Origin: an uncultured Candidatus Saccharibacteria bacterium
GTDB lineage: Bacteria > Patescibacteriota > Minisyncoccia > Phycocordibacterales > GWA1-40-21
Length of the DNA stretch: 41,521 nt
Assembly (NCBI GenBank): GCA_964479775.1
Contig: CAYZNH010000002.1
Span: 1-41,521, forward strand
Direction of reading: 5' to 3'
The position numbers were made by a program, and so were the translations under genes. This document shows positions 1-41,521 of this stretch, piece by piece (within the stretch, counting starts at the first letter, position 1; every line of letters starts with the position of its first letter). The notes under the pieces were generated by a model. That model was given only the letters and a program-made list of their open reading frames with translations, had not been told where the DNA came from and did no database searches.

Positions 1-14
1 GATTTTTTATTTTG

Positions 15-85
15 TGCGGGCAGGGTGAATCGAACACCCAACCACAGTTTGGAAAACTGTTGTTTTACCACTAAACTATGCCCGC
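15..85 (-). tRNA. tRNA-Gly (anticodon UCC), CCA not encoded
   Basis: Reverse complement folds as a cloverleaf: acceptor GCGGGCA/TGCCCGC, D arm GTTT-AGTGGTA-AAAC, anticodon arm ACAGT-TTTCCAA-ACTGT, T arm GGGTG-TTCGATT-CACCC, discriminator A. Confidence 0.9.
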
Positions 86-107
86 ATTTCTAAATTTATA
101 ATACTGG

Positions 108-140
108 ATTCCCGTCTGCACGGGAATAACAATACAAAAA
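108..140 (-). repeat. Repeat family 3, partial copy (ATTCCC-N8-GGGAAT hairpin next to TTGTATTG)
   Basis: attcccgtctgcacgggaat followed by aacaatacaaaaa. The reverse complement, tttttgtattgttattcccgtgcagacgggaat, parallels ttttgtattgtcattcccgcgtaggcgggaat at 22786-22818. It lies just upstream (same sense) of tRNA-Gly(UCC). Confidence 0.6.
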
Positions 141-194
141 TATCTATTTATCAATGAACAAAACAATACTACCAGAAAACTTATCTTCAAGCAA

Positions 195-509
195 TTATTT
201 TATACTCTTTTTTACTACTCCAACAACTGCATCAAAATCATCACCTTTTTCAACTTCTTTTCTTTTTTCAAAATTACACTTAACACATTTATGAGTAATC
301 ATATATCTACCTTTTTCAAATTCTACTTTAACAGGCATCATCATACCACCACAGTCAGCGAGTCTATCTCCAGGGTTAATATCTAAATGTTTACTCCAAA
401 GACATTTTGAACAATGATTAGTAAAACCAGTCCCCCTCATAAGGTTTCCACATTTTTCACAAATAAAGTCTTCTATTCTTTTTTGAAACTTTTTCGGTTG
501 ATTGGTCAT
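195..509 (-). CDS. RNHCP-domain zinc-ribbon protein
   Basis: 104 aa ORF with paired Cys motifs: CEKCG, (T)NHCSKCLWSKHLDINPGDR, CGGMM and CVKCN. The pattern matches what I recall of the RNHCP domain family (R-N-H-C-P core, here T-N-H-C-S). Confidence 0.6.
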   Translation of the reverse strand: MTNQPKKFQKRIEDFICEKCGNLMRGTGFTNHCSKCLWSKHLDINPGDRLADCGGMMMPVKVEFEKGRYMITHKCVKCNFEKRKEVEKGDDFDAVVGVVKKSIK

Positions 510-584
510 GAAATGAGATTATAAATATATAATACATTAATAAAGGAAATTATCTACTAAGAGATTTTAATTAAACGATTACGA

Positions 585-773
585 TTTTTCAAACTTCGGG
601 GCCCATCCCGAAATTTGAAACGGCGACGGACGAAATACAGTGACGGGACTGTGAGTACACTTTTCGATCCTTACAGGATCAGTACCCCGATTGGATATTT
701 TGTTTCGATTCTCTCACAAAATATGCTCAATCGGGCTTCGAATCCCGGACGAGAGCAAATACTTTTGCTCTCT
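585..773 (-). repeat. Repeat family 1, copy A (candidate structured ncRNA downstream of tRNA-Pro)
   Basis: Read on the minus strand it aligns with 4095-4290 and partly with 22640-22790. Shared blocks are AGCAAAAGTATTT, CGAAGCCC-ATTGAG, ATCCAAT and a CTGTAAG-loop hairpin. Stems: cccgattg (735-728) / caatcggg (693-686), atattttgt/acaaaatat, gatcc-tgtaa-ggatc (680-666). Confidence 0.7.
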
Positions 774-831
774 CACTCCGACACAAATTAAAAAATAGCC
801 CTAAAGCTATTTTTTAATTTGTGTCGGAGTG
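774..831. repeat. Perfect 26-bp inverted repeat (6-nt loop) whose right arm contains the tRNA-Pro 3' acceptor strand
   Basis: cactccgacacaaattaaaaaatagc (774-799), loop cctaaa, gctattttttaatttgtgtcggagtg (806-831). Positions 824-831 are the acceptor 3' strand plus discriminator of tRNA-Pro. Probably also serves as its terminator. Confidence 0.85.
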
Positions 832-894
832 CCGGGATTCGAACCCGGATCGCATGCTCCCAAAGCACGAATGCTACCGTTACACTACACTCCG
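824..894 (-). tRNA. tRNA-Pro (anticodon UGG), CCA not encoded
   Basis: Reverse complement: acceptor CGGAGTG/CACTCCG, anticodon arm CGTGC-TTTGGGA-GCATG (UGG with G37), T arm CCGGG-TTCGAAT-CCCGG. Confidence 0.9.
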
Positions 895-947
895 ATGAAT
901 TCCTAGCTTATCATAAAATATTTAAGTAAGCTAGGAATATTAAATTA

Positions 948-2111
948 TTATTCTACATTACCATCCATACGATTAATCACATTAATAGCACACTGATAAT
1001 CAGTTTGATTATCAATCGGAATATCATTATTTGGTAAAGGTATTCCAAATGAATTAACACAATCACTAGAAAAAACATTAGAAAAAACACAAAACATTTG
1101 ATTAATATTTATATAATAATAAGCACCACCTAACCCTTCACAAATGGATGGTTCCCAAACTGAACTAGGAGGAATAAAACCTTTTGACAATGTTCCAGCA
1201 CAATAACAAGGTGAAGGTAATTCTTCAAAAGGAACATTTGGACAAGATAACAAAATATCTCCCTCTGAACAATCAGAATAAATAATTTGGGTACAAATAT
1301 TATCATTCCATTCTCTACCATTAGATAAACAAGTGACATAATCAAAACAAATCAAATCTAATTCATCCCAATATAAACCATATTCTACCTTGCATTCATT
1401 TTGTGGTAAAGAATCTGGATTAATATTATTTAAAGTACCATTACAATAACAATTAAAAGTCATTATTTGGTCTGGACAAATTTTGTCTATATCGACAATC
1501 AAACAACTTGATATATCATCTACATCATCAATAATATCTCGTGAGACTCTACCACTCCTATGTCCACTCGTAACACCAATTATTTGATCATTCGAAGTGT
1601 TTGAAGAATCACAAGAAGGGAAAGTTATATCTACACCACCAGAAAATTGTTGATTAAATTCAGCTATTAAATTACATATATTAGATGCATCGATATCTCC
1701 AACAATAACACCAACTTTTTGAGGATTATTATCTGTTGTATATATAGTTTCATAAGTTGCACTAACTACAGCGACTGGTTTACCACCAACCGTTCCTTTT
1801 CTAAAACTATATGAGCTACCTGTTTTAGGATCTTTAGGTTCTGCAGATAAATAACCTGCACCGACAAGAGTCTTACTGGAATCAATACCTGTTGATATAC
1901 CGATACTTTCAGGTAATTCTCCCTTGTCCTCATAATACATAGTCGTTGCTGTATTTATTTGCTTCATATCTGAAAGCCTGATTGAATCACGAGATTTTGC
2001 ACGAGCTGAACCAATATAACTAAAGAAGATACTTGAAACCAAAGTAATAATAGATATTACCATCAAGAGTTCTATTAAAGTGAAACCTATTTTGTATTTT
2101 TTATTATACAT
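948..2111 (-). CDS. Type IV pilin-like protein with a large Cys-rich C-terminal domain
   Basis: Prepilin-type N-terminal cleavage/methylation motif MYNKKYKIG|FTLIELLMVISIITLV, followed by pilin-like SDMKQI. 387 aa. I count 18 Cys, all in the C-terminal part, with a duplicated CYC(N/A)GTL block. Confidence 0.85.
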   Translation of the reverse strand: MYNKKYKIGFTLIELLMVISIITLVSSIFFSYIGSARAKSRDSIRLSDMKQINTATTMYYEDKGELPESIGISTGIDSSKTLVGAGYLSAEPKDPKTGSSYSFRKGTVGGKPVAVVSATYETIYTTDNNPQKVGVIVGDIDASNICNLIAEFNQQFSGGVDITFPSCDSSNTSNDQIIGVTSGHRSGRVSRDIIDDVDDISSCLIVDIDKICPDQIMTFNCYCNGTLNNINPDSLPQNECKVEYGLYWDELDLICFDYVTCLSNGREWNDNICTQIIYSDCSEGDILLSCPNVPFEELPSPCYCAGTLSKGFIPPSSVWEPSICEGLGGAYYYININQMFCVFSNVFSSDCVNSFGIPLPNNDIPIDNQTDYQCAINVINRMDGNVE

Positions 2112-2177
2112 AACAAAAAATTTAAATTATTATTTATATAGATTATAACACATTCTATAAAAACTTATATAAATTAA

Positions 2178-3689
2178 TTATACCCTGTGACTTCTTCTTA
2201 TCATTTCAATCTCATCATCATTTTCCTCCTCTTTTTTCTTTTTTCCTTCCTCCCCAATTTTTCTTAATTCAGATTCTGGAAGTTTAATAAGTTCAATTGC
2301 TTTATTATTCAAATATTCTTCAGTATTTAATTTTGGATCGTCTAAAACCTCTTCAAGTAACGCATGTAAAACAAAGCCTACTTTTGGACCAGGTTTTTCA
2401 CCTGAAACCTCCATTATCTTTTTACCATCTATATTAAGCATCCCGACAGATATAGGATCTCTCGTGGCCTCATCTATCATTGCATGATATTTTCTAAGTC
2501 TATATGGATCCTCCTTTGGTCTCCCCATACCTATTCTATCGCAAACACGAACATTCATAAGATCCCAGATATTATCCTTCCCCACCCTTGCAACAATCCT
2601 TCTAACAGCAGAAAGACTTATCTGTTCTGTATCAGCAAAAAACATATGTAATCTAACAAGTTTAGTGACTTTTTCAATAACTTTCTTAGGATATCTCAAA
2701 TCTTGAAGTATCTTCTCTGTCATTCTAGCACCAACAACTTCATGCCCATAAAAACTCCATTCTTTTTTACCATTTTCACCCTCCCTCCTTGATTTTGGCT
2801 TTCCAATATCATGCAAAAGTGCCGTAAGTCTAACCTCTAAACTCCAATCTTTATCTGCGGCACACTGTAAAGCTCTCAGAGAGTGATCCCAAACATCATA
2901 TTTATGAGCACCCCCTTGTTCAATATTTATTGTTTTTTCAAGCTCTGGAATAATATATTTCAATAAACCAAATTTTTGACACGATTTTAAACCCTGCATT
3001 GGCTCACTAGACATAATTATTTTTGTAAATTCATCACGAATTCTTTCTTTTGCTATCTTAGAAAGAAGATGAGATTCTTCAAACAAAGCTTTTTCAGTTT
3101 CACTATCAATTTCAAAACCAACATAATTCCCTATTCTTACAGCACGCAAAATTCTAAGTCCATCTTCATTAAATCTCTCTCTTGGATTTCCAACTGTCCT
3201 TATAATCTTATTTTTTAAATCTTCTTGTCCTTTATAAAGATCAAATATTTGTCCTTTATAAAAATCATCCTTTTCCACTTTTTCTTTTATATCTAAAGCT
3301 ATAGCATTTATAGTAAAATCCCTTCTTTTAAGGTCATCTTCTAACTTATCACTAAATGAAACACTATCTGGTCTTCTATTATCAGAATATTCTGATTCAA
3401 GTCTATACGGTGTTATTTCAACAACCTTAAGAGTTTCATCTGAAACATCTTCATTAACAACACCAACTGTTCCATAAGTATTTTCATAAAAAGTATCTGG
3501 AAAAGTAGCAATAATATCTTCTGGCTTAGCATTCGTAGTAATATCCCAATCTTTTGGTTTAATACCGAGAATAATATCTCTCACACAACCACCAATAAGA
3601 TATGACTCAAAACCAGCTTCTTTAAGCCTCTGTGATGTTTCATATATCACTTTTGGTATTGGACCGTATTCTAATTCCTTTTGTTTCAT
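2178..3689 (-). CDS. cca: CCA-adding enzyme (tRNA nucleotidyltransferase) with HD domain
   Basis: GGCVRDIILGIKPKDWDITT, RDFTINAIA and the HD motif LLHDIGKP. Consistent with the tRNA genes here lacking an encoded CCA. Confidence 0.93.
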   Translation of the reverse strand: MKQKELEYGPIPKVIYETSQRLKEAGFESYLIGGCVRDIILGIKPKDWDITTNAKPEDIIATFPDTFYENTYGTVGVVNEDVSDETLKVVEITPYRLESEYSDNRRPDSVSFSDKLEDDLKRRDFTINAIALDIKEKVEKDDFYKGQIFDLYKGQEDLKNKIIRTVGNPRERFNEDGLRILRAVRIGNYVGFEIDSETEKALFEESHLLSKIAKERIRDEFTKIIMSSEPMQGLKSCQKFGLLKYIIPELEKTINIEQGGAHKYDVWDHSLRALQCAADKDWSLEVRLTALLHDIGKPKSRREGENGKKEWSFYGHEVVGARMTEKILQDLRYPKKVIEKVTKLVRLHMFFADTEQISLSAVRRIVARVGKDNIWDLMNVRVCDRIGMGRPKEDPYRLRKYHAMIDEATRDPISVGMLNIDGKKIMEVSGEKPGPKVGFVLHALLEEVLDDPKLNTEEYLNNKAIELIKLPESELRKIGEEGKKKKEEENDDEIEMIRRSHRV

Positions 3690-3716
3690 AATAGTTAAAT
3701 GAAATTAATAATGTTG

Positions 3717-3788
3717 TGCGTCTGGTAGGAATCGAACCTACAATAACGGTTTCGAAGACCGTTGTGATATCCATTTCACCACAGACGC
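3717..3788 (-). tRNA. tRNA-Arg (anticodon UCG), CCA not encoded
   Basis: Reverse complement: acceptor GCGTCTG/CAGACGC, D arm GTGA-AATGGATA-TCAC, anticodon arm ACGGT-CTTCGAA-ACCGT, T arm GTAGG-TTCGATT-CCTAC. Confidence 0.9.
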
Positions 3789-3800
3789 AACTTTTTATGT

Positions 3801-3871
3801 TAAGACCGTTTGTGATATTTACCCGTTCAAATTTTAATAAATTTGTTCGGGTCCATTTCACCACAAGCGTA
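3801..3871 (-). pseudogene. Degenerate copy of the 5' half of tRNA-Arg, interrupted by a 32-nt palindrome
   Basis: taagaccgtttgtgatattt (3801-3820) and ccatttcaccacaagcgta (3853-3871) parallel gaagaccgttgtgatat/ccatttcaccacagacgca of the intact gene. They are split by acccgttcaaattttaataaatttgttcgggt (3821-3852). Confidence 0.6.
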
Positions 3872-3965
3872 TAACGAGTATATAATACGCTAAAATATAC
3901 AAAAATGAAACCGAAAACTTTGATATTTTTATTTTTTGTGTATAATATATTGAACAAATATTTTT

Positions 3966-4036
3966 GCGGGCGTGGTTTAATGGTAGAACTAGTCCTTGCC
4001 AAGGATTGGGTCCGGGTTCGATTCCCGGCGTCCGCA
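3966..4036 (+). tRNA. tRNA-Gly (anticodon GCC), CCA not encoded
   Basis: Acceptor GCGGGCG/CGTCCGC, D arm GTTT-AATGGTA-GAAC, anticodon arm AGTCC-TTGCCAA-GGATT, T arm CCGGG-TTCGATT-CCCGG. Confidence 0.9.
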
Positions 4037-4089
4037 CATAATAAATATAACCTATAAATACTATGGGTTATTTTTATTATGTGCGGACG
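4029..4089. repeat. 17-bp perfect inverted repeat (with nested inner stem) whose left arm is the tRNA-Gly(GCC) 3' acceptor strand
   Basis: cgtccgcacataataaa (4029-4045) pairs with tttattatgtgcggacg (4073-4089). Inner stem is ataacc/ggttat. It has the same architecture as 774-831. Confidence 0.85.
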
Positions 4090-4094
4090 CAATA

Positions 4095-4290
4095 AGCAAA
4101 AGTATTTATTTATGTCGGAAATCGAAGCCCAATTGAGTCTATTTTACAAATATAATGAAGTAAAATATCCAATCGTGGTACTTATTCTGTAAGAATCGAT
4201 AAATGTGCTCATGGTCCCCAAGATTTCGTCTCATTAACATTTTTGGTCTGGATTTGGTCCCTAGGAGAAAAAATTTTGTACTCATAGTCC
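4095..4290 (+). repeat. Repeat family 1, copy B (candidate structured ncRNA downstream of tRNA-Gly)
   Basis: agcaaaagtattt...cgaagcccaattgag...tattttac/gtaaaata...atccaatcgtgg...attc-tgtaa-gaat (4184-4196)...gtgctcatggtcc. Collinear with copy A on the opposite strand. Confidence 0.7.
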
Positions 4291-4478
4291 TCTGGCTGAG
4301 TTCGTAGTTTTTATAAAAAGTTTCAAGTTTGTATAAAAGCCTAAAGGATAAAATGCTCATCTTCTTTTTATTATCAGACACATCCCGATTAATCAGACAT
4401 ATAACAACATCATAATTATACAAAAGGAATATTTTTTCTAAATCTATCCTTTCTAATTAATAGTTTTTAAAATAAAAC

Positions 4479-4487
4479 TGTGGATAA
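4479..4487 (-). promoter_or_regulatory. Perfect consensus DnaA box (TTATCCACA on the minus strand), followed by two near-boxes
   Basis: tgtggataa at 4479-4487. tgtgaatat and tgtgaatta follow within 25 nt. Confidence 0.55.
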
Positions 4488-4528
4488 CTATGTGAATATG
4501 TGAATTAAAGACAGTCCAATTGAATTAA

Positions 4529-4561
4529 TTAGACAGTCTTTTTTAGTATAAGACTGTCTAA
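4529..4561. repeat. 12-bp perfect inverted repeat, plus an upstream half-site
   Basis: ttagacagtctt (4529-4540) / aagactgtctaa (4550-4561). A third copy of the half-site, aagacagtcc, is at 4508-4517. Confidence 0.6.
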
Positions 4562-4648
4562 TATATGGCTACAAATAAGGTTTAAGTTATAAAAATGAGT
4601 CTTCTTTATTAAAAAACGATAAAATGTTACTTAGAAACACTTTAATAT

Positions 4649-5410
4649 GTTTCATCTGAAAACTTTTTCATATTTTTTTGTTAAAATTAATCAATAATTT
4701 AATAAAAAAATATGAGCAACAGGACTCAAAAACAAATACTAGGCAATCTTGGCGAAGATATAGCTTGCAAATACTTGGAAAACAAAGGTTTTATAGTAAC
4801 AAAGAGGAATTATCTTAAAAAATGTGGTGAAATAGACATAATAGCCAAAAATAATGGTTTAATTCATTTTATAGAAGTTAAAAGTGTTTCCCGTGAAATA
4901 AACAGAGATGTGGTTTCATCTGAAACAGGATATAGACCAGAAGATAATCTACATCCATGGAAACTAGAAAGACTACGTAAAACAATACAAATATACTTGG
5001 CCGAAAAGCATGTTTCACCAGAAACAGATTGGTTTTTTAATGTTATTACTGTATATATTGATGAAAAAAAACGAATTTCAAGGGTTTTTATGCTAGAAAA
5101 CGTTATTCTATAAGGTTTTCTAGCATAAACCCTGTATGTTTCATCCGAAACATTCCACTCCGTCATTACAAATTGAAATTTGGGATAGGGACCCAAATGA
5201 AAGACCTTGAACGTTTTTATATGTTTCATACGAAACCTATTTTAGCTACCCCAACACCAAAAGACATACGGATTCATGCTTTGGAGAAAGAGAGTTGGGC
5301 TATTCACCCACGCATTCATCCTGGATTGGTGAGGGGTTATGAAAAAAGCAATAAATTAAAGTAAAGCTTAGGTTTTAAAGGGTATTTCTGTCTTTTGTTT
5401 CGTATGAAAC
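4649..5410. repeat. Five copies of the palindromic motif (AT)GTTTCAT(C/A)(C/T)GAAAC
   Basis: Copies at 4649-4663, 4913-4926 (inside yraN), 5138-5151, 5223-5236 and 5397-5410 (inverted). Confidence 0.7.
4712..5113 (+). CDS. yraN: YraN-family (UPF0102) endonuclease-like protein
   Basis: LGNLGEDIACKYLENKGFIVTKRNYLKKCGEIDIIAKNNGLIHFIEVKS is the typical YraN N-terminal core. The middle (SREINRDVVSSETGYRPEDNLHPWKLERL) looks extended compared with the family as I recall it. Confidence 0.85.
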   Translation: MSNRTQKQILGNLGEDIACKYLENKGFIVTKRNYLKKCGEIDIIAKNNGLIHFIEVKSVSREINRDVVSSETGYRPEDNLHPWKLERLRKTIQIYLAEKHVSPETDWFFNVITVYIDEKKRISRVFMLENVIL

Positions 5411-5670
5411 AACTTTTTTTCATTTACCCCAATATCATTTTATAAAGATAGACTTTCGTCTTAAGATATCTTTTTTGTGGTCAATAAACATATGTATTTA
5501 AAAAATTGTTAGTAAAAATGATACGGGGTTATGAAAAATACTTGCCCCGTAAGACTTTTTTAATAACAAAAATACAAGATATATGAGGTTCTTCCAACTA
5601 ATCTAAAATTTAAGTAAAACAAAATATCTAAAAGTCATACTGGGGTAGTCGTTTCACTCCTTATTTTCCA

Positions 5671-5714
5671 ATAAAAAACCGCCCTAAACCTTTGAGCACT
5701 GGTTTTGGACGGCG
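5671..5714 (-). terminator. Rho-independent terminator on the minus strand with no annotated gene directly upstream
   Basis: Minus strand reads cgccgtccaaaacc-agtgctcaaa-ggtttagggcgg followed by ttttttat. Confidence 0.55.
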
Positions 5715-5786
5715 AAAGTGATCTCCTCGTGAGAATTCAATCCCCTTAAGCATCTTACCGTTTTATTTAAAATAAATATAAAATGT

Positions 5787-5795
5787 TGTGGATAA
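5787..5795 (-). promoter_or_regulatory. Perfect consensus DnaA box
   Basis: tgtggataa at 5787-5795, in non-coding DNA. Confidence 0.5.
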
Positions 5796-5994
5796 ATGTA
5801 AGGGAAGGAAAGCGATGAAATATCACCAAGCGAACCTTTCTATTTTGAAGCCTGGCCTAGCTTCTTGGAAAGAACAATGATCGTAAGGAAAGAGGAGACA
5901 AAAATTTGAGTTGCATGTCTTATTTTTATTTTCTCCCTACAACCTTATCTGTCATAATTATATTCCTGCATAAAAGACATGTAAAGGACATATC

Positions 5995-6003
5995 TGTGGA
6001 TAA
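5995..6003 (-). promoter_or_regulatory. Perfect consensus DnaA box
   Basis: ctgtggataact at 5994-6005. The extended context is identical to the box at 4479. Confidence 0.5.
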
Positions 6004-6180
6004 CTCCCAAAATTTAAGTAATATTAACATATGACTATAAATTTTGAAGACCCGAACACCAATTTCACTTACGTAAATATAACACACAACTATTATTCTA
6101 AGCCGTATAATACAAAATAGGAGATAACATATTTCTTATAAATTGGTGCGTAGGTAAATGTCCTTTATAAAGAACAAGAA

Positions 6181-6813
6181 CTATTCCTTATCAGTTACAG
6201 GTTTAGAGATTTTCCAAATTTGTTCAAATTGTAATCTCATTAAATCAGTAAAATCTTTACTATGAACCACAAAACCAAAACCTTCTTTTTCTGAAGAAAG
6301 AAAAACTACTTTATCTTCATACATCCAATAACCCATATTCCAAGTCATTCCTTCAGGTGCAATTCTCAAATTTCGCAATGTTTCATCATTACTTTTAAGA
6401 TATGGGTACTTTTCTCTATCAAGATTTTTACTTTCTGGCCAAATAGCACGAATAAATATATTTCTCTGCACCCTTTTTTTATTTAATTCTTCTAAATATT
6501 CTGGACCAAGTATTTTCATCATTTCACTCATTGGCCAAAAAAGCTCTGTTTCTATATTTCTATTAAGCATAATATGATTCATAACTTGTTTCATAGCTTC
6601 CTTACCGGAATAAAACTTTATTTGTGGCTCTAAAAAAGACACTTTTTGCAATAGAGAGGGGAGTGAAAGTTCAAACTGTTTCTTTTCGTTCTCCAGTAAT
6701 TTGATTCTGTCACTCAAAAGTTCTTTTATGTTTTCTATATTATCAATGATAAAAACTTTTTTATTTTCTTCATTTCTCTCTGTGACCAAACCCTTTTTAA
6801 TAAGAATTTTCAA
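6181..6813 (-). CDS. TrmB-family transcriptional regulator, N-terminally truncated (possible pseudogene)
   Basis: The open frame runs up to 6837 and there encodes only the end of a winged-helix motif (DESIVYDHLKILIKKGLV), directly preceded by an in-frame TAG (6838-6840). The upstream sequence in that frame is not TrmB-like. The remaining ~200 aa resemble the TrmB C-terminal domain. Confidence 0.6.
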   Translation of the reverse strand: MKILIKKGLVTERNEENKKVFIIDNIENIKELLSDRIKLLENEKKQFELSLPSLLQKVSFLEPQIKFYSGKEAMKQVMNHIMLNRNIETELFWPMSEMMKILGPEYLEELNKKRVQRNIFIRAIWPESKNLDREKYPYLKSNDETLRNLRIAPEGMTWNMGYWMYEDKVVFLSSEKEGFGFVVHSKDFTDLMRLQFEQIWKISKPVTDKE

Positions 6814-6912
6814 GTGATCATATACAATGGATTCATCCTATGCAGCATGTCTTGATAGGTGGTATAACAATAAATGGACAACAACCATAATTAGGTGGCA
6901 TGACTAACATAA

Positions 6913-6942
6913 GTGGGTTGCGTAATCGCAACCCGCTTTTTT
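6913..6942. terminator. GC-rich hairpin terminator downstream of xth
   Basis: gtgggttgcg-taat-cgcaacccgc forms a 10-bp stem. A T-run lies on the plus side and an A-run precedes it in the minus sense. Confidence 0.6.
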
Positions 6943-6952
6943 ATTCCAATTT

Positions 6953-7717
6953 TTATTTCAATTCCAACATGACCGGACAATGATCACTTCCCAACATATC
7001 GTCTAAAATTTCAGCCTTCTTTATTTTATCTTTTAAATCTTTTGATACAAAAAAATAGTCGAGTCTCCAACCAACATTTCTATCACGAGCAAAGGTTTTC
7101 ATATCCCACCAACTGTATTTAACTTTTTCGGGGTGTAGTGAACGAAAAGTATCCAAATACCCTTTTTCTATAACTTTATCTATCCATACACGCTCAATAG
7201 GGAGAAAACCTGTATGATTTGAGTTTTCTTTTGGTCTTGAAAGGTCTATTTCATTATGAGCTGTGTTTATATCACCACAAAAAATAACACTTTTACCTTG
7301 CTTTCGGAGTTTTTCAATAAATTTTAAAAATTGATCATAAAATTCAAGCTTATATTTTAATCTTTCTGGATCTACACCGCCATTGGGAAAATAACCATTT
7401 AACAACACAAAATCCTTAAAATAGGCAATAATCATACGTCCTTCCTTGTCTAAATCTGGTTTACCTAAACTATATTCTACTTTTTCTGGCTTTTCTTTAC
7501 TAAAAATAGCCACTCCACTATAACCTTTCCTCATTTTTGAGTGGTCAAAATAAGCATAATATCCAGCTGGGGTACGAACTTCCTCAGGAAGTTGCTCTGG
7601 ATGGGACTTTGTCTCTTGTAAACAAAAAATATCAGGATCTACCTCAAAAATAGAGTTAAAAGCTCCTTTTTTATAAAAAGCACGTAAACCGTTTACATTC
7701 CAAGATAGAATTCTCAT
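6953..7717 (-). CDS. xth: Exodeoxyribonuclease III (AP endonuclease)
   Basis: MRILSWNVNGLRA, FCLQETK, GDINTAHNEIDL and SDHCPVMLEL. Confidence 0.95.
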   Translation of the reverse strand: MRILSWNVNGLRAFYKKGAFNSIFEVDPDIFCLQETKSHPEQLPEEVRTPAGYYAYFDHSKMRKGYSGVAIFSKEKPEKVEYSLGKPDLDKEGRMIIAYFKDFVLLNGYFPNGGVDPERLKYKLEFYDQFLKFIEKLRKQGKSVIFCGDINTAHNEIDLSRPKENSNHTGFLPIERVWIDKVIEKGYLDTFRSLHPEKVKYSWWDMKTFARDRNVGWRLDYFFVSKDLKDKIKKAEILDDMLGSDHCPVMLELK

Positions 7718-7746
7718 AAATATATATTAACAATATAATAAAATTG

Positions 7747-7774
7747 TTGCAAAATCGAATATTAATAATATAAT
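7747..7774 (+). promoter_or_regulatory. Candidate sigma70-type promoter (TTGCAA-N16-TATAAT)
   Basis: ttgcaa at 7747-7752 and tataat at 7769-7774, 35 nt upstream of the ATG at 7809. Chance matches are likely in AT-rich DNA. Confidence 0.35.
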
Positions 7775-7808
7775 TATTTTATTAGTCAATTAACACAACT
7801 ATATTAAA

Positions 7809-8204
7809 ATGGAACAAGAAAAAATATTAGGTATGGAAAGTTTCAATCAATATAAAATATGGACAGAAAATCTATTAGATGGATTAAAAAAAATAGAAGG
7901 TGAAATAGAAAAAATAAATACACCAGAAGAATTAATGTCTGTTATTGGATTTGGTTATGAACAGTATGCTCGTATACTAAATGAAGTTTTTAAAGGTAGA
8001 GTAGGGGAGATGTCAATGGATCTAGAAAATATAATTAAAGAATTTAATCCAGATATTAAAATTGACTATAGAGACATACCATATGAATTAATAGAAAAAA
8101 TTGAAAAATTCAGAAGTTCTAAAGACAAAACAGACTTACCAACAAAAGAAGATGTTACCATGGCGATAAGTAACATAAAAAACTTATTAAAATCTTTTAA
8201 TTAA
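7809..8204 (+). CDS. Hypothetical protein (131 aa, acidic, helical)
   Basis: Clean ORF, 5 nt upstream of the next gene. No recognisable motif. Confidence 0.65.
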   Translation: MEQEKILGMESFNQYKIWTENLLDGLKKIEGEIEKINTPEELMSVIGFGYEQYARILNEVFKGRVGEMSMDLENIIKEFNPDIKIDYRDIPYELIEKIEKFRSSKDKTDLPTKEDVTMAISNIKNLLKSFN

Positions 8205-8209
8205 AAATT

Positions 8210-8587
8210 ATGGAAAACCAAGAAGAACAAAAAGAAACATCTGTTATAAATCAACCAGTAGAAAACAATCAGAATAAAACAAACGAAACTAATAATGATA
8301 AAATGTGGGGGATAGTGGCTTATCTTATTTTCTTTCTACCATTACTTGTAGTAAAAAATAGATCTGCTTTTCTAAACTATCATATAAATCAAGGTATAAT
8401 ACTTTTTATAGTTACTGTAATAGGAAACATAATACTAAGTATGCCTTTTAGTTATGCAATATTAATGCTCGGTCAACTTTGGGGATTGTTAATACTTGTA
8501 TTAGCTATTATAGGTATAATGAATGTAACAAAAAAAGAAATGAAACCACTACCGATTATAGGAAAACTTTATACTTTTATAAAATAG
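8210..8587 (+). CDS. Small membrane protein, DUF4870-like
   Basis: Polar N-terminus followed by three hydrophobic helices. WGIVAYLIFFLPLLVVKNRSAFLNYHINQGIILF resembles the DUF4870 pattern. The family assignment is tentative. Confidence 0.65.
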   Translation: MENQEEQKETSVINQPVENNQNKTNETNNDKMWGIVAYLIFFLPLLVVKNRSAFLNYHINQGIILFIVTVIGNIILSMPFSYAILMLGQLWGLLILVLAIIGIMNVTKKEMKPLPIIGKLYTFIK

Positions 8588-8607
8588 TTAAAAAAACAAT
8601 TTAAATA

Positions 8608-8641
8608 AAAAAGGATTTTCGCTTCGCGAAAATCCTTTTTA
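8608..8641. terminator. Bidirectional hairpin terminator; its arms are identical to the arms of repeat family 4 copy F1
   Basis: aaaaaggattttcgc-ttc-gcgaaaatccttttt lies between convergent genes. Confidence 0.8.
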
Positions 8642-8666
8642 TCTATTTTTAGTATTTAATTCGTGA

Positions 8667-9650
8667 TTATTCTGCATCCTGTCCACGTCTGTCATGAAAT
8701 TTCTTGTGTACATCCCTTAGATGTTTATCAGTAACGTGTGTATAAATCTGTGTAGTAGCTATATTTGAGTGACCCAGCATCATCTGAACAGAACGAATAT
8801 CCGCACCATTTGAAAGTAAGTCGGTAGCAAAACAATGTCTAATAACGTGTGGTGTAACTTTCTTTGTTATACCTGCGATTGTTGCATACTTTTTTACAAT
8901 TCTTTCTATTGTTCGGTGATCAAGCCCTGTAGAATATTCTTTCTTTTCAAAGATTTCTTTTTTATCTGAATTTTTCTTATCTGAACTAACCGGCACAAAC
9001 ATTGCATCAGACATATCTTTTCTTAAATCAAGATATTCTTTAATGGCTTTTTTTGCTTCACTAGAAAGAAATACTACTCTAACTTTTCCACCCTTACCAC
9101 GAATAGAAAACTCATCCATGTGTAAATCTAAATCATTTTTCAATGAGCATAATTCCGAGACACGAAGTCCTGTAGAAAAAAGTAATTCCAAAATTGCCTT
9201 ATCACGAGCTCGTCTCTCTGAATTTTGTTCTTTATCTGGTGCTTCTAACAAACGTTTAAGTTCAAACGGAGAAACAACATCGATTGTTCTTTCATTAACT
9301 TTTGCAAGTTCTATATTTTCAGCCGAAAGAGAATTGATACCGCGACGAGTTAGAAACTTAAGAAAAGTTCTAATTGCAATCATATAATAATTTTGCGTTC
9401 TTTTGTTCATATATCCACCAGACGGAGCTTTCTGATCAAAAAGGTGATAACCCTTGGCTCCAGGTCTTCTATTTAACCAAACACGAAATTCCCTAACTTT
9501 CTCATTTGTTATATCTTTTGGGTCTTTTAATCCTGTTTGTTCTAAAAAAACACTCAAATAATGATCATAATTTTCAATAGTCCTTATGGCACGACCCCTT
9601 TCTATTTCCAAATATTCCAAGAACTGTCTTTTTAAATCAAGTAAATTCAT
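8667..9650 (-). CDS. Tyrosine recombinase, XerC/XerD-like, with lineage-specific insertions
   Basis: TGLRVSEL (box I Arg), GKGGKVRVV, HVIRHCFATDLL, LGHSNIATTQIYTHV (catalytic Tyr). There is an extra Lys-rich segment SSDKKNSDKKEIFEKKEYSTG before box II. Confidence 0.9.
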   Translation of the reverse strand: MNLLDLKRQFLEYLEIERGRAIRTIENYDHYLSVFLEQTGLKDPKDITNEKVREFRVWLNRRPGAKGYHLFDQKAPSGGYMNKRTQNYYMIAIRTFLKFLTRRGINSLSAENIELAKVNERTIDVVSPFELKRLLEAPDKEQNSERRARDKAILELLFSTGLRVSELCSLKNDLDLHMDEFSIRGKGGKVRVVFLSSEAKKAIKEYLDLRKDMSDAMFVPVSSDKKNSDKKEIFEKKEYSTGLDHRTIERIVKKYATIAGITKKVTPHVIRHCFATDLLSNGADIRSVQMMLGHSNIATTQIYTHVTDKHLRDVHKKFHDRRGQDAE

Positions 9651-9715
9651 TTATTAAGTATAATATCATAAAAATTGTGCGACATATATACAAACAAAAC
9701 CTTAATACTAACCCC

Positions 9716-9744
9716 TTGCAAAAGGTCTACAATTATGCTATCAT
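9716..9744 (+). promoter_or_regulatory. Candidate promoter TTGCAA-N17-TATCAT, placed so that rpsO would be leaderless
   Basis: ttgcaa at 9716-9721 and tatcat at 9739-9744. Only 7 nt separate the -10 from the ATG at 9752, and there is no SD. Confidence 0.4.
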
Positions 9745-9751
9745 TTCCAAC

Positions 9752-10015
9752 ATGTTAACAAAAAGCAAGAAGCAAAAAGTAATAAGTGAAGTGGCTATTC
9801 ATGATACCGATACTGGTTCAGCAGGCGTACAAGTTGCTATCCTTTCTAAAAAAATTGAGGAATTAACTAAACATTTAAAGAAAAATGCTAAAGATAATCA
9901 CTCAAGAAGAGGTTTGCTAGGTATGGTTGCAGATAGAAGAAAGCACTTAAAATATTTAGAGAAACATTCTCCAAAAGTTTACGAGTCAATAATGAAGAAG
10001 GTAGGATTAAAATAA
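9752..10015 (+). CDS. rpsO: 30S ribosomal protein S15
   Basis: MLTKSKKQKVISEVAIHDTDTGSAGVQVAILSKKIEELTKHLKKNAKDNHSRRGLLGMVADRRKHLKYL. I prefer the ATG at 9752 (87 aa, normal S15 length) to the upstream start at 9677 in the ORF track. Confidence 0.93.
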   Translation: MLTKSKKQKVISEVAIHDTDTGSAGVQVAILSKKIEELTKHLKKNAKDNHSRRGLLGMVADRRKHLKYLEKHSPKVYESIMKKVGLK

Positions 10016-10016
10016 A

Positions 10017-10044
10017 TAAAAACCGCTTTAAAGCGGTTTTTATT
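10017..10044 (+). terminator. rpsO terminator
   Basis: aaaaaccgcttt-aaagcggttttt followed by atttatt. Confidence 0.8.
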
Positions 10045-10110
10045 TATTAGTGCTAAAATGTTAACAGGTCGATTTATAAAATAAGGAGTGTAAACGACTA
10101 TATTTTATTA

Positions 10111-10390
10111 ACCCTGTGTAATAAATTTTTAAATTTTATGTTTTATACATATGTATTAAAATCTAGTAAAGATAATAAACTATATGTAGGATACACAGAA
10201 AATTTAAAAATTAGATTTGAGACACATAATAAAGGTAAAGTGAAATCTACAAAAGACAGAAGACCTTTAACCATTGTATATTACGAAGCTTGTTTAAATA
10301 AAAAAGATGCTTTACATCGAGAAACATACCTCAAAACAATTTATGGTAAAAGATATATCAAAAACCGTCTCAAATCTTATTACACAGGGT
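10111..10390. repeat. 14-bp perfect inverted repeats bracketing the GIY-YIG ORF
   Basis: accctgtgtaataa (10111-10124) and ttattacacagggt (10377-10390, overlapping the last codons). A weaker outer pair is ggagtg (10085-10090) / cactcc (10406-10411). Confidence 0.75.
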
Positions 10391-10392
10391 GA
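10138..10392 (+). CDS. GIY-YIG nuclease-family protein (84 aa, domain only)
   Basis: MFYTYVLKSSKDNKLYVGYTENLKIRFETHNKG is the canonical GIY...YVG...R..H.G motif. Confidence 0.9.
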   Translation: MFYTYVLKSSKDNKLYVGYTENLKIRFETHNKGKVKSTKDRRPLTIVYYEACLNKKDALHRETYLKTIYGKRYIKNRLKSYYTG

Positions 10393-10429
10393 TTATTTTT
10401 ATATTCACTCCGTTCATTAAAAATTAATC

Positions 10430-10951
10430 ATGTCAGTAATTAAACACAAAAATCAAAGGGTTGGAATTTTTATAGATACGCAGAATTTATATCACTGTGC
10501 AAAAAATCTTTACAATGGTGCAAAGGTTAACTTTGGACAGGTAGTAAAAGATGCTTTAGCAGGAAGATCGCTTATAAGAGCAGTCGCATATGTTATAACA
10601 ACAGAATCAGGAGATGAAAAAGGTTTTTTTGATGCGCTTGAAAAAGCAGGTATAGAAACAAAAACAAAAAATTTACAAATATTTACAGGTGGTTCAAAAA
10701 AAGCCGATTGGGATGTGGGACTTGCGGTAGATGCTATCAAACTAGCACCGAAGCTTGATACAGTGATACTAGTTTCTGGAGACGGCGACTTTATTCCTCT
10801 TGTAGAATATCTAAAAGTAAACGAGGGTTGCCAAGTAGAGCTCCTTTCTTTTGGTAAATCAACATCATCAAAATTAATAGAATCAGTTGATGATTTTATA
10901 GATTTAGATCAAAATCACAGAAAATATTTGATAGGGAATTATAAGAGATAG
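10430..10951 (+). CDS. NYN-domain (LabA/DUF88-like) putative RNase
   Basis: VGIFIDTQNLYH, AVAYV, ADWDVGLAVDAI and VILVSGDGDFIPLVEYLK. Confidence 0.88.
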   Translation: MSVIKHKNQRVGIFIDTQNLYHCAKNLYNGAKVNFGQVVKDALAGRSLIRAVAYVITTESGDEKGFFDALEKAGIETKTKNLQIFTGGSKKADWDVGLAVDAIKLAPKLDTVILVSGDGDFIPLVEYLKVNEGCQVELLSFGKSTSSKLIESVDDFIDLDQNHRKYLIGNYKR

Positions 10952-10996
10952 ATAATGTTGTAGATGTTTTAATTGTAAATACAATAAAACACAAAG

Positions 10997-11053
10997 AGGA
11001 TTTTCGCAACCTAAAACAAAGATTACTTTGTTCGGTCAAGGAGCGAAAATCCT
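10997..11053 (-). repeat. Repeat family 4, copy F1 (conserved ~35-nt palindromic core nested in a terminator stem), inverted relative to F2/F3
   Basis: aggattttcgc[aacctaaaacaaagattactttgttcggtcaagga]gcgaaaatcct. The arms equal the plain terminator at 8612-8636. Confidence 0.8.
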
Positions 11054-11080
11054 TTTGTATTTCTTATTAATAAGATTGTA

Positions 11081-11108
11081 TTGACAATGTAATTACATTG
11101 TATATACT
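11081..11108 (+). promoter_or_regulatory. Toxin-antitoxin promoter (TTGACA-N16-TATACT) overlapped by an 18-bp perfect palindrome, likely the operator
   Basis: ttgaca at 11081-11086 and tatact at 11103-11108. The palindrome acaatgtaattacattgt is at 11084-11101. A second TATAAT is at 11123-11128. Confidence 0.6.
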
Positions 11109-11137
11109 TAATATATTATCGGTATAATATAAAAAAT

Positions 11138-11407
11138 ATGAACACAACACTCCAAATTAGAATAGATAAGAATGATAAGATTCAAGCTCAAAAAATTTTC
11201 AATAAAATGGGAATGGATCTTTCAACCGGAATCAAAACTTTTATAAAACAGGTTGTTATAGACAAGGCATTACCTTTTCAACCGAGAACAGAAAATGGTT
11301 TTACACCTGAATATGAAGCTATGATTCTCAAAGAATCAGCATGGGCTAAAAAATATGCAAAGAGATACGATAGTGTAAAAGAAATGATGGCAGCATTTAG
11401 AAAATAA
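11138..11407 (+). CDS. dinJ: RelB/DinJ-family antitoxin
   Basis: TLQIRIDKNDKIQAQKIFNKMGMDLSTGIKTFIKQVVIDKALPF (ribbon-helix-helix DinJ pattern). Located 4 nt upstream of the toxin gene. Confidence 0.88.
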   Translation: MNTTLQIRIDKNDKIQAQKIFNKMGMDLSTGIKTFIKQVVIDKALPFQPRTENGFTPEYEAMILKESAWAKKYAKRYDSVKEMMAAFRK

Positions 11408-11411
11408 AATT

Positions 11412-11690
11412 ATGCCAAAGATATATCCTTCAAAACATTTCGAAAAATCCCTTAAAAAACTTTTAAAATCCGGAAATTTTGATGACACCAAACTAGAAAA
11501 AATATTAACCATACTTGAAGAAGGAGAAAAACTAGAAGCAAGACATAAAGATCATCAATTAACAGGTAATATGGCACGGTATCGTGAATGTCATATAGAA
11601 AATGATCTTTTACTTATTTATGAAATATCACAATCTGGTAATTATATAGAAGTTATTGATATTGGCAGTCATTCAGATTTATTTGAATAA
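11412..11690 (+). CDS. yafQ: YafQ/RelE-family mRNA interferase toxin
   Basis: HKDHQLTGNMARYRECHIENDLLLIYE...IGSHSDLFE matches the YafQ signature (DH.L.G....ReCHI..D.LLIY...GSHsdLF). Confidence 0.9.
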   Translation: MPKIYPSKHFEKSLKKLLKSGNFDDTKLEKILTILEEGEKLEARHKDHQLTGNMARYRECHIENDLLLIYEISQSGNYIEVIDIGSHSDLFE

Positions 11691-11704
11691 AAAATAATAT
11701 ACAG

Positions 11705-11761
11705 GGGATTTTTGCTTCCTGACCGAACAAAGTAGTCTTTGTTTTAGGTCGCAAAAATCCC
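11705..11761 (+). repeat. Repeat family 4, copy F2
   Basis: gggatttttgc[ttcctgaccgaacaaagtagtctttgttttaggtc]gcaaaaatccc followed by a T-run. Confidence 0.8.
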
Positions 11762-11764
11762 TTT

Positions 11765-11870
11765 TGTATTGTCATTCCGTTGAAAAACGGAATCCATGTT
11801 TGATTTTAATTAATGGATTCCGGCCTCCGCCGAAATGACACAACTACAACAATTACAACATCTATAACAG
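11765..11870 (+). repeat. Repeat family 3, expanded copy (TGTATTGTCATTCC...GAAATGACACAA plus an ACAA-rich tail)
   Basis: tgtattgtcattcc...nested hairpins attccg/cggaat and ggaatccat/atggattcc...gaaatgacacaactacaacaattacaacatctataaca. The tail parallels 22816-22852. Confidence 0.65.
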
Positions 11871-12008
11871 TTAAAACATAGGTATTTTTCTATATTCCAC
11901 ATTCACTATTCAATATTCTAATTCACGGGCTTGCTTGCAAGAGAGAGAGAGAGAGTAAAATACAAATATTGGAAACAACTCCAATTTTAATAATTAATTA
12001 TAAACATT

Positions 12009-12719
12009 ATGAACGAAAAAGGAGAAGGGGTTTCGATAGAACAAACAGTTGAAAAACCAACCAAAATAGAAGTTGTGTATACAAAACCAGATAATACACA
12101 AGAAACTATTGTTTTAGATTTTGAAAAAGAACTTGCTGATTTTTTAGATTTTTATAAAAAAACCGGAATAGATTTACCAGCAGATTTTGAAGATTCCATG
12201 AGAGATATATGGAATAGAAATCAAAAACAAATACAAAAAGAAATTGAAGGTAATGGTTTTGATGAAGTTTTACTTGTTCCTGGTAAAATATCTCTTGAAG
12301 AATTAGCAAAAAAAATGATTATGGGGTATGGATATCGTACAGATGGTAATTTTGCAGAAGATGGATCTTTCCGTAGTGCCATGGGTATAAATGTATATAA
12401 ATCTCGTATATTATTAGTTCACAAAGTAAAAGAACTCACAGATAGACCAGAACTTACACAGACACTAAATATTAAAGCAGAAGATATAGATTTATTAAAA
12501 GCCCTGTCACTTGAAGATTACCTTATATTCTCGAGAAAATTCTTTGAAGAAACCGGGGAACATCTAGACACAACAAAAGAAACTTGGACTTCTACTAAAT
12601 CTGCTGGTCACCTCATTTATGTAAAGTGGGGTCAAAAAAAAGAACTCTGTGTGTATTCTTCTAATATTAACTATAATAATCCTAACATTGGTTTTCGTCC
12701 TTCTTCTTGTCTTGAATAA
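12009..12719 (+). CDS. Hypothetical protein (236 aa), flanked by family 4 repeats
   Basis: Clean ORF with no recognisable family. The C-terminal NPNIGFRPSS is only vaguely reminiscent of FGE/SUMF1-type ...GFR endings, so no function is assigned. Confidence 0.65.
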   Translation: MNEKGEGVSIEQTVEKPTKIEVVYTKPDNTQETIVLDFEKELADFLDFYKKTGIDLPADFEDSMRDIWNRNQKQIQKEIEGNGFDEVLLVPGKISLEELAKKMIMGYGYRTDGNFAEDGSFRSAMGINVYKSRILLVHKVKELTDRPELTQTLNIKAEDIDLLKALSLEDYLIFSRKFFEETGEHLDTTKETWTSTKSAGHLIYVKWGQKKELCVYSSNINYNNPNIGFRPSSCLE

Positions 12720-12749
12720 ATAAACAAAAAAATATATTTGTGATACTAT

Positions 12750-12815
12750 AAAGGCGGAAAATTGCTTCTGACCGAACAAAGTAATCTTTGTTTTAGGTCG
12801 CAATTTTCCGCCTTT
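12750..12815 (+). repeat. Repeat family 4, copy F3
   Basis: aaaggcggaaaattgc[ttctgaccgaacaaagtaatctttgttttaggtc]gcaattttccgccttt. Confidence 0.8.
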
Positions 12816-12964
12816 ATTAGTAATGTTTGGTTTTTGGATAGATAGATCGGAACTCCGTTCTTATCTAAAATCTAAAAATCAGACTTAATATTAGGTATTT
12901 TTTGCCAAGGAGACGCCTTTTTAAAGATTTAAGGCCTCACCTTTTCAAAAAATACAAAAATAAA

Positions 12965-15124
12965 ATGACAAAAAAAGAATTTTCTATGGAGCTTTGTGGT
13001 AAAACACTCAGTGCAGAGTTCAATGATTTAGTAGAAAATGCGCATGGTTCAGTAATGCTTAGATATGGTGCTACAACCATTCTAGCGACTGCGGTCATGT
13101 CAAAGAATGCAAAAGAAGGGGGAGATTTCTTTCCTTTAACAGTTGACTACGAAGAAAAGTTTTATGCTTCAGGACAAATACTTGGTTCTAGATATACAAG
13201 AAGAGAAGGAAAACCATCAGATGAAGCGATACTTTCTGGAAGAATAGTAGATAGAACTATTAGACCTCTTTTTGATCAATGGATTAGAAATGAAATACAA
13301 GTTGTTATTACTGTACTTTCTCTTGATCAAGATGATCCAGATACACTTGGAGTTATTGCTGCATCTCTCGCTCTTGGAGTTTCAAAAATTCCTTTCAACG
13401 GACCAGTAAGTGCTGTTAGGGTTGGCAAACACAAAAATGATGGATTTGAAGTTAATCCAACATATACAGAAAGAGAAAATGAGGCTTATGAACTAGAACT
13501 TATTGCTTGTGGAAAAGACGGAAATATAAATATGATAGAACTTGCTGGAGACGAAGCTCAAGAACCTACTGTTATTGAAGCAATGAAACTGGCCTCAACA
13601 GAGATTGAAAAAATAAACACTTGGCAAAAAGAAGTTATCTCTCAAATAGGAGTAGAAAAAGTTTCTATTCCAGAGCCAGTAATGCCAGAATCAGTAACTA
13701 AACTTTTCGCAGATAAAATAGAACCAAAACTTGAAAGCTTTATTATGAGTGGAATTCCTGGTGGTTCAAAAATAGGGGAGATAATGAGTGAGTGGTTGAA
13801 ACTCGCCAAAGAAACTTTACCAGAAAATGAAGCAAAATTTGCAGAACATCTTTTTGAGAAAAAAGTTGATGATATGATACACGAACAAGTTCTTAAATAT
13901 GATAGAAGAGCAGACGGAAGAAAGATAGACGAATTAAGACCTTTGTTTGCACAAGCCGGCGGAATTTCTCCTGTGCTTCACGGTTCTGGAATATTCTTTA
14001 GAGGAGGAACACACATATTGTCTGTCCTTACACTTGGCGGACCAAAAGACGCACAGTTAATAGAAGGTATGGAAGAAAAAGAATCAAAGAGATTTATGCA
14101 TCATTACAATTTTCCTCCATTTTCAACCGGTGAAACAGGAAGAATGGGTGGAACAAACAGAAGAATGATTGGACACGGTGCTCTTGCAGAAAAAGCACTA
14201 CTTCCGATGATTCCTAAAGTAGAAGATTTCCCTTATACAATAAGACTTGTTTCTGAAGCCCTTTCTTCAAACGGTTCAACTTCAATGGGATCAGTTTGTG
14301 GTTCAACGCTTGCTCTTATGGATGGAGGAGTACCAATTAAAAAACCAGTCGCAGGTATTGCATCAGGTCTTATGATGGATAAAGATGGAAATTATAAAAT
14401 TCTTACAGATATTCAAGGTCCAGAAGATCACTACGGTGATATGGACTTTAAAGTTGCTGGTACAAAAGATGGTATCACAGCAATACAAATGGATGTAAAA
14501 GTAGAGGGAGTACCAATACCAGCTCTTACTGTTGCTTTCGAAAAAGCAAAGACTGCAAGGCTCCAAATCCTTGATGTAATAACAAAAGCCATACCAGAAT
14601 CAAGAAAAGAAATTTCTCCAAACGCACCCAAAATTCTTGTAATAAAAATTAAGCAAGATCAAATAGGTGGAGTAATTGGTTCTGGAGGAAAAACGATTAA
14701 AGATATTAAAGAGAGAACAGAAGCTGATATAGACATCGAAGATGATGGAACAGTTTATATTACAGGTAAAAATGGTTCCGCAGAAAAAGCTAGAGATATT
14801 ATAGAAGGAATGACACACGAATATAAAGCTGGAGAAAAATATGAAGGAACTGTTATGAGAGTTGAAGCCTTCGGAGCTTTTGTAAATATCGCTCCTGACA
14901 CTGATGGTCTAGTACATGTTTCAGAAATTGCACCATTTAGAATAGATAATGTTGGAGAATATCTAAAAGTAGGTGACAAAGTTCCAGTTGTAGTTAAAGG
15001 AGTAGATGAAAGGGAAAGGATCGCTCTTTCAATAAAAGCAAGAAATCCTGATTTCATTAAAAGAAAAACGCCTCCTACATCTCCAACCCCACCAGTAAAC
15101 CCAACAGTCCAAACAGAAATATAA
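12965..15124 (+). CDS. pnp: Polyribonucleotide nucleotidyltransferase (PNPase)
   Basis: Two RNase PH-like domains (RREGKPSDEAILSGRIVDRTIRPLF; FPPFSTGE; GHGALAEKAL), a KH domain (GGVIGSGGKTIKDI) and an S1 domain (GTVMRVEAFGAFV). I prefer the ATG at 12965 to the TTG at 12902. Confidence 0.95.
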   Translation: MTKKEFSMELCGKTLSAEFNDLVENAHGSVMLRYGATTILATAVMSKNAKEGGDFFPLTVDYEEKFYASGQILGSRYTRREGKPSDEAILSGRIVDRTIRPLFDQWIRNEIQVVITVLSLDQDDPDTLGVIAASLALGVSKIPFNGPVSAVRVGKHKNDGFEVNPTYTERENEAYELELIACGKDGNINMIELAGDEAQEPTVIEAMKLASTEIEKINTWQKEVISQIGVEKVSIPEPVMPESVTKLFADKIEPKLESFIMSGIPGGSKIGEIMSEWLKLAKETLPENEAKFAEHLFEKKVDDMIHEQVLKYDRRADGRKIDELRPLFAQAGGISPVLHGSGIFFRGGTHILSVLTLGGPKDAQLIEGMEEKESKRFMHHYNFPPFSTGETGRMGGTNRRMIGHGALAEKALLPMIPKVEDFPYTIRLVSEALSSNGSTSMGSVCGSTLALMDGGVPIKKPVAGIASGLMMDKDGNYKILTDIQGPEDHYGDMDFKVAGTKDGITAIQMDVKVEGVPIPALTVAFEKAKTARLQILDVITKAIPESRKEISPNAPKILVIKIKQDQIGGVIGSGGKTIKDIKERTEADIDIEDDGTVYITGKNGSAEKARDIIEGMTHEYKAGEKYEGTVMRVEAFGAFVNIAPDTDGLVHVSEIAPFRIDNVGEYLKVGDKVPVVVKGVDERERIALSIKARNPDFIKRKTPPTSPTPPVNPTVQTEI

Positions 15125-15127
15125 TTT

Positions 15128-15164
15128 AAAGCCGACTTTGAAAGACAAAGTCGGCTTTATTTTG
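15128..15164 (+). terminator. pnp terminator
   Basis: aaagccgactttg-aaagac-aaagtcggcttt followed by atttt. Confidence 0.8.
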
Positions 15165-15180
15165 TATAATATCTAAGAAT

Positions 15181-16233
15181 ATGGAAGAAGAAAAAAAGAT
15201 TGAACAAAGCAATACTCAATCTGAAATAAAAGAAGCTATTAACAAAGAGCTTTCTTCTTATATTAATCAACAAACAACACCCACAAACACGGAAAATAAT
15301 ATTAAAAACGATTCGACAATCTTAGAACAAAAACCCAAAATAAATAAACCAATAATCAGAACATACAGAAGTGATGCTGAAGAAACTATCAAATCTGGCC
15401 ATATATCATCGATCAATATGGCGATTGCAGAAAGTAACAAAATACTTAGAAATTCACAAAATAAACAAGAAATTGATTCTGAAAAAAAGAAAATCATAAT
15501 AAATAAAACTTTTATAATAATAAGCTTAATTTTTATATTTGGTGGTATTTTATCTATAGGTGTACCATATTTACTTGTTAACAAAAAAGATAATCAAACA
15601 ATTATAGATGATAAAGATATATCAAAATCTATAATAACCCCCAATTTAATCGAAAAAATAAACATAAATGATTTAAATCTTGATAGAGTAGCAACAACAC
15701 TAAAGGAAAGGGTTGATCAATCCTCTACAAAACTAGGACAAATAAAAAATATCTATCTAACAGATAGTAAAGATTCTACTGAAGAACTAATTACTTCTAC
15801 TAAATTTTTAAATTTAATTAAAGCAAACATACCAGAAGAAATTCAGAGAACAATCAAACCACAGTATATGTTTGGTATGCACAACTTCGATGGTAATCAA
15901 AGATTTTTGATAATAAAAACCGGATCATATGATACAACTTTTGCTGGTATGCTTTCTTGGGAAAATGATTTATGGCAGGATTTTAAAGAAGTGTTTTCTT
16001 TAAAATCTGATGAAACAAATGAACAAACATCGACTATTTCTATGGGAATAGAGATCAAAAAATTTCAAGATGCAGTATTTAATAACAAAGACTGCAGGGT
16101 TGTAAAAAATTCTATTGGAGAAATAATATTTTTATATTCAATAATAGACAAAAATACAGTAGTTATAACAACAAACGTCAACACACTCAGAGAAATAATA
16201 AGTAGAATAAATAAAGCTTCTATAACACAATAG
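15181..16233 (+). CDS. Hypothetical single-pass membrane protein (350 aa)
   Basis: Polar N/K/Q-rich N-terminus, one TM helix (IIISLIFIFGGILSIGVPYLLV), then a ~210-aa extracytoplasmic domain. No family recognised. Confidence 0.7.
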   Translation: MEEEKKIEQSNTQSEIKEAINKELSSYINQQTTPTNTENNIKNDSTILEQKPKINKPIIRTYRSDAEETIKSGHISSINMAIAESNKILRNSQNKQEIDSEKKKIIINKTFIIISLIFIFGGILSIGVPYLLVNKKDNQTIIDDKDISKSIITPNLIEKININDLNLDRVATTLKERVDQSSTKLGQIKNIYLTDSKDSTEELITSTKFLNLIKANIPEEIQRTIKPQYMFGMHNFDGNQRFLIIKTGSYDTTFAGMLSWENDLWQDFKEVFSLKSDETNEQTSTISMGIEIKKFQDAVFNNKDCRVVKNSIGEIIFLYSIIDKNTVVITTNVNTLREIISRINKASITQ

Positions 16234-16278
16234 TTTATCACTTGCTTGATATATATATTTTGTTAGAATTAAAATACT

Positions 16279-16635
16279 ATGATAGATACAAAAAAATACA
16301 AAGAAAAACTTGAGGTTGAACTACAGTTAGTAGAAAAAGAACTTAATGAAATTGCAAGAAGAAACCCAAACAACCCAAAAGATTGGGAACCAGTTGAGTC
16401 AGATATGGGAACAGATGGTTCTGATCCAAACGATGTTGCAGATGAAATGGAAAGTTTTGAAGAAAATACAGCAATATTAAGTAAACTTGAAGCCCAATAC
16501 AATGATATCAAACTCGCTCTAGGTAAAATAGATGAAGGAACTTATGGTAAATGTGAAGTTGGAGGTGAAGATATAAACGAAAGCAGACTCGATGCAAACC
16601 CATCCGCAAGAACTTGTATAGAACACGCAAAATAA
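16279..16635 (+). CDS. DksA/TraR-family protein lacking the full Cys4 zinc finger
   Basis: Coiled-coil N-terminal part, acidic tip (DPNDVADEMESFEEN), then C-terminal GTYGKCEVGGEDINESRLDANPSARTCIEHAK with only two Cys. Confidence 0.75.
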   Translation: MIDTKKYKEKLEVELQLVEKELNEIARRNPNNPKDWEPVESDMGTDGSDPNDVADEMESFEENTAILSKLEAQYNDIKLALGKIDEGTYGKCEVGGEDINESRLDANPSARTCIEHAK

Positions 16636-16654
16636 ATTAAATAATTTAGTAAAA

Positions 16655-16683
16655 CAAAAAAACACCACAAGGTGTTTTTTTGT
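16655..16683 (+). terminator. Rho-independent terminator
   Basis: aaaaaaacacc-acaa-ggtgtttttttg. Confidence 0.8.
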
Positions 16684-16761
16684 TTTCTATACCTAAATGA
16701 TTTTATTATTAAGCAACACTAATGTATAATAAATTTAATTTAATATTTTATTTATTTTAAA

Positions 16762-18324
16762 ATGTCCTTTGCAAAAACATATAGTGCACAAATAGTTGGA
16801 CTCGGAGCAAAAATAATAGATGTAGAAGTAGATATATCAAAAGGACTAAATTCTTTTTCTATTGTTGGTCTTCCAGATAAAGCCGTAGAAGAATCTAGAG
16901 ACAGAGTTTCTGCTTCAATAAAAAATTCAAATTTTACATCACCAAAAAGTTTAAATCAAAAAACAATTGTTTCTTTGGCACCTGCAGATATCAAAAAAGA
17001 AGGACCAGCTTTTGATGTCGCAATATCTCTAGCATACTTACTTGCAAACCAAGAAATAAAATTTGATTCAAAAGATAAGTTGTTTATCGGTGAATTATCA
17101 CTAGATGGTAAATTAAGAAAAATAAATGGAGTACTACCCATAATATTAGAAGCCAAAAATAAAGGTTTCAAAGATATTTTTTTACCAAAAGATAATGCTC
17201 ATGAAGCATCATTAATAAAAAACGTTAACATTTATGCTATAGAAAATCTAAATGAAATTATTAATCATTTAAATGAGAAAATAATTAATAAAAAAAGCGA
17301 CAACATAAAAACAAAATTAAAACCACACAATAGAGTAGAAGAAGAAGATAAAAACAATTATTGTTCAATAGACTTTTCAGATATAAAAGGACAAGAAACA
17401 GCAAAAAGAGGGTTAGAAATTGCAGCAGCTGGACGTCATAATATAGCAATGTTTGGACCACCCGGAACAGGAAAGACTATGCTAGCAAAAGCTTTTTCAG
17501 AAATTCTACCGCCACTTTCTTTTGATGAAATCATTGAAATAACATCAATACATTCAGTTGCGGGAATCTTAAAAGATAACATTATACAAAAGCCACCTGT
17601 AAGATCTCCACACCATACATCATCTTATGTTTCTTTGGTTGGTGGTGGCTCAATACCGAAACCAGGAGAAATAACCCTAGCACACGGTGGTGTATTGTTT
17701 CTAGATGAATTTCCAGAATTTGATAAAAAAGTAATAGAAGCACTGAGAGAACCATTAGAAGAAGGTGAGATAAGTATATCAAGAGCAAAAGGAACGCAAA
17801 CATTCCCTGCTAATTTTATTTTAATTGCAGCAATGAATCCTTGTCCTTGTGGAAATTTTGGTTCAAAAAATAAAGAATGTATTTGTAAACCACTAGATTT
17901 ACTTAGATATCAAAGAAAAATTTCTGGGCCAATAGCAGACAGGGTGGATATGTGGGTAGAAGTATCACAAATAGATTACGAAAAATTATCAGAAAAAAAC
18001 TGTACCGAAAGGGAGACCCCTAAAATAAAAGAAAGAATAATTGGTGCAAGAAAAAAACAATCAGAAAGATTTAAAGAATTAAACTATAAAATAAAGACAA
18101 ATAGTGAAATCGAAGCAAAAGATATAAACAAATTACTTCCATTAAAAGATGAAATAAAAGAAATATTAAATATCTCAGCCAAAAGATTAAACTTATCTGC
18201 AAGAGCATATCATCGTATAATCAAACTAGCGAGAACAATTGCAGATTTGGATAATTGTGAAGAAATAGAAAAAAGTCACATACTAGAAGCTATACAATAC
18301 AGACCGAAACAAAACCAATTTTAA
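16762..18324 (+). CDS. comM: YifB/ComM-family Mg-chelatase-like AAA+ ATPase
   Basis: N-terminal Lon-protease-like domain (IVGLPDKAVEESRDRV), FSDIKGQETAKRGLEIAAAGRHNIAMFGPPGTGKTMLAKA, GGVLFLDEFPEF and a zinc-ribbon insert CPCGNFGSKNKECIC. Confidence 0.93.
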   Translation: MSFAKTYSAQIVGLGAKIIDVEVDISKGLNSFSIVGLPDKAVEESRDRVSASIKNSNFTSPKSLNQKTIVSLAPADIKKEGPAFDVAISLAYLLANQEIKFDSKDKLFIGELSLDGKLRKINGVLPIILEAKNKGFKDIFLPKDNAHEASLIKNVNIYAIENLNEIINHLNEKIINKKSDNIKTKLKPHNRVEEEDKNNYCSIDFSDIKGQETAKRGLEIAAAGRHNIAMFGPPGTGKTMLAKAFSEILPPLSFDEIIEITSIHSVAGILKDNIIQKPPVRSPHHTSSYVSLVGGGSIPKPGEITLAHGGVLFLDEFPEFDKKVIEALREPLEEGEISISRAKGTQTFPANFILIAAMNPCPCGNFGSKNKECICKPLDLLRYQRKISGPIADRVDMWVEVSQIDYEKLSEKNCTERETPKIKERIIGARKKQSERFKELNYKIKTNSEIEAKDINKLLPLKDEIKEILNISAKRLNLSARAYHRIIKLARTIADLDNCEEIEKSHILEAIQYRPKQNQF

Positions 18325-18344
18325 TATTATGTTATAATAAAAAT

Positions 18345-19154
18345 ATGACTAACGATTATAGAAAACCTCTAGGAGCAGACGACCTATTCAACAAGGTAAA
18401 GATGGCAAAAGAAGCCGAGATAGAAAGAAAAAAAGCCGAAGAAATAAAAAAGAGAAGGGAACAAGATTCACTACAATTAAAGATAAATAATCTTAAACAT
18501 GAATTAAATTTATTAAAAAGTGAAGCAAAAACAAAAGAAAGTAAATCATTTTCTATCAAAAGAGATTTAGAAACTCTAAATAGAAAACTAGTTCTAGAAC
18601 AAATAGAACTAAAGAAAGAAGAAACTAGTTTTAAATATAATACAACAGAAAAAAATCAAAATAATATAAACGAACATAATAATCTAGAGCCTAAACTCAT
18701 CGAAATAAAAAGAAAACAAAATTCTTTAGAAGTTGATAAACAAGAATACAATAGAGAATTAGAAGGGGAAAAAAACAAACTAATAGATCTCCAGAAACAA
18801 ATAACTATTATAAATGGAAATATTCAAAGAATTAAAAATGATATCACTAACATAGAAAGAGATTTATCAAAGACTAAAAGCGAACAAACTAAAATAGAAT
18901 TGGAAATACAAAAGATAAATAAAAATAATCAAGAATTAGAAAATTCTCAAAAAACAAAAAACAGCGAGAATAAAAAGAAAACAGAAAATATATTACAAAT
19001 CAAAAAAACAATAGATAGATCAAAGATAGAATTATCAAACAAAGAATCAGAAAAGGGTAAGATAGAATCTGAAGCAGAAAGAACAAAAAAGGAAATAGAA
19101 ACAAGAGAAAATGAAATTAAGAGATTAGAAAAACAAATTTCAGAAATAAAATAA
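18345..19154 (+). CDS. Lys/Glu-rich coiled-coil protein (269 aa), function unknown
   Basis: Continuous heptad-like K/E/N/I composition with no TM segment. Located 20 nt downstream of comM. Confidence 0.65.
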   Translation: MTNDYRKPLGADDLFNKVKMAKEAEIERKKAEEIKKRREQDSLQLKINNLKHELNLLKSEAKTKESKSFSIKRDLETLNRKLVLEQIELKKEETSFKYNTTEKNQNNINEHNNLEPKLIEIKRKQNSLEVDKQEYNRELEGEKNKLIDLQKQITIINGNIQRIKNDITNIERDLSKTKSEQTKIELEIQKINKNNQELENSQKTKNSENKKKTENILQIKKTIDRSKIELSNKESEKGKIESEAERTKKEIETRENEIKRLEKQISEIK

Positions 19155-19180
19155 AAAAAACGCTATATAGCGTTTTTTTT
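19153..19180. terminator. Bidirectional terminator between convergent genes
   Basis: aaaaaaaacgctatatagcgtttttttt. Confidence 0.8.
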
Positions 19181-19200
19181 ATTTTATTTTTTATTAAAAA

Positions 19201-20376
19201 CTAAAATGGATTTTTTGCTCCTCTAATCTCAAAATGTAAGTGTGTACCATCACCCCCTCTAGCTGGTATAACTTTACCAGTATTACCCATTGATCCTATA
19301 ACCTGACCCTGAACAACATAAGAACCTTCTGAAACAAGAGTGTCACTTAAGTGACTATAAAGAGTCTGTGTTCCGTTTGGGTGAGAAATAACTATATAAG
19401 AACCATAACCTCCGTTCCATCCAGAAGACCTACTTATCATAACTTCACCAGAAGCCGAAGCCAATATATTTGAGCCATAAGATGAAGCAATATCAATACC
19501 ATTATAACCGTGTATTCCTTGAGTCTTTACACCACCTATAACAGGTCTAATATAATACCCCTCATATGAAGGTCCACTTCCTCCTCTATATGGATTAGAA
19601 GAACTAATAGTTTTCACTGAGCCACTAACTTTTACAGAGCCCTCTCCATCTGGAATAATTAATGTGTCACCAAGCGATAGAATTACGCCTTCCTCAAGAT
19701 TATTAAATTGGATAATTTCTTCTGAATCTGCTTTATATCTTTTAGCAATAGTACTAATCGTATCTCCTTTAACTATTGTATGTATAGTTCCAGATACAGG
19801 TAAAATAACAAGTACTTGTCCCTCTTTTAAATTTTTTACACTTACATCATTAGCCCAAATAATAGTATTCGTAGATACTCCAAACATTTCAGCTATCCCA
19901 GACAAAGTATCACCTTTTCTCACAACATACTTACTAATTTGACCAGTACTTACAGTTTCACTTATATCTGCAAAAGTCCCTGATGGTCCACTTTCTGCAA
20001 ACAAAGCTTCATTATCAACAATTGTTATATCTCCACCACCTCTAGCCCCAACAAGATCAAAATTAACAGAGCTTTGAAGTAACGGAACATTACGAGAAGT
20101 ATAACTTTCTTCAGAAATATCACTACTACTTTTTTCTTCGGACAAAAAATCAGAAATCAAAGAAAAAACACCGGCTTTTGTAATAACTGGTGTTCCAAGA
20201 ATTAACATAAACACAAAAAACCATTTTAAAAAAATGGCTAAAGATAAGGATTTTATAGATTGACCCTCGGAATCTTTTCCTCTCATAAGGTCTTTTTTAG
20301 TTATTTTTTGTAAAATAAGCCTATTTTTTAAAGGTTTTTCTGTTTCCCTGAAATCAAAACGGCTTTGTTGAGCCAT
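19201..20376 (-). CDS. LysM-domain M23 peptidoglycan metalloendopeptidase
   Basis: TM anchor, two LysM repeats (YVVRKGDTLSGIAEMFGVS; HTIVKGDTISTIAKRYKAD), and M23 motifs GIDIASSYGSNILASASGEV, YSHLS and THLHFEIR. Confidence 0.92.
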   Translation of the reverse strand: MAQQSRFDFRETEKPLKNRLILQKITKKDLMRGKDSEGQSIKSLSLAIFLKWFFVFMLILGTPVITKAGVFSLISDFLSEEKSSSDISEESYTSRNVPLLQSSVNFDLVGARGGGDITIVDNEALFAESGPSGTFADISETVSTGQISKYVVRKGDTLSGIAEMFGVSTNTIIWANDVSVKNLKEGQVLVILPVSGTIHTIVKGDTISTIAKRYKADSEEIIQFNNLEEGVILSLGDTLIIPDGEGSVKVSGSVKTISSSNPYRGGSGPSYEGYYIRPVIGGVKTQGIHGYNGIDIASSYGSNILASASGEVMISRSSGWNGGYGSYIVISHPNGTQTLYSHLSDTLVSEGSYVVQGQVIGSMGNTGKVIPARGGDGTHLHFEIRGAKNPF

Positions 20377-20532
20377 TTTTTAGGATTTTTCCGTGTATTT
20401 CCGTATATATACAATGGTAGCACCTAGGTATAGATAGTCAACAAGGTTATCAACAAGTCTAAAAAGTATTGATAAATAAAGATAAAATGTAAGATTAGTA
20501 TTTAACAAAAATTACCTGTTATACTTAGCAGT

Positions 20533-22479
20533 ATGCAACATTTAGAAGGATTAAATGAAAAACAAAAAGAGGCTGTTTTACAAAAAGACGGGCCAGTTTT
20601 AATAATCGCAGGTGCAGGTGCTGGTAAAACCAAAACAATTACACATAGAATTTTACATCTTATTAAGGAAGGTGTTTCACCAGAGAATATTCTAGCAATA
20701 ACTTTTACAAACAAAGCAGCAAAAGAAATGAGGGAAAGGGTAGAAAAGATAATTCATGAAGATAAAAATCTTAACCTCCCAACTTTCATGTCTCAAAAAC
20801 CTTTTGTTAGTACTTTTCACTCACTAGGAGTTTTCATACTAAAAGAAAACAGTAGATTACTTAATCTCACAAGAAATTTTAGTATTATGGACAGGAGTGA
20901 TTCTTCTAAACTTATTAAAGATTGTTTAAAGTCACTAGACATAGATCCAAAACAATTTGAACCAAATAAAATATTAAATATTATTTCTAGAGAAAAAGGT
21001 GATTTAAATACTCCAGAAAATTACGCGATTGGTTCTGAAAAAAATGGTTTCACATTACAAGCAGTTGTTGGAAAAGTTTGGCCATTATATGAAAAGAAAC
21101 TTGGAGAAGAAAAAGCCCTAGATTTTGATGACTTACTTTCAAAAACTTATTTTCTTTTGAAAAATCACAAAGAAGTTTTGGAAAAATATCAAAATATTTG
21201 GAAATATATTCACATAGATGAATATCAAGATACAAACAAGGTTCAATATATGACTGTGAAACTTCTCGCACAAAAATACAGAAATGTTTGTGTAGTGGGA
21301 GATATGGATCAAAGTATTTATAGCTGGCGTGGTGCTGATATTCAAAATATTTTAAGTTTTGAAGAAGATTACCCTGAAGCAAAAGTTATTTTACTTGAAC
21401 AGAATTATCGTTCAACACAAACAATAATTACAATTGCAAACGAGGTTATAAAGAAAAATAAAATAAGGAAAGAAAAAAACTTATTTACAAAAAACGAAGA
21501 AGGAGAAAAAGTTTCTTTTTTAAAAGGTTTAAACGAAACAGAAGAAGCTAGGTTTATAGCCAGAAAATCACAAGAATTAATAGAAAAGGGGATAAGTCCA
21601 AGAGAGATTGCGGTGCTATATAGAGCCAATTTCCAATCTCGTGTACTTGAAGAAGCTTTTCTCACAGAAAATGTTCCTTACCAAGTTTTGGGTACAAAAT
21701 TTTTCGATAGAAAAGAAGTTAAAGATGTTTTATCTTTTTTACGTGCATCACTAAATCCAGAAAGTTTAAGTGATATAAAAAGAATAATAAATGTTCCAGC
21801 AAGAGGAATAGGGAAAGTTACGGTATTAAAAATATTCGAAGGTAAAAAAGATTCATTACCACTCGGAGTAAAAGAAAAAGTTAATTCTTTTTTTAATCTA
21901 TTAGAAAAAATTAAAAAGGAAACTGAAGATAAAAGACCATCTGAGGTTATTAAATTTATAATAAAAGAAAGTGGACTTGAATTAGAATTACAAAAAGGAA
22001 ACGATGAAGACAAAGAAAGACTTGAAAACATGCGGGAACTTGCAACCCTAGCTACAAAATATGATCACTTACCAAGACAAGAAGGTATCGAAAAACTTTT
22101 AGAAGAATGTGCACTCACAAGTGATCAAGACTCACTTGAAAAAAATGAAAACGCTGTAAAACTCATGACGGTTCATGCCTCAAAAGGTTTGGAGTTTGAT
22201 TATGTTTTTATAACAGGACTTGAAGAAAATCTTTTTCCACACCAACCTGTCGGTAGGGAAGAAAAAACTCCAGAAGAAATAGAAGAGGAGAGGAGACTTT
22301 TCTATGTTGCACTTACTCGCGCAAGAAAGAAACTTTTCTTAACTTATGCAGAAATGAGAACAATTTTTGGTTCGCAACAAATGAATTTGCCTTCGAGTTT
22401 TTTCGCAGATTTTGATAATAACTTTTTAGAAGAGGAAAAGTTTGAGTATAGGGAGAAGATTGTGTATCTGGAATGGTAA
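20533..22479 (+). CDS. pcrA: UvrD/PcrA-type ATP-dependent DNA helicase
   Basis: LNEKQKEAV, AGAGAGKTKTITHRI, TFHS, DEYQDTN, QNYRST, VHASKGLEFDYVFI and YVALTRARKKL. Confidence 0.95.
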   Translation: MQHLEGLNEKQKEAVLQKDGPVLIIAGAGAGKTKTITHRILHLIKEGVSPENILAITFTNKAAKEMRERVEKIIHEDKNLNLPTFMSQKPFVSTFHSLGVFILKENSRLLNLTRNFSIMDRSDSSKLIKDCLKSLDIDPKQFEPNKILNIISREKGDLNTPENYAIGSEKNGFTLQAVVGKVWPLYEKKLGEEKALDFDDLLSKTYFLLKNHKEVLEKYQNIWKYIHIDEYQDTNKVQYMTVKLLAQKYRNVCVVGDMDQSIYSWRGADIQNILSFEEDYPEAKVILLEQNYRSTQTIITIANEVIKKNKIRKEKNLFTKNEEGEKVSFLKGLNETEEARFIARKSQELIEKGISPREIAVLYRANFQSRVLEEAFLTENVPYQVLGTKFFDRKEVKDVLSFLRASLNPESLSDIKRIINVPARGIGKVTVLKIFEGKKDSLPLGVKEKVNSFFNLLEKIKKETEDKRPSEVIKFIIKESGLELELQKGNDEDKERLENMRELATLATKYDHLPRQEGIEKLLEECALTSDQDSLEKNENAVKLMTVHASKGLEFDYVFITGLEENLFPHQPVGREEKTPEEIEEERRLFYVALTRARKKLFLTYAEMRTIFGSQQMNLPSSFFADFDNNFLEEEKFEYREKIVYLEW

Positions 22480-22480
22480 A

Positions 22481-22634
22481 GGCTCGCTCGTATTTGTTTT
22501 CTAAAAGCACGATAAAACTGCCGTCAGTCACGGCAGTTTTTCTCTACTCAATAAATTTGTTGCTACAAATTTATTTCCGTAAGGCTTTTAGAAAGCAAAT
22601 ACTCGCTCGCTAGTGAAAAATACAAATACAAAAG
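22481..22634 (+). repeat. Repeat family 2, copy D1 (three-hairpin element abutting the pcrA stop codon; contains a terminator hairpin)
   Basis: Closing stem gtatttgttttctaaaagc (22490-22508) / gcttttagaaagcaaatac (22584-22602). Inner hairpins actgccg-tcagtca-cggcagt+TTTT and aataaatttgt-tgc-tacaaatttatt. Conserved linkers AGCACGATA, TTCTCTACTCA and TTCCGTAAGGC. Tail GCTAGTGAAAAATACAAATACAAAAG. Confidence 0.8.
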
Positions 22635-22639
22635 ACTTG

Positions 22640-22790
22640 CCTCGAGAGATAGTATTTTTTCTGTCATTACGAGGTGGGTGTTGGGATGGGACCCAACACG
22701 CAAGACTCATTGAGAGCTTTTGTAATCAAAAGATCCAATGAGTGGACAGTCTCTGTAAGAGAGTAATCCGACGTGGTAATCCAGTGTTTT
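22640..22790 (+). repeat. Repeat family 1, short copy C
   Basis: actcattg (22705-22712) / caatgagt (22736-22743) enclose GAG-cttttg-taat-caaaag-ATC, followed by the tctc-tgtaa-gaga hairpin (22750-22762). An upstream hairpin is gtgttggg/cccaacac. Confidence 0.65.
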
Positions 22791-22852
22791 GTATTGTCAT
22801 TCCCGCGTAGGCGGGAATGACACAAATACAATAACTACAACATTTATAACAC
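22791..22852 (+). repeat. Repeat family 3, compact copy
   Basis: gtattgtcattcccgcgtaggcgggaatgacacaaatacaataactacaacatttataacac. The ATTCCC-N8-GGGAAT core is at 22799-22818. It lies about 40 nt upstream of rsmA. Confidence 0.7.
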
Positions 22853-22892
22853 ATAGAACTTTTAGCTATTCTATAGTATATTTAAACTACAA

Positions 22893-23690
22893 ATGGAAAA
22901 TCTCGTAGCCAAAAAATCACTTGGACAAAACTTTTTGAAGTCAAAAACAGCCCTAAACGCCATAATTAAAGCCGGAGAGGTGAATTCTTCTGATATTATC
23001 CTTGAAATAGGGCCTGGAAAGGGAGCTTTGACAGAAAAAATCCTAGAAACTGGTGCAAAAGTTATAGCAATAGAAAAAGATGATCGACTCATAGATTTTT
23101 TAAATGAAAAATTCGAAAAAGAAATAAAAAGTGGACAATTCACCCTTATAAATGAAGATATTTTAGAAATTGACCTAAATTCCTTAAAACTAGAACCTAA
23201 CAACTATAAATTAATCGCAAATATTCCTTATTATATAACTGGTTTAATCTTCAGAAAATTCTTAGAGAGCAAAATACAACCCTCAAAACTTGTAGTAATG
23301 GTACAGAAAGAAATTGCAGACAGAATAGTGGCAAGAGATGAAAAAGAGAGTTTATTATCTTTAAGTGTTAAATGTTATGGTGAACCAAAGAAAATTATGA
23401 AAGTTGGTAAAGAAAACTTCTCTCCAGAACCAAAAGTAGATTCTGCTATATTACTAATAGATGATATTTCTAAAAATTTCTTTAATGAAATAACAGAAGA
23501 AGCATTTTTTGAAGTTATAAAAGCTGGTTTTGCTCATAAAAGAAAAGTTCTGATTGCAAACCTTAAAAATATTTTTGCAAAAAATAATAAAAACACCAAA
23601 GAAGTTTTTACTGATTTAAAAATTTCAGAAAAATCTCGTGCAGAAGACTTAAAACTAGGGGATTGGAAAAATATTTTAAGAAAAATTTAA
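22893..23690 (+). CDS. rsmA: 16S rRNA (adenine1518/1519-N6)-dimethyltransferase
   Basis: KKSLGQNFL, EIGPGKGALTEKIL and ANIPYYIT. Confidence 0.95.
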   Translation: MENLVAKKSLGQNFLKSKTALNAIIKAGEVNSSDIILEIGPGKGALTEKILETGAKVIAIEKDDRLIDFLNEKFEKEIKSGQFTLINEDILEIDLNSLKLEPNNYKLIANIPYYITGLIFRKFLESKIQPSKLVVMVQKEIADRIVARDEKESLLSLSVKCYGEPKKIMKVGKENFSPEPKVDSAILLIDDISKNFFNEITEEAFFEVIKAGFAHKRKVLIANLKNIFAKNNKNTKEVFTDLKISEKSRAEDLKLGDWKNILRKI

Positions 23691-23726
23691 TTTATCAACT
23701 TTTTTATTTATTTGAAATAATAAAAA

Positions 23727-23735
23727 TGATATAAT
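23727..23735 (+). promoter_or_regulatory. Extended -10 promoter element (TGATATAAT) 7 nt upstream of the first ATG of the T4SS-like operon
   Basis: tgatataat at 23727-23735, ATG at 23743, no SD. This implies a leaderless or near-leaderless transcript. Confidence 0.45.
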
Positions 23736-23742
23736 ATTATTA

Positions 23743-24696
23743 ATGAAAATAGATAAAAAATATCTACCTTCTAAAAATTTTTCTATTATTATAATTTTAA
23801 TAATATGTTTTTCTACTTTTATAGCAATCTATTTCTATAAAAAAGAAAATTTGTCTGTATACAAGAATGCTTTTATTTTAAATGATGCTTTTACATCTAA
23901 GTGGACAAAGACAAAAATAGATACCGATTTTGATGGTTTAGAAGATTGGAAAGAAATACTCTATGGCACAAATATCAATAGTAAAGATACAGACTCTGAT
24001 GGAACAGATGATAATACAGAAATAGAAAAAGGGAGAGATCCTTTAAAAGAAAATACATCAGATACCAACCAAACTCCAAACGATCTAATGGATAAAATCA
24101 TAATAGAAAAATATCAAAGTTATATAAGAGAAAATTTATACACACCATACACCAGTATCATAAAAAATAAAATTAATTCTGAAATAAGTAATGAAATAAC
24201 AAGCAATAGTAATATCACAGAGATAGTTGCCAAAAAAGTTATAGAAAATATACCCAAAATAGAATATTCTGGAAAAATAAAAGCTTCTGATTTAACCGTA
24301 GTTGAACCATCAGAAGAAAGCATAAAAGATTATTTGAGATTTTACGCACTAGAAACTAAAAACATAATTTTGTTTTTAGAAAAAGATATTAATATAATTA
24401 CTACATCAAACATAGAATCTGTTGAATATAATAAACTACTTGATTTATTATCATTTACGAAAGAAAATTTTATAAAGGCACATTTACCAGGTAATTCAGA
24501 TTGGGGTTTATCATATCACCTTGGTATAATAAATAAACTAGAAGAAATGTATTTAGAAATAGAAGACCTTAAGAAAACATACAATGAAAAAGATGATATA
24601 ATGTATTATGCATCATTAGAGTCATATTATAAATCTAGATCAGAATTAATATCCACATTAGAAATATTAGATAATATATTTGGTCTAACAAGATAA
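23743..24696 (+). CDS. Membrane-anchored protein with thrombospondin type-3-like Ca-binding repeats (T4SS-like operon gene 1)
   Basis: N-terminal TM (FSIIIILIICFSTFIAIYFY), then DTDFDGLEDWKEILYGTNINSKDTDSDGTDDNTEIEKGRDPL (DxDxDG..D..E repeats). The rest is unassigned. Confidence 0.7.
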   Translation: MKIDKKYLPSKNFSIIIILIICFSTFIAIYFYKKENLSVYKNAFILNDAFTSKWTKTKIDTDFDGLEDWKEILYGTNINSKDTDSDGTDDNTEIEKGRDPLKENTSDTNQTPNDLMDKIIIEKYQSYIRENLYTPYTSIIKNKINSEISNEITSNSNITEIVAKKVIENIPKIEYSGKIKASDLTVVEPSEESIKDYLRFYALETKNIILFLEKDINIITTSNIESVEYNKLLDLLSFTKENFIKAHLPGNSDWGLSYHLGIINKLEEMYLEIEDLKKTYNEKDDIMYYASLESYYKSRSELISTLEILDNIFGLTR

Positions 24697-24699
24697 AAA

Positions 24700-26121
24700 A
24701 TGTTTTTCAAAACAACTAAAAAATATTTCGCGTTAATAATTATATTTATCTCTTTTTCTGTATTTATTAAAATTAATGCACAGGTGCCAGTATATATCGT
24801 TGGTAGTGAACCTTATATTAAATTTTGGGTTACTACAGACCCTCTTAATAATGAATACCCAACAACTTTAAAAGTCAAAGACGAAGATTTAGTTAAAATA
24901 CTCGAAAATATTGCTTCGACAACAGAAAACCTATACGCAGAAACTCTCAGAAACAACTATTGGACACTATATAATGAAGAAACCAGAAATGAAAAGGAAC
25001 AATCAATAGCAAAATATAAAGCTCTTAAATTAGAAAATTTAATTGAGGAAAATATATTGAGTTGGGTCAACGAGGGTTTTAACATTGATAAAGAAGGGCA
25101 AAATGGACATCCTGCATATATAGAAGATGAGGCCGTTTTCTTTGATAATATTGAAATCAAAATGAGAGAAAATTTTCAAAAATTAATTGAAACATATTAT
25201 CAATACGCTCCAGAAGATGAGAAAAATTATCTAGAAAAAATATCCAAAATATTAAGATCAAAAAAAAGTAGTATTTTAGATGTAAGTGATTATTATCTAG
25301 AAGGTGACGATGAATCATTATCAGATGACGAAGTAGAAGGTTGGGATAATTGGTTGGGATTAAATACAGACAAATTTACCAATCCAGTAATAGCTTTTTT
25401 AATCGCTAAAGAAAATTTAGATGATCTTATTAATACTGAAAAAGATAAGTACAGAAACGAAATAGCAAATGGTAATGGTTTTTTATCATTCAAAAAATGT
25501 AATATAGAATATTATAATATTGAAACAGGACAACTTGGTTATGATGGAGAGGATGAACCACCTCCTGGAGATTCTTTCTATGGAGACCCTTATTATGTTG
25601 ATAATATTTGGTCTAGTGCACCAGGAGCAACTTATCCGGTAGTATCTTGCACTACAATAATTCCTGGTTATTTAATAGCTGAACAAGTTAGTGATATATA
25701 TAGATCAAAATATAATTTCATAAAGCAAACAGCTATAAATACAGATGGTTCTGATTTAGTTTTAGACTCAATACAAGAAGAATTAAAAGAATTTCAAAAA
25801 GATATTTTTAAAACTGGTATAGTAGGAAAAAAATCTTCAGAAGGAGGAGAATCCTCTTATAAAAAATTAAATGATGCAATAGAAAAGGCCAGTGAAGAAT
25901 TGAAGAAAAGAGATGGTGGTAATACAAAAATATCTGAAGATACAGACGACCCTAGAAATACAAATAGTCGTTTTTACCCAAAAAACTTTCTAACAGGAGA
26001 TAAATGGAAAGAAATCTGGGATTTCAAACAAAATACAAATAACGATTGGTATGGTTGGTTTGATTCTTTGTATGATTGGTATAGTGATAACTGGAAATGG
26101 GATTCAAAAAAAACACAATAA
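24700..26121 (+). CDS. Secreted protein, unknown family, Trp-rich C-terminus (operon gene 2)
   Basis: Signal-like N-terminus (YFALIIIFISFSVFIKINAQ). The C-terminal end is NDWYGWFDSLYDWYSDNWKWDSKK. Confidence 0.7.
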   Translation: MFFKTTKKYFALIIIFISFSVFIKINAQVPVYIVGSEPYIKFWVTTDPLNNEYPTTLKVKDEDLVKILENIASTTENLYAETLRNNYWTLYNEETRNEKEQSIAKYKALKLENLIEENILSWVNEGFNIDKEGQNGHPAYIEDEAVFFDNIEIKMRENFQKLIETYYQYAPEDEKNYLEKISKILRSKKSSILDVSDYYLEGDDESLSDDEVEGWDNWLGLNTDKFTNPVIAFLIAKENLDDLINTEKDKYRNEIANGNGFLSFKKCNIEYYNIETGQLGYDGEDEPPPGDSFYGDPYYVDNIWSSAPGATYPVVSCTTIIPGYLIAEQVSDIYRSKYNFIKQTAINTDGSDLVLDSIQEELKEFQKDIFKTGIVGKKSSEGGESSYKKLNDAIEKASEELKKRDGGNTKISEDTDDPRNTNSRFYPKNFLTGDKWKEIWDFKQNTNNDWYGWFDSLYDWYSDNWKWDSKKTQ

Positions 26122-26151
26122 AAACTTACTTGTGATATAATTTAACAGTTC

Positions 26152-28560
26152 ATGAAATATTTTTCTTTTAAAAAAATTATCTTTTGTTTGTTGTTCGTAA
26201 CCATTTTGTCTATAATTCCAACAAACAACGCTTCTGCTGATACTTCTAATTGGCTTCTTTCCAAAGTAACATCAGTAACGAACTCTATTGTATCAAACAC
26301 AGTCGAACCTTTTATAACTGGTATGACCACCATTGTATTAAAATTTGTACAAGTCAATTTTGAATTTATTTGGATACCGATTGCTGACTATGTTGTTGCT
26401 CTGGGGGGTAAATTATTAAACTACTCTATAGAATTCACAATATTTTCATCTTATGGTTCCTCAGGAAACCCACTAAAAACTTTTGATGCCTCCATAAAAG
26501 AAATATGGGTAATAATAAGAGATACAATTAATATAGTCTTCATTTTTACCTTACTTTATATAGCTATTCAAAGAATATTAGGATCATTTAAAAAGGAAAT
26601 TTTTGTTGGCGTTTTAATATCGGCAGTTTTTGTAAATTTCAGTTTTTTTATAACAAGGACAGCTATTGATATGGGAAATATTCTTACATCTTCTATATAC
26701 AATCAAATTGAAATAAAATCTAAACAATTTGACTTAAAAGAAGACAAAATAACAGATTCTATCTTACAAGGTATTTCAGGAACAAAAAGTAGCATAAAAT
26801 TAAGCGAAATTCTTAGAAGTATAGTGGGGACTGATTCTGTAAACAAGATAGCGGTATTAAAAGATTTTAATCCAGAAAATACAAGAGACGCAGTGGGTAG
26901 TACTTTATTAAGATTTATAATGTTAATAGTACTAGGTTTTGTTTTTTTATTAATGTCTTTCTTACTTGTAGGCAGATTCATAATGTTAATATTTTTAATG
27001 GCCTCTTCACCCATAGGATTTCTTTGGGGTTCAGTACCACAGATAGCAAAATATGCTAGTAGTTGGTGGAATAATTTAATAAGCCAAATAGCTATAGCCC
27101 CAATTTTTATGTTCTTTATGTTGATAGTAATCAACATCTCTCAAAATGATGGACTAAAAACAGCAAGAACGGGGTCAGCAAGTGTTGGTCTTTTCTTTAA
27201 TTATATATTAATGATAGGTTTGTTAATGTATTCAGTAAAGATAACCAAAAAAATGGGTGGTGCTGTAACAAACCTTGCAGGAAAAGCTACTTCTTTTGTG
27301 GCCGGAGCAGCGCTTGGTGCCGTTACTGGTGGAACAGCCCTTGTTGGCAGACAAGTTGTTGGTAGACTCGCTGCAAGAACTGCTAATAGTGCAATCGGAA
27401 CAAGACTTCAACAATCAGCAGCAAAAGGTGGTTTTGCGGGTGGTTTATCTAATCTAGCACTCAAAGGAATCAAAAGTACAGCAAGTTCAAGTTTTGATGT
27501 AAGGGGTTCAAAAACAATACAAGGATCCTTTGGACAAATTAAAAGTATTTCAGGAGGAGCAATAGATATCAAAGGGGCGATGGATTCTGTTGGTAATTTT
27601 GGTAAAGCAAAAGCTGGTGGTTACGAAGAATGGCTAAAAAATAAAAATGAAACTGGTAAAAAAGCGGTTGGAAATTATACAGAAATGGTTAATGAGGTGG
27701 AAAAAGACGCAGAGAAAAAAGCACAAAAAGATAATAAAGTTAAAGAAAAGAGAGATGCTGCTAGGATAGCAAAAGAAAAATTAGATAGACTAGATAATAT
27801 GTTATCTACTGCTGGAACAGAAGATACAACAAAAGCAACACTTCTAATACAAGAAGAAAATCTTGCAAAACAGGAGTTAGACAAGGTAGAGAGAAAAATC
27901 TCACAGACAAAAAATCCCGTCGAAATATCAAAACTAACAATAGAAAGAGAAAAGAGAAAAGAGGAACACAAGAAAAAGAAAGAAGAGAAAGATAAAATAT
28001 TAAAGAAAAATGCAGATATACAAAGATTAACCTCACAAAAGAACACTGCTGAACAAGATTACAATAACAAAAAAGCAGAAAAAGATCTTGCAGAAGAAAA
28101 AACAGCCTCTGGTCTATCAAACATGGCAGAAAATGAATTTATTACTAGAGTTCCTTCAACAAACGCAACAAAAGCGGCTTATGAACAAGCGAAACAAAGA
28201 ATTAAACAACTTAGAGACCAACAGACAAACAATAAAGATAATTTTGATAACAACCTAAAAACAAAAGTAGAGTACGAAAGAGACGAAGCAGAATTACAGA
28301 ATCAAATCAAAGAAATGATTAAAGAAGCCGACGAGTTTAAAGCTAAAGGTGTTAAAGAACAAATGAAAACAATTGAAGATCTCGTCTTACAAAACAGACC
28401 TAAGGGTGATCCTTTGATTGATATAGTAAACAAGAGAAGAATGAAAAATGATTTTAAAGAAAGACTAAAAAATAAGAGGTTGTCTCTAATGACAAAAGAA
28501 GAAAGAAGAAAGATGATTGAAATAATAGAAGAAGAAGAAAAAAATAAAGATAAAAAATAA
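26152..28560 (+). CDS. VirB6/TrbL-like polytopic membrane protein fused to a ~300-aa Lys/Glu-rich coiled-coil tail (operon gene 3)
   Basis: Signal peptide, at least 6 TM helices, a Gly/Ala-rich segment (GGAVTNLAGKATSFVAGAALGAVTGGTALVG...) as seen after the TM core of TrbL/VirB6 proteins, then KEKRDAARIAKEKLDRL...EEEEKNKDKK. Confidence 0.75.
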   Translation: MKYFSFKKIIFCLLFVTILSIIPTNNASADTSNWLLSKVTSVTNSIVSNTVEPFITGMTTIVLKFVQVNFEFIWIPIADYVVALGGKLLNYSIEFTIFSSYGSSGNPLKTFDASIKEIWVIIRDTINIVFIFTLLYIAIQRILGSFKKEIFVGVLISAVFVNFSFFITRTAIDMGNILTSSIYNQIEIKSKQFDLKEDKITDSILQGISGTKSSIKLSEILRSIVGTDSVNKIAVLKDFNPENTRDAVGSTLLRFIMLIVLGFVFLLMSFLLVGRFIMLIFLMASSPIGFLWGSVPQIAKYASSWWNNLISQIAIAPIFMFFMLIVINISQNDGLKTARTGSASVGLFFNYILMIGLLMYSVKITKKMGGAVTNLAGKATSFVAGAALGAVTGGTALVGRQVVGRLAARTANSAIGTRLQQSAAKGGFAGGLSNLALKGIKSTASSSFDVRGSKTIQGSFGQIKSISGGAIDIKGAMDSVGNFGKAKAGGYEEWLKNKNETGKKAVGNYTEMVNEVEKDAEKKAQKDNKVKEKRDAARIAKEKLDRLDNMLSTAGTEDTTKATLLIQEENLAKQELDKVERKISQTKNPVEISKLTIEREKRKEEHKKKKEEKDKILKKNADIQRLTSQKNTAEQDYNNKKAEKDLAEEKTASGLSNMAENEFITRVPSTNATKAAYEQAKQRIKQLRDQQTNNKDNFDNNLKTKVEYERDEAELQNQIKEMIKEADEFKAKGVKEQMKTIEDLVLQNRPKGDPLIDIVNKRRMKNDFKERLKNKRLSLMTKEERRKMIEIIEEEEKNKDKK

Positions 28561-29249
28561 TGCAAGATCAAGATAAACTAAAAGAATATTTGGCAAAAAT
28601 ACCACAAGACATAAAAGATATTATGTATTCTTTAGATTATCAAAAACTTCTTGAGGAAATTACAAAAAAGAACAACTTATTGATAGATCAAGCTGGTAAT
28701 CTTGAAGTAGAAACAACTTTAGTTTTGGCTGGATTAAATCCACTCAGGGATTATATTGATAATCTAGCTAATTCTCTTGAAATATCAAAAGAAAAAGCAG
28801 GGGAGATAGCAAAAGATGTAGATAATTTAATTTTCAAAAGTATTAGAAAATCATTAGAACAAATAAACGAAGAGGATGATCAGGCTGAATATATACTTGA
28901 ACACAAAGCGCAAGACGAACTAAATAAAGAAAAATTACTTTTTGGAATAGAAAACCCTAAAAAAATAGAGGAGGAATCTGTATCTGTAAGTTCTTTAGAA
29001 TCAAACTCAAACATACCAAGAACAACCGAGAAGTTTTCTAATGGAATAGAAGTTAATACAGAGCAGGGTGGTGAAATACCAAGAAAAGCAATAGTTCCAA
29101 CACAAGTATTAATTAAAAATGAATCACCAGTGAATAAAATTATAGAACTAAAAACAACAGAACCCGTTGTCTTACAAAAAGAAAATATTATTATAGAAGA
29201 AAAAACAAAACTTCCAAACAAAGTAGATCCTTATAGAGAACAAGCATAA
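28560..29249 (+). CDS. Acidic soluble protein, unknown family (operon gene 4)
   Basis: Its ATG overlaps the preceding TAA by 1 nt. No TM segment and no recognisable motif. Confidence 0.65.
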   Translation: MQDQDKLKEYLAKIPQDIKDIMYSLDYQKLLEEITKKNNLLIDQAGNLEVETTLVLAGLNPLRDYIDNLANSLEISKEKAGEIAKDVDNLIFKSIRKSLEQINEEDDQAEYILEHKAQDELNKEKLLFGIENPKKIEEESVSVSSLESNSNIPRTTEKFSNGIEVNTEQGGEIPRKAIVPTQVLIKNESPVNKIIELKTTEPVVLQKENIIIEEKTKLPNKVDPYREQA

Positions 29250-29250
29250 A

Positions 29251-29673
29251 ATGGAATTTCAAGTACCACAATTTATAGAGGTTGAAGATAGAATATTTGG
29301 CCCACTAACACTAAAACAAGGGTTGTATCTTGGTGGTGGAATAGGAGCCGCTATTGCCATTTATCTATATATTCCATATAAATTTATAGGTATTTTAATT
29401 GGAGCACCAATAGTTGCTTTTTCTGCCGCCCTAGCTTTTTATAAAATAAACGGTAGATCACTTACAGACACCTTAGAGAATGCGACTTATTTCTTTTCAA
29501 AAGAAAAATTATACCTATGGAAGAAAAATGAAAACAAAATAAAAACAGACACTAAAGAACAAACAGAGACAATTAAAAGAACTCTTGTTGTTCCAAAAAT
29601 TTCAGAAAGTAAACTCAAAGACTTAACTTGGAGTTTAGATATTAAAGAAAACCTTTTATCTAAGAAGAATTAA
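29251..29673 (+). CDS. PrgI-family (VirB3-like) small membrane protein (operon gene 5)
   Basis: MEFQVPQFIEVEDRIFGPLTLKQGLYLGGGIGAAIAIYLY followed by a second TM helix. This is the typical PrgI-family N-terminus, and the gene sits upstream of the VirB4-like ATPase. Confidence 0.75.
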   Translation: MEFQVPQFIEVEDRIFGPLTLKQGLYLGGGIGAAIAIYLYIPYKFIGILIGAPIVAFSAALAFYKINGRSLTDTLENATYFFSKEKLYLWKKNENKIKTDTKEQTETIKRTLVVPKISESKLKDLTWSLDIKENLLSKKN

Positions 29674-29714
29674 TATAAATATTATTACTATATAAAATTA
29701 TATAGTGTATAATA

Positions 29715-30335
29715 ATGCATAAGATGACAACACCAAAAGCCACACAAGACTTTATTCCAATTAAAGAGGTTAGGGATGGGGTAATATCATTAAAAAATGG
29801 ATCACTAGCTTCCATAATAATGGTTTCTTCTGTTAACTTTATGTTAAAATCACAGGATGAACAAGAAGCTATTATTTTCCAATTTCAAAATTTCTTAAAT
29901 TCATTAGATTTTTCAGTTCAAATATCTATTCAATCTCGTGAACTTGATATAAGACCTTATATAGCCTCTTTAGAAGCTAGATATAAAAATGAATTAGGTG
30001 ATTTAATGAAAATACAGATAAGAGAATATATCAATTTTATTAGAAACTTTGTTGATCAGTCAAATATTATGACAAAAAACTTTTTCGTCATAATACCTTT
30101 TACACCAGCAATAATAGATACAAAAAAAGCCCTAAATAAAACAAATTCTTCACAAGATAAATTCTCAAATTTTGAAGAAAACAGAACACAATTAGAACAA
30201 AGGATAAATACAGTTTCTCAAGGACTAACAAGATGCGGTCTAAGAAGTATACAACTTGGAACAGAAGAGGTTGTCGAATTATTATATAAAACATTAAACC
30301 CTGGTGATCTAGAAAAACCAATAATACCAGCTTAA
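29715..30335 (+). CDS. Hypothetical protein with the block order of a VirB4 N-terminal domain (operon gene 6)
   Basis: QDFIPIKEVRDGVISLKNGSLASIIMVSSVNFMLKSQDEQEAII...LDFSVQISIQSRELDI parallels, block by block, the N-terminal ~200 aa of the downstream ATPase. Similarity was judged by eye only. Confidence 0.6.
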   Translation: MHKMTTPKATQDFIPIKEVRDGVISLKNGSLASIIMVSSVNFMLKSQDEQEAIIFQFQNFLNSLDFSVQISIQSRELDIRPYIASLEARYKNELGDLMKIQIREYINFIRNFVDQSNIMTKNFFVIIPFTPAIIDTKKALNKTNSSQDKFSNFEENRTQLEQRINTVSQGLTRCGLRSIQLGTEEVVELLYKTLNPGDLEKPIIPA

Positions 30336-30346
30336 TATATAAACAA

Positions 30347-32176
30347 ATGGGTATATTAGATTTTTTAAATAAAAACAATAACGAATCGAAAAAAGACACT
30401 GAATTAACATCATTTTTACCACAAGAAATATATGATGCGGGTGTTTTGGAGTTACAAGACGTAATCGCCCCATCTGCATTACAAATATCAGCAAAACAAC
30501 TAAACTTGGGGGAAAAAATAGTTAGAACCTTTTTTGTTATATCTTATCCAAGATTTTTATCTGAGAATTGGTTTTCACCAATAATTAATTTAGATAAAAT
30601 TTTTAATATATCAATCTTTGTTCACCCAATAGATACAGCGACAGTATTAAGAAAATTTCAAAAAAAAGTTGCTGAAGTACAAAGCCAAATAAATTCAAGA
30701 GAAGAGAAGGGTTTAGTTAGAGATCCTATATTAGACACAGCATATCAAGATTTAGAGTCTCTTAGAGATAAACTACAACAAGCACAAGAAAGACTGTTCA
30801 ATGTTGGATTGTATATAAGTTTATATGCAGATTCTGAAGAGGAGATGGATAGAATGGAATCAGAAATAAAATCTATATTAGAAGCAAAACTTATATATAT
30901 CAAACCAGCACTTTTTCAACAAGAACAAGGATATAAGAGCATACTACCGATTGCAAGTGATCAAATAAATGTTCACTCTAAACTAAATTCTTCTCCACTA
31001 TCAAGTATTTTTCCTTTTGTTTCTTTTGACTTAACCTCGGACAAGGGAATTTTGTATGGAATAAACAGACATAACGCTAGTTTGGTAATTTTTGATAGAT
31101 TTTCTTTAGAAAATTATAACTCAATTACTTTTGCTAAAGCTGGTTCTGGTAAATCATATTGTACAAAACTAGAAATATTAAGAAGTTTAATGTTTGATAC
31201 GGAAGTTATTGTTATAGACCCAGAAAAAGAATACCAATTTCTTGCAGAAGCTACTGGCGGGAAATCATTTGATATATCACTAAACTCAAACAACCATATA
31301 AATCCATTTGATTTACCAATACCAAAAGAAGATGAGTCTCCATCAGATGTACTTAGAAGTAATATTATAAATTTAGTAGGTCTATTTAGAATTATGTTGG
31401 GTGGTCTAACCCCAGAAGAAGATTCTGTTATTGATAGAGCAATATCAGAAACATACGCTCTTAAAGACATTACACCAGACTCAGACTTTTCAAACATAGA
31501 ACCGCCATTATTATCAGATTTTGAACTTGTACTTTCTGGTATGGAGGGTTCAGAATCTATAATCCAAAGATTAGCAAAATATACAAGGGGTACATGGGCT
31601 GGTTTCTTAAATAATCCTTCAAACATAAACATAAATAATAAGTTTGTTGTTTTTTCTATAAGAGATATGGAAGATGAATTAAAAACAGTTGCAATGTATT
31701 TAATTACACACCATATATGGAACACAGTAAGAAGAAACATAAAAAAGAGACTCCTTGTTGTAGATGAAGCTTGGATTATGATGAAATCTGACGATGCGGC
31801 ATCTTTTCTCTTTGGAATAGCAAAAAGATGTAGAAAATATTACTTAGGACTTGCAACAATAACCCAAGATGTTGATGACTTCTTAAATTCACCATATGGA
31901 ATGCCTATTGTTACAAACTCATCAATACAAATTTTACTTAAACAATCTCCAACAGCAGTTGATCATTTACAAAAAGTCTTTAATCTTACAAATGAAGAAA
32001 AATATCTACTACTTGAATCAGATGTGGGGGAGGGTATATTCTTCGTTGGACTTAAACATGTTGCAATTAAAATAATTGCTTCATATACAGAAGATCAAAT
32101 AGTTACTTCTGATCCATCACAATTATTAAATATTAAGAAAGCAAAAGAAGAATTAAAAATATCACAAGGTTTTTAA
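30347..32176 (+). CDS. virB4: VirB4-like type IV secretion ATPase (operon gene 7)
   Basis: N-domain (TFFVISYPRFLSENWFSPIINLD...SIFVHPID...REEKGLVRDP), Walker A FAKAGSGKSY, Walker B RLLVVDEAW, then ATITQDVDDF. Confidence 0.88.
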   Translation: MGILDFLNKNNNESKKDTELTSFLPQEIYDAGVLELQDVIAPSALQISAKQLNLGEKIVRTFFVISYPRFLSENWFSPIINLDKIFNISIFVHPIDTATVLRKFQKKVAEVQSQINSREEKGLVRDPILDTAYQDLESLRDKLQQAQERLFNVGLYISLYADSEEEMDRMESEIKSILEAKLIYIKPALFQQEQGYKSILPIASDQINVHSKLNSSPLSSIFPFVSFDLTSDKGILYGINRHNASLVIFDRFSLENYNSITFAKAGSGKSYCTKLEILRSLMFDTEVIVIDPEKEYQFLAEATGGKSFDISLNSNNHINPFDLPIPKEDESPSDVLRSNIINLVGLFRIMLGGLTPEEDSVIDRAISETYALKDITPDSDFSNIEPPLLSDFELVLSGMEGSESIIQRLAKYTRGTWAGFLNNPSNININNKFVVFSIRDMEDELKTVAMYLITHHIWNTVRRNIKKRLLVVDEAWIMMKSDDAASFLFGIAKRCRKYYLGLATITQDVDDFLNSPYGMPIVTNSSIQILLKQSPTAVDHLQKVFNLTNEEKYLLLESDVGEGIFFVGLKHVAIKIIASYTEDQIVTSDPSQLLNIKKAKEELKISQGF

Positions 32177-32223
32177 TTACTTGTTTAAAAATTAATATTT
32201 ATTGTGATATAATTAATCATAAT

Positions 32224-33210
32224 ATGATAGTTTTCTATAGAAAAATTTATTTATTTGTTACAATATTTTTCTTTGTGTTTTCTAACACGTCTTTTTCTCA
32301 AGATAATTCTCTTGTAAGTATATCCTTCTCACCCAAAAATCCTAGCCCAGGACACGAGGTTTCGTTTGAAATAAGTAGTTATTATCTAAACTTAGATATA
32401 TCAAAAATATCTTGGTATGTAGATGGTAATCTTAAAATGGAAGGAGTGGGCGAAACAAAAACAAAGATAAAAGCGGGCAATATTGGACAAACAAAAGAAG
32501 TTAAAGTTATTATCACCAACAAAGATAGTTCTAAAATAGAAAAAATAGTAAAAATCAAACCAATAACAATCAGTATGATTGTTGAACCACAATCATATAC
32601 ACCACCATTTTATAGAGGGAAGACTCTCTTACCATACGAAGGAACAACAAAAATCTCTGTGGTAACAGAAATAACAGACTTAAATGGTAAAAAAATATCA
32701 GAAGACAATATGATTTTTAAATGGTTTGAAAATAGCATATTGAAACAAGGGGGTGTTGGTAAAAAGGTTTTTAATGTAGAAAACAGAATTCCTGTTGATG
32801 GCACAGAAATAAAATTAAAAATATATAATTTAAACGAAGAACTATTAGCAGAGACCTCAAAAATACTCACATACACGTTACCCCAAATAAATATATATGA
32901 AAATAGCCCTATATATGGGATATTATATAACCAAGCCATAACTACAGACTATCTACTCGGGGAAAAAGAAGAAATTAAAATAATTTCAGAACCATTTTTC
33001 TTTGATAATCAAATAGATAACATTAAATATGTTTGGAAAATTAATAATATACTGGTAGAAAAACAAGAAAATAACAACGAACTTATACTTAAAAAAATAG
33101 ATAATGTTTCAAAGGGTGTTGCAAATATATCAATAGAAGCCAAAAATCAAAATAAAATATATCAATCAGCAAAAAATGCTATAAAAATAGGATATGGACA
33201 AGAAGAATAA
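32224..33210 (+). CDS. Secreted protein built from three tandem beta-sandwich-like repeats (operon gene 8)
   Basis: Signal-like N-terminus. A recurring module is marked by ISWYVDGNL / IFKWFENSIL / KYVWKINNIL at roughly 100-aa spacing. Confidence 0.7.
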   Translation: MIVFYRKIYLFVTIFFFVFSNTSFSQDNSLVSISFSPKNPSPGHEVSFEISSYYLNLDISKISWYVDGNLKMEGVGETKTKIKAGNIGQTKEVKVIITNKDSSKIEKIVKIKPITISMIVEPQSYTPPFYRGKTLLPYEGTTKISVVTEITDLNGKKISEDNMIFKWFENSILKQGGVGKKVFNVENRIPVDGTEIKLKIYNLNEELLAETSKILTYTLPQINIYENSPIYGILYNQAITTDYLLGEKEEIKIISEPFFFDNQIDNIKYVWKINNILVEKQENNNELILKKIDNVSKGVANISIEAKNQNKIYQSAKNAIKIGYGQEE

Positions 33211-33598
33211 TAAAAACATATTAGATATTATATATATTGGTATACTACAAACACTAGTGACTCTTTTTCCTATAAAATTACTAGCTGTAGAATATATACC
33301 AATGCAACAAGACCTTGGTATAGGGGCTAATCTTAATACTAGTGATTTATCTTCCTTTGTTGGTGAAATATATAATCTTGGAATCGCAATAGCTGTTGTC
33401 CTTGCTGTATTAGAAATAATGTATGCTGGAATACAATATATGATAACAGATAATGCTGGTAAAAAAGGAGCTAGTATTGAAAGACTTACTGGTGCCTTAA
33501 TTGGTCTCGGATTAGCTATTGCTTCTTATCTAATATTAAACACAATAAACCCACAAATATTAGACTTAGATAGTAATAAACTTATAAATCCAAAATAA
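33194..33598 (+). CDS. T4SS pilin-like protein (VirB2/TrbC-type, two-helix) (operon gene 9)
   Basis: Signal/TM segment, then NLGIAIAVVLAVLEIMYAGIQYMITDNAGKKGASIERLTGALIGLGLAIASYLILNTI. This helix, short charged loop, helix layout is typical of VirB2-type pilins and of the CPR T4SS_pilin family. It overlaps the upstream gene by 17 nt. Confidence 0.75.
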   Translation: MDKKNNKNILDIIYIGILQTLVTLFPIKLLAVEYIPMQQDLGIGANLNTSDLSSFVGEIYNLGIAIAVVLAVLEIMYAGIQYMITDNAGKKGASIERLTGALIGLGLAIASYLILNTINPQILDLDSNKLINPK

Positions 33599-33599
33599 T

Positions 33600-34859
33600 A
33601 TGTCAAAAAGAAACCTTATATTAACAATAATATTAATCTTTATTATACTAATAGTTAGTTTTTTCTATTTTTATTTTTTTAATAATTCAAACAATCAAAA
33701 CATAAATAAAGAACCAACAGAAGAATTTCCTTTCGGCACAACACAAAATGAAGAAACAAATATTAATAACGGGGTAAATGGTGGATCAATATTAAACAAC
33801 CTCTTTGGAAGCAGTACTTTAACAGAGACAGAAAATAATAATCTCATAAAAATCAGACAAATATATAAAAAACCTATATCTGGATTAACTTTTATAGAGA
33901 AGAAGCTTAGGTTTATAGACAGGGCAAGCGGTAATATTTATGATTATCAAACAGAAAACCCAACAATTGATCCTATACGAGTAACCAACACAACAATACC
34001 TAAAATCCAAGAATCAGTATTTTTTAATAGAGGACAAAATGTAATTCTAAGATATATTGATGATTTAAAATCAATAACTAGCTTTATAGGTAAAATAAGT
34101 ACTTCATCTGATCCAAATATTAATGAAATAAACGGTGAATTTCTATCAAAAGACATTAAACAGATTGTTGTTAGTCCATCAAACAATAATATTTTTGAAT
34201 TAGCAGAAAAACAAAACACGGGTGTTTTTGGTTATATATATTCAACAACAACAATAAACAACAAAAAAGAAATCTTTAATTCTCCAATATCTCTCTGGAA
34301 TATTTCTTGGCCAAAAGAAGAAATAATAACCTTCACCACGAAACCAAACCATAAAGACTACGGTTTTATGTTTTTCTTTAATACAAAAACATATTCATTC
34401 GATAGAATATTGGGAGAAATAATTGGTCTAACAACAAACACAAACTCTACGGCAGAAGAGGTTTTCTATTCAGAAAATAAAGTAAACTCACTTAAACTTA
34501 AAATATACGATATTAAAAATTTAGAGAACAAAAGTTTAGAGATTAATACAATTTCAGATAAATGTATTTGGAGTAAGTTTAATAAAAAAATAATATATTG
34601 TGCGGTTCCAAACATTATTCCAAAAGGAAATTATCCAGACGACTGGTATCAAGGAAAAATATCTTTTAATGATAGTTTTTGGAAGATAAATATAGAAGAG
34701 GGGACGACAAAAATAATTTATGAAAATAAAAACAATAGCGGTTTAGAATTAGATGTCATAAATTTAAATATAAGTCCTGATGATAAATATATTTCTTTTA
34801 TAAATAAAAACGACTTGAGTTTATGGTTACTAGATATAAGCGAAAATACACAAAATTAA
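33600..34859 (+). CDS. Membrane-anchored protein with a probable beta-propeller ectodomain (operon gene 10)
   Basis: N-terminal TM (LILTIILIFIILIVSFFYFYFF). The C-terminal SPDDKYISFINKNDLSLWLLDI resembles TolB/DPP-type propeller blades. Tentative. Confidence 0.68.
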   Translation: MSKRNLILTIILIFIILIVSFFYFYFFNNSNNQNINKEPTEEFPFGTTQNEETNINNGVNGGSILNNLFGSSTLTETENNNLIKIRQIYKKPISGLTFIEKKLRFIDRASGNIYDYQTENPTIDPIRVTNTTIPKIQESVFFNRGQNVILRYIDDLKSITSFIGKISTSSDPNINEINGEFLSKDIKQIVVSPSNNNIFELAEKQNTGVFGYIYSTTTINNKKEIFNSPISLWNISWPKEEIITFTTKPNHKDYGFMFFFNTKTYSFDRILGEIIGLTTNTNSTAEEVFYSENKVNSLKLKIYDIKNLENKSLEINTISDKCIWSKFNKKIIYCAVPNIIPKGNYPDDWYQGKISFNDSFWKINIEEGTTKIIYENKNNSGLELDVINLNISPDDKYISFINKNDLSLWLLDISENTQN

Positions 34860-34865
34860 ATTTTT

Positions 34866-34889
34866 AAAAACCGCTTCCAAGCGGTTTTT
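34866..34889. terminator. Bidirectional terminator closing the operon
   Basis: aaaaaccgcttccaagcggttttt. Confidence 0.8.
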
Positions 34890-34892
34890 AAA

Positions 34893-35348
34893 TTATTCTA
34901 TATATTTTATAACGACCCTTCTCTCTCTACCTTCTCCAACAGATTCTGTTTTTATATTTGGTTCATCCGTCAAAAGACCGTGAATAATAAGCCTTTCATA
35001 TGACGACATTGGATCCATCTCAACATTAGCTTTCATATCTCTTGCTCTATTAGCCAGCATTTTTGCCTTAAGCTTTAATTTCTCAAGTAAACCATCTCGA
35101 TAGTCATTAACATCTATCGAAAAGTCGGCCTTATCTTCAAAACCCTTGGTAGATATTTTTCTTATTATATGTGATAAAGCATAAAATGTTTCCCCTCTAT
35201 CTCCAATCAATAATCCTGAATCAGAACTTTTAATAACATAAACCTTATTTTGTGTAATAGGATCTTCTTTTGTTTCGATTCCATCAAATTTAACACCGAG
35301 AGAACTTACGATTTCTTCTATTGTTTTTTTAATTTTTGTATCATCCAT
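34893..35348 (-). CDS. jag: Jag/KhpB-like RNA-binding protein (KH + R3H)
   Basis: LLIGDRGETFYALSHI (KH-like) and YERLIIHGLL...GEGRERRVVI (R3H). It holds the conserved position downstream of yidC. Confidence 0.88.
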   Translation of the reverse strand: MDDTKIKKTIEEIVSSLGVKFDGIETKEDPITQNKVYVIKSSDSGLLIGDRGETFYALSHIIRKISTKGFEDKADFSIDVNDYRDGLLEKLKLKAKMLANRARDMKANVEMDPMSSYERLIIHGLLTDEPNIKTESVGEGRERRVVIKYIE

Positions 35349-35355
35349 TTCTTTT

Positions 35356-36078
35356 TTAATTAATCTTTCTCTTTATATAAAACTCCTGCCCTATAGCAAA
35401 CAAACTACTTGTTATCAAATATAAAGATACTACAATAGGGAAGCTTTTGGCAATAAAGAATATAACAATCGGCATAATATATTTCATCTGCATATTCATA
35501 CTTTTTGCTAATTCGTCTTTAAAATCAGTCTCTTTCTTGTTTTCTACTACTTTTTTATTCTTACCAGATAGAGTAAATTGTGTTTGTATAAATTGTGCAA
35601 AAGCAGCAAAGAAACCAAACATTATACTTTTTTCTGTCATATCTACCCAAAAAAGATTCATATTTACATAATCTGGTATATCAATAAAAAAATATATCAA
35701 ATTTGAATCGATTGTTGGTAAACCACCTCTCAAAAAAACCTGATATAAAGCAATAAGAACTGGTAGTTGTATAAACAACTGTATAATACCAGAAAAAGGG
35801 TTCAACCTTTTTTCTTTATAAATCTGCATAATTTTTTCTGCCTGTAGTTGTTTATTGTCTTTATATTTAATTTTTATCTCGTTCAATTCAGGCTCTAAAA
35901 GTTTCATTTTTACCTGAGTCTTTATGGCTTTTTGAGATAGTGGAAATAATAAAATTTTTACAAAAACAGTAAGTAAAACCACAGCAATACCAACACTGTG
36001 CCATGGAACTATTTTTATAAACAAAACCAAAGCATTATAGAGGGGTTCATAGAAAAATGTACTATATAAGTAATGCAT
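35356..36078 (-). CDS. yidC: Membrane protein insertase YidC (short form)
   Basis: Five hydrophobic helices, PLSQKAIKTQVKMKLLEPELNEIKIKYKDNKQ and NPFSGIIQLFIQLPVLIALY. Follows rnpA. Confidence 0.92.
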   Translation of the reverse strand: MHYLYSTFFYEPLYNALVLFIKIVPWHSVGIAVVLLTVFVKILLFPLSQKAIKTQVKMKLLEPELNEIKIKYKDNKQLQAEKIMQIYKEKRLNPFSGIIQLFIQLPVLIALYQVFLRGGLPTIDSNLIYFFIDIPDYVNMNLFWVDMTEKSIMFGFFAAFAQFIQTQFTLSGKNKKVVENKKETDFKDELAKSMNMQMKYIMPIVIFFIAKSFPIVVSLYLITSSLFAIGQEFYIKRKIN

Positions 36079-36104
36079 TAAAACATTCTATCAAAAATGA
36101 CAGA

Positions 36105-36446
36105 TTATACAATTAATCTAATTATTTTTTCTACATCATTTCTTAGTCCAACCTCACTAAAGGTGTCTTTTTCTTTTTGTTTAAAAATAAATACAAAACT
36201 ATTATTTTTAAAGGTTTTTTTAATTAAATTATTTTCTTCTATAATAGAGGATATTATTCTCTTTATTCTATGTCTACCAACGGATGTTTTTTCACTCTTT
36301 TTAGAAACAACAATAGAAAAACCATTATTTCTTCTATTTAAAATAGAAAGAACTTTAATATAAACAAAAAAACCATTAATAGAAGACCCTTTCTTAATAG
36401 TTTCTTCTATTTCAGCCTTGTTTAATCTAAAATTTCTACTCAACAT
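36105..36446 (-). CDS. rnpA: Ribonuclease P protein component
   Basis: LSRNFRLNKAEIEETIKKG...VGRHRIKRIISSII. The rpmH-rnpA-yidC-jag order is conserved. Confidence 0.9.
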   Translation of the reverse strand: MLSRNFRLNKAEIEETIKKGSSINGFFVYIKVLSILNRRNNGFSIVVSKKSEKTSVGRHRIKRIISSIIEENNLIKKTFKNNSFVFIFKQKEKDTFSEVGLRNDVEKIIRLIV

Positions 36447-36502
36447 ATAATAACAATATTATATCAAATATATAATAAAAAGAGCTTTTTATGCTCTTTT
36501 TA

Positions 36503-36637
36503 TTATACAGTTACTCTTTTTCTACCTTTTTGTCTTCTTCTTTTAATTGTATTTTTTCCATATTTAGTTTTACTTCTTACTAAATATCCGTGAGTTTTCT
36601 GTCTCTTCTTTTTGTTTGGTTGATATGTAAATGACAT
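36503..36637 (-). CDS. rpmH: 50S ribosomal protein L34 (below the ORF-track size cut-off)
   Basis: My own translation of the minus strand: MSFTYQPNKKKRQKTHGYLVRSKTKYGKNTIKRRRQKGRKRVTV, then stop. Confidence 0.93.
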   Translation of the reverse strand: MSFTYQPNKKKRQKTHGYLVRSKTKYGKNTIKRRRQKGRKRVTV

Positions 36638-36800
36638 AATAGGGAAGTATAAATCAAAAAAGTCTTTTTGTAAAGTTTTAAAAAATATTCTTTGATAATA
36701 GAATTAGATATCAACTTTTTATTAACATGTTATAAACAAAAAAAATTTCTGTTTATAAAAACAACAAACTATAATTTACTCATTAATTAATTAAATAAAA
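36638..36800. promoter_or_regulatory. rpmH-dnaA divergent spacer with an inverted pair of degenerate DnaA-box-like 9-mers
   Basis: ttataaaca (36730-36738) and tgtttataa (36750-36758). TATAAT at 36770-36775. Confidence 0.4.
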
Positions 36801-38141
36801 ATGTCAGAAAACAAAATACTTTGGAACAACGTGCTTTCCCAACTCGAACTAAACTTATCAAAAGCTAATTTTAGTATGTGGTTCAAAGATACTTTTATTA
36901 TTAAACAAGACGATGGTGTTGTTTTTCTTGGTGTACCAAACATTTTTGTTAAAGACTGGCTTATAAACAAATATCATAAAGACATTCTAAAAAACTTAAG
37001 AGTTTTTGGTGAACACATAAGAAATGTTGAATATGTTGTAGCAAAAGAGGAAAATAAAAAGGAGACAAAAGAAGATATATTAAATAATTCAGAAAACATT
37101 CTTCCTTTAAATGATTTATATATAAACAAAGAAGATAATCTTAACCCAAAGTATACTTTTGAAACTTTTGTTATTGGACCTTTTAATGAGCTCGCCCATG
37201 CAGCATCTCAAGCTATTCTTAAAAAAACAGCAACATATAATCCACTTTTTATTTTTGGTAGCACAGGACATGGAAAAACACATCTTATACAAGCGGTTGG
37301 TAATTATTTTAAAACAAGAGATTCTACAAAAAAAATCTTTTATATGACATCAGAGAAATTTACCAACGATTATTTAAATGCTTTAAATAACGGAACAATA
37401 AATGCTTTTAAAGAAAGATGTAAAAAATATGACCTTCTTATTGTAGATGATATTCAATTTTTATCTGCAAAAACAAAAACACAAGAAGAATTTTTTAATC
37501 TTTTTAATCACTTTCATGACAATGGTAAACAATTGATTTTTTCTTCTGACAAACATCCTAATTTTATACCTGATATAGAAGAGAGAATTAAGTCTAGATT
37601 CAATGCTGGTATGATTGTAGAGATACAAAAACCAGATTATGAATCAAGAATACAGATTTTTAGAAAAAAATCATCTTTAATGAAAATGAATATTTCTAAC
37701 GATATAATCGAGTTTTTAGCATCATCTGTGGAAGGAAATATAAGGGAACTTGAAGGTATTTTAAATATAATTTCTTGTCAAAGCAGTCTTAAAAACAAAG
37801 AACTTTGTTTAAACGAAATTAAAGATTTAATTAAAAATACATCAAAACCAAAGAAAAATGTTTCTACAAAAGAAATTATTAAAACAATCTCTGATTTTTA
37901 TGGAATAGAAGAAAATCAAATATATGAAAAAGGTAGAAAAAAAGAAATAATTAAACCAAGACAAGTAATAATGTATATTTTAAGAGAAGATTTTGATATT
38001 TCTTTTCCGTCGATAGGGGAGAAGGTTGGAAACAGAGATCATTCAACAGTTATTCATTCTTATGAAAAGATTAAAAATGATATAAAAACAGATCCAGAAC
38101 TAACAGAAGAAATAAACCAGATTAGATCAATGTTGAAATAA
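36801..38141 (+). CDS. dnaA: Chromosomal replication initiator DnaA
   Basis: FETFVIGPFNELAHAA, GSTGHGKTHL (Walker A), LLIVDDIQFL, the sensor region, and the C-terminal DNA-binding domain RQVIMYILRED...GNRDHSTVIHSYEKI. Confidence 0.96.
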   Translation: MSENKILWNNVLSQLELNLSKANFSMWFKDTFIIKQDDGVVFLGVPNIFVKDWLINKYHKDILKNLRVFGEHIRNVEYVVAKEENKKETKEDILNNSENILPLNDLYINKEDNLNPKYTFETFVIGPFNELAHAASQAILKKTATYNPLFIFGSTGHGKTHLIQAVGNYFKTRDSTKKIFYMTSEKFTNDYLNALNNGTINAFKERCKKYDLLIVDDIQFLSAKTKTQEEFFNLFNHFHDNGKQLIFSSDKHPNFIPDIEERIKSRFNAGMIVEIQKPDYESRIQIFRKKSSLMKMNISNDIIEFLASSVEGNIRELEGILNIISCQSSLKNKELCLNEIKDLIKNTSKPKKNVSTKEIIKTISDFYGIEENQIYEKGRKKEIIKPRQVIMYILREDFDISFPSIGEKVGNRDHSTVIHSYEKIKNDIKTDPELTEEINQIRSMLK

Positions 38142-38356
38142 CTATTAATAACTTGTTTATAACATATGAATAAACCTATTAATAAGTTGTTTAAAAAAAG
38201 AGAATAAAAACAAAAAACAATAATTAACAAATAATATTAAACCTAAAATAAACAAAATATAATTATAAAAAAACAAAAAATAGTTTTATAAAATAATATT
38301 AAAATCACTTTATCAACAAATTAACAAACATAGTATTAATAAGTATATAAAAATAT
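38142..38356. promoter_or_regulatory. Candidate oriC / DNA-unwinding region (dnaA-dnaN spacer)
   Basis: Almost devoid of G/C. 19-nt direct repeats ctattaataa(c/g)ttgttta at 38142-38160 and 38176-38194. DnaA-box-like tgtttataa (38154-38162) and ttatcaaca (38310-38318). Confidence 0.5.
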
Positions 38357-39457
38357 ATGAAAATAGAATGCATTAAAGAAAAAATACAATTTGCTATATC
38401 AAAAGCAGAAAAGATTGTTGGTAAAAATATAAATCTACCAGTTCTATCTTGTTTATTACTTGAAACTAAAGGTAATTTTTTGATTATTAGATCAACTAAT
38501 CTTGATTTAGGTTTGGAAATAATAATACCTGTTAAAGTTATAGAGGAAGGAAAGGTTGCTGTTCCTGCAAATATAATAAATACATTTTTAAATAATTTAA
38601 ACGATGATAAAAATATTTTTATAGAAACAATCGAAAATAATTTAAAGGTTTATAATTCAACAAACGAAGCTATTATTAAAACTGTTTCTTTTGATGATTT
38701 TCCTACAGTACCAGTAATAGATGAAGGGAAAACATGTAAAATAAGTTCAAAAGAATTAATAAATGGAATAAAATCAGTTATTTATAGTGCATCAATATCT
38801 ACTATTAAACCAGAACTTTCTAGTATTTATATTTATACAAACGATGATGGTTTAGTTTTTGTTTCCACAGATTCTTTTAGATTGGCAGAAAAAAGTATAA
38901 AAACAAGAAAAACAATAGAATTACCAGGTGTTTTAGTTCCTTTTAAAAACGCCGCTGATTTATTAAAAATTATAGATAATATAAATGAAGAAATTGAAAT
39001 AAATTCAACAAAAAACCAAATATCTTTTAGTTATAATGGATTATATATAGTTTCTAGGGTTATAGATGGAAATTTCCCTGATTATAAACAAATTTTACCT
39101 AAAGAAGAAAAAACAAAAGTTACTATATTAAAACAAGATTTAATAAACTCTTTAAAAATATCAAATATTTTTTCTGATAATTTTAATCAATTAAATATTA
39201 AAATTGATAATAATCAAAAAAATATACAAGTAAAAACAAAAAATTCTAATATTGGTGAAAATATTAATAAAATTAATGCAAATATTGATGGAGAAAATCT
39301 TGAGGTTAATTTTAATTACAAATATATAGTAGATTGTCTGTCTTCTATAGTCTCAGATAGCGTAATTTTGTCATTTAATGGGGTTAATAAACCTTTGGTT
39401 ATAAAAGGTTCAAGTGATAGTAGTTTTACTTATTTGGTGATGCCGATGAATCGATAA
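38357..39457 (+). CDS. dnaN: DNA polymerase III beta sliding clamp
   Basis: 366 aa with a three-domain clamp pattern (STDSFRLAEK, VIDGNFPDYKQILP, C-terminal YLVMPMNR). Directly follows dnaA. Confidence 0.94.
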   Translation: MKIECIKEKIQFAISKAEKIVGKNINLPVLSCLLLETKGNFLIIRSTNLDLGLEIIIPVKVIEEGKVAVPANIINTFLNNLNDDKNIFIETIENNLKVYNSTNEAIIKTVSFDDFPTVPVIDEGKTCKISSKELINGIKSVIYSASISTIKPELSSIYIYTNDDGLVFVSTDSFRLAEKSIKTRKTIELPGVLVPFKNAADLLKIIDNINEEIEINSTKNQISFSYNGLYIVSRVIDGNFPDYKQILPKEEKTKVTILKQDLINSLKISNIFSDNFNQLNIKIDNNQKNIQVKTKNSNIGENINKINANIDGENLEVNFNYKYIVDCLSSIVSDSVILSFNGVNKPLVIKGSSDSSFTYLVMPMNR

Positions 39458-39458
39458 A

Positions 39459-39610
39459 AGCTCGCTTACAGAGTGTTTTGAAAGCACGATATAAATTTTT
39501 TCGTCAAAAAAGTTATTCTCTACTCACTAAATTTTCTACTGAAAATTTCGTTCCGTAAGGCTTTCAAAACACACAGCTTCGCTTGCTAGTGAAAAATACA
39601 AATACAAAAG
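39459..39610 (+). repeat. Repeat family 2, copy D2 (abuts the dnaN stop codon)
   Basis: Closing stem gtgttttgaaagc (39473-39485) / gctttcaaaacac (39560-39572). Inner hairpins aaattttttc-g-tcaaaaaagtt and aaattttc-tac-tgaaaattt. Same linkers and same 26-nt tail as D1. Confidence 0.8.
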
Positions 39611-39681
39611 TGCCCCGAGGGGAGTCTTTGAATCTCCAAAAAGAACTCTACTTAAGATAATTTTTTTGTTATTATATAAAT

Positions 39682-39936
39682 ATGTTCGATATAGCAAAAT
39701 ATTTAGAAAAATTTAAGGTAATGTCCTGTTCTAGGGATTTTTTGAGAAATTCTTTGTCAGAGGCAATAAAAAATATTTGTGGAATAGAAATTGATCCTAA
39801 AAAAATAGATATAAAAGGTGGTTTGGCTAGAATAAATGAAAGACCTATTATAAAAAGTGAAATTTTTATGAAGAAAGAAAAAATACTAAAGTCTCTATCT
39901 GGTGAAGTGGGGGAGAAGGTTAGGGATATTTTTTGA
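39682..39936 (+). CDS. Small conserved-looking protein (84 aa), possibly DUF721/DciA-like
   Basis: Its position after dnaN, small size and alternating hydrophobic pattern (IDIKGGLARINERPIIKSEIFMKKEKILKSL) suggest this family. The assignment is weak. Confidence 0.5.
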   Translation: MFDIAKYLEKFKVMSCSRDFLRNSLSEAIKNICGIEIDPKKIDIKGGLARINERPIIKSEIFMKKEKILKSLSGEVGEKVRDIF

Positions 39937-39968
39937 AGGGAAGAATATTGAATGTAGTAAATACATAT

Positions 39969-40003
39969 AAAAGAAGGGGTTCGCGAAGCGAACCCCTTCT
40001 TTT
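39969..40003. terminator. Bidirectional terminator between convergent genes
   Basis: aaaagaaggggttcgc-gaa-gcgaaccccttctttt. Confidence 0.8.
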
Positions 40004-40017
40004 ATATTCTACATCCA

Positions 40018-41521
40018 CTATTCTATATTTAGTACTGTTGTTATTTCTGTTCTATTATAAACACTATCATAAACAACTATTTTAAATTCGTTTTCATCAA
40101 AAAGTGTATTTATTGAATTCGGAATAAAATTTATTGAATAAGGATATTCGCTTATAGAACCAACTAGTTCATTGTTCATATAGTAATTTACTTTTTGTAT
40201 AGAGAATTTTGATTTTATTTTTATGTTGGTTGTTAGTCTTGATGTCTTTTTATATAAAACACCTTCACTAGGAGAAAATATTTCTATTTTGGGTAAATTT
40301 TCCACCGTATGAATATTGTCAAAATCTGTTGGTTTCTCTGGAATTTCTTGTTTGTTTTTTTCTAACCATTTTTGAATAGGGTATTCCCAAAGTAAAAATT
40401 GAGCATCTTTCTCTGGTTTTTCTGGTTGTAGTCCTTGTGGGTCTTTTTTATTTATCCAATAAAGTATAGAGTGAACATTTTCTATAGCCATTTCTTTTTT
40501 TGTTTCGTTCGGTGTTAATTCGTTGGCAAGTTTACCTGAAATATTATCTATAAAATAAGTATCATTTCCTTGCCAAATTCCCCTTAGTATTGGTTTAATA
40601 GTTTTGTTTATTTCTTTTGGTAAATCAAAAGTTTCCCCCGTTGTACTTGCGAGTGCAATATCCATAATCTGGCGCCACATCGGGGCTATAATCATACCAG
40701 CTACTTTTTTCTCCATTGGGCTATTGTCATTATTTCCTGCCCAAGCACCAACAACCACCTCTGGTGTATATCCTATCGTCCAAGCATCCCTATAATCATT
40801 TGTGGTACCTGTTTTTGAAGCCACTTTCCTTCCTGAGAAATATAAAACAGAATTGTTTCCATAAGCTGGAATTTTTGCTTCTTTGTCTGATAAAATATCA
40901 GAAATTAATAGTGCGGTATTTTCATCGATAGACACTTCTGTTTTTTGTTCATAATTTTCTATTATTTTCCCGTTATTATCTTCTATTGATAAAATTCCAT
41001 TATGTTTATTTTTTATTCCATTATTAGCAAATACCCCATAGGCATTAGTCATTTCTAATAAGGTTGTTTCTCCACCACCAAGTACAAGTGTTAAACCATA
41101 CCTGTCTGGGTTTGAAAGACTGGTTATTCCCATAGCTTTTGCTGTTTGAATACTTTCTTTTATTCCAGCAAGATAAAGTGTTTTTATAGCAGGAATATTT
41201 CTAGATTGTGCGAGTGCATTTCTAAGTGATATTGGCCCCACATATTTACCATCATAGTTTTCTGGCATATAACAATCATTTTCAGAGTCACCATATAGTG
41301 GTTTTCCTTCTGGACTACAGGTACTTTGAAATTCTGTTTGTAAGTCGAATAAAACAGTATCAGGAGTATACCCTTTATTAAAAGCGGTTGCGTAGACGAA
41401 AGGTTTAAATGTTGAACCAGGTTGTCTTAGTGCGAGGGTTACATTATAATTACCATCTATTTCTTTATCAAAGTAGTCCCTAGAGCCCACCATTGTTAAG
41501 ATTTGACCTGTCTTAGGGTCT
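40018..41521 (-). CDS. Class A penicillin-binding protein (transpeptidase part plus C-terminal extension), 5' end outside the window
   Basis: The frame stays open to the window edge (DPKTGQILTMVGSRDY). Motifs SxxK (GSTFKPFVY), SxN (QSRNIPA) and KTG (SKTGTTND) are present. Confidence 0.92.
   Translation of the reverse strand, partial: DPKTGQILTMVGSRDYFDKEIDGNYNVTLALRQPGSTFKPFVYATAFNKGYTPDTVLFDLQTEFQSTCSPEGKPLYGDSENDCYMPENYDGKYVGPISLRNALAQSRNIPAIKTLYLAGIKESIQTAKAMGITSLSNPDRYGLTLVLGGGETTLLEMTNAYGVFANNGIKNKHNGILSIEDNNGKIIENYEQKTEVSIDENTALLISDILSDKEAKIPAYGNNSVLYFSGRKVASKTGTTNDYRDAWTIGYTPEVVVGAWAGNNDNSPMEKKVAGMIIAPMWRQIMDIALASTTGETFDLPKEINKTIKPILRGIWQGNDTYFIDNISGKLANELTPNETKKEMAIENVHSILYWINKKDPQGLQPEKPEKDAQFLLWEYPIQKWLEKNKQEIPEKPTDFDNIHTVENLPKIEIFSPSEGVLYKKTSRLTTNIKIKSKFSIQKVNYYMNNELVGSISEYPYSINFIPNSINTLFDENEFKIVVYDSVYNRTEITTVLNIE

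Follow-up and report, generated by a model that had tools for sequence, protein, structure and literature searches.

What is the element that follows two tRNA genes, and recurs at a third place, in a bacterial DNA stretch of 41,521 nt (the window; ~30% G+C)? An earlier note had described three copies, A, B and C, with compensatory changes in three helices, and had not recognised them as any named RNA family. In the window, the pattern ATTGAG-N(8–38)-ATCCAAT occurs three times against 0.17 expected, and ATCCAAT-N(8–30)-CTGTAAG three times against 0.00 expected, with a spacer of 13 nt at the matches. Both patterns fall on the identical three sites, so the shared blocks are not a product of chance. 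A covariance model of the shared core likewise found exactly these sites (next best, 16 bits), which are those at which the three copies had been placed.

The functional extents of the copies are about 587–831 (A), 4030–4232 (B) and 22665–22782 (C). The collinearity seen earlier between copies A and B runs from the 5' hairpin loop to ~20 nt beyond the core, with roughly 80% identity over the common stretch; copy C has the core alone in common with them. The statement that no ORF is common to the copies was not contradicted. Compared with shuffled sequence, copies A and C fold well (z = −6.1 and −8.1, respectively), and copy B no better than the shuffles (z = 0.11). Copy B, already described as imperfect, is mismatched in P2 and P3 (non-canonical pairs in the covariance-model alignment), and its core module is partly decayed. 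The features of the three copies, with the basis of each assignment, are listed here; module M, hairpin H, the helices and the two types are described further below.

Copy A
823–894 (−): tRNA-Pro(TGG), which precedes copy A; ARAGORN and Rfam tRNA model
774–831 (−): palindrome after tRNA-Pro (acceptor 3' strand, A/T-rich terminator-like hairpin, acceptor 5' copy); sequence, hairpin by RNAalifold in orthologues
774–780 (−): acceptor 5' strand copy cggagtg, which opens the tRNA-like frame of copy A; sequence
751–772 (−): hairpin H, gagagc-AAAAGUAUUU-gctctc; folds, with stem changes compensated between orthologues
740–748 (−): P1 5' strand, which duplicates the T-stem 5' strand of tRNA-Pro and adds the T-loop complement; sequence comparison
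666–739 (−): module M, the core match (GAAG, P2, bulged A, P2a hairpin, GUACU, P3); covariance model, 86.8 bits, and covariation
728–735 paired with 686–693 (−): P2; covariance model
666–680 (−): P3 with its UGUAA loop; covariance model
637–665 (−): P1 3' strand, split by a mini-hairpin; orthologue comparison
649–662 (−): 14-nt mini-hairpin GUG-UACU-CAC; sequence
637–648 (−): diverged copy of the tRNA-Pro T-stem 3'/acceptor 3' strands; sequence
587–621 (−): hairpin 3' of copy A, of a recurrent GGG-AUGG-GCCCC type; fold

Copy B
3966–4037 (+): tRNA-Gly(GCC), which precedes copy B; ARAGORN and Rfam tRNA model
4030–4088 (+): palindrome after tRNA-Gly (acceptor 3' strand, hairpin, copy B's acceptor 5' copy); sequence
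4091–4111 (+): hairpin H; sequence and alignment
4116–4123 (+): P1 5' strand; sequence and alignment
4124–4197 (+): module M, the core match, partly decayed; covariance model, 61.7 bits
4198–4232 (+): 3' part; alignment
4201–4214 (+): mini-hairpin; alignment

Copy C
22665–22700 (+): 5' part (closing-stem 5' strand cattac, linker GAGGUGG, P1a); fold
22678–22699 (+): hairpin P1a; fold
22701–22763 (+): module M of type 2, the core match (CAAG, P2 actcattg/caatgagt, short P2a, GGACAG, P3); covariance model, 62.7 bits
22764–22782 (+): 3' part; sequence
22775–22782 (+): closing-stem 3' strand ggtaatcc; sequence

The GGG-AUGG-GCCCC hairpin type found 3' of copy A also forms P1a of copy C.

Searched over the whole window at gathering score, Rfam 15 (4227 models) returned only the four tRNAs, and no model overlaps the three cores at E ≤ 10. 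This check, which the earlier note had proposed, bears out that the element belongs to no named RNA family. A full-text literature search found no description of it. Contigs representing one genome per species were scanned with the pattern ATTGAG-N(8–38)-ATCCAAT-NNNNGNAC-NNNNN-CTGTAAG, and at least 117 stretches matched in these species-representative genomes. Among the matches listed, all record titles are those of Patescibacteria-group or unclassified MAGs (Paceibacterota, Parcubacteria, Taylor-, Kaiser-, Nomura-, Zambryski- and Ryanbacteria, and several "uncultured Saccharibacteria" labels), and several genomes hold 2–3 matches each. In viral contigs, a looser pattern gave two chance matches, both without the helices, and in a phage BLAST the tRNA-Pro part of the query alone matched. 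The M family, named after its shared module, is an uncatalogued family of multi-copy small folded RNA modules that is widespread in Paceibacteria (CPR bacteria); as to kind, we class it with the repeat RNAs of tRNA operons or with the orphan structured RNAs. A large part of bacterial diversity belongs to CPR/Patescibacteria, and to our knowledge almost none of their non-coding RNA beyond the universal RNAs has been charted.

Common to all three window copies is module M of ~73 nt. It consists, in this order, of a junction strand (G/C)AAG, the 8-bp helix P2, a bulged A, the variable hairpin P2a, the strand G-KAC-NG and P3, a 5-bp hairpin with a UGUAA loop. M forms a three-way junction in type 1; in type 2 the junction is four-way. 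A covariance model, R1 (73 positions, built from 34 equal-length copies), found 124 copies in the first 100 sources. In their alignment, 93.6% of the pair cells are paired, compared to 72% in shuffles and 36–53% when the partners are slid, and double-sided changes occur in 21 of the 22 pairs, compared to 13.4 in shuffles. The three helices and their compensatory changes are thus real by sequence comparison, by covariance model and in the 124-copy alignment. No Rfam or IS-end match emerged, and the additional homologues covary strongly, so that the earlier view of a structured element with compensation stands. Within the helices, 101 G-U pairs face 18 A-C pairs, from which it follows that the tRNA-sense strand is the one that folds.

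Eighteen copies lie outside the search pattern and are free of that ascertainment. In these, AUUG/CAAU is a helix that also appears as UUUUG/CAAAA, UGUG/CACA and GAUG/CAUC. Furthermore, the outer C and G of CUGUAAG covary as C-G, G-C, A-U and U-A, so the loop is the pentaloop UGUAA, as had been drawn, and the C and G of the CTGTAAG block base-pair. This covariation also led us to reject an anticodon-arm mimic, in which CUGUAAG would be a 7-nt loop with the anticodon GUA (Tyr). A K-turn was dismissed at two places: the second strand of the P2 internal loop has no GA, and the tip of P2a has tandem G-A pairs but no 3-nt bulge. A T-box-like UGGN pairing of the hairpin H loop with the tRNA 3' end was rejected as well, since the loop UGGG(A/G) does not fit the common discriminator A.

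Three features of M are fixed: in P2, C-C faces a G-(bulged A)-G; the loop of P3 reads UGUAA; and the junction strands have the form R-AAG and G-KAC-NG. UGUAA is compatible both with the T-loop pattern (U-G-N-R-A) and with a GNRA-like GUAA loop, and GUAA loops favour tandem C-G pairs. On the strength of this fit and this preference, the P3 loop probably docks on the invariant G-(bulged A)-G/C-C patch of P2. Such a contact would set both helices side by side, and the conserved junction strands could then serve as the working surface for a putative partner. The family is abundant and well-defined, and its secondary structure is fixed by covariation, which makes it suitable for a covariance model, an Rfam entry and biochemistry. 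Such a model would also aid the annotation of CPR MAGs, in which many "empty" tRNA-adjacent spacers would be explained.

M might itself be a catalytic or a ligand-binding RNA of a new type, such as a self-cleaving ribozyme or aptamer, for which the tRNA-like frame described below would be a means of delivery only. Its junction fold is compact, its junction strands are invariant, a tertiary contact between loop and helix is probable, and, like small ribozymes, it is present in many copies and in varied contexts. We consider this reading improbable. No Rfam ribozyme or riboswitch model matched at E ≤ 10, hammerhead, twister, pistol, hatchet and HDV-like models included. The junction strands of 4, 5 and 0 nt do not map onto the hammerhead core (CUGANGA/GAA/H), and the gene association indicates no ligand. 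A precedent lies in the theta (minimal HDV-like) ribozymes, which are reported to adjoin phage tRNAs (PMC10879173). They resemble the M family as small structured RNAs that adjoin tRNA genes in many copies. M differs in having no HDV-like fold and no Rfam match, and in lying 35–250 nt from the tRNA end within a tRNA-like frame, whereas theta ribozymes reportedly stand immediately at the tRNA. Nor was the M family found in the viral contigs scanned.

Among the matches listed, 82 are of type 1, the type of copies A and B. The observation that A and B each follow a tRNA gene in the same sense proved correct and extends beyond the window: a same-strand tRNA lies ≤250 nt upstream of 59 of the 82 type-1 copies, and 12 of the other 23 are too near a locus end, which leaves 59 of 70 testable copies. 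Thus 84% of the testable type-1 copies among the matches listed lie 35–250 nt downstream of a same-strand tRNA. The gap is typically 60–100 nt, and the preceding tRNAs have at least 12 amino-acid identities.

The flanks of type-1 copies are themselves derived from the tRNA. The 3' flank after P3 is a repeat of the last ~21 nt of the tRNA: it sets in with the first base of the T-loop, reaches the 3' end and in many cases continues into the trailer; a match to the tRNA 3' end that scores ≥15 and starts at the T-loop was found in 33 of 59 type-1 copies. In copies A and B this tail is diverged or replaced, and the tail of copy B is like that of copy A and unlike the tRNA-Gly 3' end. On the 5' side, 24 of 53 copies (45%, compared to 10% in the control) carry a duplicate of the acceptor 5' strand, and the order is acceptor 5' copy, hairpin H, T-stem 5' strand and T-loop complement. 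The helix P1, which joins the two sides, pairs more stably with its own partner (median −13.4 kcal/mol) than with a swapped one (median −10.5 kcal/mol; P = 2.7e-10), and its anti-T-loop strand covaries with the local T-loop (AATCGA/TCGATT, ACTCGA/TCGAGT, ACTTGA/TCAAGT). Minimum-free-energy folds and RNAalifold agree on a terminator-like hairpin, H, P1, P2/P2a and P3.

The type-1 unit is a tRNA-like frame with M at the T-loop; its acceptor and T stems are duplicates of those in the adjacent tRNA. One hairpin substitutes for the D and anticodon arms; in copy A, hairpin H occupies their place. This anatomy explains the palindrome with the tRNA 3' end that had been noticed ahead of copies A and B: it is composed of the acceptor 3' strand of the tRNA, the terminator-like hairpin and the acceptor 5' strand of the element. 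Acceptor copies, P1 covariation and folds all place an acceptor stem stacked on a T stem in the type-1 units. Neither ARAGORN nor the Rfam tRNA model called a cloverleaf in the elements, which lack both a D arm and a 7-nt anticodon loop. A canonical-looking terminator hairpin separates most type-1 elements from the tRNA, and no clear promoter was found for these elements, so that co-transcription with the tRNA would need read-through. As the T-loop is paired, the scaffold is without the tRNA elbow, on which RNase P, RNase Z and the CCA enzyme normally rely.

Taken together, we are tentatively inclined, at somewhat less than even confidence, to regard M as a functional RNA module that is presented by a natural tRNA scaffold and is analogous, not homologous, to the RtT RNA of E. 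coli. With the same reserve, the copies may be genes, or the remains of genes, for small structured RNAs that are built around M and form a lineage-specific family. The type-1 scaffold would then comprise the acceptor copy, one hairpin, and a T stem that is extended where the T-loop pairs with a complementary strand. We infer that such a unit is transcribed on the tRNA strand, for which either read-through or an A/T-rich promoter within the hairpin could account. Enzymes of tRNA processing might trim and stabilise it, as with the RtT RNA of the tyrT operon, and the tRNA-like frame would give M defined ends and stability. A partner of M, if present, would most likely be a protein of Paceibacteria; a small ligand appears less likely.

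RtT RNA is released by processing from a tRNA operon transcript. In E. coli K-12, rttR, 171 nt long, begins 7 nt downstream of tyrV. It lies within three 178-bp repeats, and the 3' end of tyrV is overlapped by the last of them. RtT and the tyrT repeats resemble the M family in that a small RNA unit lies directly downstream of a tRNA on the same strand (59 of 70 for type 1), in that the unit can be repeated in tandem, and in that the repeat overlaps the 3'-terminal part of the tRNA (33 of 59 for type 1). In contrast, there is no homology between the two, and the Rfam RtT model gave no match at E ≤ 10 over positions 500–4400. RtT is tied to tRNA-Tyr in enterobacteria, whereas the M family follows tRNAs of at least 12 identities in many Paceibacteria. 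The M family further differs from RtT in its conserved, strongly covarying junction module, and in that the whole acceptor-plus-T-stem frame is rebuilt and not the 3' tail alone.

Structured RNAs inside a tRNA-like frame are also found in the engineered tRNA scaffold for recombinant RNAs and in mascRNA. As in those cases, the frame of the M units could suit tRNA-processing enzymes and shield the insert from nucleases. In the engineered scaffold the insert sits in the anticodon stem, whereas M sits at the T-loop or, in some type-2 copies, after the D arm. Unlike the engineered tRNA scaffold, the M scaffold has a single hairpin for the D and anticodon arms and a paired T-loop, and its processing is putative.

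The same flanks could be read at the level of DNA, with the elements acting as REP/BIME-like palindromes or as recombination sites, e.g., att scars that target tRNA T-loops. The direct repeats of the tRNA 3' end do begin at the T-loop, like T-loop-type att sites, the palindromes are long and perfect, and local inversions occur. We regard this reading as quite improbable. The excess of G-U over A-C pairs favours a single folded strand, though this strand might also be of DNA; the multi-helix junction, the conserved unpaired strands and the specific loop are typical of RNA; and type-1 copies are nearly always on the tRNA strand. Furthermore, the T-stem 5' copy and the T-loop are separated by the 73-nt module, unlike in a simple attR, and the units measure only ~150–250 bp and come without an integrase.

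Type 2, to which copy C belongs, comprises 43 of the matches listed. Its layout is a closing stem, (G)GUGAG, hairpin P1a, GCAAG, P2, GGACAG and P3. The closing stem covaries between copy C (AUUAC/GUAAU) and its orthologue at locus L077 (AUUGCGA/UCGCAAU). Type-2 copies occupy varied intergenic sites, with a tRNA upstream in six and downstream in three of the 43, and some lie inside partial 5' copies of tRNAs, after the D arm (L008, L037, L069). Around the 18 type-2 loci that were scanned for known RNAs, only tRNAs and one 5S rRNA were found.

Each of the three window copies precedes a gene on the same strand (RNHCP, UPF0102 and KsgA), as would be expected of a cis-acting leader, riboswitch or terminator for the downstream gene. 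This explanation is largely refuted and very improbable, and we rejected a riboswitch or leader given that no related set of downstream genes exists: the downstream genes are unrelated, both in the window and across 51 other loci. Moreover, only 22 of the 43 type-2 copies have a same-strand ORF within 450 nt downstream. The orthologue of copy C in L077 lies in the same uvrD-ksgA spacer as in the window, but is inverted between these two genes.

The closest relatives of the window are MAGs labelled Candidatus Pacebacteria/Paceibacterota, with CCA enzymes up to 91% identical. Four syntenic loci (L120–L123) were found via the CCA enzyme at 91–81% identity, and the state of the two tRNA-linked sites in each is as follows.

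Window: copy A, 86.8 bits, after tRNA-Pro; copy B, 61.7 bits and decayed, after tRNA-Gly(GCC), with the tRNA inverted relative to cca
L120: copy A present; copy B absent, tRNA co-oriented with cca
L121: tRNA-Pro inverted, scaffold kept and M missing; copy B intact at 76 bits, tRNA inverted
L122: copy A present; copy B absent, tRNA co-oriented with cca
L123: copy A present; copy B decayed at 18 bits, tRNA inverted

The earlier note had seen in copies A and B an inverted pair around a pilin-cca-tRNA block. The arrangement itself exists; no significance could be shown for it. The orientation of the cca block is unchanged in all four relatives, so the inverted pair is no evidence for an inversion of the block, and an inversion of the 3.4-kb block between A and B is unsupported. 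What flips or goes missing are single tRNA-plus-element units.

Structural constraint at the level of the locus thus goes together with repeat-like turnover in the M family. The turnover (copy B absent in two of four relatives, decay, inversions, a nested insertion) looks like that of a repeat and speaks against a functional role, and the functional reading alone leaves the exact match of the scaffold to the neighbouring tRNA without an account. On the tRNA-scaffold reading that we prefer, new copies might arise by local duplication and recombination via the tRNA-derived repeats, and single copies could then be kept (as A), decay (as B in the window) or be flipped.

The main rival, which we hold to be possible but rather unlikely, takes M for a non-autonomous selfish repeat that enters the loops of tRNA genes and hairpins, either like a MITE or by way of an RNA intermediate. 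Its fold would be kept only through recognition by the mobilising machinery, at no gain to the host. The family is indeed multi-copy, with tandem arrays (L014, L106) and inverted neighbours (L015, L069); copies are present or absent between relatives, and tRNA-plus-element units as well as copy C occur inverted. M stands at loop positions of partial tRNA copies, namely at the T-loop in type-1 units and behind the D arm in L008, L037 and L069; the orthologue of copy C in L077 carries a nested 115-nt insertion in its P1a loop, and type-1 units are flanked by long direct repeats of the tRNA 3' end. These repeats are 15–33 nt copies of that end. The ends of the units, however, match each local tRNA and are not element-specific, as those of a fixed mobile sequence would be. 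When judged by the criteria for MITEs and IS elements, the copies showed no element-specific terminal inverted repeats, no short target-site duplication and, by inspection, no transposase-like neighbours; on reading the translations by eye, no mobility genes were seen next to the elements, and the adjoining ORFs resemble housekeeping genes. Nor is there a recent burst: the copies within the window's genome are old (A and B roughly 80% identical, C alike in the core only). The viral collection gave no real matches, and orthologous copies at a fixed locus carry compensatory substitutions.

REP sequences, BIMEs and MITEs resemble the M family in being multi-copy, intergenic and modular or mosaic, with nested insertions and with presence or absence between relatives. 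Apart from the missing terminal repeats and target-site duplication, the M family differs from them in its strand-asymmetric pairing and in a multi-helix junction with conserved unpaired nucleotides, and type-1 copies in their fixed orientation relative to the tRNA.

A further reading takes M for an RNA-level parasite or catalytic module of a new kind, a small junction RNA that is copied into the loops of structured RNAs (T-loops, the position after the D arm, hairpin loops) and is framed by its target. Copying might possibly depend on a cleavage-ligation chemistry of its own or on a lineage-specific enzyme. Such a module would explain the match between scaffold and tRNA, the partial tRNA duplicates and the nested insertions; even so, we think it unlikely to be correct.

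Whichever reading applies, the anatomy is unusual, with a conserved module within a frame copied from the adjacent tRNA. As a host RNA, M with its frame would be the counterpart in nature to the engineered tRNA scaffold and would imply a Paceibacteria-specific partner that binds RNA. As a selfish repeat, it would illustrate how, in very small genomes, tRNA genes give rise to repeats, to partial duplications and to local inversions.

The compensatory substitutions were found among orthologous A copies whose CCA enzymes are 85–91% identical. Two pairs of P2 are changed on both strands, CCCGAUUG/CAAUCGGG facing CCCCGUUG/CAACGGGG, and the closing pair of P3 is swapped in the L123 orthologue. In the P1 3' region, the L122 orthologue keeps tcccggcactc, and the L120 and L123 orthologues have no mini-hairpin. 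This 14-nt mini-hairpin in the P1 3' strand is gained or lost and covaries in its stem (GUG/CAC, AUG/CAU and GCG/CGC).

A hairpin module of the form NNNGGG-(A/U)UGG-G(A/C)CCCNNN recurs in the window, and also in L077, the relative's locus that holds the copy C orthologue, and in L121, one of the relatives' syntenic loci.

587-621, minus strand: recurrent hairpin module
22678-22699, plus strand: recurrent hairpin module

It was found in two settings, namely as P1a, the hairpin in the 5' part of type-2 elements (the four-way-junction form of the repeat family), and free-standing 3' of copy A. In the relatives, these modules occur in chains, at times nested one within another, together with an 'aaauuuuc-AGCA-gaaaauu' hairpin.

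Partial tRNA copies host type-2 modules at other loci, and a similar partial copy was identified in the window immediately upstream of tRNA-Arg(TCG) (3716-3788).

3789-3870, minus strand: tRNA-Arg 5' half, duplicated in part, gcgcttgtggtgaaatgga...atatcacaaacggtctt

Its D-loop is interrupted by an inserted hairpin of ~30 nt, and the duplicate is absent from the corresponding place in L120, the locus of the 91%-identity relative. L120 itself carries a type-2 module just past tRNA-Gly(TCC) and its terminator, on the opposite strand; the counterpart site lies beyond the left edge of the window.

L120 8637-8699, minus strand: type-2 module

Copy C lies directly downstream of the first member of a direct repeat, and an unrelated short hairpin comes after the second. 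The repeat is absent beside the copy C orthologue in L077.

22535-22634 and 39511-39610: direct repeat, 100 nt, 82% identity

Immediately 3' of copy C is one of several repeated hairpins followed by ACAAATACAA-type tails.

105-139, 11762-11796 and 22787-22822: repeated hairpins, TTTTGTATTGTCATTCC-CGCGTAGGCG-GGAATGAC
11817-11877 and 22799-22859: further repeat pair of this hairpin-plus-tail group

A syntenic hairpin of this kind stands ahead of tRNA-Gly(TCC) in L120. The Rfam search of these hairpins returned a weak and partial match to FtrB and nothing more.

The window also contains a second repeat family, a nested hairpin of ~60 nt in three copies (one inverted; 85-97% identity) with the sequence ggattttcgc...ugaccgaacaaag-uagu-cuuuguuuuaggucg...gcgaaaatcc.

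10993-11052, 11706-11770 and 12755-12815: nested-hairpin repeat copies

When window positions 1-4700 were compared with L120-L123, single tRNA genes with their promoters were found to differ in orientation between close relatives, the flanking protein genes being unmoved. The inverted genes are tRNA-Gly(GCC), in the window, L121 and L123, and tRNA-Pro, in L121.

Follow-up and report, generated by a model that had tools for sequence, protein, structure and literature searches.

The interval between rpsO and pnp in the genome under study (G000) contains three long hairpins that share one conserved center and differ in their arms, and the question that it raises is whether they separate exchangeable gene cassettes, in the manner of integron attC sites, or are older hairpins that a small palindrome has entered. 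We have analyzed them in the window, that is, the whole stretch of 41,521 nucleotides of this genome, and have compared the locus with its counterparts in related genomes. The region begins with an Xer-type tyrosine recombinase (8667 to 9650, minus strand), a housekeeping gene in syntenic position. It is followed on the plus strand by rpsO (ribosomal protein S15; 9677 to 10015) and a small GIY-YIG nuclease ORF (10138 to 10392), both assigned with Pfam, the second of which is missing in L203, the closest relative found. Next comes an NYN-domain (LabA-like) protein gene (10430 to 10951), kept between rpsO and pnp throughout the genus, and then the relB-yafQ toxin-antitoxin pair (11138 to 11690, plus strand; relB, 11138 to 11407; yafQ, 11412 to 11690). 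The promoter-like site of this pair (TTGACA-16-TATACT; 11081 to 11108, plus strand) overlaps a palindrome and is found with the same sequence 5' of relB in G007 and L203. ORF236 (12009 to 12719, plus strand), which has no function assigned and occurs in only a few Paceibacteria, gave no match in Pfam, NCBIfam, or PADLOC when a defense or other function was sought. Last, a -10-like box (TACTATAAA; 12744 to 12752, plus strand), kept 5' of pnp in the genus and a putative promoter element, precedes the polynucleotide phosphorylase gene pnp (12965 to 15124, plus strand). The order NYN, RelB-YafQ, unknown ORF, and PNPase given by Pfam agrees with the original prediction, in which the hairpins delimit these genes.

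That prediction had also described three repeat copies with a conserved core and different but complementary arms, and both the cores, which are 34 to 35 nt long, and the coordinates of the arms proved right. Each of the three folds whole, as a single long nested hairpin. F1 (10988 to 11062, plus strand; -24.8 kcal/mol, z = -6.2) lies 3' of the NYN gene and has a stem of the intrinsic terminator type followed by TTTTGTATTT; its loop is replaced by a 35-nt module (11008 to 11042, minus strand) that is antisense to the genes. F2 (11698 to 11770, plus strand; -32.6 kcal/mol, z = -8.5) lies 3' of yafQ, is followed by TTTTGTATTG, and has a 35-nt module in the sense orientation (11716 to 11750, plus strand), with a single loop difference (TAGT) from the other two cores. 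F3 (12744 to 12822, plus strand; -41.3 kcal/mol, z = -12.2) is found 3' of ORF236 and right behind the -10-like box of pnp, with a 34-nt sense module (12766 to 12799, plus strand) and the T-run TTTATTAG after its arms. A 29-nt core, GACCGAACAAAGTARTCTTTGTTTTAGGT, is common to all of them (11009 to 11037, minus strand; 11721 to 11749 and 12770 to 12798, plus strand), with zero occurrences expected from shuffled sequences. The inverted copies F1 and F2 bracket the RelB-YafQ pair with 65-nt arms that are 86% complementary.

With a G+C-containing stem directly followed by a T-run at the 3' end of a gene, and with strong predicted folds, the three hairpins have the features of intrinsic (Rho-independent) terminators, and F3 would both end ORF236 transcription as a terminator and form the hairpin at the very 5' end of the pnp transcript. 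A terminator consensus scanner called only a plain bidirectional terminator at 8608 to 8640 (stem, 8612 to 8636), as it permits loops of 3 to 8 nt and therefore passes over F1, F2, and F3. The arms of this plain terminator, which has a 3-nt loop, are identical to those of F1 (AGGATTTTCGC/GCGAAAATCCT), as had been noticed earlier, but the same pair of arms also makes plain terminators on contigs C8 and C10 of the same genome, so the identity is less special than first thought. The original prediction looked to further copies of the core elsewhere in the genome, and these exist only as looser relatives of the motif, on C11, C12, C15 (2 to 3 copies), C18, and C21; the exact core has three copies in the 654-kb genome, all of them at this locus.

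L203 has the same gene order, an identical NYN protein (100% at the amino acid level), and a pnp that is about 92% identical in nucleotides, with 99.5% identity over the N-terminal 200 amino acids, and all three orthologous hairpins are present there with plain 3-nt loops and no core. The site orthologous to F1 reads GGATTTTCGC-TCC-GCGAAAATCC, with arms identical to those of F1, that of F2 reads GGGATTTTCAC-GAA-GTGAAAATCCC, and that of F3 reads GGCGGAAAATTAC-GAA-GTAATTTTCCGCC. At the first two sites, all of the other genomes examined (L203, L201, and G007) have plain hairpins, with a TTC loop in the hairpin 5' of relB in G007. The pnp-leader hairpin is plain in L203, L201, G010, G013, G014, and G022 (loop TAAT in G010 and L201, GGA in G013 and G014) and filled with the core in G007 and in another congener, G006, where the core is upside-down relative to the conserved flanks of the orthologous hairpin. 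When filled and empty sites are compared, none of the three filled ones has a target-site duplication, which makes this a replacement of the loop. Copies of the module are thus gained, lost, and flipped among very close relatives, and the suggestion that terminator loops are the target of a small palindrome, mobile or recombinogenic, gains from the plain orthologs with 3- to 4-nt loops at all three positions and from the inverted core of G006. In addition, all three cores of the locus share the pair AAAG/CTTT, which in the core of G006 and in the T-box copy on C15 is AAAT/ATTT, the two differing positions compensating each other. This derived compensatory pair points to copying within the locus.

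We consider it probable, on balance, that F1, F2, and F3 carry a copy-and-insert palindromic module that landed in the tips of older hairpins. The hairpins themselves would have existed before, as terminators 3' of the NYN gene and of yafQ and as a terminator or 5'-leader hairpin before pnp, and the apical loop of 3 to 4 nt would have been swapped for a module of 34 to 35 nt with the structure (T)YCTGA-CCGAAC-stem-loop-GTTTTAGG-TC. The spread may take place by copy-insertion into hairpin tips and, within the locus, probably went from an older pnp-leader copy, F3, to the two neighboring terminators, while the flipping could arise when the two arms of the host hairpin recombine or when the template is switched between them. 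The local effect would be a longer stem in terminator and leader hairpins and nothing more. Against copy-insertion counts that we found no mobilizing enzyme. Also counted against it were the lack of target-site duplications, the identity of bases across lineages, the bias at a G.U pair, the copies at stable-RNA ends, and the pnp leader, empty in L203 and filled in G006 and G007, which calls for at least one precise loss or independent gain.

The core is a member of a wider family with the form CCGAAC-[covarying stem-loop]-GTTTTAGG, which we identified in 65 of the 401 genomes of the order, with about 190 matches compared with about 40 for the reversed control. In 104 of 123 distinct matches (against 3.4% of shuffles), the variable part contains a perfect stem of 4 bp or more; it comprises 35 different stems among the copies and has few G.T pairs (2%), symmetrically distributed. 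Conversely, 14 to 26 conserved bases are identical over deeply diverged lineages, and at the G.U pair, G outnumbers A, with which the pair would be of the Watson-Crick type, by about 25 to 1, a preference that favors sequence-specific recognition and would be needless for passive, enzyme-free copying. The canonical form usually appears as a two-hairpin unit, GGCUAAAAC-hp1-GUUCGC plus CCGAAC-hp2-GUUUUAGG, with doublet ends of 8 bp (CCTAAAAC/GTTTTAGG); this inverted doublet is the common form of the family, and the three copies at our locus are singlets. Stems tend to be alike within a genome, as in G252, with 30 copies of a few near-identical types, and identical pairs of copies occur in each of G203, G442, G007, and G000. 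Tandem arrays are found as well. Among 185,579 species, the 26-nt canonical form was restricted to Patescibacteria/Parcubacteria records. The window had no match in Rfam 15 at the gathering threshold, the region from 10900 to 13000 gave only chance-level matches at E values up to 10, and the doublet itself was without a match at 16 other loci. The family appears to be uncataloged. A literature search by topic and by sequence words retrieved no description of it either, and the hairpin is apparently a small element of Parcubacteria (ultra-small CPR bacteria) that has not been described so far.

A different explanation, which we regard as rather unlikely, if the likeliest of the alternatives, is that the module functions at the RNA level, as a signal for binding or processing that goes with the substrates of RNase P, and that selection keeps every copy; at this locus, the three copies would, for example, set the stability or processing of mRNA 3' and 5' ends. 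About 40% of the canonical copies stop exactly where a tmRNA or tRNA gene begins or lie in P3 of the RNase P RNA, which looks like function rather than junk. Specifically, 27 of 82 end at offset 0 or -1 from a stable-RNA 5' end (12 tmRNA and 15 tRNA, the latter tRNA-Trp, -Glu, -Ser, or -Ala), and beyond these, four precede tmRNA-like 5' ends and two directly precede GAGGAAAGUCC of RNase P RNA. The closing pair covaries with tRNA nucleotides 1 and 2 (GC..GC before tRNA-Phe), conservation is strong at the bulge and at the G.U pair, and the motif also forms stem III of a T-box-like leader 5' of a class II aminoacyl-tRNA synthetase gene. This explanation has to face, however, that copies nested in terminator tips have both orientations relative to transcription (five sense and four antisense), and that the RNA internal loop is not the same in the complement of the motif, with UAA/C instead of G/UUA. 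It also has to face the orthologous hairpins of near-identical relatives, which do without the module. The motif is likewise absent from this genome's own tmRNA leader and from most of its tRNA leaders, and when the order was sampled evenly, it was present at only 1 of 23 tmRNA genes, which rules out a universal tmRNA leader. None of 26 tRNA/tmRNA genes had a complementary block behind the 3' end, and a leader-trailer processing stem around them is ruled out too.

It is improbable that these hairpins carried the core ancestrally and that the relatives have precisely lost it, with the copies kept identical by gene conversion between neighbors and with no insertion activity. At the pnp leader, the closest relative, L203, lacks the copy that the more distant G006 and G007 have, which requires at least one precise loss or an independent gain, and inner hairpins are prone to deletion through replication slippage. 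This is countered by the plain state of the first two sites in all of the other genomes examined and by the intragenomic bursts and tandem arrays of the family elsewhere, and the module that copies itself into hairpin tips is still the explanation that we prefer.

Site-specific recombination sites that mobilize the intervening genes, either attC-like sites for an integron integrase or dif/pdif-like sites for Xer, are a very remote prospect and largely refuted here. The idea, for attC-like boundaries already present in the original prediction, draws on the AAC...GTT inner repeats and the 2-nt bulge of the imperfect palindromes, the toxin-antitoxin pair between inverted copies, a tyrosine recombinase at 1.3 kb, and the different genes that fill the NYN-pnp gap in different congeners. 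The recombinase, however, is of the Xer type, with its best scores for XerD (243 bits) and XerA (230 bits, above the cutoff) and only 128 bits for the integron-integrase model TIGR02249 (cutoff, 265), so the copies have no integron integrase (IntI) beside them. It is also syntenic: where one contig holds the locus, it adjoins rpsO at the same place in 10 of 13 congeners and is 2 kb away in three more, whatever genes fill the NYN-pnp interval. The palindrome adjoining it, at the position of 8608 to 8640, is an ordinary terminator with a sequence wholly different between congeners, which speaks against a dif/pdif site there (an 11-6/8-11 Xer binding site). Furthermore, the outer arms of each copy are complementary to one another, and a crossover in the core would break this; F1 is indeed inverted, an orientation that had been held against an integron from the start. 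The expected variation of the rpsO-pnp interval among relatives was seen in the contents of the NYN-pnp gap but not in ORF236, whose homologs are always at the pnp locus, just 5' of pnp. Together with the identical gene boundaries that lack the core in L203, this indicates old syntenic genes rather than freely shuffled cassettes, and the module does not mediate cassette exchange.

The attC sites themselves resemble our copies as imperfect palindromes with extrahelical bases at gene ends and with toxin-antitoxin genes among the flanked genes. They have their conserved boxes, RYYYAAC and GTTRRRY, at the outer ends and a variable center, while here the center is conserved and the outer arms vary between copies, the orientations are mixed, and the GTTTTAG of the copies does not fit the RRR positions of the second box. 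The REP/BIME and REPIN sequences of Enterobacteria and Pseudomonas, mobilized by RAYT (Y1/HUH) transposases, are also similar, as short extragenic imperfect palindromes with a polarity given by the bulge, frequent inverted doublets, copies more similar within than between genomes, and cotranscription at gene ends. In contrast, the present family is low in number (about 7 to 30 per genome), and its copies lie in other hairpins, at the tip, and directly abut the 5' ends of stable RNAs. Y1_Tnp genes are present in 13 of 20 genomes searched, but none of the 15 that we inspected (one in G000 and 14 in nine other genomes) is flanked by CCGAAC...GTTTTAGG, and most of them (those of G000 and L083 and about eight others) have an unrelated, genome-specific palindrome of their own on both sides, so we rejected a RAYT/IS200-type transposase as the mobilizer.

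Insertion into the tip of a preexisting hairpin is shared with the insertion sequences IS1397 and ISKpn1, which have the loops of REP hairpins as their targets. Elements of this type have 0.36 to 1.4 kb and a transposase or terminal repeats, unlike the insert here, which has only about 34 nt, causes no duplication of its target, and is not associated with a known enzyme. Correia elements and cotranscribed bacterial MITEs are also small noncoding palindromic inserts that enter transcripts, where they can terminate transcription or provide processing sites. The terminal inverted repeats of Correia elements are 26 bp long and come with a TA duplication, and these elements, in contrast to our module, are not known to be nested in hairpin tips or tied to RNase P sites; the loop replacement without duplication also sets the module apart from MITEs, which are defined by terminal inverted repeats and target-site duplication. 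Minute hairpin-loop inversions in chloroplast noncoding DNA, reportedly described by Kelchner and Wendel in 1996, are similar in that the sequence between the arms flips between close relatives, as between G000 and G006, but they account for the flipping only and not for the origin or spread of the core. The double-hairpin elements of Allomyces and chytrid mitochondrial DNA, which Paquin, Laforest, and Lang are said to have reported in 2000, are tiny two-hairpin units with conserved flanks that occur both between genes and in the variable loops of structural RNA genes. They belong to another lineage, have another sequence, and, to our knowledge, have no described link to RNase P sites.

We would tentatively put forward, as a possibility that we hold with some doubt, that the CCGAAC...GUUUUAGG hairpin is a new kind of element specific to Parcubacteria, either a mobile or an RNase P-linked module. 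If mobile, it would have a length of about 32 nt, less than any bacterial mobile module known, and would be inserted in hairpin tips and against stable-RNA 5' ends by a host enzyme or an unrecognized one that would read the bulge and the G.T pair. If linked to RNase P, it would be a leader module common to the substrates and to P3 of the ribozyme, and secondarily prone to being copied. The family has a sequence conserved over many candidate Parcubacteria lineages; its copies directly adjoin the RNase P cleavage sites of tmRNA and tRNAs, lie inside P3 of RNase P RNA, and can be present in one genome and missing from another with about 92% identity to it. The family would be either a minimal mobile element with an unrecognized mechanism or an unrecognized participant in the processing of stable RNAs, in organisms in which RNA biology has hardly been studied at all. 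For the annotation of CPR genomes and for integron screens, it is relevant that what looks like integron-type cassette punctuation in an ultra-small CPR genome would be terminator hairpins colonized by a tiny clade-specific hairpin.

Two other resemblances of the motif were discarded. TIGR-Tas arrays require a spacer of 9 nt that separates box C (CCA) from box D (UG) (PMC12045711), which rules them out, since the variable parts here are self-complementary stems. Compared by eye with the consensus of each, the motif did not fit a K-turn, loop E/sarcin-ricin, UAA/GAN, the 11-nt receptor, or group II domain V. Finally, the copy on C21, considered as a T-box and dropped as such, is a three-hairpin variant of the unit.

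The window holds three copies of the 29-nt core GACCGAACAAAGTARTCTTTGTTTTAGGT, at 11009-11037 (- strand), 11721-11749 (+) and 12770-12798 (+), against none expected by chance. They lie in F1, F2 and F3, the long hairpins after NYN, after yafQ and before pnp, with the F1 core inverted relative to the other two. Every core is flanked by a pair of arms complementary to each other but different in each copy, and each element folds as a single long nested hairpin (z = -6.2, -8.5 and -12.2, respectively); sequence and folds bear out the original observation of a common core within such arms. The F1 arms are, as had been noticed, those of a plain terminator at 8612-8636, and contigs C8 and C10 of this genome also carry plain terminators built from the same pair. 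Pfam gives the gene order Xer-type recombinase (- strand), rpsO, small GIY-YIG, NYN, F1, RelB-YafQ, F2, ORF236 (an unknown ORF), F3 and pnp, which confirms the noted order from NYN to pnp. The proposed genome search with the core (654 kb, 30% G+C) retrieved no exact copies beyond the three but did find related motif copies elsewhere.

Two public contigs of the same layout were reached through ORF236 homologues. The closest relative found, L203, has the order NYN-RelB-YafQ-ORF-pnp, with an NYN protein 100% identical, the first 200 aa of PNPase 99.5% identical and pnp nucleotide identity of ~92%. All three hairpins are there, their arms identical or almost identical to those in the window, but with 3-nt loops and no core: ...AACACAAAGAGGATTTTCGC-TCC-GCGAAAATCCTCTTTGTGTT... 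for F1, ...GGGATTTTCAC-GAA-GTGAAAATCCC... for F2 and ...GGCGGAAAATTAC-GAA-GTAATTTTCCGCC... for F3. In another relative, G007, the corresponding position holds a diverged RelB-YafQ, and the hairpin upstream of relB is plain (TTC loop). The pnp-leader hairpin, directly behind a conserved TAnTATAAA box, is plain in G010 and L201 (TAAT loop), G013 and G014 (GGA loop) and G022, filled in sense orientation in G007, filled but reversed relative to the conserved flanks in G006, and absent from G001 and G018. No target duplication is visible between filled and plain sites, the loop being simply swapped for ~34 nt. The core is thus a presence/absence/inversion polymorphism in hairpin tips, and on this comparison the cores are best read as inserts in older hairpins, which supports the earlier idea of a small mobile or recombinogenic palindrome in terminator loops. 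For some changes the direction is equivocal: the pnp-leader core present in G006 and G007 is missing from L203. All three window cores have AAAG...CTTT, which argues for copying inside the locus, most simply from the older pnp-leader copy; the G006 core and a T-box copy in the same genome as the window have AAAT...ATTT, the two differing positions compensating each other.

The wider family, CCGAAC-N10-20-GTTTTAGG, is represented in the order by ~190 matches in 65 of 401 genomes, compared with ~40 for the reversed control. Of 123 distinct matches, 104 have a variable middle that pairs perfectly as a stem of at least 4 bp (3.4% of shuffles do), with 35 different stems. The commonest version, CCGAACATTTTG-loop-CAAAATGTTTTAGG, occurs at 85 loci in a search of 185,579 species, every informatively titled record being Patescibacteria or Parcubacteria-group. 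Copies usually come as an inverted doublet, GGCTAAA(AC)-hp1-(GT)TCGC plus CCGAAC-hp2-GTTTTAGG, sometimes in tandem arrays, and no Rfam family matches the core region or the doublet. One genome (G252) has 30 copies in a few types, and identical copy pairs occur in G203, G442, G007 and the genome of the window.

We lean toward reading the core as a copy-and-insert palindromic module. Besides the empty, filled and flipped orthologous sites in near-identical genomes, copies within one genome have stems in common, nested copies are 5 sense versus 4 antisense relative to transcription, G.T pairs in stems are rare and symmetric, and the doublet has reverse-complement symmetry, a property that a function in RNA alone leaves unexplained. 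The distribution is also sporadic: in an evenly drawn sample of the order, just 1 of 23 tmRNA genes carries the motif, and the tmRNA and most tRNA leaders of this genome lack it. A function is favored by the exact placement of many copies at RNase P sites, by the identity of 14-26 bases between deep lineages, and by the G of the G.U pair being ~25 times commoner than A; the canonical copies, those of the commonest version, may well act in stable-RNA precursors. Among 82 such copies, 12 end at offset 0 or -1 from a tmRNA 5' end and 15 at the same offsets from the 5' end of tRNA-Trp, -Glu, -Ser or -Ala, while 4 precede a tmRNA-like 5' end, 2 lie immediately before GAGGAAAGTCC of RNase P RNA (in P3) and a few abut the end of a tRNA encoded on the opposite strand; in this genome, a doublet before tRNA-Phe has its closing pair altered to GC..GC, matching the tRNA. 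Our reading of the F1-F3 cores themselves is that they are passengers, merely lengthening terminator or leader hairpins. Flipping could proceed by recombination or template switching between host-hairpin arms, as in chloroplast hairpin inversions, in which the segment between hairpin arms flips.

The F1-F3 repeats are very probably neither integron nor Xer modules. The suggested attC-like cassette boundaries are not supported: attC has conserved outer boxes and a variable centre, whereas here the centre is conserved and the outer arms vary, F1 is inverted, and the neighboring recombinase scores as XerD/XerA (128 bits on the integron-integrase model, cut-off 265). The recombinase gene adjoins rpsO in 10 of the 13 congeners that have the locus on a single contig, and in 3 more it is 2 kb away; its neighboring hairpin is an ordinary terminator, with no sequence conservation within the genus. 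Across congeners the NYN-pnp gap varies in length (110 nt to 3.6 kb) and in gene content, but several relatives keep RelB-YafQ and ORF236 in synteny, with the boundaries of these genes present where the core is not. A leader-trailer stem, TIGR arrays and mobilization by a RAYT-type transposase were tested and rejected, most inspected RAYT-like genes having a genome-specific palindrome on either side. Many genomes of the order (L069-L083) carry such Y1 (HUH) transposase genes of ~220-260 aa, this one among them (contig C4, 35646-36317, flanked by TGCCCGAGGGGAGACCTAGGGCA and its reverse complement).

Other stable-RNA contexts were seen. In tmRNA loci of the order (L205-L231), many tmRNA genes have a hairpin, of varying sequence, that ends exactly at nucleotide +1, and palindromes follow several 3' ends, re-using the acceptor 3' strand. 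On contig C15 of this genome (9908-10064; L004 2909-3065), a T-box-like leader (38 bits, under the Rfam cut-off, normal stem I missing) precedes a class II (Asp/Lys/Asn-type) aaRS gene and has three CCGAAC/GTTTTAGG-type hairpins, one being stem III. Contig C12 (74-320) has a doublet, an 18-nt copy of the tRNA-Ser 5' end, ~105 nt and the real tRNA-Ser, which looks like the footprint of a D-loop-region insertion that brought a replacement 5' end. At window 3801-3871 (-), a palindrome splits a partial tRNA-Arg copy (CCCGAACAAATTT-ATTA-AAATTTGAACGGG); its 5' half is common with the family motif and its 3' half different, and it may be a decayed relative.

Within the rpsO-pnp region, the small GIY-YIG ORF (10138-10392) is absent from L203 and bracketed by a 10-bp inverted repeat (CCCTGTGTAA, 10112-10121; TTACACAGGG, 10380-10389), and 10112-10389 looks like a separate small insert. 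In the islet 11412-12719, protein identity to L203 is only 64% for YafQ and 44% for ORF236, against 100% for NYN, 99.5% for PNPase and 94% for RelB, a mosaic that indicates allele replacement or fast divergence within the islet. Upstream of ORF236, a 15-nt (GA)n tract (11941-11955) is the spacer between -35-like TTGCAA and -10-like TAAAAT; its length differs between relatives (9 nt in L203, ~21 nt in L201), and 11935-11961 could therefore be a promoter with strength set by repeat length. The pnp 5' UTR also has a long hairpin (12826-12884), conserved in all examined genus members, which is a better candidate than F3 for an autoregulatory or RNase III-type leader hairpin. A separate repeat family, TTGTATTGTCATTCC...GGAATGACACAA with hairpin core ATTCCNNNN...GGAAT, occurs at 105-139, 22787-22859 and, directly after F2, 11762-11877, the last copy being present at the same place in L203.

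Follow-up and report, generated by a model that had tools for sequence, protein, structure and literature searches.

The ten-gene cluster at 23743-34859 is probably a vertically inherited chromosomal "Patescibacteria T4SS" of a Paceibacteria-class bacterium, domesticated from a monoderm, CD1110/CTn2-like conjugation apparatus of the MPF-FATA type; from its relatives, we infer a function in the epibiotic lifestyle. The preliminary description of this window (the whole stretch of DNA analysed, 41.5 kb) had proposed a chromosomal, non-conjugative, relaxase-less and origin-proximal T4SS-like apparatus of a CPR cell rather than an ICE, a view supported by synteny, homologues and literature. The observation holds but lacks novelty, as papers of 2023-2025 already report the system in ultra-small Patescibacteria: an MPF-FATA-derived T4SS that includes VirB2-like pilins is described by Wang 2023 (PMC10633639), Quiñonero-Coronel 2025 (PMC12102498) and a FEMS review of 2025. 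The features are as follows.

23727-23735, + strand: extended -10 element TGATATAAT, read directly from the sequence, 3' end 7 nt before the ORF1 ATG
23743-24696, + strand: ORF1, 317 aa, N-terminal TM anchor, TSP3-type Ca-binding Asp-rich repeat, helical domain outside known families
24700-26121, + strand: ORF2, 473 aa, signal peptide or TM anchor, then a large acidic extracytoplasmic part
26133-26141, + strand: second TGATATAAT, in the ORF2-ORF3 gap (30 nt), 10 nt before the ORF3 ATG
26152-28560, + strand: ORF3, 802 aa, putative 'extended' VirB6-like polytopic membrane protein (TM profile, weak family matches)
28560-29249, + strand: ORF4, 229 aa, acidic, presumably cytoplasmic, without TM segment, conserved VDPYRE motif at the extreme C-terminus
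29251-29673, + strand: ORF5, 140 aa, PrgI family (VirB3-like) membrane hairpin protein (PF12666)
29715-30335, + strand: ORF6, 206 aa, TrsD, the detached N-terminal domain of VirB4 (NCBIfam TrsD, BLASTP)
30347-32176, + strand: ORF7, 609 aa, VirB4 ATPase of CD1110/MPF-FATA type, middle and C-terminal P-loop domains
32205-32213, + strand: third TGATATAAT, in the ORF7-ORF8 gap (47 nt), 10 nt before the ORF8 ATG
32224-33210, + strand: ORF8, 328 aa, N-terminal signal/anchor helix, three predicted tandem Ig/FnIII-like β-sandwich domains
33194-33598, + strand: ORF9, 134 aa, VirB2-like T4SS pilin (PF18895, NCBIfam, TM profile)
33600-34859, + strand: ORF10, 419 aa, N-terminal TM helix, disordered linker of ~50 aa, predicted seven-bladed β-propeller
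34863-34892, both strands: bidirectional intrinsic-terminator-like hairpin, 13-bp stem with 4 G-C pairs, T-runs on both strands
36503-36637, - strand: rpmH, in the cluster flank

An ORF check of the window returned the ten co-directional, tightly packed genes with the coordinates, gaps and overlaps previously reported: from ORF1 to ORF10 the spacing is 3, 30, -1, 1, 41, 11, 47, -17 and 1 nt, including two overlaps (28560; 33194-33210), three gaps of 1-3 nt and a largest intergenic gap of 47 nt. The bounding signals proposed, an extended -10 element and a bidirectional terminator, were likewise both found, with the hairpin separating ORF10 from the convergent jag/khpB gene. As TGATATAAT ends so close to the ORF1 ATG, a leaderless or near-leaderless transcript would be implied. 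The exact motif is over-represented across the window, with 5 copies where 1.5 are expected, and three of the five copies directly precede ORF1, ORF3 and ORF8; promoter-like hexamer pairs as a class show no enrichment in this AT-rich sequence (77 found, 79.8 expected). Among orthologues, an extended -10 motif precedes 13 of 58 for ORF3 and 21 of 74 for ORF8, against a background of 1.2%, and internal promoters before these two genes are probable.

By sequence, five products match T4SS components: VirB4, TrsD, PrgI/VirB3, a VirB2-like pilin and, weakly, a VirB6-like protein. ORF7 scores 372 bits against NCBIfam conju_CD1110 (cutoff 325 bits), matches Pfam P-loop_TraG (2.8e-23) and the VirB4 of PDB entry 4AG5 (5e-38), and has both Walker A (FAKAGSGKSY, with GSGKS) and Walker B (LLVVDEAW, with VVDE). 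ORF6, formerly left unassigned in a count of four T4SS products, is TrsD by its match to the NCBIfam TrsD/TraD family (7.6e-9); VirB4 models match it over their N-terminal ~180 positions only, its BLASTP alignment to a full-length plasmid VirB4 covers residues 25-197 of the latter (E 2e-13), and it is a separate gene in 76 of 80 loci. ORF5, with orthologues in 74 loci, carries a hydrophobic hairpin (residues 31-63) and passes the PF12666 PrgI gathering score (35.1 bits, threshold 27). Of the profile matches anticipated earlier, VirB4 and PrgI exceed their cutoffs; for T4SS_pilin, ORF9 scores 26.3 bits against PF18895, just below the gathering score of 26.6, and TrbL is matched by 2 of 30 ORF3 orthologues. 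ORF3 is suggested to be VirB6-like by its plan (N-terminal signal/TM, ~5-6 TM helices at residues 121-364, a Gly/Ala-rich stretch and a Lys/Glu-rich C-terminal region of ~300 aa), by a match of residues 242-369 to the NCBIfam CD3337/EF1877 mobilome membrane protein (2.7e-5), by a weak hhalign match to the plasmid CD1112 VirB6 (E 0.01) and by the position of its gene before PrgI, which is also that of virB6 in pCDC3875. ORF9 shows a leader TM segment plus a pair of hydrophobic helices linked by a basic loop, and matches the NCBIfam Mbov_0395 pilin-like protein (1.9e-4); PF18895 is matched by 17 of 28 orthologues (best 2e-11). Wall-enzyme domains (SLT, YkuD or M15) frequently come after the pilin-like domain in relatives, so this module might serve as a membrane anchor instead of polymerising as a pilin.

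The remaining genes, ORF1, 2, 4, 8 and 10, encode five co-inherited, lineage-specific proteins whose order relative to the T4SS parts is fixed, and they lie outside the T4SS-component analysis of PMC12102498. Six unassigned secreted or membrane-anchored proteins had been proposed; with TrsD named five remain, of which ORF1, ORF2, ORF8 and ORF10 are predicted to be anchored or secreted, whereas ORF4, lacking a TM segment, is presumably cytoplasmic. For these components "largely uncharacterised machine" is a fair phrase. In ORF1 the TM segment covers residues 13-31, PF18884 TSP3_bac is matched by 8 of 30 orthologues (the family occurs in 53 loci), and a weak lanmodulin/EF-hand match is confined to the Asp-rich stretch. 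ORF2, highly variable in length across 55 loci, has two invariant cysteines (C267, C317) and gave no match in Pfam and PDB searches. Family searches with ORF4 likewise gave no match; its invariant residues are D223, Y225 and E227, and 61 of 67 family members have the C-terminal DPYRE motif, which a single further ORF in the 80 loci shares. AlphaFold prediction followed by Foldseek, the approach suggested in the preliminary description, yielded folds for ORF8 and ORF10. The ORF8 model (mean pLDDT 89; orthologues in 74-76 loci) has multi-Ig/FnIII chains as top matches, and that of ORF10 (mean pLDDT 85) resembles generic WD40/TolB/Lp49 propellers (E ~1e-10), in a family of 2,254 50%-identity clusters at E<=1e-30 without a Pfam model. 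As modelled, the Ig domains and the propeller are scaffolds typical of surface proteins.

The genes around the cluster were identified as previously named, with rsmA on one side and jag, yidC, rnpA, rpmH, dnaA and dnaN on the other. Among relatives drawn from 269 species genomes (80 loci in the gene-order set), the order ORF1-ORF10 persists between rsmA on the upstream side and jag/yidC/rnpA/dnaA/dnaN on the downstream side, and the same insertion context is found in dozens of species. This recurrence of the ten-gene order and both flanks, a synteny for which a test across Patescibacteria had been proposed, argues for vertical inheritance and against an ICE. Paceibacterota account for all of the nearest VirB4 homologues (68-98% identity), and VirB4 is better conserved than DnaA, e.g. 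70% versus 51% in locus L042. Against locus L001, identity is 89% for rsmA and uvrD, 36% for ORF2, 39% for the pilin and 43% for ORF3. Selection is purifying in each of the five cluster genes tested, ORF6 to ORF10, with dN/dS of 0.02 for VirB4 and 0.17-0.20 for ORF8-10 (ORF8 0.20, ORF10 0.18); the rate of evolution in the surface parts is roughly tenfold that of VirB4.

The closest known system is the Patescibacteria-clade T4SS (PMC12102498; SEML1_0006-0019 of Southlakia epibionticum, PMC10633639), which shares the VirB4 of MPF-FATA ancestry, the separate TrsD (placed in the pGO1 subclass, PMC12102498), PrgI/VirB3, a VirB6-like protein and a VirB2-like pilin. It too is chromosomal, adjoins dnaA/dnaN/ksgA/rnpA/rpmH and lacks a relaxase and an adjacent T4CP, the latter being usually encoded elsewhere (PMC12102498). 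The cluster differs in having a single short pilin in place of the six-pilin array of S. epibionticum, and in lacking a peptidase or lysozyme directly after virB4. MPF-FATA systems of Firmicutes (CTn2/CD1110 type, e.g. C. botulinum pCDC3875; pGO1 TrsD/TrsE; pCF10 Prg) are monoderm, without VirB7/9/10, and have a separate TrsD-like protein in common with the cluster; the VirB6-PrgI-VirB4-(SLT) order is collinear with the Clostridium CD11xx conjugation module, which also has VirD4. Identity to the closest plasmid VirB4 proteins, from Firmicutes and Actinobacteria, is however only 30-37%, and the cluster lacks VirD4, relaxase, oriT and a plasmid or ICE context. It has the VirB2-like pilin that Gram-positive systems lack, its surface proteins differ, and no PrgB-type adhesin was detected. 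Profile searches among ORFs of at least 90 aa in the window gave no match to relaxase, VirD4 or VirB11 families, in agreement with the earlier claim; the absence of a coupling protein holds for these 41.5 kb only. VirB7/8/9/10 families had no sequence-level match, and sequence comparison also gave no VirB8-like or VirB1-like candidate within the cluster.

One special case of the domesticated-T4SS explanation specifies the direction of cargo: uptake of host DNA, RNA or nucleotides, ComB-like or, closer, archaeal Ced/Ted-like, which we regard as possible yet tentative. The Helicobacter pylori ComB system proposed as an analogy is, like the cluster within its window, VirB-derived and without relaxase, VirD4 and VirB11. 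ComB belongs to the diderm MPF-T type, includes ComB7/8/9/10 and delivers to ComEC. The analogy is weak, since VirB4 here is of the monoderm MPF-FATA type, ComB-type parts find no sequence match, and in S. epibionticum ComEC is dispensable for growth whereas the T4SS is essential. Archaeal Ced/Ted are not known to have a relaxase either. These are likewise conjugation-derived machines domesticated in the chromosome, not on mobile genetic elements (PMC9905601), likened here by part types (VirB4-like ATPase, polytopic membrane protein, VirB2-like pilins); they belong to another domain of life with another envelope, and Ced mediates cellular DNA transfer, importing DNA for repair after UV. In favour of uptake are the absence of T4CP and relaxase from the cluster, T4CP-less precedents that include such importers, the proposed import of DNA or other macromolecules (PMC12102498) and a 2026 preprint reporting host-RNA feeding in a cultivated relative, with PNPase and VirB4 as ancient lineage features. 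ComM and a type IV pilin gene, both confirmed, share the window with PNPase and a nuclease-family gene, but the PNPase/ComM neighbourhood is ordinary origin-proximal housekeeping content. Moreover, natural transformation of Saccharibacteria depends on T4P and ComEC, and in the single genetically tested Saccharibacterium comEC deletion abolishes competence while sparing viability, the T4SS being essential; any import would hence be ComEC-independent (PMC12857230).

Delivery of protein effectors or toxins to the host bacterium, into the cell or onto its surface, in the manner of pathogen T4SSs, is unlikely in our view. The fast evolution of contact-dependent surface parts fits a host-interaction interface, and the soluble, acidic ORF4, whose C-terminal motif is conserved, might serve as adaptor or substrate. 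Most effector-translocating T4SSs, however, recruit substrates via a T4CP, and the cluster and its vicinity contain none; the cluster also has no recognisable candidate effector genes, and the distant T4CP homologue of S. epibionticum is non-essential although the T4SS is essential (PMC12102498). That last observation also weighs against genuine conjugation with a T4CP and an unrecognised relaxase elsewhere in the genome, which is very improbable: VirD4-like homologues occur in 2,918 of 3,035 Patescibacteria genomes, mostly far from virB4, and "very different relaxases yet to be found" are allowed for, but only 109 relaxases were found in these genomes, between-class VirB4 exchange is rare (PMC12102498), and the locus is vertically inherited among housekeeping genes. 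That the cluster is an integrated conjugative element, or what is left of a decaying one, is effectively refuted, for although the genes derive from conjugation machinery and a tyrosine recombinase lies in the window (8667-9650), the latter is Xer-type and 14 kb away with housekeeping genes between, no att-like or flanking direct repeats were found around the cluster, its G+C content is that of the flanks, and the ten genes are intact in a conserved context under the selection described. The earlier statement that no integrase or att flank exists thus holds for the borders, the recombinase being in the window without flanking the cluster.

Returning to the domesticated Patescibacteria T4SS, VirB4/TrsD would dock onto a PrgI and VirB6-like platform in a single membrane and, driven by ATP, extract pilin from it to form a surface filament or conduit, pilus formation being presumed. 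F-type systems work without VirB11, and by analogy the apparatus may do so as well. The exposed Ig, propeller and Ca-binding proteins could replace the diderm VirB7/9/10 core or Gram-positive adhesins, span the wall and touch the host cell. Congruently, epibiotic growth of S. epibionticum requires T4SS genes and the pilin array (PMC10633639; PMC12857230), and tubular structures, possibly T4SS pili, are described at a parasite-host interface (10.64898/2026.06.21.733656). To the published system our analysis adds the predicted ORF10 propeller and three Ig-like domains of ORF8, the ORF1 TSP3 repeat, the ORF4 DPYRE tail, the approximately tenfold faster evolution of surface parts relative to VirB4 and the probable internal promoters before ORF3 and ORF8, in a machine that would serve the epibiotic lifestyle rather than mobile-element transfer.

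The ten ORFs of the cluster (ORF1 to ORF10, 23743-34859) all lie on the plus strand at the positions assigned in the preliminary description, and the measured spacing from ORF1 to ORF10 (3, 30, -1, 1, 41, 11, 47, -17 and 1 nt) reproduces the tight packing reported there, in that no gap exceeds 47 nt, two pairs overlap and three neighbours are only 1-3 nt apart. The flanking genes, rsmA on one side and jag-yidC-rnpA-rpmH-dnaA on the other, were likewise recovered, as were the ComM and type IV pilin genes noted in the same window:

948-2111, minus strand: gene with a type IV pilin N-methylation motif
16762-18324: ComM
22893-23690: rsmA/ksgA, upstream of the cluster
36503-36637, minus strand: rpmH, downstream of the cluster together with jag/khpB, yidC, rnpA, dnaA and dnaN
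36801-38141: dnaA, downstream of the cluster

The proposed bidirectional terminator between ORF10 and the convergent jag is present as a hairpin with a 13-bp stem and T-runs on both strands (34863-34892), and the extended -10 element described before the cluster, TGATATAAT, was found at 23727-23735 (+). Five copies of TGATATAAT occur in the window, against 1.5 expected. Extended -10 elements at the following positions end 6-11 nt before start codons:

18330-18338, plus strand: extended -10 element
23727-23735, plus strand: extended -10 element, before the cluster
26133-26141, plus strand: extended -10 element
32205-32213, plus strand: extended -10 element
36458-36466, minus strand: extended -10 element

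ORF1, ORF3 and ORF8 each have a copy of TGATATAAT 7-10 nt ahead of the start codon. Among orthologues, an extended -10 motif is found before 21 of 74 for ORF8 and 13 of 58 for ORF3, compared to 1.2% of background windows. A generic sigma-70 hexamer scan of the AT-rich window was uninformative. From the sequence, three or more promoters are likely within the "operon", with leaders that are very short or absent. Since the elements end so close to the start codons, and no Shine-Dalgarno sequence was visible upstream of the genes inspected, leaderless or near-leaderless mRNAs are suggested to be widespread in this genome.

Four T4SS products had been proposed among the ten. The Walker A (FAKAGSGKSY) and Walker B (LLVVDEAW) motifs are both found in ORF7, which scored 372 bits with the NCBIfam family conju_CD1110 (curated cutoff 325), as opposed to merely 17-28 bits with MPF-T VirB4 models, and aligned with the solved VirB4 domain 4AG5 at 5e-38. 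As judged by these matches, ORF7 is a VirB4 ATPase of MPF-FATA ancestry, and it groups with Patescibacteria homologues by similarity ranking: the database homologues exceed 8,000, identity is 79% or higher throughout the top 120, and those that carry a name come from Candidatus Paceibacterota or Patescibacteria. ORF5 is a PrgI/VirB3 match (PF12666, 35.1 bits, Pfam gathering score 27). The two-helix protein ORF9 scores marginally below the gathering score of T4SS_pilin (PF18895, 26.3 against 26.6 bits), and the family is matched by 17 of 28 ORF9 orthologues (best 2e-11), identifying ORF9 by homology as a VirB2-like pilin near virB4. These three assignments stand, while that of ORF3 as VirB6-like is weak by sequence: the match to CD3337/EF1877 (2.7e-5) is far under the family cutoff, TrbL is matched by 2 of 30 orthologues, and hhalign against the plasmid CD1112 VirB6 gave a non-significant probability of 4%. 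The topology of ORF3, about six TM helices followed by a long charged tail, and its position upstream of PrgI fit VirB6.

The remaining six products had been considered nameless. ORF6, located 11 nt upstream of virB4, however matches TrsD (7.6e-9); VirB4 models align to it over their first ~180 positions alone, and it aligns with residues 25-197 of a full-length Clostridium plasmid VirB4 (E 2e-13). We assign ORF6 as TrsD, the N-terminal domain of VirB4 encoded as a separate gene, and VirB4 is consequently split over two genes, leaving five products without assignment rather than six.

The ORF9 profile also recovers proteins of ~330 residues in relatives (L047:14963-15991, L064:12767-13783, L027:12873-13961 and other loci). 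Some combine the T4SS_pilin domain with a C-terminal extension, which is YkuD in L027 and matches no family in L002, whereas for others the pilin match is not significant and the family found is SLT, or Peptidase_M15 in one case; in many loci two such genes flank ORF10. Pilin-domain and wall-enzyme-type architectures of this kind raise the question whether the ORF9 module serves as a pilin or as a membrane anchor.

Pfam and NCBIfam scans of the five accessory products, ORF1, ORF2, ORF4, ORF8 and ORF10, returned nothing above threshold. Profiles from orthologue alignments of ORF1, ORF2 and ORF4 gave chance-level matches to PDB sequences, except for a Ca-binding-motif resemblance in ORF1, and scanning every ORF1 and ORF2 orthologue against Pfam yielded TSP3 for the former and sporadic PKD/InlB-repeat matches for the latter. 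ORF1 is predicted to combine a TM anchor with a Ca-binding repeat of the bacterial TSP3 type. ORF2 is large, acidic and predicted to be exported, with two invariant cysteines and no matched family. ORF4, acidic and without a TM segment, has a VDPYRE motif at its C-terminus (29226-29249), 2-6 residues from the end; the motif is found in 61 of 67 proteins of the ORF4 family and in just one other ORF in 80 loci, and could represent a docking or recognition peptide. The model of ORF8 (pLDDT 89) displays an N-terminal helix and three Ig/FnIII-like sandwiches, and that of ORF10 (pLDDT 85) a TM helix, a disordered linker of ~50 residues and a seven-bladed β-propeller. Foldseek matched ORF8 to Ig chains and ORF10 to generic WD40/TolB/Lp49 propellers and nothing else, in both cases with low whole-chain TM-scores that indicate fold class, not function. 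The ORF10 family holds 2,254 clusters (50% identity) at E<=1e-30, with no precomputed Pfam domain among the members listed.

Among VirB4 proteins encoded on plasmids, the best matches share 30-37% identity; they belong to Firmicutes and Actinobacteria and carry the CD1110 family annotation. The C. botulinum plasmid pCDC3875 has the order VirD4, hypothetical, VirB6 (CD1112), PrgI, hypothetical, VirB4, hypothetical, SLT, with which ORF3, ORF4, PrgI and TrsD/VirB4 of the window are collinear, except that VirD4 is missing; in relatives the downstream pilin-domain gene often has an SLT domain. VirB7, VirB8, VirB9 and VirB10 families had no match in the cluster proteins using Pfam and NCBIfam. The analogy to the Helicobacter ComB system drawn in the preliminary description is weak: the VirB4 type is wrong, VirB7-10 families had no match by sequence, and in the Saccharibacterium Southlakia epibionticum the essential function does not depend on ComEC. 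As conjugation machinery domesticated on the chromosome, the archaeal Ced system (PMC9905601) is the closer functional analogue; the resemblance of Ced/Ted to the cluster is one of architecture alone.

The system itself is already known. Wang et al. (2023, PMC10633639) described in S. epibionticum an apparent T4SS, SEML1_0006-0019, that is essential for epibiotic growth. It is similar to the conjugative systems of Gram-positive bacteria, its pilins are essential, and coupling and relaxase proteins are not recognisable (PMC10633639). Quiñonero-Coronel et al. (2025, PMC12102498) found VirB4 in 2,417 of 3,035 Patescibacteria genomes, as a monophyletic clade nested within MPF-FATA, accompanied by TrsD, PrgI/VirB3, VirB6 and VirB2-like pilins. 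Relaxases numbered just 109, VirD4-like homologues occurred in 2,918 genomes, mostly distant from virB4, and the T4SS clusters near dnaA, dnaN, ksgA, rnpA and rpmH, above all in Paceibacteria (PMC12102498). The window agrees in the VirB4 type, TrsD, PrgI/VirB3 and the VirB2-like pilin, and equally in the location near these genes with no relaxase or T4CP adjoining virB4 (41.5 kb). A 2025 FEMS review makes the same points and reports that comEC deletion ends competence while viability is kept (PMC12857230). Composition, missing relaxase, dnaA proximity and even the import hypothesis are published, and our finding is a correct rediscovery.

Selection was assessed as dN/dS between the window and L082, a contig with a 97% identical VirB4. 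dS was similar over the cluster genes tested, about 0.7-1.1, and dN/dS was 0.02 for VirB4, 0.05 for TrsD, 0.07-0.08 for jag and yidC, and 0.17-0.20 for ORF8, ORF9 and ORF10. The five cluster genes tested (ORF6-ORF10) are all constrained, with a rate for the exposed parts ~10 times that of the ATPase. Towards L001, another relative, rsmA and uvrD are 89% and VirB4 90% identical, compared to 36% for ORF2, 39% for the pilin, 43% for ORF3 and 46% for ORF8. Separately, rnpA (36105-36446, minus strand, against L082:6298-6639) is far less constrained than its neighbour genes, with a dN/dS of about 0.57 and 57% identity, though VirB4 is 97% identical.

Established here are the set of parts, the division of VirB4 over two genes, the fixed unit of ten genes, the vertical inheritance and the constraint on ORF6-ORF10. 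Mechanistically, VirB4/TrsD on a PrgI-VirB6 platform would build a filament or conduit at the surface from the VirB2-like pilin, and assembly would proceed without VirB11, as F-type systems also operate without it. The Ig, propeller and Ca-binding proteins would supply wall-spanning and host-contact parts. As to cargo, a machine for import is a possible, still tentative reading; import of DNA or other macromolecules was proposed by the authors of the 2025 survey (PMC12102498), and a 2026 preprint describes possible T4SS pili at the parasite-host interface and host-RNA feeding (10.64898/2026.06.21.733656). Effector export through such a conduit is somewhat more doubtful. We would regard as unlikely the more specific proposal that the five accessory proteins, inherited along with the VirB parts, make up a module not described before that spans the wall and contacts the host. 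Such a module would convert the conjugation core of Gram-positive type into a conduit working without a T4CP, through which macromolecules (RNA or DNA) would be drawn out of the host cell, and the ORF4 tail would dock on VirB4/TrsD.

Genuine conjugation is very improbable. Conjugative T4SSs and ICEs require a MOB relaxase and VirD4/TcpA, and, as had been claimed, neither these nor VirB11 families were matched among window ORFs of at least 90 aa (41.5 kb). The genomic context is congruent with this. Searching one-genome-per-species contigs, 269 stretches encode a VirB4 relative, the best 80 being Paceibacteria-type MAGs (Nomura-, Yonath- and Tagabacteria, Paceibacterota) with 68-90% VirB4 identity. 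The synteny next to rsmA/jag that had been suggested as a check proved conserved: tblastn and subsequent iterated profile searches recovered all ten orthologues, with their order unchanged, in practically all loci of sufficient length, and in dozens of species rsmA (often after uvrD) lies upstream and jag/yidC/rnpA/dnaA/dnaN downstream. A deeper subclade (~70% VirB4 identity) has a second pilin-domain gene after ORF10. The G+C content of the cluster is in line with that of its flanks, and no att-like direct repeats bracketing it were found. The absence of an integrase or att flank holds at the borders, but the window does contain one recombinase:

8667-9650, minus strand: Xer-type tyrosine recombinase with Phage_integrase and N-terminal SAM-like domains

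An ICE was rejected given the missing att-like repeats, the conserved synteny, and the fact that the sole recombinase of the window is Xer-like and 14 kb distant; border integrase and variable insertion context, hallmarks of ICEs, are likewise lacking, and an ICE remnant is extremely improbable. The cluster is thus vertically inherited on the chromosome, and the view of it as a chromosomal, non-conjugative apparatus is supported by the synteny, the lack of relaxase and VirD4 in the window, and the published parallels.

Several further features of the window were observed. Upstream of the cluster, at a distance of 3.4 kb, is a LysM and M23 peptidase gene (19201-20376, minus strand); its product could be a wall-opening enzyme of the T4SS, because VirB1-like matches in Patescibacteria often have M23/LysM domains (PMC12102498). 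The 414-nt uvrD-rsmA spacer contains a 19-nt inverted repeat (22490-22602, 95% complementary, 75 nt between the arms), and the surrounding 1-kb block has a G+C content above that of neighbouring blocks. Between rpsO and PNPase are genes for an NYN-domain ribonuclease-like protein (10430-10951, plus strand) and a YafQ/ParE-family toxin (11412-11690, plus strand). Three perfect DnaA boxes, TTATCCACA (4479-4487, 5787-5795 and 5995-6003, minus strand; 0.45 expected by chance), are located in or beside an ORF-free stretch of ~950 bp (about 5230-6180), near the cumulative GC-skew minimum at 9-10 kb, and an Rfam search of the non-coding 4380-6250 returned no RNA family. oriC may reside in this stretch, some 31 kb away from dnaA instead of next to it.

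The contribution of the present analysis is a modest annotation of the accessory proteins. Useful additions are the fixed ten-gene unit for Paceibacteria and the predicted folds of two conserved accessory proteins, complemented by the conserved C-terminal motif of a third and the rate contrast that marks host-facing parts. Patescibacteria, which are obligate epibionts, account for much of bacterial diversity. Few of the things they encode are as conserved as the T4SS, with VirB4 here more conserved than DnaA (70% against about 51% in deeper comparisons), and is needed for on-host growth in the single species tested.
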